64,000 nucleotides of DNA from an uncultured Gammaproteobacteria bacterium (GCA_963729605.1 CAVSNY010000003.1:160001-224000), one strand, 5' to 3'. Positions 1 through 64,000 are shown, numbered from the stretch's first letter. Program-made: numbers and translations. The notes: generated by a model from the letters alone, not told the origin.

Positions 1-771
1 GCTCCAGTACACCTCGGCCAGCGCCAGTACCGGCGCGAGCAGATCGGAGCGCGGCGCATGGGTATGGCCGGTGAGGTGTTGGCGCAACGCGGCGCGTTGC
101 AGCACGCCCAATAATTTATTGTGGAGGTCCACCACCGGCGCGGCGGTACTGCGGTCCCACAGGGGATGATGGACGATAGACGCCAGCGGCGCCTCGGCCG
201 GCAAGGCCGGGGTGGATTCGTTGATGAGCGCGCTCACCCGCAACTCGTCGCGCCCGGTGAGCAGGCCGTGCAGCGATACCGTGCCGAGGAAATATTGATC
301 TTGATCCACCACCGGCAGGTCGGTCAGCGTATTGGCGGGGAGTTGTTTGAATTCGCGCAGGCCGTAGCGGACGGTCCAGTCATCGCGCAGCGACAACGGC
401 GGCGTGGACAACAGGCTGCCCACCGTGCCGGCCGGAAAGCGGATGACGCGCGCCAGTTGCGCGGTGAGTTTGGCGGGCAGGGCGGCGAACAGCGCGTCAC
501 GCTGCGCGGTGGCGAGCGGGCGGAGCAGGCCGGCGGTCTCGGTGAGTTTGAGTTGGGAAAAAATCGCGGCGGCGTGTTGCGGCTCCAGCAGCGGGATGAT
601 GCGCGCCGCGCGTTCCGGCAGCATGTTTTGCAGCAGGGCCGCGGCGCCGGGCGCGGGCAGGTTCATGAGAAAGGCCGCCACCCCCGCGGCCGGCAGCCGC
701 ATCAGCACCGCCGCGGCGTCGGCCGGGCGCTGCTCGCAGAACAGTTGGCTAAGTGCCGCGTCGCTGTTCAT
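1..771 (-). CDS. MgtE N-terminal/CBS-domain protein (partial, runs off left edge)
   Basis: Hand translation from ATG 771: MNSDAALSQLFCEQRPADAAAVL...FPAGTVGSLLS...LPVVDQDQYFLGTVSL...PVVDLHNKLLGVL, i.e. MgtE_N-like helical region then a CBS pair; no stop in window. Confidence 0.7.
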   Translation of the reverse strand, partial: MNSDAALSQLFCEQRPADAAAVLMRLPAAGVAAFLMNLPAPGAAALLQNMLPERAARIIPLLEPQHAAAIFSQLKLTETAGLLRPLATAQRDALFAALPAKLTAQLARVIRFPAGTVGSLLSTPPLSLRDDWTVRYGLREFKQLPANTLTDLPVVDQDQYFLGTVSLHGLLTGRDELRVSALINESTPALPAEAPLASIVHHPLWDRSTAAPVVDLHNKLLGVLQRAALRQHLTGHTHAPRSDLLAPVLALAEVYWS

Positions 772-1603
772 GCTCGGGCGGTTTTTCCAGACGGGAGGAC
801 GGTTCGCTCAGGAACAGCGCGGTGGGTACGTGACAACGGCCCTGCGCCGTTTCCAGCACCACGCTGACGGTAGTGATTTGTTCGATGCGACCGTGCAACG
901 CGCCGATGGTGATGTTATCGCCGATCTGATACATCTGCCGCGCGTAGTGCGCGGCCAGGATGTTGGCCACGACCTGACGCGAGCCGAGGCCGAAGGCCAG
1001 CGCCATGCCGCCGAAGATCATGCCGAGCGTCACGCCGACGATCACCACCAGGAAGGTGACGTTGATGCCCATTTGATCGATACCGATCACCACCGCCATG
1101 CTGAAGATCAGGATTTGCACCGAGCGGCCCAGCACGTCGGCGTAGGCGAGTTGCGCGGTGCTGGCGGCGGCGCTCACCAGGTCCTTGGCCATCAGGCTGA
1201 ACACGAATCCGGCGAGCAGGATCAGCAGGCCGGCCAGCAGGGCGGGGAGATAGGCCACCACGTTGCTGAGCCAATCGGTGAAGATGCCCAGCCCCAACAC
1301 CTGAGTGGCGGCGGTGAGGAATAACAGGATGATCGCCCAATACACGATGGCGCCCACCGCCTTGATGGAGCGCTCTTCCATCAGGTGGCCCCGCGACGCG
1401 TGGCGGCGCGACATATTATTGAGTGAGCGGCCGAGCAGACGCAGGCCGCGTTCGGCGAGGCTCCGCAGCAATTTGGCCAGCAGCCAGCCGACCAGCACCA
1501 CCGCGACGGCGCCCAGCATATTGGGCAGCAGGCGGATCAGGCCCGCCACCGCCTGGGTTACCGTGTCTTTTACAACCAGCAGCCAGCTGCTCTCGGCTTC
1601 CAT
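749..1603 (-). CDS. MscS-family mechanosensitive channel (TM-helix repeat/CmpX-like)
   Basis: ORF 749..1684, probable start ATG 1603 (MEAESSW); several TM helices, AFGLG motif, YQIGDNI...GRIEQI MscS beta domain. Confidence 0.8.
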   Translation of the reverse strand: MEAESSWLLVVKDTVTQAVAGLIRLLPNMLGAVAVVLVGWLLAKLLRSLAERGLRLLGRSLNNMSRRHASRGHLMEERSIKAVGAIVYWAIILLFLTAATQVLGLGIFTDWLSNVVAYLPALLAGLLILLAGFVFSLMAKDLVSAAASTAQLAYADVLGRSVQILIFSMAVVIGIDQMGINVTFLVVIVGVTLGMIFGGMALAFGLGSRQVVANILAAHYARQMYQIGDNITIGALHGRIEQITTVSVVLETAQGRCHVPTALFLSEPSSRLEKPPEHEQRRGT

Positions 1604-1906
1604 GGCGGCTCCATAATGGCCATCTCGTAAACTTGGGGTAAGGTAGGGCGCGGCGGGGTGGATAGCGGTCGCGGCCGCGCGCATTATTGTGTATCTTACT
1701 CAGAACGTCGTGAGTAAAGCCACCGCTTTACCGCAAGCTTTCCAGAGCGACAGTGAGAATATTTGGATAGGTGGGGTCACCCGGGACGATGGGATTATTT
1801 CCGACTCGGCATTGACCGGCTTGAAAACCCCGTTGCGATTCGAGAAAAACTGCATAGCCGCGTAAGCCAAACCTCGGCCGTTCGATATTGAAAAAACCTC
1901 ACACGT

Positions 1907-2012
1907 CCGCTTTCCCGCGCGCGGGGAAAGGGAGATAAGAGGGGCGCCCTCGCAGAGTGATGACGGTCATCCGGCGCCCTCACCCCGGCCCCTCCCGCCC
2001 GCGGGAAAGGGG
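1907..2012. repeat. Degenerate pair of CCCTCTCCC/GGGAGAGGG-type palindromic (REP-like) repeats
   Basis: ctttcccgcgcgcggggaaagg and ccctcaccccggcccctcccgcccgcgggaaagggg resemble the family at 5.8, 48.9 and 54-55 kb. Confidence 0.55.
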
Positions 2013-2097
2013 CTTGGGAATGGCTGATCGGTCATGCGGTGCGGCATGACCGATGGCCGAACTGGTACTGCAATTCCGCTCGAGAAGGAGGCGCCTT

Positions 2098-2670
2098 ATG
2101 TTCACGCAACGGAGTTATTCGAGGATCATGCTGGGCCTGGGTGTGGTGCTGGCCTTGGCGGCGTGTTCCGGTAAAAATGTGGTGGAAAGCGATCTGCATC
2201 TCAAGGGCGTGCCGGACTGGGTGAACGAAGGCACCCAGATACTCAAGACCGGCGACGGCCGATTATTCCACGGCGTCGGTTCCGCGCCGGCCTTGGGCGA
2301 CATGTCGCTGCAGACCTCCACCGCGGACAACCGCGCCCGCGCCGAACTGGCCCGCGTGTTGTCGTCGTATATGAACGTGGTGTCCAGCGATTACCTCGCC
2401 TCCAGCGGCAAGGGCGACGACCCGGCGGTGGACCAGGCGGTGTCGCAGCAGATCGAGAACATCACCCGCGTCAATCTGAGCGGCGCCAAGATCATCGGCC
2501 GCTGGCGCGATGTGAAAAGCAATATGATTTATTCCCTCGCCGAACTGGATTTCCAACAAGTCAAATCCACGGTGCGCGGTGTGGAGGAAATGAATACCGG
2601 TCTCAACCGCTATGTGGACAGCCATGGCGAGACGATTTTTGACAAGCTGGCGGAGGAACGCAAGAAATGA
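2098..2670 (+). CDS. LPP20-family lipoprotein
   Basis: GGAGG RBS before ATG 2098; lipobox LAAC; PDWV...GVGSA...A.NRAR.ELA pattern. Confidence 0.7.
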   Translation: MFTQRSYSRIMLGLGVVLALAACSGKNVVESDLHLKGVPDWVNEGTQILKTGDGRLFHGVGSAPALGDMSLQTSTADNRARAELARVLSSYMNVVSSDYLASSGKGDDPAVDQAVSQQIENITRVNLSGAKIIGRWRDVKSNMIYSLAELDFQQVKSTVRGVEEMNTGLNRYVDSHGETIFDKLAEERKK

Positions 2671-3269
2671 TCACGTTATTGAAACGGGTAACTTTGTTGC
2701 TGGTGGCGGGCATGGTGTTGACGGCCTGCGCGACCAAGGTGGAGCGCATCGCCCCCGATGAAGTGAGAGATCTCAGCGGGCGCTGGAACGACACCGATTC
2801 GCGGCTGGTGTCGGAAGAGATGATCGACGACGTGTTGTCGCGCGCCTGGCTCGGCGAATTCACCGGCCAACGCAAGCGCGATCCGGCGGTGATCGTCGGC
2901 GAGATCCGCAACCTCAGTCACGAGCACATCAACATGCAGACCTTCGTCAGCGATATGGAACGCAGTTTGATCAATTCCGGCAAGGTGGTGTTCGTCGCCT
3001 CCAGCGAGGAACGCAAGGGCGTCCGCCAGGAGCGCGGCGATCAAGACCTCAACGCCAGCGAAGAGACCCGCAACCCGATGGGCCAGGAGCGCGGCGCCGA
3101 CTTCATGTTGAAAGGCACCATCAGCACCATCCTCGATACCGAAGGGAAGAGGCAAGTCCGCTTCTATCAGGTGGACCTCAATCTGATCAGCCTCGCCGAC
3201 AACCGCAAGGTGTGGGTCGGACAGAAGAAGATCAAGAAATACGTCACCGGCGCGAGCGTAAGGCCGTAA
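2667..3269 (+). CDS. lpoB: Penicillin-binding protein activator LpoB-like lipoprotein
   Basis: Lipobox LTAC; DLSGRWNDTD, IRNLSHEHIN, GADFMLKGTI, FYQVDLNL...KVWVG motifs. Confidence 0.8.
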   Translation: MITLLKRVTLLLVAGMVLTACATKVERIAPDEVRDLSGRWNDTDSRLVSEEMIDDVLSRAWLGEFTGQRKRDPAVIVGEIRNLSHEHINMQTFVSDMERSLINSGKVVFVASSEERKGVRQERGDQDLNASEETRNPMGQERGADFMLKGTISTILDTEGKRQVRFYQVDLNLISLADNRKVWVGQKKIKKYVTGASVRP

Positions 3270-3293
3270 GCTAAGGTGCATTAGGCGGCCGCC

Positions 3294-4646
3294 GTGTTGC
3301 GTGCGTGGTCATGGGCGTTCCGAATGGGCGCCGCCGCGGCTTTGGCCGTGATGCAGGGCTGCGCCACCTACAGCGACGGCATCAGTCGCATGGAAACGCT
3401 GATCGCCGCCGGCCAGCCGGCCGCCGCCCTCAAATCCCTCGACGAACAAGCCTCCTCCCGCCAGGACGAGGTGTTGTATCTGCTCAACAAGGCCGTCCTG
3501 CTCCATCAGGCCGGCGACTATCCGGGCAGCAACGCCGCCTTGGAACAGGCCAAGCCGCTCATGGAAAAATACGCGGTGTTGAGCGTGACGGAACAGGCGG
3601 GCGCCTTGGCGGTGAATGACGCCATGCGCGCCTACGGCGGTGCGAATTACGAACGTATCTACACCCACATCTTCGCCGCGCTCAACTATCTCGCCCTCGG
3701 TCAACTCGGCCAGGCGCGGGTCGAGGCGCTGCAAATGGATGACGCGCTCAGGCAAATTCCCGAGGGGACGCCGGCGCCCGGCGGCTTCGCCCGTTATCTG
3801 TCGGGCTTGATCTTCGAATCCTTGGGCGAGTGGGACGATGCGATGATCGCCTATCGCGACGCCTATGAAGCCTATCGCGCCTATCCCGCTAATGCCGTGC
3901 CGCCGCCCGAGAGTCTGCGCCGCGATTTGCTGCGGGTGGCCGTGCGCCAGAATTTGAGCGACGAAGCGGCGCGTTATCGCGAGGACTTCGGCGTGAAGGA
4001 AAACGAACGCGGCGATGACTTGGACGGCAAAGGCGAGGTGGTGTTGATTTTGGAAAGCGGCCTCGCGCCTTTGAAACGGGATGTCGTCACCGGCGTTTAC
4101 GCGAATGACGGCCGGCTGGTGACGGTGGCCCTGCCTTATTACCAATCGCGCACGCCGACGGTGACCGGCGCCACCTTGTCCGCGAGCGGCGGGCCGACGG
4201 CCCACGGCGAATTGGTGGAGGACGTGCAGCGCATGGCCTTGGCCGAACTGGAGCGCGAGATGCCGGCGATCGTCGCCCGCGCGGTCGGCCGCGCGGTGGT
4301 GAAGAATAAAACCATCAAACAAACCGAGCGGCAAGGCAACGACGCCCTCGGTCTGCTGGTGAACGTGGCGGGACTGCTCACCGAACGCGCCGACACCCGC
4401 AGCTGGTCCACCTTGCCCAGCCGCTTCTATGTCGCGCGCCTGCCGCTGACGCCCGGCCGGTATCAGCTCACCTTGCAAGTGCGCGATGCCGCCGGTGTGA
4501 CGGTCGGGACGCGGGAGTACAATGACATCGTCATCGACGTGGGGACCAAGCGCTTCATCGTCGAACATTGGGTGGTGCCGGCGGATCTGCTGCCGCGCCC
4601 GCTCACTCATCGGCCCGCGGCCGCCGATCCGCCGCGCCGCAATTAA
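3294..4646 (+). CDS. COG3014-type TPR lipoprotein
   Basis: Lipobox MQGC; TPR-like helices, Y.G..YE and ADTRSWSTLP motifs; start may be ATG 3324. Confidence 0.75.
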   Translation: MLRAWSWAFRMGAAAALAVMQGCATYSDGISRMETLIAAGQPAAALKSLDEQASSRQDEVLYLLNKAVLLHQAGDYPGSNAALEQAKPLMEKYAVLSVTEQAGALAVNDAMRAYGGANYERIYTHIFAALNYLALGQLGQARVEALQMDDALRQIPEGTPAPGGFARYLSGLIFESLGEWDDAMIAYRDAYEAYRAYPANAVPPPESLRRDLLRVAVRQNLSDEAARYREDFGVKENERGDDLDGKGEVVLILESGLAPLKRDVVTGVYANDGRLVTVALPYYQSRTPTVTGATLSASGGPTAHGELVEDVQRMALAELEREMPAIVARAVGRAVVKNKTIKQTERQGNDALGLLVNVAGLLTERADTRSWSTLPSRFYVARLPLTPGRYQLTLQVRDAAGVTVGTREYNDIVIDVGTKRFIVEHWVVPADLLPRPLTHRPAAADPPRRN

Positions 4647-4658
4647 GGGGACGTCATC

Positions 4659-5678
4659 ATGCGCCTTTGCCGTATTCCTCTCTGGTTTTTGTTGGGTTTG
4701 GGTCTGCTGGCGTGCAGCGCGGGGGTGAAGGACGCCGGCAAGCGGACGCCGGATTGGATCGCCGGCGAAAGCGCGCGTTTTTCCTCCAATCAGTATTTAT
4801 TGGGACGCGGCTCCGACGCGAGGTTGGATAACGCCAAAGACCGCGCCCGCGCCGATCTCGCCAAGACGTTTCAAGTGGCGGTGAGCGAGGAGAGCAGCGA
4901 CGTGCAGCGATTTCAGCGCAAGACGGAAGATCAACGCAGCGAAGAACTGCAATCGCTCGACATCTCGCGCGCGGTGCGGACTCGCAGCGAGGCCTTGATC
5001 AGCGGCATCGAAATCGCCGATATCTGGCGCGACCCGCTCAGCCGGGACTATTACGCCCTGGCGGTCTTGCCGCGCGCCCAATCGGCGCGCGGCCTGCGCC
5101 AGGACATTCAAGCGCTGGACGAGGCCACGCGCGGCCATATCGCGCGGGCCCGCGAGCAGGGCGATCCCTTGGACAAGGCGGGCGCATCGGCCAAGGCGGT
5201 GGCCGCGCAGCGGGAGCGTGCCGAATATCAACGCATGTTGCGGGTGGTCGATAGCAGCGGACAGGGCATCCCCGCGCCGTGGAATCTCGCCGAGTTGGAG
5301 GCCGATCTCGCCACCTTGCTGCAGCGGGTGACCGTCGCGCCGCGCGCCGGCGGTCGCGATAGTGAAAATTTGCTGCCTGCCTTGCGCGCCGCGCTGGCCG
5401 ACAGCGGTTTCCGCGCGGCCGACGATGCCGCGGATTATGTGCTAGAAGCCGCGCTGAACTTGCATGCACTCGGCCAGCGCGAAGGCTGGTATTGGTATGC
5501 CGGCAGTTTGGAACTGGTGTTGCGTGATAACGCGGGACGCGTGCGCGCCTCCCAGCGCTGGAATATCAAAGAATCCGCCAAACTGGATACGCTGGCGCGT
5601 CAGCGCGCCGCTGACAAGGCGGCGGAGATTCTAAAGCGGGAATTACGCGCGAGCTTATTGGGCTTTGCCGGCGGCTGA
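4659..5678 (+). CDS. LPP20-family lipoprotein with C-terminal extension
   Basis: Lipobox LLAC; PDWI...YLLGRG...AKDRARADLAK. Confidence 0.7.
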   Translation: MRLCRIPLWFLLGLGLLACSAGVKDAGKRTPDWIAGESARFSSNQYLLGRGSDARLDNAKDRARADLAKTFQVAVSEESSDVQRFQRKTEDQRSEELQSLDISRAVRTRSEALISGIEIADIWRDPLSRDYYALAVLPRAQSARGLRQDIQALDEATRGHIARAREQGDPLDKAGASAKAVAAQRERAEYQRMLRVVDSSGQGIPAPWNLAELEADLATLLQRVTVAPRAGGRDSENLLPALRAALADSGFRAADDAADYVLEAALNLHALGQREGWYWYAGSLELVLRDNAGRVRASQRWNIKESAKLDTLARQRAADKAAEILKRELRASLLGFAGG

Positions 5679-5768
5679 GCGGCGCGGGTCGTTACGGCTT
5701 GGGTCCGGGGCAGTGTTGAATACCAGGCATCTCAAAATCGATTTTGACGATGGAATACGTTCGACGGA

Positions 5769-6050
5769 CCGTTAACGGCGGCTTGCAAACCCTGTTGCGA
5801 TCCCCTCTCCCCCAACCCCTCTCCCGCGAGGGGAGAGGGGTAAGATGGCTCTGCATGATCGTTACCAAGGTTCGCTCTCCGGGCCGTTAACGCCGGCTTG
5901 AAAAGCCTGTTGCGATTTTGCGAAGGTGATCGGAGCATATCCCCCTCTCTCCCACCCATCTCCCACGAGGGGAGAGGGGATAAAGATGGCTCTGCATGGG
6001 CGTTACCAAGGTTCGCTTTCCCCTCGCGGGAGAGGGACAGGGAGAGGGAG
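5769..6050. repeat. Imperfect tandem duplication containing three REP-like hairpins
   Basis: ccgttaacg..cctgttgcgat at 5769 and 5884; aagatggctctgcatg..gttaccaaggttcgct at 5842 and 5983; hairpins cccctctcccgcgaggggagagggg. Confidence 0.75.
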
Positions 6051-6058
6051 AAAGCTTA

Positions 6059-6604
6059 ATGATGAAAAATAGTCGAGAGCGGTATGGATCGATAACGAAG
6101 GTGTTGCACTGGCTAGTCGCGGTTTTGATCATCGTCATGATTCCGCTGGGCTGGTACATGTCCGGTTTGGATAACGAAGACCCCTGGTATTACCGCTCCC
6201 TGGATTTGCATGTGACGTTGGGAATGCTGGTGTTGGTATTGTTCCTGTTCAAGATCGTCTGGCTGTCGATCAGCCCCAATCCCCGGCTCTCGCCGCAATT
6301 GGCCGCTTGGGAATACCGCGCCGCGCGGTTGTTCCATGCCTTGCTCATCGCCGCGCTGGCTGTGGTGCCGGTACTGGGTTATCTGTCGTTTACCTCGCAG
6401 GGCGACCCGGTCTCCATCTACGAGTGGTTCGAGATTCCAAGTTTGATGGAGTTTTCGAAAGAAAGCGCCAAGCGGCTGGCGTCACTGCATATGTATTTCG
6501 CCTATGCCACCGCGGCCGTCGCGGCCATCCACATCTTGGCCGCGCTCAAACATCACTGCTTGGACAAGGACGATGTCTTGCAGCGGATGGGCTTTCGCCG
6601 CTGA
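6059..6604 (+). CDS. Cytochrome b561 (CybB/YceJ family)
   Basis: RYGSITKVLHWL, LHVTLG, FHALL, LHMYFAY...HILAALKHH...D.VL.RM heme-ligating His pattern. Confidence 0.9.
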   Translation: MMKNSRERYGSITKVLHWLVAVLIIVMIPLGWYMSGLDNEDPWYYRSLDLHVTLGMLVLVLFLFKIVWLSISPNPRLSPQLAAWEYRAARLFHALLIAALAVVPVLGYLSFTSQGDPVSIYEWFEIPSLMEFSKESAKRLASLHMYFAYATAAVAAIHILAALKHHCLDKDDVLQRMGFRR

Positions 6605-6657
6605 ACCGGCAACGGAGCGCAATTCTTCGCCGTACTCACCGCTGCAATAGACCCGCC

Positions 6658-7170
6658 TTAAATTTCCTTGCGGTGTTCATGATGAGATGACGCGTCGCTG
6701 TTTTTGAAATTCGCGAAACGTTCCATGGAAGGCAGGGCCACGCCGCTAAACCAGTATTCACTGATCAGGCGCACCACGTGGAGAAATTTATCGAAATCCA
6801 CCGGTTTGATGATGTACGAATTGCAACGATGCCGATACATGGTCAGGATTTCCTGGTCTTCCGCCGAAGTCGTCAAAATCACGACCGGCAAATGAGCCAA
6901 CTTTGGATCGGCGACCAGTTCGGCGAGCACCTCCCGCCCATCCATGCGCGGCATGTTCAAATCGAGCAAGATCAGATCGGGGGTCGGCGCGTCGGCATAT
7001 TGGCCTTCCTTGCGTAAAAAGGCCATGCATTCAACCCCGTCTTTGGCGTGATGGAGATTGGCCCCCAGTTTGGTCCTTTTGAAACCCAGGCGGGTGAGTT
7101 CCACATCGTTTTCGTTGTCTTCGACCAGGAGGATTTCCGCGGATCTGCTGAGGGTGGGTCCATTGGTCAT
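6658..7170 (-). CDS. Single-domain response regulator (Rcp1-like)
   Basis: ILLVEDN, PDLILLDLNMP, VVILTTS, YIIKP motifs. Confidence 0.9.
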   Translation of the reverse strand: MTNGPTLSRSAEILLVEDNENDVELTRLGFKRTKLGANLHHAKDGVECMAFLRKEGQYADAPTPDLILLDLNMPRMDGREVLAELVADPKLAHLPVVILTTSAEDQEILTMYRHRCNSYIIKPVDFDKFLHVVRLISEYWFSGVALPSMERFANFKNSDASSHHEHRKEI

Positions 7171-8741
7171 GAGTCGTACCCCGTTTTTTCAGGAATCGTA
7201 AAGTAGAATCGACTGCCGCGGCCGGGTGTGGATTCCACCCAAATTTTTCCGCCATGGCGATGGACGACGCGGCGACAGACCGCCAGGCCGATCCCGGTTC
7301 CCGGGTATTCCTGCTGATTGTGCAAACGGCGGAATATCTCAAAAATTTTTTCGTAGTATTGCGCCTCGATGCCGATGCCGTTGTCACTCACGCAAAATAC
7401 CCACTCGTCGTTTTGCTGCTCGGCGCTGACATGGATTCGAGGCGGCTCTTCGCCGTGATATTTGAGGGCGTTGCCGATCAGATTATGCAGTAACTGTACT
7501 AACTGCGAACGGTCGCCGATCACCACCGGCAATTTGTCGCAAGTGACCTTGGCGCCTGCTTCGGTAATGGCCGCATCGAGCAGTGAAACGGCATCGTTGA
7601 AAATGTCATGAAACCGCAGTCGGGCCAAAGGTCGGGCCTGCGATTCGATACGGGAATAGGCCAGCAAATCCTGTATCAGGGTGTGCATGAGCTGGATCGA
7701 TTGAACCGTGCGCGAGATCCAGTCGTCGGCCTGGGGATCCAAGCGCCCGCCGTATTCGGCGCGCAGCAATTGCACGAAGCCGCTGATGCTGCGCAGCGGC
7801 GATTGCAAATCATGGGAAGCGATGTAGGCGAATTGTTGCAATTCGATGTTGCTGCGTTCCAGGGCCTCGTTGGAACGCCGAAGTTTTTCGGCTTGCGCGG
7901 TGAGCTCCACCGTACGTTGCTGTACCCGTTGTTCGAGCATTTCGTTAGTTTGCCGCAAGGCGGTTTCCAGCCGCTTGCGCTCGGTGATATCGACGATGAC
8001 GCTGAGGACGAACAGGCCCTCCTCGGTTTCGATGGGATTGAGGCCGATTTCCACGGGGAATTCGCTGCCGTCCTTTCGCATGCCGAACAAGTCGCGCCCT
8101 ATGCCCATGCGGCGGGCCTCGGGCGCGGCGAAGAACCGCGCGCGCATGTCGGGGTGTTTGGCGCGGAAACGTTCAGGAATGAGTTCTTCCACGTGGCGGC
8201 CCAATAACTCCGAACGCGAATAACCGAATAATTTTTCGGTTTCGACGTTGACGATCACAATGGCCCCCGCGGCGTCGATCATCACCATGGCGGTGGGCGC
8301 GGATTCGACGGTGGCGCGAAAACGGTTTTCCAGCCGTTTGCGTTCGGTGATATCGACGATGGCGCTGACGACGAACAAGCCTTGGTCGGTTTCGATGGGG
8401 TTGAGACCGATTTCCACCGGAAATTTACTGCCGTCCTTGCGCAGGCCGAACAAGTCGCGGCCCGCGCCCATTCGCCGCGGACTGGGTTGCCTGAAGAAGG
8501 AGGAACGCAGTTCCGGATGGGCGGCTTGAAATTCCTGAGGTATCAGTAATTCCACCGGACGGCCCAATAATTCATCGCGCCGATAGGTGAAAAGGATCTC
8601 CGCCTCTCTGTTCATCAACACGATTCGGCCTTGGTTGTCGATCATCACGATCGCCATCGGCGCCGATTCGATGATGGCGGTCAGCCGCGCGATGGTGCCC
8701 GCGGCATTCGGCAAATCGCCATTGAATATGGTATGTGGCAT
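7167..8741 (-). CDS. Cytoplasmic PAS-PAS histidine kinase
   Basis: Two PAS/PAC domains, H-box ASHDLQSPL, N-box NLIGNALKY, DNGIG, GTGIGL; ATGA overlap with the response regulator. Confidence 0.9.
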   Translation of the reverse strand: MPHTIFNGDLPNAAGTIARLTAIIESAPMAIVMIDNQGRIVLMNREAEILFTYRRDELLGRPVELLIPQEFQAAHPELRSSFFRQPSPRRMGAGRDLFGLRKDGSKFPVEIGLNPIETDQGLFVVSAIVDITERKRLENRFRATVESAPTAMVMIDAAGAIVIVNVETEKLFGYSRSELLGRHVEELIPERFRAKHPDMRARFFAAPEARRMGIGRDLFGMRKDGSEFPVEIGLNPIETEEGLFVLSVIVDITERKRLETALRQTNEMLEQRVQQRTVELTAQAEKLRRSNEALERSNIELQQFAYIASHDLQSPLRSISGFVQLLRAEYGGRLDPQADDWISRTVQSIQLMHTLIQDLLAYSRIESQARPLARLRFHDIFNDAVSLLDAAITEAGAKVTCDKLPVVIGDRSQLVQLLHNLIGNALKYHGEEPPRIHVSAEQQNDEWVFCVSDNGIGIEAQYYEKIFEIFRRLHNQQEYPGTGIGLAVCRRVVHRHGGKIWVESTPGRGSRFYFTIPEKTGYDS

Positions 8742-9306
8742 AAAGTTGCGCCGCCGCCAAGTTAAAAAACAAACTAAACCGACGCCTGCTTGGAAGCAGG
8801 TATCTTCCCTTGATTATCTTAAGCGGCGTTTTTCCCGATCGCCGTCGTTAAAATTTAAATTGCCAACGCGGACAATGATGAATGAGAGCCCTGGCGTTTA
8901 AAATAGGACATATACTGATATTTAGCCAGTGTGCCTTGCTTGGGAATGTGCCGCCGCCAGGGTGGCTACCATATGATTGGTAATGAAATTTCGAGGACGG
9001 TTTTGGGGCGGCGCGATATTCGGTTTGGCGTAGTCGTCTTTAACGATGAAGAAGTATTCACGGTATGCATTTTGGCATTATCGGACGCGGCGTTTTAATT
9101 GAAGCGATGAACGTAGCGAAGCTTATAAGCTTAAATTCTCCGTGGCTTGTCGCGGGGACCGCGATGGGAATTTTCAAGGAGGGGAGCGTAGCGAGGGAGG
9201 ACGCGATTCTCGTCTTGAGCAAGGAGGGGATTGATGCCCGTGCGTAGTCAGACCAATTTACTAGACCGCACTCGATTTAAAGCGGGATGGCGTGACGCGC
9301 AGGAGA

Positions 9307-12300
9307 CTACCCGTCTCCCAAGGATAATAAAGCGGTGTTGCCGCCTACGGCGGCGGTGTTGACGGTGAGGGTGCGCTCCACTGCGAAGCGCAAGAGATAA
9401 TCCGGGCCGCCGGCCTTGGGGCCGGTGCCGGACAGGCCTTCGCCGCCGAAGGGCTGCACGCCGACCACGGCGCCGATCATGTCGCGATTGATGTAGCAAT
9501 TGCCCACCCGCAGGCGCGATTGAAGGTAATGCGCGGTGGCTTCGATGCGGCTGTGCACGCCGACGGTGAGGCCGTAGCCGGTGGCGTTGATGTCGTCGAT
9601 GACCCGCTCCAGATCGCGCGCCGCGTAGCGGATGATGTGCAGCACGGGGCCGAATACTTCCTGTTGCAGTTGATCGAGGCGGTCGATTTCGAATACCCGC
9701 GGCGCGAAGTAACAGCCGTGTTCGGTGCCCGCCGGCAAGGGTGTTTGATAGAGCAAGCGGCCCGCCGTGCTCATGCGCACGGCGTGTTCGGTGAGGGTGA
9801 GGCGGGCGTTTTCGTCGATGACCGGGCCGATGTCGCTGGCGAGCAGGGCGGGGTCGCCGATTCGCAATTCGGCCATGGCGCCGGCCAGCATCTCGATCAC
9901 CTTGGGCGCGATCTCCTCTTGCAGAAACAAGACCCGCAGTGCCGAGCAGCGTTGGCCCGCGCTGTTGAAGGCGGAGCGGATGACGTCTTTCACCACTTGT
10001 TCGGGCAAGGCCGAGCTGTCGGCGATCATGCAATTTTGACCACCGGTCTCGGCGATGAGGGGCACGATGGCACCTTCGCGCGCGGCGAGGGCGCGTTGCA
10101 GATGTTTGGCGGTGTTGGTGGAGCCGGTGAAGGCGATGCCGGCGATGCGTTCATCGCCGCTGAGCGCCGCGCCGATCACGCCGCCCGCGCCGGGTACGAA
10201 ATGCAATACCGCGGGCGGCACGCCCGCGTCGTGCAGGAGTTGCACGGCGCGGTAGGCGATCAAAGGCGTTTGCCCCGCCGGTTTGGCGATCACCGCATTG
10301 CCGGCGGCGAGGGCCGCGCTCACTTGGCCGGTGAAAATCGCCAGTGGAAAATTCCAGGGGCTGATGCAGGCGAACACGCCGCGGCCGTGGCGCTGTACTT
10401 CATTATGTTCGCCGGTGGGGCCGGGCAAGATCAGCGGCGCGCCGAAATCGCGGCGGGCCCGCGCCGCGTAATAGCGGCAAAAGTCCGCGGCCTCGCGCAC
10501 TTCGCCAAGCGCGTCGGCGACGGTCTTGCCGGCCTCCCGGATACAGAGGGCCATCAGTTCGGCGCGATGGTGTTCGATCTTGTCGGCGGCGTTTTCCAAA
10601 ATGGCGGCGCGTTGTTCCGCGGCCGTGCGTGCCCAGGCCGGCGCGCCCGCCGCGGCGACGGCGATGGCGCGGGTGACGGTGGCGGCGTCGGCGTGAACGA
10701 CGCCGCCGACGCGACGGCGGCGGTCGCTGGGATCGAGCACGGCCCGTTCTTCGCCGTCGCCGGATTTTCCTTCCACTAATGGGGCCGCGCGCCAGGTGGA
10801 TTCGAAGGCGGCGTTTATTTCCTCGTGGAGTTGTTGCAGCGCGAGGGGGTCGGCGAGATTGAGTCCGGCGGAATTGCGGCGGTCGGGATAGAGATGCGCC
10901 GGTGGCGGGATGCGCGGATGGGGTTTCGACGCGAGGGCGGCGGCTTGCGCCACCGGGTCGGCGACGAGTTGTTCGATGGGCGCCCGCGGGTCTTCCAGCC
11001 GGTTGACGAAGGAGGTGTTGGCGCCGTTCTCCAATAAGCGCCGCACCAGATAAGGCAGCAGATCCTCGTGGCTGCCCACCGGGGCGTAGACGCGGCAGGG
11101 CAGCTGAAGGTCGGCGCGGTTCAGTACCTCTTCATACAGCGCGCCGCCCATGCCGTGCAGGCGCTGGAATTCAAAGTCGCGGCGGCGGCCGGCGATTTCC
11201 AGGATGCCGGCGACGGTGTGGGCGTTGTGGGTGGCGAATTGGGGAAACAGCGCGTCGCGGGCCTCGAACAGGCGTTTGACGCAGGCGAGGTACGAGACAT
11301 CGGTGTTGACCTTGCGGGTGAATACCGGATAACCGGCCAGTCCCGCCTGTTGCGCGCGTTTGATTTCGCTGTCCCAATAGGCGCCTTTCACCAGACGCAC
11401 CGGGATGCGTTTGCCCTGTGAGCGGGCGATGTCGATCAGCCAATCCAACACCGGCAGAGCGCGTTTTTGATAGGCCTGTACCGCGAGTCCCAAACCTTCC
11501 CAGGTCCCCAGTTCGTGGGCGCTGAACATCGCGGCGAAGATGTCCAGGGATAAATCGAGACGGTCCGCCTCTTCGGCGTCCAGGGTCAGGCCGATGTCCG
11601 CCCGCCGGGCGGCGCGCGCCAACTCGTGCAGGCGCGGCGGCAGCTCGGCCATCACCCGGTCGTGCTGGGCGAATTCATAACGGGGATGCAACGCCGAGAG
11701 TTTCACCGAGATGCCGGGCCGCGCGAACGCGTTGCCCGTGTTTTTGCCGGTATGGGCGGCGATGGCGTGAATGGCCTTGAGATAGGCCTCGGTATAACGG
11801 TCGGCGTCGTGGCCGGTGAGGGCGGCTTCGCCCAGCATGTCATAAGAGTGGCGATAGGCGCGATGCTCGGGCTGTTCGCTGCGGCGCAGCGCCTCGCCGA
11901 TGTCGCGGCCCATCACGAATTGTTCGCCGAGGATGCGCGTGGCGCGTTTGATGGCGGCGCGGATCACCGGTTCACCGACCCGCACCGCCAGCCGGCCGAG
12001 GAAATGGCCGGTGTCGTCGAGCTGATCGGGCGCCAGCCGCACCACCCGCCCGGTCAGCAGCAGGCCCCAAGTCGAGGCATTGACCAGCAGGGAAGGGCTG
12101 TGTCCGAGGTGTTGGTCCCACTGGCCCTTGGCAAGTTTGTCGCGGATCAGGCTGTCGATGGTCGCGGTGTCCGGGATGCGCAGCAAGGCCTCGGCGAGAC
12201 ACATCAGCACCACGCCTTCCTGCGAGGAAAGGTCGTATTCATGCAGGAAGGCGTCCAACAGGCCTTCCTTGCCTTGTCGGACGCGGACCGCCGTCACCAG

Positions 12301-12456
12301 ATCACGGGCGCGGGTTTGAATGCGGGCGTGCCTTTCGTCGTCGATGGACAAGTCATGCAACAGGGATTCGACATAGGCGGTTTCATCGGCGAGAAAGGCC
12401 TCGCTGATGGCGCGCCGCAAAACAGGGTGAGGTGGCGGTGTCGAAACGAAGCTCAT
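9307..12456 (-). CDS. putA: Bifunctional proline dehydrogenase / P5C dehydrogenase
   Basis: SYDMLGEAA, RLVKGAYWD, QFATHNA, YLVRRLLENGAN, AETGGQN, SAGQRCSALR; no N-terminal RHH domain. Confidence 0.97.
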   Translation of the reverse strand: MSFVSTPPPHPVLRRAISEAFLADETAYVESLLHDLSIDDERHARIQTRARDLVTAVRVRQGKEGLLDAFLHEYDLSSQEGVVLMCLAEALLRIPDTATIDSLIRDKLAKGQWDQHLGHSPSLLVNASTWGLLLTGRVVRLAPDQLDDTGHFLGRLAVRVGEPVIRAAIKRATRILGEQFVMGRDIGEALRRSEQPEHRAYRHSYDMLGEAALTGHDADRYTEAYLKAIHAIAAHTGKNTGNAFARPGISVKLSALHPRYEFAQHDRVMAELPPRLHELARAARRADIGLTLDAEEADRLDLSLDIFAAMFSAHELGTWEGLGLAVQAYQKRALPVLDWLIDIARSQGKRIPVRLVKGAYWDSEIKRAQQAGLAGYPVFTRKVNTDVSYLACVKRLFEARDALFPQFATHNAHTVAGILEIAGRRRDFEFQRLHGMGGALYEEVLNRADLQLPCRVYAPVGSHEDLLPYLVRRLLENGANTSFVNRLEDPRAPIEQLVADPVAQAAALASKPHPRIPPPAHLYPDRRNSAGLNLADPLALQQLHEEINAAFESTWRAAPLVEGKSGDGEERAVLDPSDRRRRVGGVVHADAATVTRAIAVAAAGAPAWARTAAEQRAAILENAADKIEHHRAELMALCIREAGKTVADALGEVREAADFCRYYAARARRDFGAPLILPGPTGEHNEVQRHGRGVFACISPWNFPLAIFTGQVSAALAAGNAVIAKPAGQTPLIAYRAVQLLHDAGVPPAVLHFVPGAGGVIGAALSGDERIAGIAFTGSTNTAKHLQRALAAREGAIVPLIAETGGQNCMIADSSALPEQVVKDVIRSAFNSAGQRCSALRVLFLQEEIAPKVIEMLAGAMAELRIGDPALLASDIGPVIDENARLTLTEHAVRMSTAGRLLYQTPLPAGTEHGCYFAPRVFEIDRLDQLQQEVFGPVLHIIRYAARDLERVIDDINATGYGLTVGVHSRIEATAHYLQSRLRVGNCYINRDMIGAVVGVQPFGGEGLSGTGPKAGGPDYLLRFAVERTLTVNTAAVGGNTALLSLGDG

Positions 12457-12681
12457 GCGTATTCCTCGGCAGCCCGGCCTGGTCGTTATAACATGGAGAT
12501 GATGGTCATGACAGGTATCGGCCCGGGTGGTTCAAGTCACCGGCCGCCTGGTTATTCGCCGCGGTTTGGCGGCGTCCGCCGGCGGGTTTTTTAAGGGGCA
12601 TTTCCCGCTGCCGCCGTTGCGCCGGGGGCCATTCTAGTTTAACCTTGGCCGCCTTTGCAGGCCCCCGCGGCTTGTATTCCC

Positions 12682-13232
<551 letters not shown>

Positions 13233-13279
13233 CTTTATATTCCAGCACGCGCGACTAGCGCGTTGTGACCTCAAATTAT

Positions 13280-13394
13280 GGTGGCCCGGGCCGGTCCTCC
13301 CGCAACGATACGCTGTGAACCCCGTCAGGCCCGGAAGGGAGCAGCGGCAGCAGCGGATTCGTGTGCCGGGGTCGGGCGGGTTCGGGCTGCCACC
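13280..13394 (+). ncRNA. ffs: SRP 4.5S RNA
   Basis: Conserved TCAGGCCCGGAAGGGAGCAGC domain IV; terminal GGTGGC/GCCACC stem; lies upstream of dnaX. Confidence 0.93.
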
Positions 13395-13468
13395 CTTTTC
13401 TCCCGCCGCCGCTGTGAATTCGGTTACAATGCCCGGCATCCTTAGGCGTCGAATGTAACCCCATACCG

Positions 13469-15118
13469 ATGAGTTACCAAGTCCTTGCCCGTAAATGGCG
13501 GCCCCGCAACTTTCAGGAGATGGTGGGGCAGGAGCATGTGCTGCGGGCGCTCATCAATGCCTTGGATAATCAGCGCCTGCACCACGCCTATCTGTTCACG
13601 GGCACCCGCGGGGTGGGCAAGACCACCGTGGCGCGCATCTTCGCCAAGTCTCTCAATTGCGAGCAGGGGATCACCTCCCGGCCTTGCGGTGTCTGCGGCG
13701 CCTGCCGGGAGATCGACGAGGGACGCTTCGTCGATTTGATCGAGGTCGATGCCGCCTCCCGCACCAAGGTGGAGGACACCCGCGAGCTGCTGGAGAACGT
13801 CCAGTACGCGCCGACCAGCGGCCGCTACAAGGTCTATCTCATCGACGAGGTGCACATGCTCTCCACCCACAGCTTCAACGCCCTGTTGAAGACGCTGGAA
13901 GAGCCGCCGCCGCACGTGAAATTCCTGCTGGCCACCACCGATCCGCAGCGCCTGCCGGTGACGATTCTGTCGCGCTGCCTGCAATTCAATCTCAAACGCA
14001 TGGCGCCCGAGACCATCCGTGCCCACCTCACCCATGTCCTGGGACAGGAAAATATTACCGCCGAGCCGGCGGCCTTGACTCAGTTGGCGCGCGCCGCGGA
14101 CGGCAGCATGCGCGACGCCCTGAGTTTATTGGACCAAGCCATCGCCTTCGGCGGCGGCCAGGTCAACGAGGCGGACGTGCGCGCGATGTTGGGGAGTATC
14201 GAGCACGGCCAGGTGGTGGCCCTGGCCGAGGCCCTCGCGGCGCGCGACGGTGCGGCGCTCTTGCGGCACAGCGCCGCGCTGGCGGAATTCGCGCCGGATT
14301 ACGGTGACGTACTGGCGGAATTGATTTCTCTGTTGTATCAGGTGGCGGTGGTGCAGGCCGTGCCGGCCGCCGCCGCCGATGAAATGTATGCGGAAGCGGC
14401 GGCGCGGCTCGCGGGCGTGATGAGTCCCGAGGACGTGCAGTTGTTTTATCAAATCGGCCTGATCGGACGGCGCGATCTGCCCTTGGCGCCCGCGCCGCGT
14501 TCGGGCTTCGAGATGGTGTTGTTGCGGATGCTGGCCTTCGTGCCCGCCGCCGGAGAGGCGCAGGCGAGCGCGCCGCCGGTTGCCGCCGCGCCGCGCCGCG
14601 CCGCGCCCGTGACCGCGGCGCCCGCTATGGTTGCACCGGTATCCGCCTCTTCCGCGCCGCGGCCGCCCGCCGCGGTCGGGCCGGCTGCGTCCGCCATCCC
14701 CAAATCCGTTCCCGGCAGCGCGCCGGCCGCCGCCGCGCATGCCGATGATTGGAGCGCGCTCATCGAGGCCTTGCGCCTGCACGGCATCGCCCGCGAGTTG
14801 GCGGTAAACTGTTCGCTGAAATCCCGTGATGGCGATGTGTTCCATTTGGTGATCGCGCCGGTTCACGCCTCGCTGCGCAATGCCCGGCTCGAGCAACGCT
14901 TGCAGGAATCGTTGAGCACGCATCTAGGTAAACCGGTGAAACTGGTGTTCAGTATCGCCGCGCCGGAGGCGGAAACCCCGGCCTTGATGAAGGAGCGGGT
15001 GAGTCAGGATCGTCTGCGCGCGGCGCAGGAGGCCATAGCGCAGGACGGTAATGTAAAAACTTTGCAGGAGATGTTCGAGGCCCGGGTCGTGCCGGAATCG
15101 GTGCAGCCGGTCGACTGA
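13469..15118 (+). CDS. dnaX: DNA polymerase III subunit gamma/tau
   Basis: MSYQVLARKWRP, GTRGVGKT, IDEVHML, SRC motifs. Confidence 0.97.
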   Translation: MSYQVLARKWRPRNFQEMVGQEHVLRALINALDNQRLHHAYLFTGTRGVGKTTVARIFAKSLNCEQGITSRPCGVCGACREIDEGRFVDLIEVDAASRTKVEDTRELLENVQYAPTSGRYKVYLIDEVHMLSTHSFNALLKTLEEPPPHVKFLLATTDPQRLPVTILSRCLQFNLKRMAPETIRAHLTHVLGQENITAEPAALTQLARAADGSMRDALSLLDQAIAFGGGQVNEADVRAMLGSIEHGQVVALAEALAARDGAALLRHSAALAEFAPDYGDVLAELISLLYQVAVVQAVPAAAADEMYAEAAARLAGVMSPEDVQLFYQIGLIGRRDLPLAPAPRSGFEMVLLRMLAFVPAAGEAQASAPPVAAAPRRAAPVTAAPAMVAPVSASSAPRPPAAVGPAASAIPKSVPGSAPAAAAHADDWSALIEALRLHGIARELAVNCSLKSRDGDVFHLVIAPVHASLRNARLEQRLQESLSTHLGKPVKLVFSIAAPEAETPALMKERVSQDRLRAAQEAIAQDGNVKTLQEMFEARVVPESVQPVD

Positions 15119-15157
15119 TGGAAACCATGCAGCCAACATGTGGTTGAGGAGGACGAG

Positions 15158-15481
15158 ATGAAAGGCGGATTGGGCAACATGATGAAGCAGGCGCAGCGCA
15201 TGCAGGAAAACGTGCAGCGCGCGCAGCAGGAATTGGCGGAGATGGAAGTCACCGGCCAGGCCGGCGGCGGCATGGTCAGCGTGGTGATGACCGGCCGGCA
15301 TGACGTGAAGCGGGTCAACATCGACGCCGGCCTGATGCAGGAAGACAAAGAGATGCTGGAAGACTTGCTGGCCGCCGCGGTGAACGACGCGGTGCGGCAG
15401 ATCGAAACCCGCACTCAGGAAAAAATGGCCAGCGTCACCTCGGGCATGGGACTGCCCGGCGGATTCAAGATGCCGTTTTGA
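15158..15481 (+). CDS. ybaB: YbaB/EbfC nucleoid-associated protein
   Basis: [30 protein letters not shown]; dnaX-ybaB-recR synteny. Confidence 0.95.
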
Positions 15482-16086
15482 TGAACTTGGCGCGGGATAC
15501 TTCGCTCATCGCGGAATTGATGGAGGCGCTGCGCTGCCTGCCGGGCGTGGGGCCGAAGTCGGCGCAGCGCATGACCTATCATCTGCTGCAACGCAACCGC
15601 GAGGGCGCGCGGCGTTTGGCGCAGGCTCTGGCGGGCGCGGCGGAGCGGGTCGGTCATTGCGCGTGTTGCCGCACCTTCACCGAACTGGAGGTGTGCGCCT
15701 TGTGTAGCAGCGCGCAGCGCGATCACGCCCAGTTGTGCGTGGTGGAATCGCCGGCCGATGTCTTGGCGGTGGAACACGCCACCGGTTACCGCGGTTTGTA
15801 TTTCGTATTGATGGGCCACCTCTCGCCCTTGGACGGCATCGGTCCCGAAGAACTGGGCGTGGCGCACTTGCTGGACCGGCTCGCCGAGGGTGAAATCAAA
15901 GAAGTGATCCTCGCCACCAATCCCACCGTGGAAGGCGAGGCCACCGCTCATTACCTCAGCGAGCTGGTGCGGGCGCGCGGTATCAAGGCCAGCCGTATCG
16001 CCCACGGTGTGCCTCTCGGCGGTGAATTGGAATATATCGACGGCGGTACGCTGTCGCACGCCTTCGCGGGACGTAAATCGCTGTGA
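15481..16086 (+). CDS. recR: Recombination mediator RecR
   Basis: [12 protein letters not shown]4 zinc finger, [18 protein letters not shown]. Confidence 0.97.
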
Positions 16087-16215
16087 TCCGTTCGCCGTTG
16101 CGCCCGCGGTGCGAACCTGTTTCTTCACGTCGTGAGCAAACCGCGTTGCATGCGCTTAACCTCGGCGCTATACCATGCTAATCTCCGACCTCATGTCTGT
16201 GAGAGGTTATCGCAA

Positions 16216-16611
16216 ATGATGGCGGAAACGGTGTGGGTGGCGGCGGGAACCTATCTGATAATGCTCGCCGCTTTTTACTTGTCTCGTTATCGCTGGGTGC
16301 ACATCCCCATCATGGTCAGCGTGATGTTGTTCGATCTGGCCATGCCGTTTTATCTTTATCTCACCGGCGACTGGTATCGCCGTTTGATCGAGCAGGAAGA
16401 GATATTTTCTTTTCTGATCTGGATGCACGTGGGTTTGGTGTTCACGCTTTATGCGCTGTACTTTCTTCAAATCCAGGCGGCGCGTAAGATATTCCGCGGT
16501 GACGCCGAAGGTCGCGCCGACCACCGTAGTCAAGCCAAGGCGGTACTTTTGGTGAGAGGATTGGTGCTGCTCACGGCGGCTCTATTGGTGGAGCCGGATC
16601 CCGTTTCTTAA
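16216..16611 (+). CDS. Hypothetical 3-4 TM membrane protein
   Basis: GAGAGG RBS before ATG 16216; hydrophobic helices containing His residues. Confidence 0.6.
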   Translation: MMAETVWVAAGTYLIMLAAFYLSRYRWVHIPIMVSVMLFDLAMPFYLYLTGDWYRRLIEQEEIFSFLIWMHVGLVFTLYALYFLQIQAARKIFRGDAEGRADHRSQAKAVLLVRGLVLLTAALLVEPDPVS

Positions 16612-16664
16612 GTCTTGATACTCCGGTGCAGGGGTAAGAGATGTCCTGACCGAGGAGAAATGTT

Positions 16665-17114
16665 ATGCAGTTGACGCTTTATACCGATTATTCGTTGCGG
16701 GTGTTGCTGTATCTCGGGCTGGCGCCGGAACGTACCGCCACGATCACGGAAATCGCCCGCGCCTATGGCATTTCGCGCAACCACCTGGTGAAGGTGGTGC
16801 ATAATCTGTCCATCCACCAATTCATTCTCACTACCCGCGGCCGGGGCGGCGGCATCGGCCTGGCGCGGCCGCCCGAAGAGATCGTCATCGGCGATGTGGT
16901 GCGTCACACCGAAATGAATTTCAATTTGGTGGAGTGTTTCAACCGCGAGCATAATACCTGTCCCATTTCGTCGGCCTGTATTCTCAAAGGCGCTTTATAC
17001 GAGGCGCAGCGCGCCTTCATGGCGGTGCTCGATAAACACACCTTGGCCGATGTCCTTAAAAACAGCGATTGGCTGCGTTCGGTGTTGCGGATGCAGAACG
17101 CGCTCGCGAGTTAA
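16665..17114 (+). CDS. nsrR: Rrf2-family regulator, NsrR-like
   Basis: MQLTLYTDYSLR, SRNHLVKVV, RGRGGG, three Cys (ECF..C..C). Confidence 0.85.
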   Translation: MQLTLYTDYSLRVLLYLGLAPERTATITEIARAYGISRNHLVKVVHNLSIHQFILTTRGRGGGIGLARPPEEIVIGDVVRHTEMNFNLVECFNREHNTCPISSACILKGALYEAQRAFMAVLDKHTLADVLKNSDWLRSVLRMQNALAS

Positions 17115-17297
17115 GAATATTGAATCGGGATGAGATGCGATGCGCGAGGGCATCGCTGATTCACTGAGACGTCCTCCGGCTCTCCCGGGAGGGCTCATCA
17201 AAGTTGATTCCTGTGGCCGCTGTTGGTGATGTCCCAAGGGGCGGGATGGCCGTAGCGCCGGGGGGTCGCTCTTTTCCTAAATGGTATTTCAGGGTCC

Positions 17298-18323
17298 CTA
17301 GGTTTTCATCGCGGCGGCGATGCGCCGGTAACTCGCCAGCCGCCGCGGACTGATTTCCCCGTTGTCGGCGGCCATGCTCACTGCGCAATCCGGTTCGCTG
17401 CGGTGAGTGCAATTGTTGAAGCGGCAGGCGCCGGCGTAGCGGCCGAACTCCAAAAAACCTTCCGCCAGTTCCGCGATATCGACATGCCACAAGTCGAAAT
17501 CGCGCACGCCGGGCGAGTCGATCAGATCGCCGCCGCCCGGCAAATGATACAGCGCCGCCGTGGTGGTGGTGTGACGCCCCTCGCCGCTGTTGGCCGACAC
17601 GGCGCCGATGCGGATCTCCTGCCCGGGGTGGAGGGCCTGGGCGAGCGAGGATTTGCCCACCCCCGATTGGCCGATGATGACGCTGGTTTTGTTGCGCAGG
17701 GCCTCCGTCAACGGCGTCAAGCCTTGCTGTTTTTTCGCGGCGGTAAACAACACCGGATAACCGATGCCGCGATAAATCGCCGCGAGTTGTTCGGCCGCCG
17801 CGCGGCCGCCGTCGCTGAATAAATCCGCTTTGTTGATCAGGATCAATGCGTCGATGCGGCACAGCGCGGCGGCGGCGAGATAACGGTCGATCAATTGTTC
17901 ATCGAGCACCTGATCGTTTTCACTGGCGGTGGCGGCGTCGTGGGCGGGGCGGTGACGGGGTGCGGTGACCACGATGAGTTGATCGACGTTGGCGGCCATG
18001 GGTTTGAGCTGGCCCCGCGGGTCGGGCCGCACCAGCAGCGATTGACGCGGTTCCAGGGCGAGAATGACGCCTTCGTCCAAGTTGGTGGCCTGCCAGCGCA
18101 CGCGGTCGCCGCACACCAACGCGCCGGCCTTTTTGCGCGCCGTGCAGCGATGAACATGGCCTGCGCTATCTTCTATTTCCAGGGCGGCGCCGAAGTTGCT
18201 GATCACCAGGCCGGGCAGGCCGTCCGCGGCGTCGCTGTCCGGCGTTACGGGCGCGGTATGGCGCGAACGCTTGGATGAAGGGCGGGGCGTGAATTTGCTC
18301 ATGCCGTGCGATGAGCCTTTCAT
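17298..18323 (-). CDS. rsgA: Ribosome small subunit-dependent GTPase
   Basis: NKAD, GQSGVGKSS, GRHTTT, DSPG, C..C.H..C zinc site. Confidence 0.95.
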   Translation of the reverse strand: MKGSSHGMSKFTPRPSSKRSRHTAPVTPDSDAADGLPGLVISNFGAALEIEDSAGHVHRCTARKKAGALVCGDRVRWQATNLDEGVILALEPRQSLLVRPDPRGQLKPMAANVDQLIVVTAPRHRPAHDAATASENDQVLDEQLIDRYLAAAALCRIDALILINKADLFSDGGRAAAEQLAAIYRGIGYPVLFTAAKKQQGLTPLTEALRNKTSVIIGQSGVGKSSLAQALHPGQEIRIGAVSANSGEGRHTTTTAALYHLPGGGDLIDSPGVRDFDLWHVDIAELAEGFLEFGRYAGACRFNNCTHRSEPDCAVSMAADNGEISPRRLASYRRIAAAMKT

Positions 18324-19570
18324 CCTGGCCGTGAGTGCGCGGCGAGTTGGGCGATGCGCACCGGCGCCGGCGGATGGCTGTCGTGATAGGCCGAATACCA
18401 GGGATCGGGCGTGAGGGTCGCGGCGTTTTCCTCATAGAGTTTGACCAGGGCGTCGATGAGCGGCTGGGCGCCGGTTTGCCGCGCGGCGAAGGCGTCGGCC
18501 TCGAATTCGTGTTTGCGCATCCAATAGGCGGACAGCGGATGAAACAGGATCGTGAAATAGGGCGCGGCGAACAGGAACAGCAAGAGCAGGGCGGGGGCTG
18601 ATGCTTCTTGCATGCCGAGTCCTTGATAGAACCAGGTCTGGCCGCTCAGCCAGCCGAGCGCCGCGAAGCCGATGAAGGTGGTCACCGCCATCATCAGCAG
18701 GCGTTGGGTGATATGGCCGTGTTTGAAATGGCCCAGCTCGTGGGCGAGCACCGCCTCGATTTCATCGGGGGTGAGGGTCTTCAACAAGGTATCGAAGAAC
18801 ACGATGCGTTTATTGGCGCCGAAGCCGGTGAAATAGGCGTTGCCGTGTTGCGAGCGGGTGGAGCCGTCCATCACGAAGATGCCGCTGCTGGCGAAGCCGC
18901 AGCGCTCCAGCAGGCCGACGATACGGCGATGCAGGTTTTGATCTTGCAGCGGCGAAAATTTATTGAAGAGCGGCGCGATCCAGGCGGGGTAGGCCCACAT
19001 CATGATCAGGCTCAGTCCCATCCAGGCCGCCCAACCCAGCAGCCACCACCACATTCCGCTGGAGGCGAGCAGCCAGAGCAGGAGGGCGATGACGGGGACG
19101 CCGATCAGAATGAATAACAGCCCTTGTTTGAGCAGATCGGTAATGAACAGCCGCGGTGTCGTGCGGTTGAAGCCGAAACGCGCCTCCAGGCCGAAGGTGC
19201 GATAGGCGTCCAGCGGCAGGCTTAATAAACTGGAGATCAATAATACGCTGACCATGAAGCCGATGCCGGGCAGCAGCGAAGCGTGGGAGTCGACGTTCCA
19301 CCCGTCGGCGAGCAGCGCCAGTCCACCGCCGAGGGTCCAGGCCAGGACCAGCAGGGCACCGCTGATGATACTCGTATACTCCAGCCGCATTTTGGCCTGC
19401 GTATAATCCGCGGCCTTTTGGTGGGTGGCGAGCGGGATGCGGCCGTCAAAGGCGGCGGGGACGCGGTCGCGATGGCGTATCACGCTGCGGGATTGCCGGC
19501 GCGCCAGCCACAGTTCGATCGCGCTGGCGAGCAGGACCATGGCAATAAAGATTAAACTGAATTCATTCAT
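18320..19570 (-). CDS. M48 (Ste24-like) zinc metalloprotease
   Basis: NAYFTGFG, AHELGH, EFEAD, SHPP motifs. Confidence 0.92.
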   Translation of the reverse strand: MNEFSLIFIAMVLLASAIELWLARRQSRSVIRHRDRVPAAFDGRIPLATHQKAADYTQAKMRLEYTSIISGALLVLAWTLGGGLALLADGWNVDSHASLLPGIGFMVSVLLISSLLSLPLDAYRTFGLEARFGFNRTTPRLFITDLLKQGLLFILIGVPVIALLLWLLASSGMWWWLLGWAAWMGLSLIMMWAYPAWIAPLFNKFSPLQDQNLHRRIVGLLERCGFASSGIFVMDGSTRSQHGNAYFTGFGANKRIVFFDTLLKTLTPDEIEAVLAHELGHFKHGHITQRLLMMAVTTFIGFAALGWLSGQTWFYQGLGMQEASAPALLLLFLFAAPYFTILFHPLSAYWMRKHEFEADAFAARQTGAQPLIDALVKLYEENAATLTPDPWYSAYHDSHPPAPVRIAQLAAHSRPG

Positions 19571-19654
19571 GATGGGTTCCACGCAGCCGGCCGAGATGCG
19601 TTTTGTTACAATGCGGGGTGATAATCCGTTTAATCAATGCTGGAAGGATGGTCA

Positions 19655-20218
19655 ATGACTCAGGATCCGTTGAATCTCATCTGGATCGACCTGGAAATGA
19701 CGGGGCTCGATACCAACCGCGATTATATCATCGAGATCGCCACCGTCATCACCGATAGCGCGCTCAATATACTGGCGGAGGGCCCGGTGCTGGCGATCCA
19801 TCAGTCCGACGAGACGTTGAACGCCATGGACAATTGGAATCAAAACCAGCATGGCAAATCGGGGCTGATCGACCGGGTGCGCGCCAGCCGGGTGAGCGCG
19901 GCGGACGCCGAGCGGCAGACCTTGGAATTCGTCCGGCAGTATGTGCCGTCGCGCGGCTCGCCGATGTGCGGCAACAGCATCTGCCAGGACCGGCGTTTTC
20001 TTGCCCGCTGCATGCCGGCCTTGGAGGCCTATTTTCACTATCGCAATCTCGACGTGAGCACGGTGAAGGAATTGGCGCGGCGCTGGGCGCCGGCGGTCTA
20101 CGGCGGTTTTACCAAGGAGAGCAGTCATCTGGCCCTCGAGGATATTCGCGATTCGATCAACGAGCTGAGATATTACCGCGAGAGTTTTTTCCGTCTGCCG
20201 GGCGGCCCGTCAGTATAG
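19655..20218 (+). CDS. orn: Oligoribonuclease
   Basis: [30 protein letters not shown]. Confidence 0.97.
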
Positions 20219-21685
20219 GCGGTAGGAGACCGGCAGGCGGACCGAGATCTGGACGTCCGGCGCGTCCTCGGTGATTCCCGCGCCGAGCGACACCGAGAAG
20301 CTGCTGCTTTTACCGACCCGATGCGATGCGCCGAATAACAAGCTGCCGATTTGCAGCGTCTGCGAGCCGGGTATGTTTTCGCCGTTCCGAGTGGTTTTGC
20401 CTACGCTGCTATGGCTATAGCCGAGGCTGAAGGACGCGTTTTGATTGATGGCGAAACCCATGCCGAAACTGAGACCGAACGCGTCGCCGGGATCGATGTT
20501 GCCGGTCTGGGCGTTGACGTCGCGCTCCAGATTCCACAGATAGCTGACATTGCCGAAGAACACCGCCGGGTCGGAAGGCAGGCTGATGGTTAAACTCGGT
20601 TGTATGCCCCAGAAGCCCGAGCCCGTCGGCAGGCTGGTTTGCAAGCCGGTGGCGGGGTCGGTCTTGATTTCGAACGGATCGCTGCCGGTGGTGGATTTTA
20701 CGCGAAGGTTGGCGAGGTAATAGGCCCGGCCCGGTCCGCCGCGGTTGATTTGATAATGCAGACCTAGTTCCGCGTCGCCCAGCCCGTCGCCTTCCACGTT
20801 TACCGTTTCATCTCGATCGGACGGCGAGGCCAGCGGCCGGGTCACGGTGGTATCGCTGCGTGAGACGTAGGGCACGCGGAATTCCATTTCGAAACGGTTG
20901 GTCAGCCCGTAACGAAGGCCCAGTGCGGCATTGACGGTGTTTCTGTTGACCGCGCGCACGTCGATCGCGCCGATGGTGATGGAGGGAATGACGGTGAAAC
21001 CTTCCAGCGCCACCCGCGTCACGCTCGAGTGGGTGTATTGCAGGGACGGTTCCACCACCAAAGTTCCCTGCGGTGTGAGTATGCCGTGTTGCTCGAGAAT
21101 GTCCGCGACCTGTTTCTGGCGGGTCTTTTCCTCGGGAGGCGCTTGCCCCACCGGCTCGCTGGGCGCTTCCTCGCGGGACACCGCCGGCTTGGGTGGCTGC
21201 GGCGGCGGGGCGGGCGGAGGCGCGGCGGGTTGAGGGGCAGGCTGCGGCGCGGGCGCCGGAATGGGCGCTGGAATGGGCGGCGTCGCGGCGGGTTCCGTCG
21301 GCGCGGGGATGGGCGCGATGGGCGGTTGCGCCAGTTCTTCGATCTGCAGGCGCAAACTGTCTAGGCGATTCTTTTGCTCTTCATAAATGCGCTGTTGTTC
21401 TTGAATCTGCTCGGATTGTCTTTGCAGCTTCTGTTGCTGTTCCAGCATGCGCTTCTGCTGCTCTTCCAATGCACGCTCAACGGTCTTCTCTTTTTCGGCC
21501 AACCGTTTTCTCTCGAGGTTGAATTTCTCGATTTCCTCCAGTAATTGCTCGGGAGAACTGGCCGGTGGCAGGGCGTTACCCTCTTGCGCGAAACCGGCCG
21601 ATGTGTCCGTCAACGCCCAGATTAAAAATAAAAACGGTAGCGCCTTGTCGCAGGCGCTACCACGGGTTGAGGGATTTTTTCGCAC
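20210..21685 (-). CDS. fapF: FapF-like outer-membrane beta-barrel exporter with N-terminal coiled coil and Pro-rich linker
   Basis: Signal peptide, Q/E-rich coiled coil, PAP linker, then [44 protein letters not shown] barrel motifs; last gene of C39-containing operon. Confidence 0.75.
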
Positions 21686-21713
21686 AAAAGCTACAATGAT
21701 CTTTTATATAAAA

Positions 21714-22130
21714 TTAGCGCTTGGTGATGGCTTCATTGCCGCTGCGTCCACCGAAGCGGCCGCGGATTTCCTCATAACGTTGGCGTTGTTCGGCATAAGC
21801 GCGTTTTTGCTCGGAAAGCTGCCGCTCGAAATCCTCCAATGAACGCCGTTGAGTGTCCAGCGTGCGCTCGTGATCGACCAGGTAGGTGGCCAGCTGCTTT
21901 TCGCGCTCGTCGAGCTTTTTCCGTTCGGCGGCGAGGGCTTCGAGTTCTTCTTGAAGCGACCGTTGTTTCACGAACAATTCGCCGGTCTGCTCGGTGATGG
22001 CCTGATTTAATTTCTTTAATGCATCCGGCGAGGTTTCCGTTCCTGCATCGGCGGCGTGGACGGGATTGAGCGTCCATGCGGCGGTCAGCAACAACACGGC
22101 GGTCATATTAATACGTAAATAATTATTCAT
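21714..22130 (-). CDS. Secreted coiled-coil hypothetical protein
   Basis: GGAG RBS before ATG 22130; signal peptide ending VHA-A; uninterrupted heptad helix ending YEEIRGRFGG. Confidence 0.7.
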   Translation of the reverse strand: MNNYLRINMTAVLLLTAAWTLNPVHAADAGTETSPDALKKLNQAITEQTGELFVKQRSLQEELEALAAERKKLDEREKQLATYLVDHERTLDTQRRSLEDFERQLSEQKRAYAEQRQRYEEIRGRFGGRSGNEAITKR

Positions 22131-22199
22131 ACCATTCTCCTCAACGATGCGAAGCACTACGAATGTATGGTTGGGCACCACAATTCGCTGATTTTAACT

Positions 22200-22733
22200 T
22201 TAAAACAATGAATTCAATAATTGATCGTTTATTGTATGTCCCAACGAGCCAAAGGGCGTGGTCGGTAAATTTTTAATGTCGATGTTGAGCACAGTTAAAT
22301 TATGCAGCGTCTGATGGTCAAGGCTGTTTTGCAGTAAGGTTAAATATCCCGCGACCGGTAATGAAAGTGCCGGGGCGGGAGCCAGGTTTCCTTCACCGGA
22401 TTGGATTATCCTTATCGGTTGAATGTCGCTGACGAGCTTGGCGGCATTACGGTGATCGAGCCGGGAGATATCCAGCGCAAGTTTGGTTTGCAGTATGCCG
22501 TTTATGAAGGCGGCTTGCTCATAACCTATGGTGATTTCAATGCCATCGGCGGTCATGAAACCGCCGCGCAAACCGGCCATTTCTTCCTGGCTGAGCGGCA
22601 TGAATTCGGTAAGCGGGTCGCCGAGTAAGGTTCCGGCGCGCGCCGTATTCAGGGTCATGGCCAGGGGTATGGCAATAAACACCAAGCTGAGCAGGCGGAC
22701 AAAGACCGAAGTTGGGTGCATTTTAAAACTCAT
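22200..22733 (-). CDS. fapE: FapE-like secreted accessory protein
   Basis: Signal peptide; LSQEEMAGLRGGF motif; IIQSGEGN and LQNSLDHQTL. Confidence 0.65.
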   Translation of the reverse strand: MSFKMHPTSVFVRLLSLVFIAIPLAMTLNTARAGTLLGDPLTEFMPLSQEEMAGLRGGFMTADGIEITIGYEQAAFINGILQTKLALDISRLDHRNAAKLVSDIQPIRIIQSGEGNLAPAPALSLPVAGYLTLLQNSLDHQTLHNLTVLNIDIKNLPTTPFGSLGHTINDQLLNSLF

Positions 22734-23451
22734 TTGCCCCCCTGAAGAATAAGGTCATGTCGGCAAGCATATTGCGATCGACCGCCATATCTATCGGCGC
22801 GCCGGTGGCCGCGTACCATTCTTCGCGGCCATTGAAATATTTGACGGCGATGTTGCGCTTGGAACGGACCAAGAACACGATGCCATTCCATATATTCTTG
22901 AACTCGGTGCGGGGAATTAATTTTATGCCCCGGGAAGGATCGCCAACCAATATATGTTGATCATTGATGCCTTTTATGACGACGAAATGATTGTAGCCGT
23001 CGCTGTTGATAAGGACGATGGCGGGGACGCCGATCCCTGATAATTTTTCGAGGGGCAGACGAAAACCGTCCGCTCGATAGCCGTTGGCCTCCAGATAATT
23101 TTTCATATCCAGCAGTGAGAAACCTTCTTTTTTGATTTTTTCTTTGTTTCCACTGTTATACATGGATAAAAAAACATCCCGTTCCGAAACGGGATGTTCG
23201 TAATGGTAAGTAAGCAATGTCGCAAGCGCGGCGGAACCGCAGCTGAAATCGTATTTCTGTTTAATGGTTTTAAGAAAAGAACGTTCTTGAAAGCTCTTGA
23301 CCGGCAAGGTTAGCGAGGCTTCGGAAGAACGCAGTATGACTTCGCCCGCATGAAGCGGCTTTATCAATAAGACCAACGCCAATCCCACAATAATAAACGA
23401 TACCATTGGAAAGATGGCGCGTTTCGAGGATGTTGCGGGTCCGGTCATCAC
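22723..23451 (-). CDS. fapD: Stand-alone exported C39-family cysteine peptidase (FapD-like)
   Basis: KQKYDFSCGSAALATLL (Cys), GFSLLDMK, YNHFVV (His), GDPSRG (Asp); signal peptide; no ABC transporter domain. Confidence 0.88.
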   Translation of the reverse strand: MMTGPATSSKRAIFPMVSFIIVGLALVLLIKPLHAGEVILRSSEASLTLPVKSFQERSFLKTIKQKYDFSCGSAALATLLTYHYEHPVSERDVFLSMYNSGNKEKIKKEGFSLLDMKNYLEANGYRADGFRLPLEKLSGIGVPAIVLINSDGYNHFVVIKGINDQHILVGDPSRGIKLIPRTEFKNIWNGIVFLVRSKRNIAVKYFNGREEWYAATGAPIDMAVDRNMLADMTLFFRGANEF

Positions 23452-23828
23452 TGTTGTTTCTCGAGCGTCAGGTTGACGATGGTGGAATTTTGAATGATCA
23501 CATGATTTCCAGAATTCTGAATAACGGTGGCAAAGCCGCTGCTGTTGCTGAATGAATCATTGCTTACCGTATTGTTGCCGTTAGTGGTGCCGGTGACGAT
23601 GTTGCCGCTCATTTTGGCATTCATTTCTGAATCGTTGATGGTAAACCATTCAGTTACGCCTTGGGCGCGTTCGCCGTCCAGTTCATGCGAAGTTAATTTG
23701 TCTTGACTATCCAGCGTTGAATCCACTTCTCCGAGGTCACCCGCCTTGCTTGGCATGCAGAATGCGGCGGCCGCCAGGCTGAGCAGCAGGGGATGGACAA
23801 AACTATTGGTTCTAGCCTTCTTTGGCAT
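23448..23828 (-). CDS. Small secreted Fap-like subunit (candidate nucleator)
   Basis: Signal peptide; LTSHELDGERA; C-terminal NTVSNDSFSNSSGFATVIQNSGNHVIIQN repeat shared with the large subunit. Confidence 0.7.
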   Translation of the reverse strand: MPKKARTNSFVHPLLLSLAAAAFCMPSKAGDLGEVDSTLDSQDKLTSHELDGERAQGVTEWFTINDSEMNAKMSGNIVTGTTNGNNTVSNDSFSNSSGFATVIQNSGNHVIIQNSTIVNLTLEKQQ

Positions 23829-23857
23829 TGTTATATCCCGATATGTAAGTCCGTTTT

Positions 23858-23897
23858 AAAAGTGCCTGTGGACGGCGTACCACGCCGCCCACAGGCA
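23858..23897 (-). terminator. Intra-operon hairpin followed by ACTTTT (terminator or mRNA stabiliser)
   Basis: Minus strand TGCCTGTGGGCGGCGT-GGT-ACGCCGTCCACAGGCA-CTTTT directly after the large subunit stop. Confidence 0.65.
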
Positions 23898-23915
23898 GAC
23901 CCCAATCAATATTGC

Positions 23916-26006
23916 TTATTGACCATTCACGTTCGCTTGAATCGTGAAGTTTTGTTGGATTTCACTATTGGCACCGCTGTTCTGAGCGACTTGAGAAATG
24001 CCATTCACATTCGAGAATGATCCGTTGTCGATCGTATTGCTGGTGTTCGCTGTGTAGTCTCCGTTACCCATGGTTACGCTATTGTTGGACACAGTAGCAG
24101 CAAGCGTACTCTGAGCAACCGCGATATCCATATCGGAGATATTGATCTCCGTGCTGCTGTCGCTGTTGTTGGAGTCGTTGGTGCTGTTGTTGTTATTGGA
24201 GTCGGCGACGTTAGTGCTGTTGTCGCTGTTATCACTGTTGTCACTGTTGTCGCTGTTGTCGTTATTGGAATCCGCGGTGTTGATGCTGTTGTCGTTATTG
24301 GAATCCGCGGTGTTGATGCTGTTGTCGTTATTGGAATCCGCGGTGTTGATGCTGTTGTCGTTGTTGGAATCCGCGGTGTTGGTGTTGGTGCTGTTGTTTG
24401 AGTTGTCCGAGTTGTCGCTCAGATCATTCCCATTTCCGGAATCAGTGACCAAGATGCCACTGTTGCCAGAATTGCCGTTGGTGCTGTTGTTGCTGTTATC
24501 GTTATTGGAGTCAGCGGTGTTGATGCTGTTGTCGTTATTGGAGTCAGCGGTATTGTTGGAATTAGTCGTATTGTTGGAATCAGCGGTGTTAGTGCTGTTA
24601 TCGGAATTGTCCGAGTTGTCGCTCAGATCATTCCCATTTCCAGAATCCGTGACCAGAATGCCGCTGTTGCCAGAATTGCCATTGGTGCTGTTGTCGTTGT
24701 TGGAATCAGCGGTATTGTTGGAATTAGTCGTATTGTTGGAATCAGCGGTGTTAGTGCTGTTGTCGGAATTGTCCGAGTTGTCGCTCAGATCATTCCCATT
24801 TCCAGAATCAGTGACCAAGATTCCGCTGTTGCCAGAATTACCGTCGGTGCTGTTATCGTTATTGGAGTCAGCGACGTTAGTGCTGTTGTCGCTGTTGTCA
24901 CTGTTGTCGTTATTGGAGTCCGCGGTGTTGGTGCTGGAATCGTTGTTGGAATCGGCGGTGTTGATGCTGTTGTCAGAGTTATCCGAATTGTCGCTGTTGT
25001 CGGAATTATCGCTCAGGTCGTTACCGTTGCCGGAATCCGTGACCAAGATACCGCTGTTGTTGGCATTGCCGTCAGCCGCGACGCTGTTGTCACTATTGTT
25101 GGAGTTGTCGCTGTTGTCGTTGTTGGAATCGGCGGTGTTGATGCTGTTGTCCGAGTTGTCCGAGTTATCCGAATTGTCGCTGTTGTCGGAATTATCGCTC
25201 AGGTCGTTGCCGTTGCCGGAATCCGTGACCAAGATACCGCTGTTGTTGGCATTGCCGTCAGCCGCGACGCTGTTGTCGCTGTTGTCGTTGTTGGAGTCCG
25301 CGGTGTTGGTGCTGGAATCGTTGTTGGAATCTGCTGTGTTAGTGCTGTTGTCCGAGTTATTCGAATTGTCGCTGTTGTCGGAATTGTCTCTCAGGTCGTT
25401 GCCGTTGCCGGAATCCGTGATCAAGATGCCGCTGTTGCCGGCATTGCCGTCGGCCGCGATGCTGTTGTCGCTGTTGTCGTTGTTGGAGTCCGCGGTGTTG
25501 GTGCTGGAATCGTTGTTGGAATCTGCGGTGTTGGTGCTGTTATTGGTGTTGTCGGTGCTGTTGTCGGAGTTGTCGGAGTTGTTTGAATTGTCGCTCAGGT
25601 CGTTGCCGTTACCGGAATCCGTGACCAAGATGCCGCTGTTACCGGCATTGCCGTCGGCCGCGATGCTGTTGTCGCTGTTGTCGTTGTTGGAGTCCGCGGT
25701 GTTGGTGCTGGAATCGTTGTTGGAATCTGCTGTGTTGGTGCTGTTGTTGGTGTTGTCGGTGCTGTTGTCATTATTGCTGTTGGCAGTGCTGTTATCGCTG
25801 TTATCCGAGCTATTTGAATTGTCTGAATTATTGGAGTTGTCTGAATTGTCGCTCAAGTCGTTGCCGTTGCCGGAATCATTAACGCTTACCGCGACGGAAT
25901 TATCGTTGGCGGACGAGGCGCCGTTATTGGATGTGGAGTCCGCCCAGGCCGGTGCAGAAAGGCCTAAGGCGAAGGTTACTGCTACAACTATAAGTTTCTT
26001 GTCCAT
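23916..26006 (-). CDS. Large secreted Ser/Asp/Asn-repeat protein with C-terminal Fap-like repeat (putative major fibre subunit)
   Basis: AGGAG RBS before ATG 26006; signal peptide ending AWA-D; eight DSGNGNDL-anchored units plus (SDN)n and NTADSNND sub-repeats; C-terminal SFSNVNGISQVAQNSGANSEIQQN. Confidence 0.8.
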   Translation of the reverse strand: MDKKLIVVAVTFALGLSAPAWADSTSNNGASSANDNSVAVSVNDSGNGNDLSDNSDNSNNSDNSNSSDNSDNSTANSNNDNSTDNTNNSTNTADSNNDSSTNTADSNNDNSDNSIAADGNAGNSGILVTDSGNGNDLSDNSNNSDNSDNSTDNTNNSTNTADSNNDSSTNTADSNNDNSDNSIAADGNAGNSGILITDSGNGNDLRDNSDNSDNSNNSDNSTNTADSNNDSSTNTADSNNDNSDNSVAADGNANNSGILVTDSGNGNDLSDNSDNSDNSDNSDNSDNSINTADSNNDNSDNSNNSDNSVAADGNANNSGILVTDSGNGNDLSDNSDNSDNSDNSDNSINTADSNNDSSTNTADSNNDNSDNSDNSTNVADSNNDNSTDGNSGNSGILVTDSGNGNDLSDNSDNSDNSTNTADSNNTTNSNNTADSNNDNSTNGNSGNSGILVTDSGNGNDLSDNSDNSDNSTNTADSNNTTNSNNTADSNNDNSINTADSNNDNSNNSTNGNSGNSGILVTDSGNGNDLSDNSDNSNNSTNTNTADSNNDNSINTADSNNDNSINTADSNNDNSINTADSNNDNSDNSDNSDNSDNSTNVADSNNNNSTNDSNNSDSSTEINISDMDIAVAQSTLAATVSNNSVTMGNGDYTANTSNTIDNGSFSNVNGISQVAQNSGANSEIQQNFTIQANVNGQ

Positions 26007-26124
26007 GATGCTCTCCTGAGTTGTTATCATTGCGTCCGCAATCGATTTCGTTGCGAGCGATTACTAGCAGTCGGGCGTCTTTTACGGCATAACCCCCCTA
26101 TCGCGCGTGCGATAGTGTGCGCGG

Positions 26125-26140
26125 TGCAATTCATACGCCA
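26125..26140 (-). promoter_or_regulatory. Sigma-54 (-24/-12) promoter of the Fap-like operon
   Basis: Minus strand TGGCGT-ATGAA-TTGCA matches TGGCAC-N5-TTGC spacing; about 120 bp upstream of the start. Confidence 0.7.
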
Positions 26141-26440
26141 TCTTTAATAGTTTTCTGTAAGCTTATGAATGAGTAATTCTTTGAGGTGTTGATTTGTGCG
26201 ATCATTCACGGGTATTGAAAAGAATCTCGACGATCAAGACGGATTGAAGCGTAGGGGTTTCTACTCATTCTCATTTTTTACTTAATTAGCAAGACGTTGA
26301 ATTGATGTGGCTTATATGTCTTCAAGCGAGCTTATGATGTTGTAAATATTTTCGACATGACGTAGACCGTCCCTGAAAACCCGCCATATCAGCCGAGGTG
26401 TTTTAAGTCATTCAAATTTATTTTTTAATTTTTGAAAATG

Positions 26441-26468
26441 AACGGGGCAATTATCGTATTGCCCGTTT
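26441..26468 (-). terminator. Probable queG terminator hairpin
   Basis: aacggggcaat-tatcgt-attgcccgtt inverted repeat with T-rich tail on the minus strand. Confidence 0.5.
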
Positions 26469-26517
26469 AAGCGACTAATGAGCTTTCCTGTGTCCTCAAG
26501 AGAATGTCTCTCAACAG

Positions 26518-27605
26518 TTAAATATGTTGTTCGAGCGCCCACATCACGTGTTCGCGCACGAGTTGGGAAGGATGGGAGAGACGTTGCCGCAGGGCGTGGA
26601 CGAGGTTTTCGCTGGTGGGGGCATTGCCCAGGGCCACGGCGATATTGCGCAGCCAGCTCAGGTGGCCGATGCGGCGGATGGCGCTGCCTTCGGTACGTTT
26701 GAGGAATTCTTCTTCAGTCCATGCGAATAAATCGATAAGGCTTGGTGCGTCGAGTTGGTGGCGGGTGAGAAAGTCGTCTTCGGCGCTCAGCCGCGCGAAG
26801 CGGTTCCATGGGCAGACCAATTGGCAATCGTCGCAACCGTAGATGCGGTTGCCGAGCATGGCGCGGAATTCCACGGGGATGCTGCCGCGCAATTCAATGG
26901 TGAGATACGAGATGCAGCGGCGGGCATCGAGCTGGTAGGGGCCGATGATGGCCGGGTCGGGCAGATGTCGATACAGGCGCGGCAGGTGCCGCAGTGGTTG
27001 ACGCCGGTGCGTCGACCGGCAGCGGCAGGTCGGTGTAGATCTCGCCGAGGAAAAACCAGGAGCCGGCGCCGCGGTTGATGCAGATTGGTATGTTTGCCGA
27101 TCCAGCCCAGCCCCGCCTTCTCGGCGATGGCCTTTTCCAGGACCGGCGCGCTATCGACGAAGACCCGATAACCGAACGGCACCGATCGCCGCTGCGATTT
27201 TGCGTCGCCAGTTGTTGCAGCCGCTGCCGCAGCACTTTGTGATAGTCGCGCCCGAGGGCGTAGCGCGAGACGTAGCCCAGGTGCGGGTCGCGCCAGCACG
27301 TCGTCCGGCTGGCGTGCTGTCGGGAGGCAGATAGTCCATTCGCGCGGAGATGACCCGCAAGGTATTCTCGGCACCAGTTCGGCGGGGCGGCTGCGTTTAC
27401 TGCCGTGCCGGGCCATGTAGTCCATTTCGCCGTGGTGACCGGCCGCCAGCCAGGTTTGCAGATGGGCCTCGTGGTCGTCGAGTTCGGTGTCGGTGATGCC
27501 GAGTTGCTGAAAGCCGAGTTCCTCGCCCCAGCGTTTGATGTCGGCGGCGAGTTGCGCCCAATCGGCGGGTGATGTTGGTGTGGTGCTCTGTCGCGGGTCT
27601 GGCAT
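26518..27605 (-). pseudogene. queG: Epoxyqueuosine reductase QueG, split by about 5-6 frameshifts
   Basis: Motifs RVISARMDY, SRYALGRDYHK, VDSAPVLEK, GSWFFLGE, CGTCRACIDICPT, IYGCDDCQLVCPWN fall in alternating frames. Confidence 0.85.
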
Positions 27606-27624
27606 AGCCGTTATGATAGCCGCC

Positions 27625-29118
27625 ATGCGAGATTTACCCCAGGCCCTTTATACCGCGCAGGCCGTGCGCGAACTCGATCGCCTCGCGATCGAGCAATACG
27701 GCATTGCCGGTTTGACGTTGATGACCCGCGCCGGCGAGGCGGTGTTCCGCGAACTGCGCCGGTGTTGGCCGCGGGCGCGGCGGGTGGCGGTGGTGTGCGG
27801 CGCGGGCAATAACGGCGGCGACGGTTTCGTGGTGGCGCGACTGATTTACGAGGCGGGTCTGTCGGTGACGGTGAGTTTGCTGGGCGACGCGGCGCAACTT
27901 AAAGGCGACGCGCGCCTGGCCTATGAAGCCATGACCGCGGCGGGTTTGAACGCCGAGCTATTTTCAGCGGAGTCTCTGCGCCAGGCCGACGTGGTGGTGG
28001 ATGCGTTGTTCGGCACCGGTTTGGACCGCGAGCCGCGCGGCCTTTATCTCGAGGCGATCACCGCCATCAATAACAGCGCTGTGCCGGTGATCGCGGTGGA
28101 CATCCCCTCCGGCTTGCACGCGAATACCGGCGCGGTGTTGGGCGCGGCGGTGCAGGCTCGCGTTACCGTGAGTTTTATCGGGCTCAAGCAGGGTTTGTTC
28201 ACCGGTGAGGGGCCCGCGCGATGCGGTGAGATCGTCTTTGACGATTTAGCGATATCGCCGGAAGCTTACAACCACATAGCGCCCACCGCTTTGCTCACTA
28301 ATGATGATGAACTGGCGGCCCGCCTGCCGCGCCGTGACCGCACCGCGCACAAAGGCCGTCACGGCCATGTGTTGATCGTCGGCGGCGATGCCGGCATGGC
28401 GGGCGCGGCGCGGATGGCGGCGCAGGCGGCGGCGCGGGTCGGCGCCGGCCTGGTCAGCATCGCCACCCATCCTCGACATGCCGCGTTTTGCGCGACCGTC
28501 CAACCGGAGATCATGTGTCACGCCGTGGCGGACGGCCATGACTTGCGGCCGTTATTGCAGCGCGCCGGTGTGGTGGCGGTGGGGCCGGGTTTGGGCACCG
28601 CCGCCTGGGGCAAGGGATTGTTCGACACGGTGCTCGATAGTGGTTTGCCGTTGGTGGTGGACGCCGACGCCTTGAACCTCTTGGCTCAAGATCCCGCGCG
28701 GCGGAAAAACTGGGTATTGACGCCCCATCCCGGCGAGGCGGCCCGTTTATTGGAAATGAGCGTGGCCGAAATCCAGTCGGATCGGTTTACTGCCGTGCGC
28801 GCATTGGCCGCGCGTTATGACGGCGTGGCGGTATTGAAAGGCGCGGGCAGTTTGATCGCCGGCACCACCGGGCCGGTGGCGGTGTGCGCCGCGGGCAATC
28901 CTGGCATGGCGACGGGCGGCATGGGCGATGTGCTCACCGGCGTGATCGCCGGACTCGTCGCGCAAGGGCTGGGTTTGCCGGAGGCGGCGCGGCTGGGTGT
29001 GCATCTCCATGCCCGCGCCGGTGATGCCGCCGCCCGCGGCGGCGAGCGCGGCATGCTGGCGACGGATCTGTTGCCGGAACTGCGTTACTGGGTGAACCCG
29101 GATTTATGGAACGGCTGA
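27625..29118 (+). CDS. nnr: Bifunctional NAD(P)HX epimerase/dehydratase
   Basis: CGAGNNGGDG, VDALFGTG, VDIPSG, HKG, GPGLG, TPHPGE, GGMGDVL. Confidence 0.95.
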   Translation: MRDLPQALYTAQAVRELDRLAIEQYGIAGLTLMTRAGEAVFRELRRCWPRARRVAVVCGAGNNGGDGFVVARLIYEAGLSVTVSLLGDAAQLKGDARLAYEAMTAAGLNAELFSAESLRQADVVVDALFGTGLDREPRGLYLEAITAINNSAVPVIAVDIPSGLHANTGAVLGAAVQARVTVSFIGLKQGLFTGEGPARCGEIVFDDLAISPEAYNHIAPTALLTNDDELAARLPRRDRTAHKGRHGHVLIVGGDAGMAGAARMAAQAAARVGAGLVSIATHPRHAAFCATVQPEIMCHAVADGHDLRPLLQRAGVVAVGPGLGTAAWGKGLFDTVLDSGLPLVVDADALNLLAQDPARRKNWVLTPHPGEAARLLEMSVAEIQSDRFTAVRALAARYDGVAVLKGAGSLIAGTTGPVAVCAAGNPGMATGGMGDVLTGVIAGLVAQGLGLPEAARLGVHLHARAGDAAARGGERGMLATDLLPELRYWVNPDLWNG

Positions 29119-29576
29119 TCCCCGACGAAGCGGCCACCCTGGCCTTGGGCGCGGCGCTGGCGCGGGCCTGCGCGCCGGGCACGGTGGTTTATCTGGTGGG
29201 CGAACTCGGCGCGGGCAAGACCACCCTGGTCCGCGGCTGGCTGCACGGCCTGGGTTATCGCGGCACTGTAAAAAGCCCCACCTATACCTTGGTCGAGCCC
29301 TATGAGGTCGCGGGATTGCGCCTCTATCATTGCGATCTCTATCGCCTGAACGATCCCGAGGAATTGGAATATCTCGGCCTGCGGGACAGCCTGGACGACC
29401 GCTCGCTGCTGTTGATCGAATGGCCATCGCGCGGTGGCGATAGATTGCCTCCCGCTGATTTGACTATCACTCTGCAACACCAAGTCGCGGGCCGGCGGGT
29501 AAACATGGTCGCCCACACGCCGCGCGGCGACTCCCTGCTTTCCCAACTCGACATGGCGGCCTTCAGCCCCGCTTGA
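29106..29576 (+). CDS. tsaE: tRNA t6A biosynthesis ATPase
   Basis: GELGAGKTT, VKSPTYTLVE, H.DLYR, IEW. Confidence 0.96.
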   Translation: MERLIPDEAATLALGAALARACAPGTVVYLVGELGAGKTTLVRGWLHGLGYRGTVKSPTYTLVEPYEVAGLRLYHCDLYRLNDPEELEYLGLRDSLDDRSLLLIEWPSRGGDRLPPADLTITLQHQVAGRRVNMVAHTPRGDSLLSQLDMAAFSPA

Positions 29577-29731
29577 GACAGGCCGATAGCCGTTGGTGAA
29601 TGGCAGATAGCGGCGACTATTGTATCCACCAGACAACATCGTGACCTAACTAGCCGATTCGATTTAAAAATGCTTGCGAAACGCATCATGATTCGGTATA
29701 TCATGCCGGAGAGCGCTACAGGGACGCGGAG

Positions 29732-31150
29732 ATGAAAAGAATATTGGCTCTATTATTGTTACTGGTATCCACCCCGAGTCAGGCGGCGACCAAGGTGGAA
29801 CAGGTGCGACTCGCCTCCGCCGCCGATGTCACCCGTGTCGTGTTTCATTTGAGCGCGCCGAGCACCTATAAACTATTCAGTCTGCCCAACCCCAACCGGG
29901 TGGTCATCGATATCGCCGATGCCCGCTTCGCCACCACGCTGGCCGGGGTGGATTTCACCGGCAGCGCGGTCAAAACCTTGCGCACCGGGCCCCGCGACGG
30001 CGGCGCCTTGCGCGTCGTATTGGAAGTGAACGGCAAACCCAAGCCCAAGAGTTTCATCCTCCAGCCCTCCGAGGGGCAAGGTTATCGCTTGGTCGTGGAC
30101 TTGGAATCGCCGGGCGTGGTCAACGTGGCGCAGGCCGCGCCGAGCCCGCTGCCCGTTCCGGCCGCCGTGTCGGTGATCGACGCCACACCCAATGTCGCCG
30201 CCGCCGCGCCGAGTGTCGCCATCGCGCCGCCCGTGCAAAACATAATATCCGCCCCCGCCAACAGCGCCAAAGAGCCGCTGCGCGATCTGGTCATCGCCAT
30301 CGATGCCGGCCACGGCGGCGTCGATCCGGGCGCCATCGGTCCGAACGGCACCCGTGAAAAAGACGTGGTTCTCGCCATCTCGCGCCAGCTCGAAAGTCTG
30401 ATCCGGGCCGAACCCGGCATGCGGCCGATCATGGTGCGCGACGGCGATTATTTCGTGCGGCTGCGCGACCGGGTCAACAAGGCCCGCGACGGCAAGGCCG
30501 ATTTGCTGATCTCGATCCACGCCGACGCGGTGAACGAGCGTTCGGCCAAAGGCTCGTCGGTGTATGTGCTCTCCAGCCGCGGCGCCAGCAGCGAGGCGGC
30601 GCGCTGGCTGGCCGAAAAGGAAAACGCCTCCGATCTGGTAGGCGGGGTGAGCCTGGACGACAAAGACGGCGTATTGAAATCGGTGCTGCTGGACTTGTCG
30701 CAAACCGCCTCCATCGAGGCCAGCCTGACCGCCGGCGGCCGGGTCTTGCGATATCTCAAGGATGTGAATCAATTGCACCGCCACCGCGTCGAGCAGGCGG
30801 GCTTCGCGGTGTTGAAGGCGCCGGACATCCCTTCCATGTTGGTGGAGACCGCCTTTATTTCCAATCCGGATGAAGAAAGAAAGCTTAGTTCGGCCGCTCA
30901 CCAGCGCCAACTCGCGCTCGCCATCCTCAACGGCGTGAAGGATTATTTCCGCACCCACGCGCCGCCGGGCACCAAGTTTGCGTTGTGGAATTCCTCGCGC
31001 CAGCACGTGGTCGCGCGAGGCGATACCCTGTCGGGCATCGCCGATCGGTACGGCATCAGCATCGCCCAATTGCGGGTGAGCAATAAAATATCCGGCGATC
31101 GCCTGTTGGTGGGCGGCGTATTGCATATTCCTTCCAGCGACGGCACCTGA
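29732..31150 (+). CDS. amiB: N-acetylmuramoyl-L-alanine amidase (AMIN + Amidase_3 + LysM)
   Basis: [30 protein letters not shown]-terminal LysM; tsaE-amiB-mutL synteny. Confidence 0.9.
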
Positions 31151-31171
31151 TATTTTCAATATCCGTCACCG

Positions 31172-31210
31172 ACGGGGCGAACGGTTCACCGTTCGCCCCG
31201 TTTTGCTTTT
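31172..31210 (+). terminator. Rho-independent terminator after amiB
   Basis: ACGGGGCGAACGG-TTCA-CCGTTCGCCCCGT followed by TTTGCTTTT. Confidence 0.75.
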
Positions 31211-31251
31211 ATAATCCCCGGCATCTTCGTCTCGGATGCCGGCCGCCGTTC

Positions 31252-33055
31252 ATGTCCACCACACGTATTCAACTCCTGCCCGCCATCCTCGCCAATCAAA
31301 TCGCCGCCGGCGAAGTGGTGGAGCGGCCGTCGTCGGTCGTCAAAGAGCTGGTGGAAAACAGCCTCGACGCCGGGGCGCGCCGCATCGACATCGAGGTGCG
31401 GGAGGGCGGGGTGCGCCTCATCCGCGTGCGCGACGACGGCGGCGGCATCCATCGCGACGATCTGGCCCTGGCCCTCAGCCGCCACGCCACCAGCAAGATC
31501 CGCAGCTTCGACGATCTGGTCGCGGTGCGCAGCCTCGGTTTCCGCGGCGAGGCCTTGCCGAGTATCGGTTCGGTGTCGCGGCTGAGTCTGACCTCGCGGG
31601 TGGTGGACGGCGAAAGCGGCTGGCGGGTGGACAGCGACGGCGAGCGGTTCAGCGAACCCGCGCCCGCCGCCCATCCCACCGGCACCACGGTGGAAGTGCG
31701 CGATTTGTTTTTCAACACGCCGGCGCGGCGCAAATTCATGCGGGCCGAGCGCACCGAGTTCAATCACCTCGAAGAAGTGGTCAAGCGCATCGCCCTGAGC
31801 CGCTTCGACGTGAGCTTCAACTTGAGCCACAACGAACGCCCGGTGCACGACCTGCGCGCCGCCGCCAACGACGTGGAACGCGCCCGGCGAGTGGCCGCCC
31901 TATGCGGACAAACTTTCATCGAAGAGCGCGGTGGAGATTCGCTTCGACGCCGGCGAGCTGCGATTACGCGGCTGGATCGGCCTGCCGACCTTTTCGCGCA
32001 GCCAATCCGACATGCAGCATTTCTACGTCAACGGCCGGGTGGTGCGCGACAAGCTGGTGGCCCACGCCATCCGTCAAGCGTATCAGGACGTGTTGTTTCA
32101 CGGCCGCCATCCCGCCTTCGTGTTGTACCTCGACGTTCCGCCGCAGGATGTGGACGTCAACGTGCATCCCACCAAACACGAGGTGCGTTTCCGCGAAGGC
32201 CGTACCGTGCATGATTTTCTGTTTCGCGGCATACACGATGCGCTGGCGCAGGTGCGGCCCGCAAGCGTACCCGCACCATTCCAATCGACACCGCCGGAGC
32301 ACGCGATGTCCGCGCCGGCCGCGCGGCCGTGGAACTCGGCGACATACGGGCGGCCCGCCAGCCAGTCGCATCTGTCCTTGGCGGTGAAGGAACAGATCGA
32401 CGCCTACGGCGTCTTGCATCCGCCGGTTCACGGCATGCCGAACGAGTTGCCGCGCACTGCGGAGCAGGGCATCCCGCCCTTGGGTTACGCCATCGCGCAA
32501 TTGCACGGCGTGTACATCCTCGCGGAAAACAGCGACGGCTTAGTGGTGGTGGACATGCACGCCGCCCACGAGCGCATCACCTATGAACGCATGAAGCAGG
32601 CCCACGAGCAGGGCCGCGTCATCTCGCAACCCTTATTGGTGCCGGTGACTTTGCATGTGAGTGAACACGAGGCGCGGCTCGCCGAGGAACATCACGATGT
32701 ATTCGCGCAACTGGGTTTCGAGATAAATCGTTTAGGCCCGGATACCTTGGCGATCCGCCAATTGCCCGCGCTGTTGTGCGATGCCGACGTCACGCCGCTG
32801 GTGCGCGACGTATTGGCGGATCTGGCGACCCACGGCGGCAGCGCGCGGATCAGCGAGCATCTCAATGAATTGATGGCCACCATGGCCTGTCACGGCGCGG
32901 TGCGCGCCCACCGCAAACTCAGCCTGCCGGAAATGAACGCCCTGCTGCGCGACATGGAGCACACCGAACGCAGCGGCCAGTGCAACCACGGCCGACCGAC
33001 CTGGGTGTCATTGCGGATGGACGAGCTGGATAAATTGTTTCTGCGCGGGCGGTGA
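31252..33055 (+). pseudogene. mutL: DNA mismatch repair protein MutL with one +1 frameshift near 31925-31931
   Basis: N-terminal [17 protein letters not shown] in one frame; [30 protein letters not shown] in the next frame. Confidence 0.9.
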
Positions 33056-33359
33056 GCGCGCGGCAAAGGGCGCAGGCGGATAACATCCTTAACGTGGAAC
33101 GCATTGCAAGTAAGCGTAGTCTGGATTGAGCGTTTTATGCGAAACCCGGGGTAGTAGATATGGCAAATGGGAAGGTTAATTAACAAAAAATGGTGTGGCC
33201 CTGTTCCTCGTTTCATCGCTTTGTGGGTAAGGGTATATATCCAATGGATTGGGTGGGAAGTTCAGTTGAGGCTCGATATGCGGGAACAGGGACGGGGATT
33301 GTCCATCAGACGGCAGCAGTGTATGCGCCTCAATATCGAGATCTCGATAGGAGACAGCC

Positions 33360-33827
33360 ATGAGGCGGCCTCTTAGCTCGCGCTATCTGCGCTACGCTGT
33401 CCTTTCTGTATTTTCGGTCTGGATCATATATGTTTTGGCGTGCATGCATGTCTTGTCGAAGCTTAATGAGATCAGCTTGATAACTAATTACATCTCGCTC
33501 CCGTACTCGTCCACAAGTCCTGTCTATCCGTTTCCTGTTGCTGGCTGGATAACGGATTTGCACTGGAATTTATTTGGTCATCAACGCGTTCTCAGGGCCA
33601 ACCAAAATACCAATGATTACGTAAAGTATCTGCCTGAGCGAGTCGCGCTAGCCGAGCAGATCTCAGAGTCTCTTGACCTCGATCGATCCCAGTTCCTGCT
33701 TACAGAACTCGTATGTGCAAAACGCGACAACGACCACGCTATGCAAGAGATCAAAGCATTCCAGAAGAAATGGTCCAGCCAACCGCTTGGCACTGCGATT
33801 CAAAGATGCGAGCAAAGCCGGCTTTAG
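33360..33827 (+). CDS. Hypothetical membrane-anchored protein (AT-richer)
   Basis: AGGAG RBS, N-terminal TM helix, no recognised motif. Confidence 0.55.
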   Translation: MRRPLSSRYLRYAVLSVFSVWIIYVLACMHVLSKLNEISLITNYISLPYSSTSPVYPFPVAGWITDLHWNLFGHQRVLRANQNTNDYVKYLPERVALAEQISESLDLDRSQFLLTELVCAKRDNDHAMQEIKAFQKKWSSQPLGTAIQRCEQSRL

Positions 33828-33841
33828 CCGAAAGGAGCCAA

Positions 33842-33923
33842 GTAGGGCGGGCACGGTGTTTGGTGCCTACGCGGAAAGCCCAGCCCGGTAGGTTGGGCTG
33901 AACGTTTTTTGTGAAGCCCAACA
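33842..33923 (+). repeat. Two GTAG-type REP palindromes upstream of the RAYT
   Basis: GTAGGGCGGGCAC..GTGCCTACGC and GTAGGTTGGGCTGAA..GAAGCCCAACA. Confidence 0.8.
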
Positions 33924-33942
33924 ATAAGGAGGAAACGAAACG

Positions 33943-34473
33943 ATGCGTTACCGGCGGTCTGATGCGGCGGGAGGAACGTATTTCTTCACGGTGAATCTGG
34001 CCGAGCGGGGTTCGGATAGGCTGGTGCGGCACGTGGATGATTTGCGTGTGGTCACGAATAAGGTGAAGCAAGCCCATCCGTTTGCCGTTGCGGCGATGGT
34101 CGTGTTACCCGAACACCTACATGCGATCTGGCGCCTGCCGCCGGGCGACGCCGATTATCCGGAACGCTGGTCGCTGATCAAGGCGGGATTTTCCCGGTGC
34201 TTGGTGAAAGACGAACGCATCCGCGCCAGCCGCCAGGCCAAACGGGAACGCGGCATTTGGCAGCGGTGGTACTGGGAACACCAAATTGGAGATGAGGCGG
34301 ATTTGGCGCGACACCTGGATTACATTCATTACAACCCGGTGAAGTATGGCTGGGTCAAGTGTCCTGTGGATTGGCCACACTCAACACCGCACGGTTACAT
34401 TGATCGGGGAGTGTTACCAGCGGATTGGGGTGAGCAAATGGGTGATGAGATGGGTGGTTATGGCGAGCGTTGA
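33943..34473 (+). mobile_element. REP-associated tyrosine transposase (RAYT, Y1/HUH)
   Basis: GGTYFFTVN, VVLPEHLHAIW (HUH), IWQR..WEH, YIHYNPVK; flanked by inverted GTAG REPs. Confidence 0.92.
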
Positions 34474-34475
34474 AA

Positions 34476-34507
34476 TGTTGGGCTTCATTTCATTCAGCCC
34501 AACCTAC
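34476..34507 (-). repeat. GTAG REP palindrome downstream of the RAYT (inverted copy of 33888-33923)
   Basis: Reverse complement reads GTAGGTTGGGCTGAATGAAATGAAGCCCAACA. Confidence 0.85.
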
Positions 34508-34595
34508 GGTGCTGACAGCGCCAACACCTCCACGCAAACAGATATACACGGTTTGTTGGATTACACCAAAACCCTTAAATACAGGAGAAGTACTC

Positions 34596-35964
34596 ATGTT
34601 CACTATTGATGTGCCATATGTGCCGGTACAGGAAACTCCTGTTGTGTTAGCACAAGCCATCGGCATCGGTGGCACCACACAACAACCAGATTATCTGTTG
34701 AAAGCTTGTGATGAAGTGCCAAGCATGGGTGATCTGACTACGGCAATGAATGCTGTCAATCCTCTTGGTATGCTTAGAATTGCATTGCAAAATAGAGATG
34801 ATCGCTTTATTGATCCTGCGTCAATAGTAAACGTTACAATTGATATCATAGAAGACACTGCTCACGGAAAACTTATTCCTAAATCAACAGGTACTGGAAA
34901 AGCATACTTTATGTACCAGCCTGATGCAGAGTACATCGGCAAAGACAGGGTAATCTTCATGGTTGAGTTTGAGAGCAACCACTACAAGATCGTGGTTGAT
35001 CTTATAGTGTCATTGGGTGTCGACGAAAACTCGCCGCAGTGCCCAGATATCCAACTCATCAAGGTTAAGAAACCTATCTCGGGTTCGCTGGGTAATGACC
35101 TGAACTTCATCTCTCTCAATTTCGCAACGTTGGAGGGCGGTGCGCTTGGCCAAACCGACCTCAATGGCATCACCCTCGACAACAACGCTGCTGGTCACAA
35201 CTGGTACGTCGATCTAACCCCCGGGCTGAACGAAGAGCTCCAGCCGCCCGCGCGCAAATCTATTCAGACCAGTAATCTGCTGCTGGCGAGTAATGCTGAT
35301 AATGAAGGTGTCATTGCATCGGGGGCAGACATAGACACTCCAAGATTTGCCGTAGCGCCAACTAATACCATCACACCAGCGATTGTGCACGCGATAAACA
35401 AGGCACTCGCCAATGAGTGTGTTTCATCTGAGAACCAAACGTATGTTAAAGGTCGTGAAGCACATCTAGGGATTATTGGCCCTGGTAATGTGGTTATGGC
35501 GACGCTTAAATTTGCATACGGAATCACAGAGAAGGGTGAGGTTAAAACTATTGTTGCTCAGGTGCCTAAAAATGGTCATCTGAGTTCGCTCGGTTTGGAA
35601 GTTTCCCCAGAATTTTCTCTTTGGCCCAGTCGACGATTTCCTAAAGCAACTGGATATTAAATCAGTAACTAAAGTAATTTTGTTAGATGCGCCACAGCAT
35701 GGGGTTCTGCAATTTGATACTACCGTACCAGACGCGTCTCGATATGGTATGTATCACTATTCCCCTAACGCTGATTATTATGGCGGCAATGACAAATTTT
35801 ACAAAGGCAGCGACAAGTTTAGTTTTGAAGTCGAAGCAAAGGGACAGCGCTTTAAGGTCATCTACACGGTGTATGTGGTGGACAATGTCGATCAGGTTGA
35901 AAGAAACCCCATCAACGAATCCTGTCCGGGGGGAGGAGCAACATCCTGGCATCTCTTTAAATAG
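34596..35964 (+). pseudogene. Fragmented Ig/cadherin-like repeat protein (adhesin remnant), frame break near 35584-35660
   Basis: Related modules TAHGKL..YQPDAEYIGKD and APQHGVL..YSPNADY..GSDKF, plus partial VPKNGHL; ITLDNNAAGHNWYVD segment; AT-rich. Confidence 0.5.
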
Positions 35965-36000
35965 TTGCCGGGTTCAACACAGAGCGTCGCGCGCCAAGCT

Positions 36001-36888
36001 TTATTCCAACGCCGTCACCCGTAATCTAAGCCGTTTGTCTTCCTGTCCGTGTGTCTTGGCGCTGCGCGTAATGAGGCCAGATTGCTCGTTGTTGTCCGCG
36101 CTGGTGCTGGCGCCGAGCAAGATCCATTCGCCCAATTTGCCGGAGACCGTGGTGGTGAGGGCTTGTGTGTCGAGCACCGGCGGCGAGGTGTGGGCTTGAG
36201 CGCTGCTCCGTCGCGGGCTGATCTCGACGGTGACATGTTCGCCGTGCAAACGCGGGCGGGCGTAAAAGCCGCTGCCGGTTTTTAGATACTCGGTGCGTTG
36301 TTCGAACGATAAATCGCCACGGTCCGTTTCGATACGGTAATTGTTATAGGGCAAGAGTTTTCCCACGTCGATGAAGGCCTCGCCGCCTTCGATGACCTGT
36401 ACTTGCTGCTGCAGATCGCCGTCGGCGCGGGAGCGGGTACTCAACACGCGGACGCGTGCGCCGGCGCCCGCGCTGTCCTCAGTCGCGTTCACCTCGGCAT
36501 TGATCTGCGTCTCATCGTGGTTCGCCGCGGCGGCGGAGACGTATTGCACGGTGAGCAACAAACGCCGCAAGGGCCGATCGAGTTGATCGAGCAACGCATG
36601 AATATCGCGAAGAGTGGCGGGTTGGGCGCGGATGATCAGCCGGGAGTCCAGCGCGCTGACCGATTCATCCCCATGTAACAGCGGTTTGATGACCGGGAGG
36701 AGTTCACCGGCGGAGCGATGTTTGAGTGTGATGATTTCCAGCGTCGCCTGGTCCGCGTAGGCAGGATTGAGTGCGCACAGCAACACGACGAATTTACAGA
36801 TAAAGGCGGCGCAGTTCCGGGTCCGCCGTGCCGCTTTGCCAAACTTCGTTGAAAAAAACCAGTAATCTGCGGGTCTCGATGGGGGCAT
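36001..36888 (-). CDS. Secretin N-terminal (NolW-like short domain) protein; start uncertain
   Basis: EIITLKHRSA.ELLP.I.PLL, LDQLDRPLRRL.LTV, QQVQVIEGGEAFI, GFYARPRL, SGKLGEWI.LG. Confidence 0.75.
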   Translation of the reverse strand: MPPSRPADYWFFSTKFGKAARRTRNCAAFICKFVVLLCALNPAYADQATLEIITLKHRSAGELLPVIKPLLHGDESVSALDSRLIIRAQPATLRDIHALLDQLDRPLRRLLLTVQYVSAAAANHDETQINAEVNATEDSAGAGARVRVLSTRSRADGDLQQQVQVIEGGEAFIDVGKLLPYNNYRIETDRGDLSFEQRTEYLKTGSGFYARPRLHGEHVTVEISPRRSSAQAHTSPPVLDTQALTTTVSGKLGEWILLGASTSADNNEQSGLITRSAKTHGQEDKRLRLRVTALE

Positions 36889-37309
36889 GGAAATCAACGG
36901 TCCCTTCCGGGCGGTCGGCGAGTGTACGGTGGAGGTGGCCCACGCCATCCACCACCAACAAGGCTTCATTATACTCTCGGTATTGCTCCGGCGGTTTGCG
37001 CACTTCGATGAAGCTGGTGAGCCGTTGGCAGAGCGGGATCAAACGATGTCCGTATTTCACCGCCCGGCTGGAATCCTTGACCAGGATCCGGATCGCCGCC
37101 GCCTGCTTGGCGCGGATGGCCAAGCCGCGTACCGCATCGATGAAATCCGGATCGTCGTAAATCGGTTTATCGAGATCGCGCGTGTATATTTCCAGGTTGC
37201 GGCGCGCTTGGGCCACCAAGGCGATGGCGGCGGCGCGGTTATCGCCGCTGGTTTCCAACGTTAAGCTGCCGGGTGTCACGCCGAGTTGGTACTGGCTGAA
37301 ATCGAGCAT
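36794..37309 (-). CDS. Conserved hypothetical protein resembling the C-terminal domain of gammaproteobacterial GNAT proteins
   Basis: QARR.LEIYTRDLD...YD, IRILV.D, HRL..L.QRL.S.IEVR, F.EVW. Confidence 0.65.
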   Translation of the reverse strand: MLDFSQYQLGVTPGSLTLETSGDNRAAAIALVAQARRNLEIYTRDLDKPIYDDPDFIDAVRGLAIRAKQAAAIRILVKDSSRAVKYGHRLIPLCQRLTSFIEVRKPPEQYREYNEALLVVDGVGHLHRTLADRPEGTVDFHAPIETRRLLVFFNEVWQSGTADPELRRLYL

Positions 37310-37370
37310 GAGCTAAAAATAACCCGGGGCCGCGCCGCAGGTCCAGAGTGGAATAAGGCCTATTGAATGA

Positions 37371-39542
<2,172 letters not shown>

Positions 39543-39650
39543 TGTGAAACGCGGAGGCGCCGCCGCCATCCGCGATAGCGGGTCATTCTAAAAACCGCGG
39601 ATGCCGGCCACGGAGATCACGGAATCAGAATGCCGAGGCCTTCGGCGAGT

Positions 39651-39678
39651 GCCCTTGTCGGGTGACTTCGACAAGGGC
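39651..39678. terminator. Hairpin between convergent ligA and parvulin genes
   Basis: GCCCTTGTCG-GGTGACTT-CGACAAGGGC. Confidence 0.5.
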
Positions 39679-39718
39679 GCGACATCGTTTTTCCCGTGAG
39701 CAACCGCTTTTTTCAGGC

Positions 39719-40549
39719 TTATTTCATTTCGATCTTGGCCTTGCCGCGCAGGGTTTCCAAGTATTGTGAAATGTGTTGGGACTGTACCACCTCGTCCAAG
39801 CGGTCTTTGATCTCGTCATAGGTGGGCGGGGTGATTTTGCGCACGTCGTCGAGGTTGATGATATGCCAGCCGAATTGGCTCTGAACGGGTTTCTTGGTGT
39901 ATTTGCCTTTTTCGAGGGCGGCGGCGGCCTGCGAGAAGGCCGGCACCATTTGCGCGGGATTGAACCAGCCTAAGTCGCCGCCGCGTTCCGCGGAGGCGCG
40001 GTCCTTGGATTTGCTCTTGGCCAGGGCGCTGAAGTCGCCGCCTTTATCCAATTGGGTGATGAGGTCCTTGGCTTCGGTTTCGCTGTCCACCAGGATGTGG
40101 CGGGCCTTGAATTCCTTCAGTTCCTGGGTCGCGACCTTTTCCTGATACACCTTGCGTTTCTCGGCTTCGGTGGCCGGTTTGGCGCGCAGCATCTCGTTGA
40201 CCGCGGCGTTGGAGAACAGGGTGCGTTTTTGGTTGTGCAGCTCGGTGACGACGATGGGATTTTTGTCGATGCCTTTGGCCAGGGCGTCTTGATACAGCAA
40301 CTCGCGGTCCACCAGGCTTTGCACCGCGTCTTCGCGGCTGAGGGGCTGCTGGGGATTGAAGGCGCGGGCGAAGGCGGCGAGGTCGCGGTTGGTGAGCTTG
40401 GTGCCGTTGACGGTGGCGATCACTTGGTCGGGATTGTTCTGACCGGCGGGGCTGGCGGGCTCGGCGGCGTGGACGGAGCTGGCGTTGGCGACCATCAGGG
40501 CGGCGGCGGCCAGCAGCGTCAACTGGGAGGCGAGGCGTAGGTTATTCAT
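39719..40549 (-). CDS. Periplasmic parvulin (PpiC-type) peptidyl-prolyl isomerase
   Basis: Signal peptide; ARHILV, GGDLGWF, MVPAF, FGWHII. Confidence 0.92.
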   Translation of the reverse strand: MNNLRLASQLTLLAAAALMVANASSVHAAEPASPAGQNNPDQVIATVNGTKLTNRDLAAFARAFNPQQPLSREDAVQSLVDRELLYQDALAKGIDKNPIVVTELHNQKRTLFSNAAVNEMLRAKPATEAEKRKVYQEKVATQELKEFKARHILVDSETEAKDLITQLDKGGDFSALAKSKSKDRASAERGGDLGWFNPAQMVPAFSQAAAALEKGKYTKKPVQSQFGWHIINLDDVRKITPPTYDEIKDRLDEVVQSQHISQYLETLRGKAKIEMK

Positions 40550-40573
40550 GGAATCAATTCCTATTTGTGTAAT

Positions 40574-40867
40574 TTAATCGTTAGCGGCTGACCGTTCTTC
40601 GGGGCTGCGGGCCTGGATGCTCAAGGCGTGGATATCGACGTGCATCATGTCGCGCAGCGCATCGTATACCATGCGGTGGCGTTCCAACAACGCTTTGCCG
40701 GTGAAGCGGCCGGAGACGATGTGGACGGTGTAATGCCCACCGCCGCCGAGGGCGCCGGCGTGGCCGATGTGCTGGTCGCTGTCGTCGATGACCTCGATGG
40801 CGGTCGGCTGCAAGACGAGGGTCAGTTGTTCGCGGATGCGGGCGACGCGTTCGGGCGCCGGGGTCAC
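40574..40867 (-). CDS. bolA: BolA-family protein
   Basis: [17 protein letters not shown]...RHRMVY, IHALSI. Confidence 0.9.
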
Positions 40868-41163
40868 GGCAACACCTTTTTGAAGGGCCGCACGGTCACC
40901 TTGGCGTAGACGCCGCCGCTCAAATAGGGATCGGCGTCGGCCCAGGCCTCCGCGTCGCGCTGGCTGGGAAACTCGGCGACGATCAGGCTGCCGGTGAAGC
41001 CGGCGGGGCCGGGATCCGCCGAATCGATGGCGGGAAACGGGCCCGACAATATCAAACGGCCCTCGGCCTTCAAGGCTTCGAGGCGGGCGAGATGCGCCGG
41101 GCGGTTGGCGATACGCCGGGGCAGGCTGTCGGCGACGTCTTCCCCGATGATGGCGTAAAGCAT
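40864..41163 (-). CDS. yciI: YciI-family protein
   Basis: [25 protein letters not shown]. Confidence 0.92.
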
Positions 41164-41178
41164 GGTCGAAGTCCTTTT

Positions 41179-41727
41179 TTAAGGTTCAGGGGTTTCTTGG
41201 TCCGACTTGATATGGCGGCTCAGATAAAAGGCCTGCGCGATGATGAAAATCACCGTCAGGCCCAACATGCCGAACAATTTGAAGTTGACCCAGGTATCGG
41301 TGTCGTAGTTGAAGGCGACATATAAATTCGCCGCGCCCATCGCCGCGAAAAAACTCACCCAGCTCATGTTCAGGCGCAGCCAGACCGGTTCGGGCAGGCT
41401 GATGTTGGCGGCCATCATGCGTTTGAGCAGGGATTGTTTGCCCACATACTGGCTGCCGAGGAAGACCGCCGCGAACAGCCAGTTCACCAGAGTGGGCTTC
41501 CATTTGATGAAGGTTTCATCCTGTAACAGCAGGGTCAGGCCGCCAAAGACCACGATCACCCAGAGGGTGATCCAGTGCATGTTCTCCACTTTACCGTGGC
41601 GGAACCACGACCAGCCGACTTGGATGACGGAGGCCGCGATCGCCACCGCGGTGGCTACATAGATGTCGTAGAGCTTATAGGCGACGAAGAACAGGACAAT
41701 GGGCAGGAAATCGAATAAAAGTTTCAT
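41179..41727 (-). CDS. yciB: Inner membrane septation protein YciB/IspZ
   Basis: MKLLFDFLP, FIKWKPT, WVNFKLFG. Confidence 0.95.
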   Translation of the reverse strand: MKLLFDFLPIVLFFVAYKLYDIYVATAVAIAASVIQVGWSWFRHGKVENMHWITLWVIVVFGGLTLLLQDETFIKWKPTLVNWLFAAVFLGSQYVGKQSLLKRMMAANISLPEPVWLRLNMSWVSFFAAMGAANLYVAFNYDTDTWVNFKLFGMLGLTVIFIIAQAFYLSRHIKSDQETPEP

Positions 41728-41828
41728 AATCTTAGGATAGTGCGCGCGCTGCTTGCGAAGAGCCGGTATCATACTCCACTTTTCGCGGCCCTGCCCAGTT
41801 GCCCGGATCGCGCAATCGAGAACGGTGA

Positions 41829-42680
41829 ATGCTGAAATATGATTTGCATAGTCATTCCACCGCGTCCGACGGCACCTTGTCGCCGTCGGCGCTGGTGGAA
41901 CACGCCCGCCTCCGCGGCGTGGACGTGCTGGCCTTGACCGACCACGATGTGACCAGCGGCGTGGCCGAGGCGCAAGCGGCGGCGGCCGGTACGGGTTTGC
42001 GGGTGGTGGCGGGTGTCGAGGTGTCGGCGACCTGGAATCATCAGTTGCTGCATATTGTCGGATTGGGGGTGGACCCTGCGGCGCCGGCCCTGATCGCCGG
42101 GCTGGAGGGCCAGCGTGTTTTCCGGGTGTGGCGCGGCGAGGAGATCGGCCGCCGTCTCGAAAAGCGCGGTATCGCCGGGGCCCATGCGGGCGCGGCCGCC
42201 TTGGCCGAGGGGCCGGCGATCAGCCGTACCCACTTCGCCCGTTACCTGGTGGCGCAGGGCCATGCCCGGGATATGGCCAAGGCCTTCGACCGTTACCTCA
42301 AGCGCGGTAAGCCCGGTTATGTGCCGGGGCAATGGGCCGCGCTGGAGGAGGCCGTGGGCTGGATACGTGCCGCTGGCGGACAGGCGGTGGTGGCCCATCC
42401 CGCCCGTTACAAATTGAGCGCGACCCGCTTGCGGCAATTATTGGGTGAATTTAAGGAGCTGGGAGGCGCGGCGGTGGAGGTGATCTCGGGCAGCCAGCCC
42501 CACGGCGCGACGCCGGCCTTGGCGCGTTATGCCCGGCAGTTTGATTTGCGGGCATCGGTGGGTTCGGATTATCACGGGCCGGGCCAGGGACCCAATGAAT
42601 TGGGCCGGATGCCGCCCTTGCCGGCGGACTGCGTGCCGGTGTGGGAAGATTGGCTCGAACCGATCCGCCCGGCGGTCTGA
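41829..42680 (+). CDS. yciV: PHP-domain nuclease/phosphatase (YciV/RNase AM family)
   Basis: DLHSHSTASDG, LTDHD, GVE.S, AHP.RY, GSDYHG. Confidence 0.88.
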   Translation: MLKYDLHSHSTASDGTLSPSALVEHARLRGVDVLALTDHDVTSGVAEAQAAAAGTGLRVVAGVEVSATWNHQLLHIVGLGVDPAAPALIAGLEGQRVFRVWRGEEIGRRLEKRGIAGAHAGAAALAEGPAISRTHFARYLVAQGHARDMAKAFDRYLKRGKPGYVPGQWAALEEAVGWIRAAGGQAVVAHPARYKLSATRLRQLLGEFKELGGAAVEVISGSQPHGATPALARYARQFDLRASVGSDYHGPGQGPNELGRMPPLPADCVPVWEDWLEPIRPAV

Positions 42681-42725
42681 AGGTATTTTGATTCGCGGGC
42701 CGTGCCCGCTCACAATGGATGTCTT

Positions 42726-43358
42726 ATGTCGCGTTTCGTCGTCATTCACCCCGAGAATCCCCAGCCCCGTTTGATCGGGCAGGTGGTGGAATGCCTGGCC
42801 GAGGGCGGGGTGGTGGTGTATCCCACCGATTCCAGTTATGCCTTGGGTTGCCGCATCGGCGATAAGGAGGCGATGGAACGGATCCGCCGCATCCGCCAAC
42901 TCGACGAAAAACACAATTTCTCCCTGGTGTGCCGCGATTTGTCCGAGATCGCCACCTATGCCATGGTGGATAATTCGGCCTATCGCTTGCTGCGCGCGCT
43001 CACGCCGGGGCCTTACACTTTCATTTTGCAGGCCACCAGGCAAGTGCCGCGCCGTCTACAACACCCCAAGCGCAAGACCGTGGGTATCCGGGTGCCGGAC
43101 AATCTCATCGCCCAGGCGATACTCGCCGCGGTGGGTGAGCCCTTGATGAGCTCGACTTTGGTATTGCCGGGCGAGGATATGGCCCTCACCGATCCCTACG
43201 ACATGCAAGCCTTGCTGGGCGAACGGGTCGAGATGATAGTGGACGGCGGTTATTGCGGTTTCGAACTCACCACGGTGGTGGACATGACCGAGGGCGTACC
43301 CCAGGTGTTGCGGGTGGGCAAGGGCGATCCCAATATTTTTTTCGCGCAGGCGGGATAG
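42726..43358 (+). CDS. yciO: Sua5/YciO family protein
   Basis: HPENPQPRLI, PTDSSYALGC, PGPYTFIL, GIRVP. Confidence 0.9.
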   Translation: MSRFVVIHPENPQPRLIGQVVECLAEGGVVVYPTDSSYALGCRIGDKEAMERIRRIRQLDEKHNFSLVCRDLSEIATYAMVDNSAYRLLRALTPGPYTFILQATRQVPRRLQHPKRKTVGIRVPDNLIAQAILAAVGEPLMSSTLVLPGEDMALTDPYDMQALLGERVEMIVDGGYCGFELTTVVDMTEGVPQVLRVGKGDPNIFFAQAG

Positions 43359-43547
43359 CGGCACCGGCGGCGTATCTGCGGGGTCGGGCCGGTCAAGCCA
43401 CGGGCCGGAATGCCCATAGAGATCACGATAACGATTTATCTAAAGGACACGTCATGAATTTTCACAGCGGCCGGGCGCGGCCGCCACACCGGGCAATCAA
43501 TACCCCGCCCCGGTCGCCGTGCACCCTAAAACAGGTATACTCCGCCG

Positions 43548-44201
43548 ATGCAAGAGCTTAACTTTGTGCAGCAATTGGCGGTATGGGCGCTGCCGGTGCT
43601 CTTCGCCATCACCGTCCACGAAGTCGCCCATGGCTGGGTGGCCCGCCAGCTGGGTGATCCCACCGCCATGATGCTGGGGCGATTGACCCTCAATCCTCTC
43701 AAACACATCGATCCCATCGGCACGGTGCTGGTGCCGATCGCGCTATTGTTTCTGGGCGGCGTGCTGTTCGGCTGGGCCAAACCGGTGCCCATCACCACCG
43801 AGAATCTCCGCAATCCCAAACGCGACATGGCCTTGGTCGCCGCCGCCGGGCCGCTCGCCAATCTGCTGATGGCCCTCATCTGGGCCTTGATCATGAAGCT
43901 GGTGCTGGTCATGTCGGGCAGTTTCGCCGGCTTGGCCTTGCCCCTCAGTTATATGTGCGTCGCGGGTATCACCATTAACGTCATCCTGCTGGTGCTGAAT
44001 CTTCTGCCCATACCGCCCCTGGACGGCAGCCGGGTGGTGTCGGGCCTGCTGCCCGGTCCCTGGGCGTGGCAGTACAATCGCATTGAGCCCTATGGTTTGT
44101 TCATCTTGCTGGGGCTGATGTTGGCCGGGATATTGGGTAAAGTGTTGTCGCCGCCGGTGATGTGGATCCAGACCGGCCTATATCACCTGATGGGTCTGTG
44201 A
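43548..44201 (+). CDS. Site-2 protease (M50) family protein
   Basis: HEVAHG, AGPLAN, NLLPIPPLDG. Confidence 0.92.
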   Translation: MQELNFVQQLAVWALPVLFAITVHEVAHGWVARQLGDPTAMMLGRLTLNPLKHIDPIGTVLVPIALLFLGGVLFGWAKPVPITTENLRNPKRDMALVAAAGPLANLLMALIWALIMKLVLVMSGSFAGLALPLSYMCVAGITINVILLVLNLLPIPPLDGSRVVSGLLPGPWAWQYNRIEPYGLFILLGLMLAGILGKVLSPPVMWIQTGLYHLMGL

Positions 44202-44255
44202 TTAATTCCAACTCTAATAAGATAGTTTAAACAGTTAATTTATTTAGGGAGAAGG

Positions 44256-45476
44256 GTGTTGAGCGTCATTCCCAACCAGCCGCGGCGAGTGCTGTCGGGC
44301 ATGCGGCCGACCGGCCGTCTGCACCTGGGCCATTATCACGGCGTTTTGAAAAACTGGCTGCAATTGCAGCATGAATACGACTGCTATTTTTTCGTGGCCG
44401 ATTGGCATGCGCTGACCACCGATTACGAAAACCCCCGCGACATCGGCGCCAACACCTGGGAGATGCTCATCGACTGGCTGGCGGTGGGGGTCAATCCCAA
44501 GGCCGCCAAGCTGTTCATCCAGTCGCGGGTGCCGGAGCACGCCGAGCTGCATCTCCTGCTGTCGATGATGACACCCCTCGGCTGGCTGGAACGGGTGCCC
44601 ACTTATAAAGACCAGCAGGAGAAGCTCAAGGAAAAAGACCTGGCCACCTACGGTTTTCTCGGTTATCCGTTATTGCAGGCGGCGGACATTCTCATTTATA
44701 AAGCCACCTCGGTGCCGGTGGGCGAGGATCAAGTGGTGCATATCGAACTGGCGCGGGAAGTGGCGCGCCGCTTCAACCATTTGTACGGCCGCGAGCCGGA
44801 CTTCGCGGAAAAGGCCGAGGCCGCCGCCCGCAAAATGGGAAAGAAGAACGGCAAACTCTACAGTGAGTTGCGAAAGAAGTTTCAAGAAACCGGTGATCAA
44901 CAGGCCTTGGCCACCGCGCGGGCCTTGCTCGAATCGCAGCAAAATATCACCCTCGGCGACCGCGAGCGCCTGTTCGGTTATCTGGAAGGGGTGAGCCGGG
45001 TCATCCTGCCCGAGCCCCACCCCTTGCTGACGCCGATGGCCAAGATGCCCGGTCTGGACGGCCAAAAGATGTCCAAGTCCTACGGCAACACCATCGGCCT
45101 GCGCGAGGAGCCGGAGGCGGTGAGGAATAAACTGAAGACCATGCCCACCGACCCGGCGCGGGTGCGGCGCACCGATCCCGGCAATCCCGAGAAATGTCCG
45201 GTCTGGCAATTCCATAAGGTGTATTCTTCCGACGAGGTGAAGAACTGGGTGGTGCAAGGTTGCACCAGCGCGGGCATCGGTTGTCTCGACTGCAAGCAGC
45301 ACATCGTCGATGCGGTGCTGGTGGAACAGGCGCCGATCCGGGAACGAGCGGTGGAATTTTCAAACGATATCAGCCTAGTGCGCACTATCGTTTCCGAGGG
45401 TTGTGAAGAGGCGCGCGACGTGGCCCGCGCCACCTTGAGCGAAGTGCGGCATGCCCTCGGCCTGCAATCAAAATGA
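44256..45476 (+). CDS. trpS: Tryptophan--tRNA ligase
   Basis: SGMRPTGRLHLGHY, YPLLQAADIL, VPVGEDQ, KMSKS. Confidence 0.96.
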   Translation: MLSVIPNQPRRVLSGMRPTGRLHLGHYHGVLKNWLQLQHEYDCYFFVADWHALTTDYENPRDIGANTWEMLIDWLAVGVNPKAAKLFIQSRVPEHAELHLLLSMMTPLGWLERVPTYKDQQEKLKEKDLATYGFLGYPLLQAADILIYKATSVPVGEDQVVHIELAREVARRFNHLYGREPDFAEKAEAAARKMGKKNGKLYSELRKKFQETGDQQALATARALLESQQNITLGDRERLFGYLEGVSRVILPEPHPLLTPMAKMPGLDGQKMSKSYGNTIGLREEPEAVRNKLKTMPTDPARVRRTDPGNPEKCPVWQFHKVYSSDEVKNWVVQGCTSAGIGCLDCKQHIVDAVLVEQAPIRERAVEFSNDISLVRTIVSEGCEEARDVARATLSEVRHALGLQSK

Positions 45477-45501
45477 CTATGAAGAAACGGCTTTGCCACA
45501 C

Positions 45502-46350
45502 ATGACTCAAGTAGTAGCTGACATTCCAGTCGCCGAACGGCCGCTGCCAACGCTGGCGATGGTCTTGGGCAGTCCGGTCACCGAGCTGCCCAAAGACCTC
45601 TACATCCCGCCGGACGCGCTCGAGATATTCTTGGAGGCCTTCGAAGGGCCGCTGGACCTGTTGCTGTATCTGATCCGGCGGCAGAACATCGAGATCCTCG
45701 ATATCCCCATCGCCGAGATCACCCGCCAGTACATGGTGTATGTGGAGGTGATGAAGGGCATCCGCCTCGAACTGGCCGCGGAATACTTGGTGATGGCCGC
45801 CATGCTGGCGGAGATCAAATCCCGCATGCTGTTGCCGCGGCCCAAGACCGAGGAGGGCGAGGAGGAAGACCCGCGCGCCGAACTGATACGCCGCTTGCAG
45901 GAATACGAGCGTTTCAAAAAGGCCGCCGAGGATATAGACGCGTTGCCGCGCATGGAACGCGACAGCTTTCCGGTCAGTATCGAGCGGCCGCTGCGCAGCG
46001 GTCCCCGCCCGCATCCGGCGGTGAGTTTGGAGGAACTGCTGCTGGCCTTCAAAGACGTGTTGACCCGCGCCGAGATGTTTTCCAACCATCACGTGCAGAT
46101 GGAGCCTTTGTCGGTGCGCGAGCGCATGTCCGACATCTTGAGTGCGGTCAGCGCCGACAAATTCACCGCCTTCGCCGGCTTGTTCAAACCCGAAGAGGGG
46201 CGCATGGGGGTGGTGGTGAGTTTTCTCGCCGTGTTGGAACTCATCAAGGAATCCTTGCTTGAGTTGATACAAACCGAAGCCTATGGCCCGATTTACGTAA
46301 GAGTCCCGAGTCATGCAGATGAACCCGCAGCAGTTGAAGAATATTCTTGA
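45502..46350 (+). CDS. scpA: Segregation/condensation protein A
   Basis: FEGPLDLLLYLI, AEYLVMAA..IKSRMLLP, FLAVLEL. Confidence 0.95.
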   Translation: MTQVVADIPVAERPLPTLAMVLGSPVTELPKDLYIPPDALEIFLEAFEGPLDLLLYLIRRQNIEILDIPIAEITRQYMVYVEVMKGIRLELAAEYLVMAAMLAEIKSRMLLPRPKTEEGEEEDPRAELIRRLQEYERFKKAAEDIDALPRMERDSFPVSIERPLRSGPRPHPAVSLEELLLAFKDVLTRAEMFSNHHVQMEPLSVRERMSDILSAVSADKFTAFAGLFKPEEGRMGVVVSFLAVLELIKESLLELIQTEAYGPIYVRVPSHADEPAAVEEYS

Positions 46351-47053
46351 AGCCACTTTGCTGGCCGCCGGCCAGCCCATGAACATGGAAAAACTCCAGG
46401 AAGTTTTTCCCGAAGAGGCGTGCCCGGAGCCCGAGCTCCTGCGCGAGGCCTTGCGCGCGCTGGCGGAGGATTGCGCCGGACGCGGCATCGAACTCAAGGA
46501 AGTGGGCAGCGGCTTCCGCCTGCAAGTGAAACAGGAATACGCGCCCTGGGTGGCGCGCCTCAGCGAAGAAAAGGCGCCGCGTTATTCCCGCGCGCTGCTG
46601 GAGACCCTGGTGCTGATCGCCTATCGGCAGCCGATCAGCCGCGCCGAGATTGAAGACATCCGCGGCGTCAGCGTCAGCACCCATATCATCAAAACCCTGC
46701 AAGAGCGCGAATGGGTGCGGGTGGTGGGCCACCGCGAGGTGCCGGGCAGGCCCGCGCTGTACGGCACGACCCGGGATTTTCTCGATTATTTCAACTTGAA
46801 GAGTCTCAGCCAACTACCCGCCTTGTCGGAGATTCGCAGCCTCGAGGCCATCGCCGCGGACATCGACAATCTCCTGCCGCCGCCGCTCGCCGCCGCGGGT
46901 GAAGAGGGCGAACCCCCCGTCGCCGCCGAGCCGCTCGCGGCGGAAAACGCCGAGCCGGGCGCCGGCGATTCCGACGGCGACGGACCCGTCACCGAGGAGG
47001 CCGATGCTTCCGCCACGGCGCCGGACCCGGCCGCCGCGCCCACCGTGCACTGA
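46313..47053 (+). CDS. scpB: Segregation/condensation protein B
   Basis: SRALLETL.LIAYRQP, IRGV, GRPALYGTT..FLDYF.L. Confidence 0.95.
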   Translation: MQMNPQQLKNILEATLLAAGQPMNMEKLQEVFPEEACPEPELLREALRALAEDCAGRGIELKEVGSGFRLQVKQEYAPWVARLSEEKAPRYSRALLETLVLIAYRQPISRAEIEDIRGVSVSTHIIKTLQEREWVRVVGHREVPGRPALYGTTRDFLDYFNLKSLSQLPALSEIRSLEAIAADIDNLLPPPLAAAGEEGEPPVAAEPLAAENAEPGAGDSDGDGPVTEEADASATAPDPAAAPTVH

Positions 47054-47062
47054 GATTTTCCG

Positions 47063-48151
47063 ATGACCGAACGTTTGCAAAAATGGCTGGCCCGCGCCGG
47101 TTTGGGCGCGCGCCGGACCATGGAAGACTGGATACGCGCCGGCCGCGTCACGGTCAACGGCGCGCCCGCCGAATTGGGCATGAGTGTCAATGAGGGCGAC
47201 ACGGTGTGCGTCGACGGCCGCGCCATCGCCGCGCCGCCGCCGGCCGAGATGACCCGGCCGCGGGTGCTGCTCTACTACAAACCCACCGGTGAAATCTGCA
47301 CCCAGTCCGATCCCGAAGGCCGTCCCACGGTATTCGACCGTCTGCCCAAAGTGGGCGGACGCTGGATCGCGGTCGGCCGTCTCGATCTCAATACCCTGGG
47401 CGTGCTGCTGTTCACCAACGACGGTGAACTCGCCAATCGTTTGATGCATCCATCCAGCGAGATCGAACGCGAATACGCGGTACGGGTGCTGGGCACGGTC
47501 GATGCCGCGGCGCTCACCCGCTTGCGCAAGGGCGTGATGCTGGAAGACGGCCCCGCCCATTTCGACGCGCTGGTGGATGCCGGCGGCGAAGGCATGAATC
47601 ATTGGTATAACGTGGTGCTGCGCGAAGGGCGCAACCGCGAGGTGCGGCGCATGTGGGAATCGCAGGGCGTCACCGTGAGTCGTTTGATGCGGGTGCGCTT
47701 CGGGCCGATCACCCTGCCGCGCTTTTTGAAGCCGGGTCAGTCGCGCGAATTGGAATTGGACGACATCAACCTGCTGCGCCGCGCCGCCGGTCTCGATGAA
47801 CTTTCCGCGACCGCGCCGACCCGTCGCCGCGCGCCGCCGAGATCGCGGCCGGCGGCCGGCCGTACCGAGCGAGCCAACACGCGCGTGGTGCGGGGAAAGA
47901 CCGAGACCTATTCAAACGCCCCGCCGCCGCGCCGAGGGGCGGAGCCGCGGGCGGGCCGTGACCGGCAAGCGCGGGGTGAGGCGGACAAGACGGCAGGACG
48001 GACTCGCCGCCCATCCGCGCGAACCGGTCCGTCGGCGGTTGACGAGAGGCCGCGTTCGCGAGGACGCTCGGCGCCCGCCGCACCCCGCGGCGGACGTCCC
48101 GCGACTCCTCGCACACCGCGCAAGCCGGCGGCCCCCGCCCGTAAGAAATGA
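47063..48151 (+). CDS. rluB: 23S rRNA pseudouridine synthase RluB
   Basis: S4 domain [21 protein letters not shown]; basic disordered tail. Confidence 0.9.
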
Positions 48152-48849
48152 GTCTGCGGCGGGTATACGACCGGCTCCATCAACACCATGGGCCGCAACA
48201 CTGGTGGCCGGCCCGCAGCGCCTTTGAAGTGATGGTCGGCGCGGTGCTCACCCAAAACACGGCGTGGACCAATGTCGAGCGGGCCATCGTCAATCTGCGC
48301 AAGGCGCGGGCCTTGAGCGCGCCGCGGATCATGGCCGTGCCGGTCGAGACCCTGGCGGAGTGGCTGCGGCCCGCCGGTTATTTTAACGTGAAGGCCCGCC
48401 GGCTGCGCAATTTCTGCGAATGGTATCTCGCCGTTGGTGGCCTGCGGGCCTTGCGTCGCTGGGACACCGGGCGTTTGCGCGCGGGCTTGTTGAGCGTCAA
48501 CGGCGTCGGGCCGGAGACCGCCGACGATATCCTGCTCTACGCCTTTCAGCGCCCGGTGTTCGTGATCGACGCCTACACCCGGCGCATCCTGGCGCGCCAT
48601 GGTTTAGTCTCGGGCGACGAGGATTATGAAACCCTGCGCCGGCACATCGAGCGCGACCTGGCGGGAGAGGGGCTGGCTGAACCGGCCTTGGTGACCTTGT
48701 ATAACGAATATCACGCCCTGATCGTGCGGCATGCCAAGGACGTGTGCCGCCCGCGGCCGCGTTGCGAGATCTGCGTGTTGCGCAACGATTGCACCGCCGC
48801 GCAAGCGCTGGAGGTTTTGCCCCGGCCCGTGCGGATGAACAAGCGGTGA
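48148..48849 (+). CDS. Endonuclease III-related HhH-GPD protein
   Basis: WWP...[28 protein letters not shown] FeS motif. Confidence 0.88.
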
Positions 48850-48913
48850 CGATAAGAGGATGGGGAAATTATTCCTCTCTGTATTTCTCCCGCTAGCGGC
48901 GAATGCACGATGA

Positions 48914-49033
48914 TTGAGAGCGTACCTCAACATCATTTCCCCCTCTCCCCTCGTGGGAGAGGGCTTGGGGAGAGGGGATGAGAACGAAGAGAACATTCAA
49001 AAACGCGGTGATTCATTTTGAAATGGGTTCTAA
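48914..49033 (-). mobile_element. MITE-like ~120-bp element carrying a REP-like hairpin
   Basis: Reverse complement aligns with 54330-54430; imperfect terminal inverted repeats TAGAACCCATTTCAAAA / GAGAGCGTACCTCAACA. Confidence 0.6.
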
Positions 49034-49202
49034 TAAAATTCATGTTGAATCGCCAACAACGAGGCAGCGTCTTTTTTCCGGCCGAGCCTATTTTCTTGGT
49101 ATCCTTTGCTCCCCGGCGGCGGATAAGATTTTTTGCCTCGCTCTATAATGACCCCCACTTCACTGCGGCGCGCCGCTCCATTTTGTGATTTAATGCCTCG
49201 CC

Positions 49203-50450
49203 ATGTTTAAACCAGTCGAACTCTTCATCGGCCTGCGCTATACCCGCGCCAAACGCCGCAATCATTTCATCTCCTTCATCGCCCTCATCTCGATGGCGGG
49301 TATCGCCTTGGGCGTGATGGCGTTAATCACCGTGCTGTCGGTGATGAACGGTTTTGAAAAGGAGCTGCGCACCCGCATTCTGGGCGTGGTGGCGCACACC
49401 ACCGTCAGCAGCGCGCACGGTCCGCTTCAGGATTGGCCCGCCCTGCAGGCGCGACTCAAGGGCTATCCGAATGTGGTGGGTACCGCGCCTTACATCAGCG
49501 GCGAAGGCATGCTCAGCGTCGGGCCGTCGGTGAGCGGCACCTTGATCCGCGGCCTGATGCCGGACGAGGAGGGCGCGGTGTCCGATGTGGGCCGCAAGAT
49601 GGTGAGCGGCCGTTTGGAGGATTTGGCGCCGGGGGAATTCGGCATCATTCTCGGCAAGGAGCTGGCGCTGCGTTTGGGCGTGTGGCGCGGCGACAAGGTG
49701 ACCCTGATTATCCCCTCCGCCACGATTACCCCGGCGGGGATATTGCCGCGCATGAAACGCTTCACGGTGGTGGGCGTATTCGAGATCGGCATGTACGAAT
49801 ACGACAACGCCCTGGCCTTGCTGCATATCGACGACGCCGCCAAATTGTTCCGTTTCGGCGACGGGGTGAGCGGATTGAGGCTCAAGCTCGACGACATGAT
49901 GCGCGCGCCGTGGGTGACCCGCGACTTGGTGCAGAGCCTGCCCGCCGGTTATGTGGTGAGCGACTGGACGCGGGAGCACGTCAATTTTTTCCGGGCGGTG
50001 CGCACCGAGAAAACCGTGATGTTCGTGATCCTGTTGCTGATCGTAGCGGTGGCGGCCTTCAACATCGTCTCCACCTTGGTGATGATGGTGCGCGACAAGG
50101 AGGCGGACATCGCGGTGCTGCGCACCCTCGGCGCCACGCCGCGCAGCATCATGCTCATCTTCATGATCCAAGGCGTGGTGATCGGCGTGGTGGGCACGCT
50201 GTTGGGCGGGGTGGGCGGCAGCTTGCTGGCCTTTAATATCGAAACCATCGTGCCGGCCATCGAACGGCTGTTCAGCGTGGAATTCCTGGCCGCCGATGTT
50301 TACTACATCAGCAGTCTGCCTTCCGACCCGCATCTCAAGGACATCATCCAGATTTGCGGCGTGTCGATGCTGCTCAGTTTGTTCGCCACGATTTATCCCG
50401 CCTGGCGCGCGGCGCGCACCCAGCCGGCGGAGGCCTTACGTTATGAGTAG
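49203..50450 (+). CDS. lolC: Lipoprotein-releasing ABC transporter permease (LolC/E type)
   Basis: [52 protein letters not shown]. Confidence 0.92.
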
Positions 50451-51123
50451 CGCGGTCATCCGTTGTCGACATCTCGCCAAGACCTACACTGAAGGCCCGA
50501 CCGCGGTGGAAGTGCTGGCCGATGTCAGCCTGGAAGTCATGCCGGGCGAGCGGCTCGCCATCATCGGTTCATCGGGTTCGGGCAAAAGCACCCTGCTGCA
50601 TTTATTGGGCGGACTGGACACGCCGACCCGCGGCGAGGTGTGGGTGGACGGCGCCGACATGGGCAAGCTGGACGACGTGGCGCGCGGCCGCTTGCGCAAC
50701 CGGGCCTTGGGTTTCGTTTATCAATTTCATCATCTGCTGCCGGAATTCAGCGCGTTGGAAAACGTCTGCATGCCGTTGCTGATTCGCGGCGCCGCGCCGC
50801 GCGAGGCGCAGGCGCAGGCGCAACCGCTGTTGGAACGGGTGGGACTGGGGCATCGCCTGCATCACAAGCCGGGCGAATTATCGGGCGGCGAGCGGCAGCG
50901 CGCGGCGGTGGCGCGGGCCTTGGTCACCCAGCCCAAGTGCGTGCTGGCCGACGAGCCCACCGGCAACCTCGACTACAAAACCGCCGATCAGGTTTACGAT
51001 TTGATGCTGGAACTCAATCAAATCTACGGCACCAGTTTCGTAGTGGTGACCCATGACCCCCGTCTCGCGCAGCGCCTCGACAGGACGCTGGTCCTCGAAA
51101 AGGGAATATTGCGGGCGGAGTGA
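50443..51123 (+). CDS. lolD: Lipoprotein-releasing ABC transporter ATPase
   Basis: [39 protein letters not shown]. Confidence 0.95.
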
Positions 51124-51418
51124 AGACGGCTTGCGCTGGTGCGTGCGTCGTCAACTCAGGAACAGAAACCGCCTCTCCTTGTAATCAGGAGGGGTGCGCC
51201 CCGCGGGGGCGAGGTAGTAGATGCGCCGTGCCTCCGAATGATACGAGCACTGCGCTTTGCGCCCACCACCCCGGCGCTATCGCCCCATCTTTCCTCACAA
51301 AGAGGCGGGGAGAATCAAACCGCACCGTAGACGGGGCGAGCCCCGCGAACCCCGGCGCGACCTTGCCGGCGCGTAGGCATCGCCTACCGTGGGTTTCGGC
51401 AACGGCGGCCCTGCCTGG

Positions 51419-51958
51419 TTAAGGCATGTTAGGTGGGCGACGCTTGTGGCGTTTGCGTTTGATATAACGCACCACATGCAGCCGCCACAAAAAACGGATT
51501 AGCAGATTGCCCAGCACGGCGCTGACCGTGGCGAGAATAAAGCAGCCCAATAGAAACGGTTGCCAGATCAGGGTAAGCTCCTGCTTCAGCCATTCCAACG
51601 ACACCTCGAAGGTTACCGCGCGCATGGGCGTGTCGAGTAGCCACGATCCAAGTTTATAAGCCGTATAAAACACCGGCGGCATGGTGATGGGGTTGGTAAG
51701 CCAGACCAGGCTCGCCGCGATGGGTACGTTGACCCGGAAGGGGATCGCGAGCGCCGCCGCCAGCACCATTTGAAACGGAATGGGGATGAAGGCCGCGAAC
51801 AGGCCGACCGATGCCGCCCCCGATACCGAACGGCGATTGAGGTGCCAGAGATTGGGGTCGTGGAGGAGCTTGCCAAAAAAACGCAAATGCTTGTGATCGC
51901 GGATCCGGCGGTGATCGGGGAGGTAGCGTTTGATTATCCTTTTCGGCACAACAATCAC
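51419..51958 (-). CDS. DUF2062 membrane protein
   Basis: LWHLNRRSV, WLTNP.T; typical position between lolD and comEC. Confidence 0.85.
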   Translation of the reverse strand: MIVVPKRIIKRYLPDHRRIRDHKHLRFFGKLLHDPNLWHLNRRSVSGAASVGLFAAFIPIPFQMVLAAALAIPFRVNVPIAASLVWLTNPITMPPVFYTAYKLGSWLLDTPMRAVTFEVSLEWLKQELTLIWQPFLLGCFILATVSAVLGNLLIRFLWRLHVVRYIKRKRHKRRPPNMP

Positions 51959-51987
51959 CAGCCGTGGTCTTGGCGCGAGGGCCCATT

Positions 51988-54333
51988 ATGCACAGTTTTT
52001 CGGAACGATGCAGTATAGGTTTAGCCGCGCTCGCCCTCTTGTCGGGCGCCATACTTTTTCAATATGTCGACGCCTTGCCGAAGCCGGTTTACGTCTGGTT
52101 GGGCTTGCCCCTTTTGGCGCTGGCCTGGCGTTATCCCGCCTGGCACGGGCCCCTTTGGCTGGCGGTCGGATTCGGTTGGGCATGGTGGATGGCGGCGGGC
52201 ATGCTCGCCCAGAGTTTGCCCGCCGAATTGGAGGGGCGGGACCTCCGGCTGGAGGGCGTGATCGTCTCGGTGCCGGATCGCGACGCGAGACGGACGCGTT
52301 TTCAATTCGAGGTGGAGAGTGTCACCACTGAACAGGGCCGCGCGCCCAACCCCGGCCGCGTATTGTTGAGTTGGTATGCGCGGTCGCCGCCCGCGCTGCG
52401 GGCCGGTGATCACTGGCGATTGACGGTGAGGTTGAAGCGCCCGCACGGCATGATGAATCCCGGCGGATTCGATTACGAGGCGTGGCTGTTCCGGCATCGT
52501 CTGCGCGCCACCGGTTATGTGCGGGTGGAAGACGAGAACCGTTTGCTGGCTTCCGATTGGCGGCAACAGCCGGTCAACCGGCTGCGACAAACTCTCGCGG
52601 AGAAGATGGGCGCGGCCTTGGCCGGCCGGGAATTCGCAGGCATCGTCGAGGCCCTCGCGATCGGTGAACAGAAACACATCGGCCCGGAACAGTGGCAGGT
52701 GTTTCGTGCGACCGGCACCACGCATTTGATTTCGATCTCGGGTTTGCACGTGGCCTTCGTGGCCGGCCTGCTGTTTTTCATGGTGCGGCGGGCCTGGTTG
52801 TGGTGGCCGCGGCTGGCCTTGCGCTGGCCGGCGGCCAAGGCGGGCGCGGTGGCCGGCATGACGGCGGCCTTGTTGTATTCGGCCATGGCCGGATTTTCCG
52901 TGCCGACCCAGCGCGCCTTGATCATGGTGGCGGTGGTGATGGCCAGCCTGCTGCAACAGCGGCGGGTGCGGCCGGCGCACGGCTTGGCGGCGGCGCTGCT
53001 GTTGGTCCTGTTGTGGGACCCGTTGGCGGTGATGGAGGCGGGCTTCTGGCTGTCGTTCGTCGCGGTCGCGGTGATTTTTTACGGCATGGGCGGACGGCTG
53101 GCGCCGCGCGGATTGTGGTGGCGTTTCGGCCGCGTGCAATTATTGGTGGCGGTGGGGTTGTTGCCTTTGATGCTGGCCTTGTTTCAACAGATGTCGCTGG
53201 TCTCGCCGCTGGCGAATATCGTCGCGGTGCCGTGGGTGAGTTTCGTGGTGGTGCCGCTCACCTTGCTGGGCGCGTCGTTGGTGGGGGTCTGGCCCGCCGC
53301 CGGTGCGTTTGTGCTGGTGCTCGCCGACGGCGCGTTGGGCTGGGTGTGGCCGCTGCTGACCTGGTTCGGTACCACATCGTTCGCGGAGTGGACCCAGCAC
53401 GTGCCGCCGCCGTGGGCCCTCCTGCCCGCGGCGGCGGGGGCCTTGCTGTTGATCTCGCCGGCGGGCGTGCCGGGCCGCTGGCTGGGGATTTTGCTGCTGG
53501 CGCCCTTGCTGGCGGTGTCGCCGCCGCGTCCGCCGCCGGGCGAGGCGTGGCTGACCTTGCTGGATGTGGGACAGGGTTTGTCGGCGGTGGTGCGCACCGC
53601 GCGGCATAATCTGGTGTTCGATACCGGTCCCGCCTTCAACGAGCATTTCGATGCCGGCGATGCGGTGGTCGTGCCGTTTCTGCGGGCGAGCGGCGTGTCG
53701 CGTATCGATCGTCTGGTGATCAGTCACGGCGATCAGGATCACATCGGCGGCCTACCCTCTTTGCTGGAACAAGTGGCGGTGGAGGAGGTGTTGACCAGTG
53801 TGCCGGACAAGGTGGCGTGGCCGGCGGGTTCGCCGCAATCTTGTCACGCCGGCCAGCACTGGGAATGGGATGGAGTGAGTTTTACCATGCTCTACCCCTT
53901 TCCCGAATTGGCCACTCGCGGCAACGACGCTTCCTGCGTGTTGCGGGTGAGCACCGCCGGCGGCGCGTTGCTGTTGCCGGGCGATATCGAAAAGCGCGGC
54001 GAAAAGGCCTTGCTGGCGCGGGCATCGGACCGGCTGAAGGCCGACGTGCTGGTGGTGCCGCATCATGGCAGCAACACCTCGTCCACCGCGGAATTCCTCG
54101 CCGCCGTGCGGCCGCGTTACGCGTTGTTCCCGGTGGGTTACCGCAACCGCTATGGTTTTCCCAAACCGGCGGTGGTGGCGCGTTATCAGGCGGCGGACGT
54201 GGCTCGGCTGGGCACCGATCGGCAGGGGGCGATCAGTTTGCGCCTCGGCGCGCAGGGAATCTTGGCGCCGCCGGAGGCTTATCGTTGGCGGGCGCAGCGT
54301 TATTGGCATAATCAATTGACTGCGGTTGATTAG
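51988..54333 (+). CDS. comEC: DNA uptake protein ComEC/Rec2
   Basis: NPGGFDYE, HLISISGLH, DVGQG, SHGDQDHIGG, GDIE, HHGS, NRYGFP. Confidence 0.95.
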   Translation: MHSFSERCSIGLAALALLSGAILFQYVDALPKPVYVWLGLPLLALAWRYPAWHGPLWLAVGFGWAWWMAAGMLAQSLPAELEGRDLRLEGVIVSVPDRDARRTRFQFEVESVTTEQGRAPNPGRVLLSWYARSPPALRAGDHWRLTVRLKRPHGMMNPGGFDYEAWLFRHRLRATGYVRVEDENRLLASDWRQQPVNRLRQTLAEKMGAALAGREFAGIVEALAIGEQKHIGPEQWQVFRATGTTHLISISGLHVAFVAGLLFFMVRRAWLWWPRLALRWPAAKAGAVAGMTAALLYSAMAGFSVPTQRALIMVAVVMASLLQQRRVRPAHGLAAALLLVLLWDPLAVMEAGFWLSFVAVAVIFYGMGGRLAPRGLWWRFGRVQLLVAVGLLPLMLALFQQMSLVSPLANIVAVPWVSFVVVPLTLLGASLVGVWPAAGAFVLVLADGALGWVWPLLTWFGTTSFAEWTQHVPPPWALLPAAAGALLLISPAGVPGRWLGILLLAPLLAVSPPRPPPGEAWLTLLDVGQGLSAVVRTARHNLVFDTGPAFNEHFDAGDAVVVPFLRASGVSRIDRLVISHGDQDHIGGLPSLLEQVAVEEVLTSVPDKVAWPAGSPQSCHAGQHWEWDGVSFTMLYPFPELATRGNDASCVLRVSTAGGALLLPGDIEKRGEKALLARASDRLKADVLVVPHHGSNTSSTAEFLAAVRPRYALFPVGYRNRYGFPKPAVVARYQAADVARLGTDRQGAISLRLGAQGILAPPEAYRWRAQRYWHNQLTAVD

Positions 54334-55173
54334 CATCCATCCCAAAATAAATTACCGCGTTTTTTTAATATGCTCTTCGCCCTCATCCCCCTCTCCCCAA
54401 CCCCTCTCCCGCGAGGGGAGAGGGGTAAAGAGAGTGACAGGGTTGTTAAAAACGTCCCCTCTCCCGCCGGCGGGAGAGGGACAGGGAGAGGGCGATCGGC
54501 AGGGGGCGATCAGTTTGCGTCTCGGCGCGCAGGGAATCTTGGCGCCGCCGGAGGCTTATCGTTGGCGGGCGCATCGGTATTGGCATAATCAATTGAATGC
54601 GGTTGATTAGCATCCATCCCAAAATAAATTACTGCGTTTTTTGAATATGCCCTTCGCCGGCATCCCCCTCTCCCCAACCCCTCTCCCGCGAGGGGAGAGG
54701 GGTAAAGAGAGTGACAGGGTTGTTAAAAACGTCCCCTCTCCCGCCGGTGGGAGAGGGACAGGGAGAGGGCGATCGGCAGGGGGCGATCAGTTTGCGTCTC
54801 GGCGCGCAGGGAATCTTGGCGCCGCCGGAGGCTTATCGTCGGCGGGCGCATCGGTATTGGCATGTTCAATTGAATGCGGTTGATTAGAGGCCATCCCAAA
54901 ATAAATTACCGCGTTTTTTTAATATGCTCTTCGCCCTCATCCCCCTCTCCCCAAACCCTCTCCCGCGAGGGGAGAGGGGTAAAGCCACACCAACAGTAGC
55001 AGCGGCATGGTCAGCCCCCAACGCCTCTCCCACGAGGGGAGAGGGCCGCCCTGACCGCCGCGCAGGTAACCTATCGCCCCAACGCCTCTCCCACGAGGGG
55101 AGAGGGGTAAAGTGAGTTGCAGGGTTGTTAAAAACGTCCCCTCTCCCGCCGGCGGGAGAGGGACAGGGAGAGG
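54216..55173 (+). repeat. Three tandem 277-bp units (comEC 3' end + MITE/REP hairpins); third unit expanded
   Basis: CGATCGGCAGGGGGCGATCAGTTTGCG begins at 54216, 54493 and 54770. Confidence 0.92.
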
Positions 55174-55291
55174 CGGGCCTACTCCGACGGGCGGAGCGCC
55201 GCCGCGCTTCGACGGCGGTGATAAATCAAGTATGATTGGCCACTTGTTTATATAGCAGCCGGATATTTGCGAACCAACGGGCGGGGTAGCG

Positions 55292-55933
55292 GTGTTTGAA
55301 ATAGTGAAATCGGGCGGCTGGGTGATGGTGCCACTGCTGTTGTGCTCGGTGGTGGCCACCGCGATAGTCGCGGAGCGTTTTTGGGCCTTGCGCAAGCAGC
55401 GCATCTGCCCGCGCAATCTGGTGGATCAGATCTGGCAGTGGGCCAAGGCCGGCCAGATGGACGTGATGCGCATCAGCAGCCTGCGCGGCAGCTCGCCGCT
55501 GGGGCGGGTGTTGGCGGCGGGGTTGATGAACCGCCATTATTCCCGCGAGGTGATGAAGGAGAGTATCGAAGAGGCCGGCCGCCATGTGGTGCTGGAGCTG
55601 GAGCGCTATTTGAATACCCTCGGCACCATCGCCTCCATCTCGCCCTTGCTCGGCCTGCTGGGCACGGTGCTGGGCATGATCAAGGTATTCACCGCCATCA
55701 GCGCGGTGGGCGTCGGCAGCCCCACCGAAATGGCGGGCGGACTGTCGGAGGCCTTGATCACCACCGTGGCGGGTCTGATCGTGGCCATTCCCAGTTTGAT
55801 GTTTTATCGCCATTTCCAGCGGCGGGTGGACGAACTGGTGTCCACCATGGAGCAGGAGGCGATCAAGATGGTGGAAATCCTGCACGGTGAACGGATAGGC
55901 GGAAGCGACATGCCGGGGGGCGCCGCCGCATGA
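55292..55933 (+). CDS. exbB: MotA/TolQ/ExbB proton channel protein
   Basis: LGTIASISPLLGLLGTV.GMI, ALITT..GL.VAIP. Confidence 0.88.
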   Translation: MFEIVKSGGWVMVPLLLCSVVATAIVAERFWALRKQRICPRNLVDQIWQWAKAGQMDVMRISSLRGSSPLGRVLAAGLMNRHYSREVMKESIEEAGRHVVLELERYLNTLGTIASISPLLGLLGTVLGMIKVFTAISAVGVGSPTEMAGGLSEALITTVAGLIVAIPSLMFYRHFQRRVDELVSTMEQEAIKMVEILHGERIGGSDMPGGAAA

Positions 55934-56355
55934 ATCTGCGTCCCCGCCGCCGCGGCGATCCGGAAATCAATCTCACCTCGCTCATCGATGTCGTATTTTT
56001 ATTGCTGCTGTTTTTTATTTTGACCACCAGTTTCAATCGGGAGTCGGCGCTGCGCATCGATCTGCCCAAGGCGTCGGAGCAGGCCGCGGTCGAGGAGCAA
56101 AAACCGATTATGTTGTCCATCGACGCCGCCGGCGAGTTTTACGTCGACGGCCGGCAGGTGGTGAATACCCAGGTGGAAAGTGTGAAGCGGGTTCTGCGCG
56201 CGGCGATGGGCGAACGGAAGGACCCGCCGCTGATCATCAGCGCCGATGCCAAGACGCCGCATCAGGCGGTGGTCACCGCCATGGACGCCGCGCGCCAGGT
56301 CGGTCTGATCCATCTGTCCATCGCCACCAAAGAACCCGCCGGAGGCGCGCAGTAG
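55930..56355 (+). CDS. exbD: ExbD/TolR protein
   Basis: INLTSLIDVVFLLLLFF, I.AD...H..VV.AMD. Confidence 0.88.
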   Translation: MNLRPRRRGDPEINLTSLIDVVFLLLLFFILTTSFNRESALRIDLPKASEQAAVEEQKPIMLSIDAAGEFYVDGRQVVNTQVESVKRVLRAAMGERKDPPLIISADAKTPHQAVVTAMDAARQVGLIHLSIATKEPAGGAQ

Positions 56356-56359
56356 CGCC

Positions 56360-58144
56360 ATGAAGGAAAACGCATCCACTCAAGCCCGCGTGATCTACGC
56401 GCGGCTACTGCGTTACGCCACGCCGCATTGGCGGATGTTCGTGCTGGCGATGCTGGCGATGCTGGTGTTCGCCGCCACCAACACCGGTTTCGCGGCCTTG
56501 ATGAAGCCGATGATCGACGGCAGCTTCGTGGATCGCGATCCGGCGGTGATCGCCTTGGTGCCGTTGCTGATCATCGGTCTGTTCGTCGCGCGCGGCCTCG
56601 CCAATTTCGGTTCGTCGTATTGCATGAGCGTGGTGGGACGCGAGGTGATCCGCGATCTGCGCCGCGCCATGTTCGACCGATTGCTGCGTTTGCCTACCCG
56701 CTATTACGACCGGACCTCTTCCGGCGAGCTGCTCTCCAAATTCATCTACGACGTGGAGCAGGTCAATCTCGCCGCCACCAACGCCCTGGCCAACGTGGTG
56801 CGCGACGGGTTCACCATCATCGGCCTGCTGATCTGGATGGCCTACATCAATTGGCAACTGACCCTGGTGTTCATCGTGGTGGGACCGCCCATCGCCATCG
56901 CCATCGCCACCGTCAACCGGCGTTTCCGCCGTCTCAACAACCGCATTCAAAATTCCATGGCGGATGTCACCGGCATCAGCGAAGAGGCCATCGCGGGTCA
57001 TCGCGTGGTGAAAATCTTCGGCGGCCACGACTACGAGACCGCGCGCTTCAATCTCATCAACGAGGCCAACCGCAAACTCAATATGAAACTCGCCGCCAGC
57101 AGCGCCGCCAGCGTGGGCATCGTCGAGTTGATCGCCGCGATCGCGCTGGCGGGCATCATCTATCTGGCGACCTCGCCCGCGGTGCTGGACAACATCACGG
57201 TCGGCAATTTCATGTCCTTCGTGGTGGCGATGATGTTGCTGATGCCGTCCATAAAACGCCTGACCACGGTGATGCCCATGATACAGCGCGGCGTAGCGGC
57301 GGCGGAGAGTATTTTCACCTTGCTCGACACCGAAGCGGAGGTGGACGGCGGCGACCAAGCGATGACGCGCGCGCGCGGCGAGGTGAGTTTCGAACAGGTC
57401 ACGTTTACGTACGACGCCGCCAAGGGCGAGGCGCTGCGCGACATCGATCTCCACATCGCGGCGGGACAGTGCGTGGCCTTCGTCGGCCGTTCCGGCGGCG
57501 GCAAATCCACCTTGGTGAGTTTGCTGCCGCGCCTTTACGATGTGCAGCAGGGCGTGATCCGTTTGGACGGCGTCGATATCCGCCAACTCCGGCTGCGCGA
57601 TTTGCGCAATCAAATCGCCTGGGTGGGGCAGGACGTGGTGTTGTTCAACGACACCATCGCCCGCAACATCGCCTATGGCGCCTTGGGCGATGTGAGTGAA
57701 GAGGCCATCGTCCGCGCCGCCGAGGCGGCCCACGCCATGGAGTTCATCCGGCGGCTGCCGGAGGGATTGAATACCTTGGTCGGCGAGAACGGCGTGTTGT
57801 TGTCCGGCGGCCAGCGCCAGCGGCTCGCCATCGCCCGCGCCTTGCTCAAGGACGCGCCGATCCTGATTTTGGACGAGGCCACGTCGGCCTTGGATAATGA
57901 ATCGGAGCGGCATATCCAGGCCGCGCTCGCCGAGGTGATGCGCAACCGCACCACCCTGGTGATCGCCCATCGCTTGTCCACGGTGGAGAACGCCGATCAA
58001 ATCGTGGTGCTCGACGGGGGGCGGGTGGTGGAGCAGGGTACCCACCGCGAACTCCTGGCCCGCGGCGGTCAGTACGCCAGTCTGCATAAGTTGCAGTTTC
58101 ACGATGAGCCGGCCGCGCCGGAGCCGGTGGCGCAGCATGGGTGA
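56360..58144 (+). CDS. msbA: Lipid A flippase MsbA
   Basis: ABC TM domain, GRSGGGKST, LSGGQRQR, LDEATSALD; upstream of lpxK. Confidence 0.95.
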   Translation: MKENASTQARVIYARLLRYATPHWRMFVLAMLAMLVFAATNTGFAALMKPMIDGSFVDRDPAVIALVPLLIIGLFVARGLANFGSSYCMSVVGREVIRDLRRAMFDRLLRLPTRYYDRTSSGELLSKFIYDVEQVNLAATNALANVVRDGFTIIGLLIWMAYINWQLTLVFIVVGPPIAIAIATVNRRFRRLNNRIQNSMADVTGISEEAIAGHRVVKIFGGHDYETARFNLINEANRKLNMKLAASSAASVGIVELIAAIALAGIIYLATSPAVLDNITVGNFMSFVVAMMLLMPSIKRLTTVMPMIQRGVAAAESIFTLLDTEAEVDGGDQAMTRARGEVSFEQVTFTYDAAKGEALRDIDLHIAAGQCVAFVGRSGGGKSTLVSLLPRLYDVQQGVIRLDGVDIRQLRLRDLRNQIAWVGQDVVLFNDTIARNIAYGALGDVSEEAIVRAAEAAHAMEFIRRLPEGLNTLVGENGVLLSGGQRQRLAIARALLKDAPILILDEATSALDNESERHIQAALAEVMRNRTTLVIAHRLSTVENADQIVVLDGGRVVEQGTHRELLARGGQYASLHKLQFHDEPAAPEPVAQHG

Positions 58145-58185
58145 ACCCACGCGCGGCGGATTAATCCACACAGCGGCGCATTGAG

Positions 58186-59166
58186 ATGCGGCTCGACGCC
58201 GTGTGGTATGGCAAACATCCGCTGAGCATTTTATTAGTGCCGCTCGCCTGGTTGTACGGCGGGGTGATGCGGCTGCGTCGCGCCCTGTATCGCGCCGGTG
58301 TGCTGCGCGGCACGCGGCTGCCGGTGCCGGTGGTCGTGGTGGGCAATCTCAGCGTGGGCGGCACCGGCAAGACGCCGCTGGTGATTCATCTGGTCGAGTT
58401 GCTGCGGGCGGCCGGAAAAAAACCTGGCGTGGTGAGCCGCGGTTACGGTGGCAAGGCTACGCATTGGCCGCAACAGGTGCACGCCGGCAGCGATCCGCTG
58501 CTGGTGGGCGACGAACCGGTGCTGATCGCGCAACGCGCCGGTTGCCCGGTGGTGGTCGATCCTCACCGCGTGCGCGCCGCGCAAACTCTCTTGGCCGAAC
58601 ATGATTGCGACGTGATCGTCGCCGACGACGGTCTGCAACACTATGCGCTGGCCCGCGACGTGGAGATCGCGGTGGTGGACGGCGTGCGCCGTCACGGCAA
58701 CGGCCGCTGTCTGCCCGCCGGCCCCTTGCGCGAACCCCTGGCGCGTTTGCGCGGCGTGGATTTGGTGATGGTCAACGGCGCGGGCGTGGCCGGGGAATGC
58801 ACGTTCACCTTGAGCGGCGATCAAGTATTGTCCGTGGACGGCCGGGGCGCGCCGCGTCCGTTGTCGGAGCTGCGCGGACAAAGCGTGCACGCGGTGGCCG
58901 GCATCGGCCGGCCGGCGCGATTTTTCGAGCACCTGCGGCGCTACCAACTGCGAGTCATCGAACATCCCTTTCCCGATCACCATCGCTACGTCGCCGACGA
59001 TTTGCGTTTCGCCGACGGGCTGCCGGTGCTGATGACGGAAAAGGACATGGTGAAGTGTCGCGCTTTCGCGGGCCCGGCGCACGGCTACCTCCCGGTCACG
59101 GCGGAGCCGGACGCGGCCTGCGCCGCGCGTTTGCGGATTGTATTGCAATCTTGTCTGGCGCGATAA
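58186..59166 (+). CDS. lpxK: Tetraacyldisaccharide 4'-kinase
   Basis: VGN.SVGGTGKTP, SRGYG, GDEP, DDGLQHY.L, FPDHH, MTEKD. Confidence 0.96.
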   Translation: MRLDAVWYGKHPLSILLVPLAWLYGGVMRLRRALYRAGVLRGTRLPVPVVVVGNLSVGGTGKTPLVIHLVELLRAAGKKPGVVSRGYGGKATHWPQQVHAGSDPLLVGDEPVLIAQRAGCPVVVDPHRVRAAQTLLAEHDCDVIVADDGLQHYALARDVEIAVVDGVRRHGNGRCLPAGPLREPLARLRGVDLVMVNGAGVAGECTFTLSGDQVLSVDGRGAPRPLSELRGQSVHAVAGIGRPARFFEHLRRYQLRVIEHPFPDHHRYVADDLRFADGLPVLMTEKDMVKCRAFAGPAHGYLPVTAEPDAACAARLRIVLQSCLAR

Positions 59167-59333
59167 ACGGCGGCTACATTCCGGCGCGGCCTCGCGTGCG
59201 CGCGGGTGTCGATAAATTTCAGTGTCCAGCCTGCCTTCACCACGGCGCGGCCTCGCGCGCGGGAGTGTCAACTGCAACGATCCGGGTTTATCGTCGCTTT
59301 CGGTAAGGCTGGGCGCAAGCCGGATGGTTCGGC

Positions 59334-59362
59334 TTGACACCCCGAACCTTACAAACCATGCT
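59334..59362 (+). promoter_or_regulatory. Possible sigma-70 promoter of the EAL gene (now separated from it by the IS)
   Basis: TTGACA-N17-CATGCT. Confidence 0.35.
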
Positions 59363-59527
59363 TAAATTATCCGAAGCCCGCGACTAGACCGTAATGACGG
59401 AAGCTGGCCAGTCCGGGTCACCTCTATCGATCCAGTTCAGTCGTTCCGCAAGGCAGTCGATCCCGCCGGGTCCTATTCCAAGGAGGATTGAACCGCCCCG
59501 TGTTTTGCGGAGGCTGTTTGGTTTAAG

Positions 59528-60436
59528 TCATGCTGCAATCGCGGCATGACGGCGGTATTGCCTGTAGTAGTTTGCCTCAGCTTCTGCTGGAGGGATATAC
59601 CCCAGAGGCTCTAATAGCCGGTGGTGGTTAAACCACGAGACCCATTCCAGGGTCGCCAGCTCCACGGATTCCCGGGTTTTCCAGGGTCCCCGACGATGGA
59701 TCAGCTCGGCCTTGTACAGCCCGTTGATCGTCTCGGCCAATGCGTTATCGTAGCTGTCGCCCTTGCTGCCGACCGAAGGCTCGATGCCGGCCTCGGCCAG
59801 TCGCTCGGTGTAGCGGATCGAGACGTATTGCGAGCCCCTGTCGCTGTGATGGATCAGGGCATCCTCTGGTTCGGGCTGCCGGGCGTACAGAGCTTGCTCC
59901 AGTGCGTCGAGCACGAAGTCCGTGGCCATGGTGCGGCTGACCCGCCAACCGACGATGCGCCGGGCGAAGACATCAATGACGAAGGCCACATACAGCCAGC
60001 CCTGCCAGGTCGACACATACGTGAAATCCGACACCCAGAGCTGGTTGGGCCTGTCCGCCTTGAACTGTCGATTGACCCGGTCCAGCGGGCGTGGCGCCGA
60101 GTGGTCAGGCACGGTGGTGCGAACCGCCTTGCCACGGCGCACACCCTGCAGGCCCAGGCGCTTCATCAGACGCTCGACCGTACAACGGGCCACCTCGATG
60201 CCCTCGCGGTTCAGCTGCCGCCAGACTTTGTCGGCGCCGTACACCTGCAGGTGGGTGTGCCAGACACGCTGAATATGCGACATCAATACCTCATCGCGCT
60301 TGGCCCGGGCGCTGCGCAGATCCGGATCGCGCCGCCGGGCCGCATGGCGCCGGTAGGCCGATGGGGCAACCTGCAACACCTTGCAGATCGGCTCGACCCC
60401 ATAAGCATCCCGGTGCTGGTCGATGTAGGTATTTAC
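59528..60436 (-). CDS. IS3 transposase OrfB (DDE), expressed via -1 frameshift from OrfA
   Basis: [29 protein letters not shown]; TTTTTTC slippery run at 60469-60475; 5' boundary approximate. Confidence 0.9.
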
Positions 60437-60756
60437 GACTTCAGTTTGCGGTCGAGCTCCGCCTGTGCGAAAAAAGCGCTGGCGGTACGCAGTATCTCAT
60501 TGGCGCGCCGCAACTCCTTGTTCTCGCGCTCCAGCTCCTTGATGCGCTGTGTCTCGGACGTGGTCGTGCCAGGACGCGCTCCGGCATCGGCCTCCGTACG
60601 CTTAACCCACTCCAGCAGCGTCCCGGGTACACAGCCAATCTTCGGGGCGATCGACTCCACGGCCATCCACAACGACGGGTATTCCCCGCGATGCTCCTGC
60701 ACCATTCGAACCGCACGTTCACGGACTTCAGGTGAAAACTTGTTCGACTTTTTCAT
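60433..60756 (-). CDS. IS3 transposase OrfA (HTH + leucine zipper)
   Basis: [14 protein letters not shown]...[28 protein letters not shown]. Confidence 0.93.
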
Positions 60757-60813
60757 GGCTCCATTCTCTCAAATGTTGGAGCCTCCTCAAAACCAGGGGC
60801 GGTTCAGATAGGC

Positions 60814-61869
60814 ATGGACTCTCACCGCCATTTAATTTCTCTCGGCTTCACCTCGGACAAGTTTCCGCCGGGCACTCACATCTGTTATCTGTACAGCGAC
60901 GAGGACGAGCGGCGACGCGTGGAGGGGCAGAAACTCGCCCTGCGTTTCCGGGTCGGTATCGCCAGTTATCCCGCCGATGCCGGCGACCTGGAAACCCTCA
61001 TGCTGCGCGCCGAGGCCGCCACCCATCTGGCGCCCGACGCCCGCTCCCGCAACCGGCCGGTTTATTACCAGTCCGAGCTGGCGGCCTTGTCGCGCCGGAA
61101 TTTGGCGATTGAAGAATGTTTGCATGAAGAGATCGTCACTACGCAGTTTTTCATGGTCTATCAGCCGCGGGTCAGCGTCAGGGACGGCAAGACGGTCGGC
61201 GCCGAATCCCTGCTGCGTTGGCAGCATCCCGAACTCGGCGCGGTTTCGCCCGGCGAGTTCATCCCCATCGCCGAAGAATGCGGGGCCATCGGCCGGGTCG
61301 GGGCGTGGGTCATGCGCCAGGTGTGCGCGCAGATCGGCGCCTGGAAAACCGCCGGCGCGCCGCTGGTGCCGATTTCGATCAACCTGACCATGCACGACGT
61401 GTTGGCGGAGGCCACCATCGCAATCCTGGTCGCCGAGGCCCGCGCCGCCGCGATACCGCTGAACCTGATCGAGGTCGAAATCACCGAGAGCATGGCCATG
61501 CTCGATGTGGACATGACCAAAGAATTTCTAGGCAAGCTGCGCGATCTCGGCGTGCGCTGCATCATCGACGATTTCGGCACCGGCTATTCCTCGCTGGCCT
61601 ATCTGGTCGATCTGCCTTTCAGTTCGTTGAAGATCGACAAACGTTTCGTTGACCGCATTCAAGAGCAGAAGGCGCGCAGTCTCATTCAAAGCTTGGTCGC
61701 GATGGCGCGGTCGCTCAAGTACGGGATCGTGGCCGAAGGTGTGGAGTACGACTATCAGGCGGAATTTCTGCGTGCCTGCGAATGCGACGAGATACAAGGT
61801 TATTTATACAGCCATCCCATGCCGGCCGCGGAATTTCTCGACTTCATCCACGGTCCGCGCGCGTCTTAA
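60814..61869 (+). CDS. EAL-domain phosphodiesterase with truncated MEDS and GGDEF fragments
   Basis: YQP, AESLLRW, FIPIAEE, EITES, IDDFGTGYSS, KID, AEGVE, IQGY; N-terminus GTHICYLY then VGIASYP. Confidence 0.8.
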   Translation: MDSHRHLISLGFTSDKFPPGTHICYLYSDEDERRRVEGQKLALRFRVGIASYPADAGDLETLMLRAEAATHLAPDARSRNRPVYYQSELAALSRRNLAIEECLHEEIVTTQFFMVYQPRVSVRDGKTVGAESLLRWQHPELGAVSPGEFIPIAEECGAIGRVGAWVMRQVCAQIGAWKTAGAPLVPISINLTMHDVLAEATIAILVAEARAAAIPLNLIEVEITESMAMLDVDMTKEFLGKLRDLGVRCIIDDFGTGYSSLAYLVDLPFSSLKIDKRFVDRIQEQKARSLIQSLVAMARSLKYGIVAEGVEYDYQAEFLRACECDEIQGYLYSHPMPAAEFLDFIHGPRAS

Positions 61870-61950
61870 ATACAGTGGCGTGTTTCCTTTTCTCCTGCAC
61901 CCAGGCCGTTATCTCACGATTCGGGCAGATCATACTTTTCGTTAACGGCG

Positions 61951-62421
61951 TCATTTTCTCAATGGAATCTCCAGATCTCTGCTCACCGGTACGGCGGTGA
62001 CGGAATTTTTCGGGCTGCCGTGGATGATTTTGTCGGTGTAGGTGAGATACACCAGCACATTGCGGGCGGTATCCACCATGCGTACCACGTGCAGCGTTTT
62101 AAAGATGAGGGAGCGGCGTTCGGTGAAGGCGTCTTCCTGCAGGGGCAAGGTTTCCTTGAAGCGCAGCGGTCCGACTTGCCGGCAGGCGATGGAGACATCG
62201 GAGACCTCTTCCGCTACGCCCACCGCGCCTGCGATACCGCCCCGCTCGGGTTTGGCGACATAGCAGGTCACGCCTTCCACTTTGGGGTCGTCGTAAGCTT
62301 CCACCACCAGCTGGTGCGAGCCCATCAGCTTCCATTCCGTATTGACGGAGCCGATTTCCTGGGCGGTGGCCGCGCCGGGCAAGAGGGCGGGTAGGGCGAT
62401 CAACATACATAATTTGCGCAT
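61951..62421 (-). CDS. creA: CreA-family periplasmic protein
   Basis: EIGSVNT, DDPKVEGVTCY, SIACRQVGP, SLIFK, GSPKNSV. Confidence 0.92.
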   Translation of the reverse strand: MRKLCMLIALPALLPGAATAQEIGSVNTEWKLMGSHQLVVEAYDDPKVEGVTCYVAKPERGGIAGAVGVAEEVSDVSIACRQVGPLRFKETLPLQEDAFTERRSLIFKTLHVVRMVDTARNVLVYLTYTDKIIHGSPKNSVTAVPVSRDLEIPLRK

Positions 62422-62650
62422 GGGTTCGACTTCCTTGGGATGGGCTGTTGTTTACAAATAGTCTCGAAGAGCTAGCGTAGCAGTTAATCTAAGCGCCGGT
62501 TTAATGCTTGACGCGCATGCGGGGTTTTCGCGGCATCAACGGCAATGCCTTTCCGCGGCGAGGCAAGGGGTTGCCACTGGCAAACCTCGCCGCTTTCGCC
62601 GAACCGCTCCAGTGCGCGGCCGCGCGCCGTCGAGACCTCGATTTCCTATC

Positions 62651-62666
62651 TGGCCCGCATATTGCC
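62651..62666 (+). promoter_or_regulatory. Sigma-54 (-24/-12) promoter upstream of the methyltransferase
   Basis: TGGCCC-GCATA-TTGCC with exact N5 spacing; palindrome TTGCCA-C-TGGCAA about 70 bp upstream. Confidence 0.6.
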
Positions 62667-62786
62667 TCAAGGTGTGAAGAAAGGTTTCCGTTGCCTGCTT
62701 GGCGATTCCACACAGGAGGGGAGTGGCCGGCCGGGGCAAGGAAAGCCACGTTGTGTTCAGCACGCCAACCATAAAAGGAAGATTGC

Positions 62787-63731
62787 ATGACCCCATTACG
62801 TGATTACGCCGAACTCGGTCAGTTCATCCCGCTGCATTACCACTACAATATGCTCAACGATACCGCGCGTATGCAGGGTTTCAAGGCCGCTTTGGACCAC
62901 GTGGTGCGCCCGGGTGCGCGGGTCTTGGAGTTGGGCGGCGGCACCGGGGTGTTGTCGCATTTCGCGGCTCGCCGAGCGGCCAAGGTGTGGTGCGTGGAAC
63001 GCAATCCGGAATTGGCGGCCAAGGCCCGCGAGATTCTGGCGCTGAATCCCTATGGTAAAAAGATAGAAGTGGTCGAGGCCGATGCCTTTGACTATCTCCC
63101 GCCGGAACCGGTGGATGTGGTGATTTGTGAAATGCTGCATGTGGCGATGTTGCGGGAGAAACAGTTGGCGGTGATCAGCGCCTTTAAAGAGCGTTATCTT
63201 AAAAAATTTGGCGGCCCCTTGCCGGTGTTCGTGCCCGAGGCGTTTATTCAAGCGGTGCAACCGGTGCAGCAGGATTTTCATTTCGAGGATTATTACGCCC
63301 CCACCATTTTGTTTCAGGATCCCACCGCCGTGCAGAACAAGACCTGTGAGCTGGCGGCACCGGCGATATATCAGCTTACCTCCTATGATGAAGCCTATCC
63401 GCTGAACTGCGCTTGGGACGGGGTGATCGATATCGACCGATCGGGTACGCTCAATGCCTTGCGCTTCGTCACCAAAAATATTTTGACGATCGTTATCGAG
63501 GAACGACGCACCGTCGATTGGCACAATCAATATTTGATCGTGCCTCTGCAAGAACCGTTGACGGTTGAGACGGGTGATCGTCTCCATCTTCACTTTGATT
63601 ATCCGGCGGGCGGGTCGTTTGCGGCCCTCACGGCTTCTTTGCTGACCGCCGTCGAGGTGCAGACCCGGCGTGATATGCCGTTCAGTCCGCAACGTGCCGC
63701 GGCGGAGCCGCGTACCGCGGTGCGGCAATAA
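62787..63731 (+). CDS. SAM-dependent methyltransferase, PRMT-like (COG4076-type)
   Basis: HYNMLND..RM, VLELGGGTGVL, VWCVE, VDVVICEML....RE, C-terminal beta-rich domain. Confidence 0.8.
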   Translation: MTPLRDYAELGQFIPLHYHYNMLNDTARMQGFKAALDHVVRPGARVLELGGGTGVLSHFAARRAAKVWCVERNPELAAKAREILALNPYGKKIEVVEADAFDYLPPEPVDVVICEMLHVAMLREKQLAVISAFKERYLKKFGGPLPVFVPEAFIQAVQPVQQDFHFEDYYAPTILFQDPTAVQNKTCELAAPAIYQLTSYDEAYPLNCAWDGVIDIDRSGTLNALRFVTKNILTIVIEERRTVDWHNQYLIVPLQEPLTVETGDRLHLHFDYPAGGSFAALTASLLTAVEVQTRRDMPFSPQRAAAEPRTAVRQ

Positions 63732-64000
63732 GCCGGAATGGTTGAGTGTGTAAGTGAGAGGAAGTGAACGATCAGACTTCCCAATTCCCGCCGCCCGCCT
63801 CATTAATGAAGAGGGCGGCGGGAAGTGCGGTATCTGATGGCCGACAATCAAACCTCGTCTTGACAGCGTTCGTCGGAGCTGGTTAAAGTGGTTACGAAAT
63901 CTACCGGATTAAACGTTCGATATAACCGAATTTAAAGACCATGGCCCGTACCGAGCACACTGTTTTTTCTCTCACCTCCGCCACGGCGGGGGTGTTGCGC

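Follow-up and report, generated by a model that had tools for sequence, protein, structure and literature searches.

Judging from their sequences, the six co-oriented genes located between orn and queG in an uncultured Gammaproteobacteria bacterium encode a so far uncharacterised system related to the Fap machinery that exports amyloid in Pseudomonas, and the new element among them is a canonical double-glycine leader on the FapE-like protein, at which the C39 peptidase encoded next to it may cleave. The locus is probably a sister of the Fap functional-amyloid machine, operating by a scheme of export, leader cleavage, fibre formation and brush display.

Genomic setting of the locus

The genes, designated g1 to g6, occupy positions 20210-26030 on the minus strand of the window, the term used here for the whole stretch of DNA analysed (64,000 nucleotides; CAVSNY010000003.1:160001-224000). 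The features considered are as follows:

26031..26517, minus strand: upstream region, AT-rich (GC 0.42)
23916..26030, minus strand: g1, large subunit of 704 aa with signal peptide, tandem repeats and C-terminal module
23916..24158, minus strand: C-terminal Fap-type repeat module of g1, about 80 aa (…FSNVNGISQVAQNSGANSEIQQNFTIQANV), from its match to g2
23448..23828, minus strand: g2, small subunit of 126 aa with signal peptide, a motif resembling a leader and a single clear Fap-type repeat
23658..23696, minus strand: leader-like motif of g2, residues 45-57, LTSHELDGERAQG, from the columns of alignment A1
22723..23451, minus strand: g3, predicted stand-alone periplasmic C39 cysteine peptidase of 242 aa, FapD-like (PF03412, NF058616)
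22200..22733, minus strand: g4, FapE-like protein of 177 aa with signal peptide, double-glycine leader and C-terminal QN-rich region, the last a paralogue of g2
22560..22595, minus strand: double-glycine leader of g4, residues 47-58, LSQEEMAGLRGG, from the columns of alignment A2 and the complex model
21714..22181, minus strand: g5, predicted secreted coiled-coil protein of 155 aa resembling the N-terminal stalk of g6
20210..21685, minus strand: g6, FapF-like outer-membrane protein of 491 aa (NF058560, PF13557, 5o67)

An ORF check of the window found all six ORFs, on the minus strand, where the preliminary description had placed them, and its claim that each product carries an apparent signal peptide was borne out in six of six cases by a heuristic of our own (not SignalP), which finds basic residues at the N-terminus, then a hydrophobic core and a cleavage motif of small residues. 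The start of g1 is likely the ATG at 26006, which is preceded by AGGAG, and the probable start of g5 is the ATG at 22130. Overlaps of 4 nt and 11 nt are present between g2 and g3 and between g3 and g4, respectively. On its two sides the block has orn, which scores 297 bits on NF003765 (cut-off 106), and queG (TIGR00276), and their description as enterobacterial neighbours was borne out for E. coli K-12, which shows the same order and orientation (rsgA-orn-(3 tRNA-Gly)-queG-nnr-tsaE-amiB). In the window, queG is split into at least three frames. The assertion that the genes are AT-richer than the host stood for g2 to g5, with a GC3 of 0.56-0.62 against 0.72-0.80 in the neighbours, but not for g6 and g1 (both 0.73); the low GC of g1 is due to its amino-acid make-up, its GC3 being host-like. 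The promoter of the six genes presumably lies in the upstream region, in which no promoter-like site and no Rfam family were found and which has no block in common with the upstream region of a related locus, L003, except the ribosome-binding site. A gene-neighbourhood survey, the check named in the preliminary description, found this gene set again in 25 other loci, and the core order of small subunit, C39 peptidase and FapE-like gene was seen in 22 of the 22 loci with all three genes (26 loci surveyed).

Subunits and their shared repeat module

g1 is a genuine tandem-repeat gene, in which about 590 aa of Asn, Ser, Asp and Thr include eight DSGNGNDL units, seven of them preceded by GIL[VI]T. 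The 704-aa protein has a net charge of -112; its mature part consists of 29.8% N, 21.2% S, 16.5% D and 8.9% T and contains 112 Asp against 2 Lys and 1 Arg. The charge of the 112 Asp should keep g1 from aggregating unless it is screened. Profile searches assigned no Pfam or NCBIfam family to g1, neither g1 nor g2 matched a Pfam family, the curlin repeat included, at E values up to 0.1, and g1 contains no leader motif. The term "major subunit", previously applied to g1, finds no footing, since nothing found indicates the relative abundance of the subunits.

BLASTP and HMM matches identify one module common to g2, g4 and the C-terminus of g1. The C-terminal module of g1 aligns with g2 at 55% identity over 38 aa (BLASTP, E 2e-6), the small-subunit HMM matches the C-terminus of g1, as it does 9 of 12 large-subunit C-termini, and HMM cross-matches connect the g2 and g4 families. 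The Fap-type repeat of g2, GFATVIQNSGNHVIIQNSTIVNLT, is invariant across the g2 family. That each subunit has one Fap-like repeat and not three, as had been proposed, was supported by the single clear repeat in each of g1 and g2 and by a profile link to FapB, albeit a modest one (hhalign of the small-subunit alignment A1 against FapB, 69.8%, E 4.1e-5). The large subunit of locus L051 has four tandem repeats, on which the FapB HMM gives an E value of 1.7e-11 and the small-subunit HMM one of 2.4e-6. No canonical FapB or FapC was found among the small-subunit profile matches at E values up to 1e-4 in 401 genomes. Monomer models of g2 and g4 were of low confidence (pLDDT 53.1 and 58.7), and a beta-solenoid is therefore without fold support.

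A fibre is one reading of these data; the other is secretion or surface display without amyloid, in which the module would serve to target proteins to the FapF-like pore or to anchor them there, and g1 would be a released or tethered polyanionic passenger. About 84% of g1 is disordered and of low complexity with a single short ordered module, the g2 and g4 monomer models have no stable fold, and of 11 full-length large subunits 8 are acidic and rich in S, D and N, pointing to the tail as the feature under selection; all of this would suit such a passenger. However, the module common to g1 and g2 matches a Fap repeat and not a known secretion signal, the four tandem repeats of the L051 relative are like those of an amyloid subunit, and 14 of the 26 loci have no large subunit within the stretch covered, the small one being kept where the stretch reaches. 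Display without amyloid is thus regarded as unlikely, and assembly of the subunits into a fibre is the reading preferred here.

Relationship to the canonical Fap system

The g3 protein passes PF03412 as a C39 peptidase (80.5 bits, cut-off 22) and matches the FapD model NF058616 at 149 bits (E 1.2e-43), below the equivalog cut-off of 330. Similarly, g6 matches the FapF model NF058560 at 149.5 bits (E 1.2e-43), below the equivalog cut-off of 700, against 766 bits for the true FapF of genome G378, and it matches the solved FapF structure 5o67 over residues 193-486 (E 5.9e-29). g4 is a distant relative of FapE (hhalign, 90.4%, E 1.4e-6): among about 3,500 ORFs its HMM matches 4 of 12 FapE proteins and the FapE HMM matches five g4 relatives. 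Against NF058559 (FapE, cut-off 250 bits), 2 of 10 g4 relatives match, at 12.5 and 14.1 bits, and g4 itself gave no match even at E values up to 10, so that by this model it is not a FapE equivalog. The FapD-like, FapE-like and FapF-like assignments of the preliminary description were thus upheld, and its statement that a FapA-like gene is lacking agreed with a search using one FapA query, which found no FapA.

Like the Pseudomonas operon, the locus encodes two subunits, a periplasmic C39 peptidase (FapD), a FapE-type protein and a FapF-type barrel, Sec-exported and in the same order; the barrel has a coiled coil, a linker and a PTG motif, the subunit repeats are N/Q/G-rich, and the FapE-type protein carries a conserved L..(D)..EL..MRG motif after its signal peptide. 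It differs, besides its scores and the lack of a FapA match, in having one clear repeat per subunit where FapB and FapC have three linker-separated ones, a polyanionic tail on the first subunit made up of about 590 aa of Asn/Ser/Asp-rich sequence, a FapE-like protein of 177 aa instead of 248-327 aa, a leader-like motif on the small subunit that FapB and FapC lack, and an extra free coiled-coil gene.

The gene order, corresponding to fapB-C-D-E-F, would also be that of an ordinary, fast-evolving fapBCDEF orthologue after loss of fapA, and fapA loss is given in the available part of PMC3792158 as the commonest variation among true Fap systems. Such an origin is nevertheless quite improbable, given that scores of about 149 bits stand against cut-offs of 330 and 700, that a C39 tree separates 12 canonical from 23 variant sequences (SH-aLRT 100), that RG[RK] is found in 12 of 12 FapE proteins and RGG in 15 of 16 g4 relatives, and that the small-subunit profile matches 12 of 401 class genomes, G016 being the only one among genomes with a canonical operon. 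As G016 has both systems (loci L039 and L049), the locus is taken to be a sister system and not a divergent orthologue. The earlier label "Fap-derived" is unsupported because the two clades are sisters and the tree is unrooted. No name for the system was found in the family libraries searched; in 2013, FapD and FapF matches of such kind had been put down to a "larger family" and left aside (PMC3792158, available part).

The double-glycine leader and the C39 peptidase

The leader of g4 has the form L(-12)xxxE(-8)M(-7)xxL(-4)RGG, which as a motif agrees with the double-glycine consensus Leu(-12)-X3-Glu(-8)-Leu(-7)...Gly-Gly in the available part of PMC6363468, and the cut is predicted to fall after G58. 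Among 16 g4 relatives (alignment A2), R(-3), G(-2), L/M(-7) and a hydrophobic residue at -12 are found in all 16, and G(-1) in 15, with Ala in the remaining one. The g4 family comprises 2781 representative clusters, and of its best 150 representatives 148 have RGG[FYW] and 59 a long pro-region ahead of the leader. In the small subunits (A1), L(-7) and G/A(-2) are present in 19 of 19, R(-3) in 18 and E/D(-8) in 17, and RGG is present in the g2 relatives of L053-L055. As g2 in the window has R-A-Q-G instead of R-G-G and position -4 of its family is polar, cleavage of g2 is less certain.

Residues Q65, C71, H155 and D171 of g3 do not vary among the 27 sequences aligned, and the closest solved structure to g3 is that of a double-glycine motif protease, 6mpz (E 2.5e-10). 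The g3 protein has a signal-peptide-like N-terminus and no ABC exporter fusion. A complex model of g3 (residues 36-242) with g4 (34-100) scored 0.80, the best of three controls scoring 0.01; the mark set for this measure was attained by 116 of 157 solved complexes and by 2 of 215 mismatched pairs. The pass may be owed to solved complexes of C39 with leaders that were already familiar to the model (6mpz, PCAT1 entries). At least 65% of contacts agreed between runs, with a partner pLDDT of at least 49, and the modelled interface joins g3 68-72 and 152-156, around C71 and H155, to g4 40-60. In canonical Fap, according to the available part of PMC5557850, secretion requires FapD activity and the N-terminus is lost by FapE alone.

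The C39 domains of AMS/PCAT systems (LahT, ComA, PCAT1) share with g3 the C39 fold and the Gln/Cys/His/Asp set, and their substrate motif, Leu(-12)-X3-Glu(-8)-Leu/Met(-7)-X2-hydrophobic(-4)-X-Gly-Gly, is present in g4, where the complex model sets it on the catalytic site. Their peptidase, however, is a cytoplasmic ABC-exporter domain, whereas g3 is predicted to be stand-alone, Sec-exported and periplasmic, and the presumed substrates here carry a Sec signal peptide before the leader, with predicted export via an outer-membrane barrel. Class II bacteriocins typically involve C39 peptidases and double-glycine leaders (PMC6363468, available part), and with a double-glycine protease as the nearest solved relative of g3 the operon might be read as a bacteriocin- or microcin-like export locus, g2 being a peptide toxin matured by the peptidase. 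This is very improbable: no ABC transporter or immunity gene lies within the operon, g3 and its presumed substrates have Sec signal peptides and processing would therefore be periplasmic, g2 ends in a Fap-type repeat, and the outer-membrane partner is FapF-like and not TolC-like.

The barrel and the coiled-coil protein

g6 comprises a signal peptide, a coiled coil (about 45-120) and a linker rich in Pro and Ala (about 121-190), followed by a barrel (193-486) that has a PTG motif. The g5 protein aligns with g6 residues 48-112 at 35% over 65 aa (BLASTP, E 8e-9), a likeness that could stem from coiled-coil composition, and the extra coiled-coil gene of the preliminary description is present in 4 of the 26 loci. 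Although g6 passes PF13557 (COG4313/Phenol_MetA_deg barrels; 36.8 bits, cut-off 22), the superfamily to which FapF itself belongs (PMC6173800, available part), it is scarcely credible that g6 serves as an uptake channel of the COG4313 type for hydrophobic compounds amid unrelated neighbours: a FapF-like gene accompanies the C39, FapE-like and subunit genes in 24 of 26 loci, g6 has FapF's N-terminal coiled coil and linker, and the same review states that there is no report of a C39 peptidase in an operon with a COG4313-like pore.

Discussion

From homologies, conserved gene order, motif conservation and a controlled complex model, which form the basis of the scheme, we infer how export, cleavage and fibre assembly would proceed and what the tail would do, as follows. 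All six products would enter the periplasm by Sec. There, g3 would bind the double-glycine leader behind the signal peptide of g4, and probably of g2 too, and cut after Gly-Gly (G57-G58 in g4), which would license export through g6, predicted to be an outer-membrane barrel of the FapF type whose coiled-coil stalk lies in the periplasm. g5, putatively a free copy of this stalk in this lineage only, may join or regulate it. Outside the cell, g4 would act as primer or anchor, g2 would build a cross-beta fibre by stacking of its one Fap-type strand-turn-strand repeat, and g1 would join the fibre by the same C-terminal module, its disordered polyanionic tail of about 590 aa projecting as a hydrated, cation-binding brush. 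The scheme leaves unexplained how the leaderless g1 would be licensed for export. More tentative is the wider proposal of a widespread, unnamed Fap sister in which leader removal from the FapE-like primer and the small subunit gates outer-membrane passage and which builds a charged amyloid brush; this is possible, if somewhat doubtful in its entirety.

A stand-alone C39 peptidase and a FapF-related outer-membrane protein are also combined in the Fil "putative pilus" (NCBIfam FilB, FilC), which we take to be an Acinetobacter system; by the FilB and FilC models only, it is farther from the locus than Fap (109.4 bits against a cut-off of 475 and 49 bits against 630). In curli, unfolded repeat subunits (CsgA/CsgB) leave via a dedicated outer-membrane channel (CsgG) and nucleate outside, with no protease; the locus is alike in principle only, no sequence relation being found and the channel being of another kind, with g6 FapF-like.

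The substrate of FapD is called undetermined in the available parts of PMC5557850 (2017) and PMC6173800 (2018), and a 2026 preprint speaks only of "precursor processing". The FapE-type g4, which keeps a textbook double-glycine site, is a candidate FapD-type substrate that is directly testable in vitro. Nor is the system rare, going by the 12 of 401 class genomes with the small subunit and the 2781 clusters of the FapE-like family. If the wider proposal is true, it would constitute a two-step, leader-licensed secretion route, accounting also for the role of FapD in Pseudomonas, and environmental Gammaproteobacteria would possess a charged amyloid matrix of a new kind, whose brush (net charge -112) would bind cations or water. 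Single-repeat subunits and a 590-aa polyanionic tail would broaden the range of functional amyloids, with possible use as a material.

Organization of the operon

The six open reading frames fill one block on the minus strand of the window. The preliminary description of six co-oriented genes with apparent signal peptides was thereby confirmed, an N-terminal basic stretch, hydrophobic core and small-residue cleavage motif being recognized in all six by a heuristic of our own.

Features of the operon, in window coordinates
20210-26030, minus strand, the six ORFs together
23916-26030, minus strand, g1, Asn/Ser/Asp repeat protein (large subunit), 704 aa
23448-23828, minus strand, g2, small subunit, 126 aa
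22723-23451, minus strand, g3, C39 peptidase, 242 aa
22200-22733, minus strand, g4, FapE-like protein, 177 aa
21714-22181, minus strand, g5, coiled coil, 155 aa
20210-21685, minus strand, g6, FapF-like barrel, 491 aa

Overlaps of 4 nt (g2/g3) and 11 nt (g3/g4) were found. Translation of g1 probably begins at the ATG at 26006, which has AGGAG in front of it, and that of g5 probably at the ATG at 22130. The g1 gene is made up of tandem DNA repeats, and its product after the signal peptide consists of 29.8% N, 21.2% S, 16.5% D and 8.9% T, with a net charge of -112 (112 Asp, 3 Glu, 2 Lys, 1 Arg). In this protein the unit DSGNGNDL occurs eight times, on seven occasions after GIL[VI]T, and the C-terminal module, about 80 aa long, looks ordinary. 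A Leu/Ser-rich antisense ORF of 625 aa opposite g1 (24142-26019, plus strand) mirrors the repeat and is most likely not a gene.

Terminator-like hairpins with 12-bp stems and T runs were found at two places within coding sequence on the minus strand: at 21634-21663, among the g6 codons for the signal peptide and just behind g5, and at 23172-23199 within g3. The former is probably not kept in the compared locus L002, because the g6 N-terminus differs in sequence there. The promoter scan returned 3 sites against 4.9 expected, none of them upstream of g1, an Rfam search of 19500-27000 gave one meaningless sub-threshold match only, and comparison of the operon upstream region with that of locus L003 revealed the ribosome-binding site as the only shared block. 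Between the g5 protein and the g6 coiled coil there is a likeness (35% over 65 aa, E 8e-9) that coiled-coil composition may inflate; cross-matches between the two were also present in the three closest loci.

Relationship to Fap

The preliminary description had likened the barrel and the peptidase to FapF and FapD, and both were matched by the respective models (E 1.2e-43 each). The g3 protein passed the Pfam Peptidase_C39 cut-off (80.5 bits, cut-off 22), and its best NCBIfam match was FapD (149 bits, cut-off 330), followed by FilB (109 bits, cut-off 475). Gln65, Cys71, His155 and Asp171 were invariant in all 27 aligned peptidases, both of the variant to which the window's operon belongs and of canonical, Pseudomonas-type Fap (fapABCDEF); the nearest solved relative is a double-glycine motif protease (6mpz, E 2.5e-10). 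The g6 protein scored 149.5 bits against the FapF model (cut-off 700), and its residues 193-486 matched the solved FapF barrel 5o67 (E 5.9e-29), with an SLPTG motif within the match; as in FapF, the barrel is preceded by a coiled coil and by a linker rich in Pro and Ala. No other FapF-like gene was found in the window's genome, and FapA of the canonical locus L029, used as a single query, gave no match there, which is a weak negative.

No Pfam or NCBIfam family was matched by g1, g2 or g4, and NCBIfam searches up to E 10 yielded nothing useful for the g1 C-terminus, g2 or g4. The nearest protein atlas clusters of g4 and g1 were all 'hypothetical', the automatic name of one nearby cluster, 'putative Dentin sialophosphoprotein', being rejected as a reflection of composition only; the 22 g2 and 6 g4 relatives were likewise unnamed or 'hypothetical'. 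Because three NCBI equivalog tests for Fap failed and the subunit architecture differs as well, the locus is outside Fap as NCBI defines it. It almost certainly works like Fap.

A double-glycine leader in the FapE-like protein

The main addition to the preliminary description is a leader in g4. Behind its signal peptide lies the sequence L47-S-Q-E-E51-M52-A-G-L55-R-G57-G58. Counted back from the predicted cut after Gly-Gly, this sequence takes the form Leu(-12)-X3-Glu(-8)-Met(-7)-X2-Leu(-4)-X-Gly-Gly, in agreement with the published leader consensus (PMC6363468). The leader was compared between families by alignment columns.

Leader positions in g4 relatives (n=16), canonical FapE (n=12) and the g2 family (n=19)
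-12: hydrophobic in g4 16/16, FapE 12/12, g2 family 19/19
-8: g4 Glu 8/16; FapE Glu 9/12; g2 family Glu/Asp 17/19
-7: g4 Leu/Met 16/16; FapE Leu/Met 12/12; g2 family Leu 19/19
-4: g4 Met/Leu 14/16; FapE Met/Leu 11/12; g2 family polar
-3: Arg in g4 16/16, FapE 12/12, g2 family 18/19
-2: g4 Gly 16/16; FapE Gly 12/12; g2 family Gly/Ala 19/19
-1: g4 Gly 15/16 and Ala once; FapE Arg/Lys 12/12; g2 family variable

Among the best 150 g4 relatives, RGG[FYW] was present in 148 and RG[AS][FYW] in 2, and the whole pattern fitted 147. Canonical FapE keeps the leader frame but carries Arg or Lys at -1 instead of the Gly of the g4 type. The g2 protein of the window has R-A-Q-G, its relatives in loci L053-L055 have RGG, and no leader motif was seen in g1, FapB or FapC.

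A complex of g3 (residues 36-242) with g4 (34-100), each with its own alignment, was modelled with a score of 0.80 (runs 0.77, 0.80 and 0.81), the best of three controls reaching 0.01. Of 157 solved complexes, 116 attain the mark passed by this pair, as do 2 of 215 mismatched pairs; with custom alignments these counts hold only roughly. Contact agreement between runs was at least 65% and partner pLDDT at least 49. The predicted interface comprises g3 residues 68-72, 105-117, 128-132 and 152-156, around Cys71 and His155, and g4 residues 40-60, which are the leader including Gly-Gly. As solved C39-leader complexes exist, the pass shows likeness to these and may stem from the model's memory of them. 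Monomer models were poor (pLDDT 58.7 for g4, 53.1 for g2), and in both a short helix falls on the leader, as would suit secretion substrates that are disordered, though this proves nothing.

The relationship of g4 to FapE was supported by profile-profile comparison of the two families (n=16 and n=12; 90.4%, E 1.4e-6), over 47 columns that take in the stretch behind the signal peptide together with the first strands. In a search of about 3,500 ORFs, the g4 HMM matched 4 of 12 FapE proteins and the FapE HMM matched 5 g4 relatives, these cross-matches partly extending over the C-terminal region, and the NCBI FapE model touched 2 of 10 g4 relatives (12.5 and 14.1 bits). A g4 profile search of 1.84 billion representatives returned 2781 relatives at E<=1e-3, 1683 at <=1e-10 and 60 at <=1e-30.

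Many of the FapE-like relatives are long proteins of up to 1017 aa (family representatives P0040, P0062, P0075, P0094, P0098 and P0128, and L055:7639-8964, minus strand). In the six examined, the signal peptide is followed by a Pro/Ala/acidic region of hundreds of residues, an RGGF leader and a terminal g4-like domain; P0040 has the leader twice. The motif lay past residue 90 in 59 of the best 150 g4 relatives. A fusion of C39 to the g4 domain was rejected, as none of 20 long relatives tested had any Pfam domain. In L055, a long form is found in the customary position, flanked by the C39 and FapF-like genes.

A module shared by subunits and FapE-like proteins

The g1 C-terminus is 55% identical to g2 over 38 aa (E 2e-6), and the small-subunit HMM matched 9 of 12 large-subunit C-termini, with no match to those of L005, L006 and L013. 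The g2 and g4 HMMs matched each other's families at the leader and at a C-terminal motif (GFATVIQNSGNHVIIQNSTIVNLT in g2, GYLTLLQNSLDHQTLHNLTVLNIDI in g4). These matches point to one module common to the g1/g2 subunits and g4. The small subunits aligned with FapB in hhalign (69.8%, E 4.1e-5). In the large subunit of L051 (10058-11044, minus strand; 328 aa, not S/D/N-rich), the unit NTIKDNAFQxAEGITQVQQNNGxNNAMQQ is present as four tandem copies. Matches of this protein to the FapB HMM (1.7e-11) as well as to the small-subunit HMM (2.4e-6) make it a bridge between the two subunit families. Together, the FapB alignment and this bridging protein sustain the earlier proposal of one Fap-like repeat per subunit; a second, degenerate repeat may lie upstream. 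Of the 11 full-length large subunits, a set that leaves out the 71-aa fragment of L002, 8 were acidic and S/D/N-rich, with net charges of -21 to -154; the L010 and L051 proteins differ from this type, and that of L008 is Gly-rich in the part examined.

Spread of the variant

In 400 genomes drawn from the class, the FapF model matched 42 at E up to 1e-10, a tally that takes in weak matches of G039, G141, G296 and G308, genomes flagged as unpublished that contribute to no other result. Only G378, which has fapABCDEF (L029), exceeded the cut-off (766 bits). FapD, FapE and FapF occurred together in 11 further loci (FapF scores 368-487 bits), 10 of which also had FapB and FapC, neither being found in L032.

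A small-subunit alignment scan of one genome per species found at least 15 variant loci, a floor since two narrow peptide patterns were used, labelled Chromatiaceae, Marinobacter, Methylococcales, Luteibacter, Aquisalimonas and Thiotrichales, with one 'Deltaproteobacteria' and one 'Rickettsiales' MAG. With the class and phylum samples, 26 distinct loci including the window were tallied, leaving out the duplicates L016, L041, L042 and L046.

Gene content of the 26 distinct loci
C39 peptidase, 25/26
FapE-like, 24/26
FapF-like, 24/26
small subunit, 23/26
large subunit, 12/26
coiled-coil gene, 4/26

Wherever a core gene was missing, the contig or the retrieved stretch ended there. The order small subunit, C39, FapE-like was found on one strand in all 22 loci with all three genes; in 11 of 24 loci they were followed by the FapF-like gene on that strand, and in the others this gene lay upstream or on the opposite strand. 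In a tree of 35 peptidases, grouped by best match in coincidence with operon content, one branch divided 12 canonical from 23 variant sequences (SH-aLRT 100). The small-subunit profile matched 12 genomes of the 401 from the class, in 11 of 320 genera, and among genomes with a canonical operon it matched G016 only. On contig C11 of that genome, canonical fapBCDEF and variant operons (L039 and L049) lie about 90 kb apart. The variant is widespread and unnamed, and its sequences indicate a family of its own.

Genomic surroundings

As the preliminary description had noted, the operon is flanked by orn and queG, which are neighbours in enterobacteria too. The orn gene (297 bits, cut-off 106) is convergent to g6 with a 9-nt overlap and queG lies upstream of g1. 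The window order, rsgA-(M48 peptidase)-orn-[operon]-queG-nnr-tsaE-amiC, agrees in order and orientation with rsgA-orn-glyVXY-queG-nnr-tsaE-amiB of E. coli K-12. The earlier statement that the operon is AT-richer than its host held for g2-g5 (GC3 0.56-0.62; neighbours 0.72-0.80) and not for g6 and g1 (0.73), which are host-like. A recent island is unlikely because signs of insertion are lacking, with no tRNA genes in 15000-32000 and no direct repeats flanking the operon, and because the same orn-queG slot holds the operon in G292 (L042; a different genus within the family) and the operon adjoins orn in G112 (same genus; L041).

The queG gene is broken (26518-27626, minus strand), the neighbouring genes all being whole; an intact relative (364 aa, L003) aligned in three frames (residues 3-219, 103-194 and 212-357), and queG is either a pseudogene or the site of local assembly errors beside the operon upstream region. 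An M48-type peptidase gene, so labelled from its HEXXH-containing translation, lies between rsgA and orn (18320-19582, minus strand), where E. coli K-12 has no such gene; the insertion is also seen in L002, L003 and L050. In L050 (G188, another family of the class), FapF-like and C39 genes are likewise near orn-M48-rsgA, at a distance of about 2 kb, and are differently arranged.

Near-identical DNA to 20300-23900 was present in metagenome contigs from runs of 12 studies (31-mer shares 0.30-0.46) of wetland, biofilter, soil, freshwater, groundwater, sludge and bioreactor; a habitat reading was rejected because every share was below 0.5. Contigs of two RNA libraries, both of one study, matched g5 and, in part, g6, g3 and the g2/g1 junction (95-99% identity); they may be DNA carry-over, and give neither level nor strand, and stretches lacking such contigs are uninformative.

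Discussion

The six-gene observation was confirmed, and the Fap-related interpretation is supported. For the variant, we infer cleavage, export, fibre formation and a role for the polyanionic tail. The open literature searched yielded no description of the variant system and none of FapE-type proteins with a double-glycine leader. In the available part of an earlier survey, a FapF HMM gave 217 matches, of which 68 were accepted and the remainder read as 'larger protein families' and not followed (PMC3792158). According to the available text of a study of FapD, this protein is periplasmic, its catalytic Cys is required for FapC secretion, only FapE loses its N-terminus (about 70 residues), and FapD's target is described as still unclear (PMC5557850). 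The accessible part of a 2026 preprint puts forward a recruitment of FapB, and after it FapC, by FapE, and says only 'precursor processing' on this point (10.64898/2026.10.01.755530). The canonical double-glycine site makes the question of the FapD substrate a simple assay.
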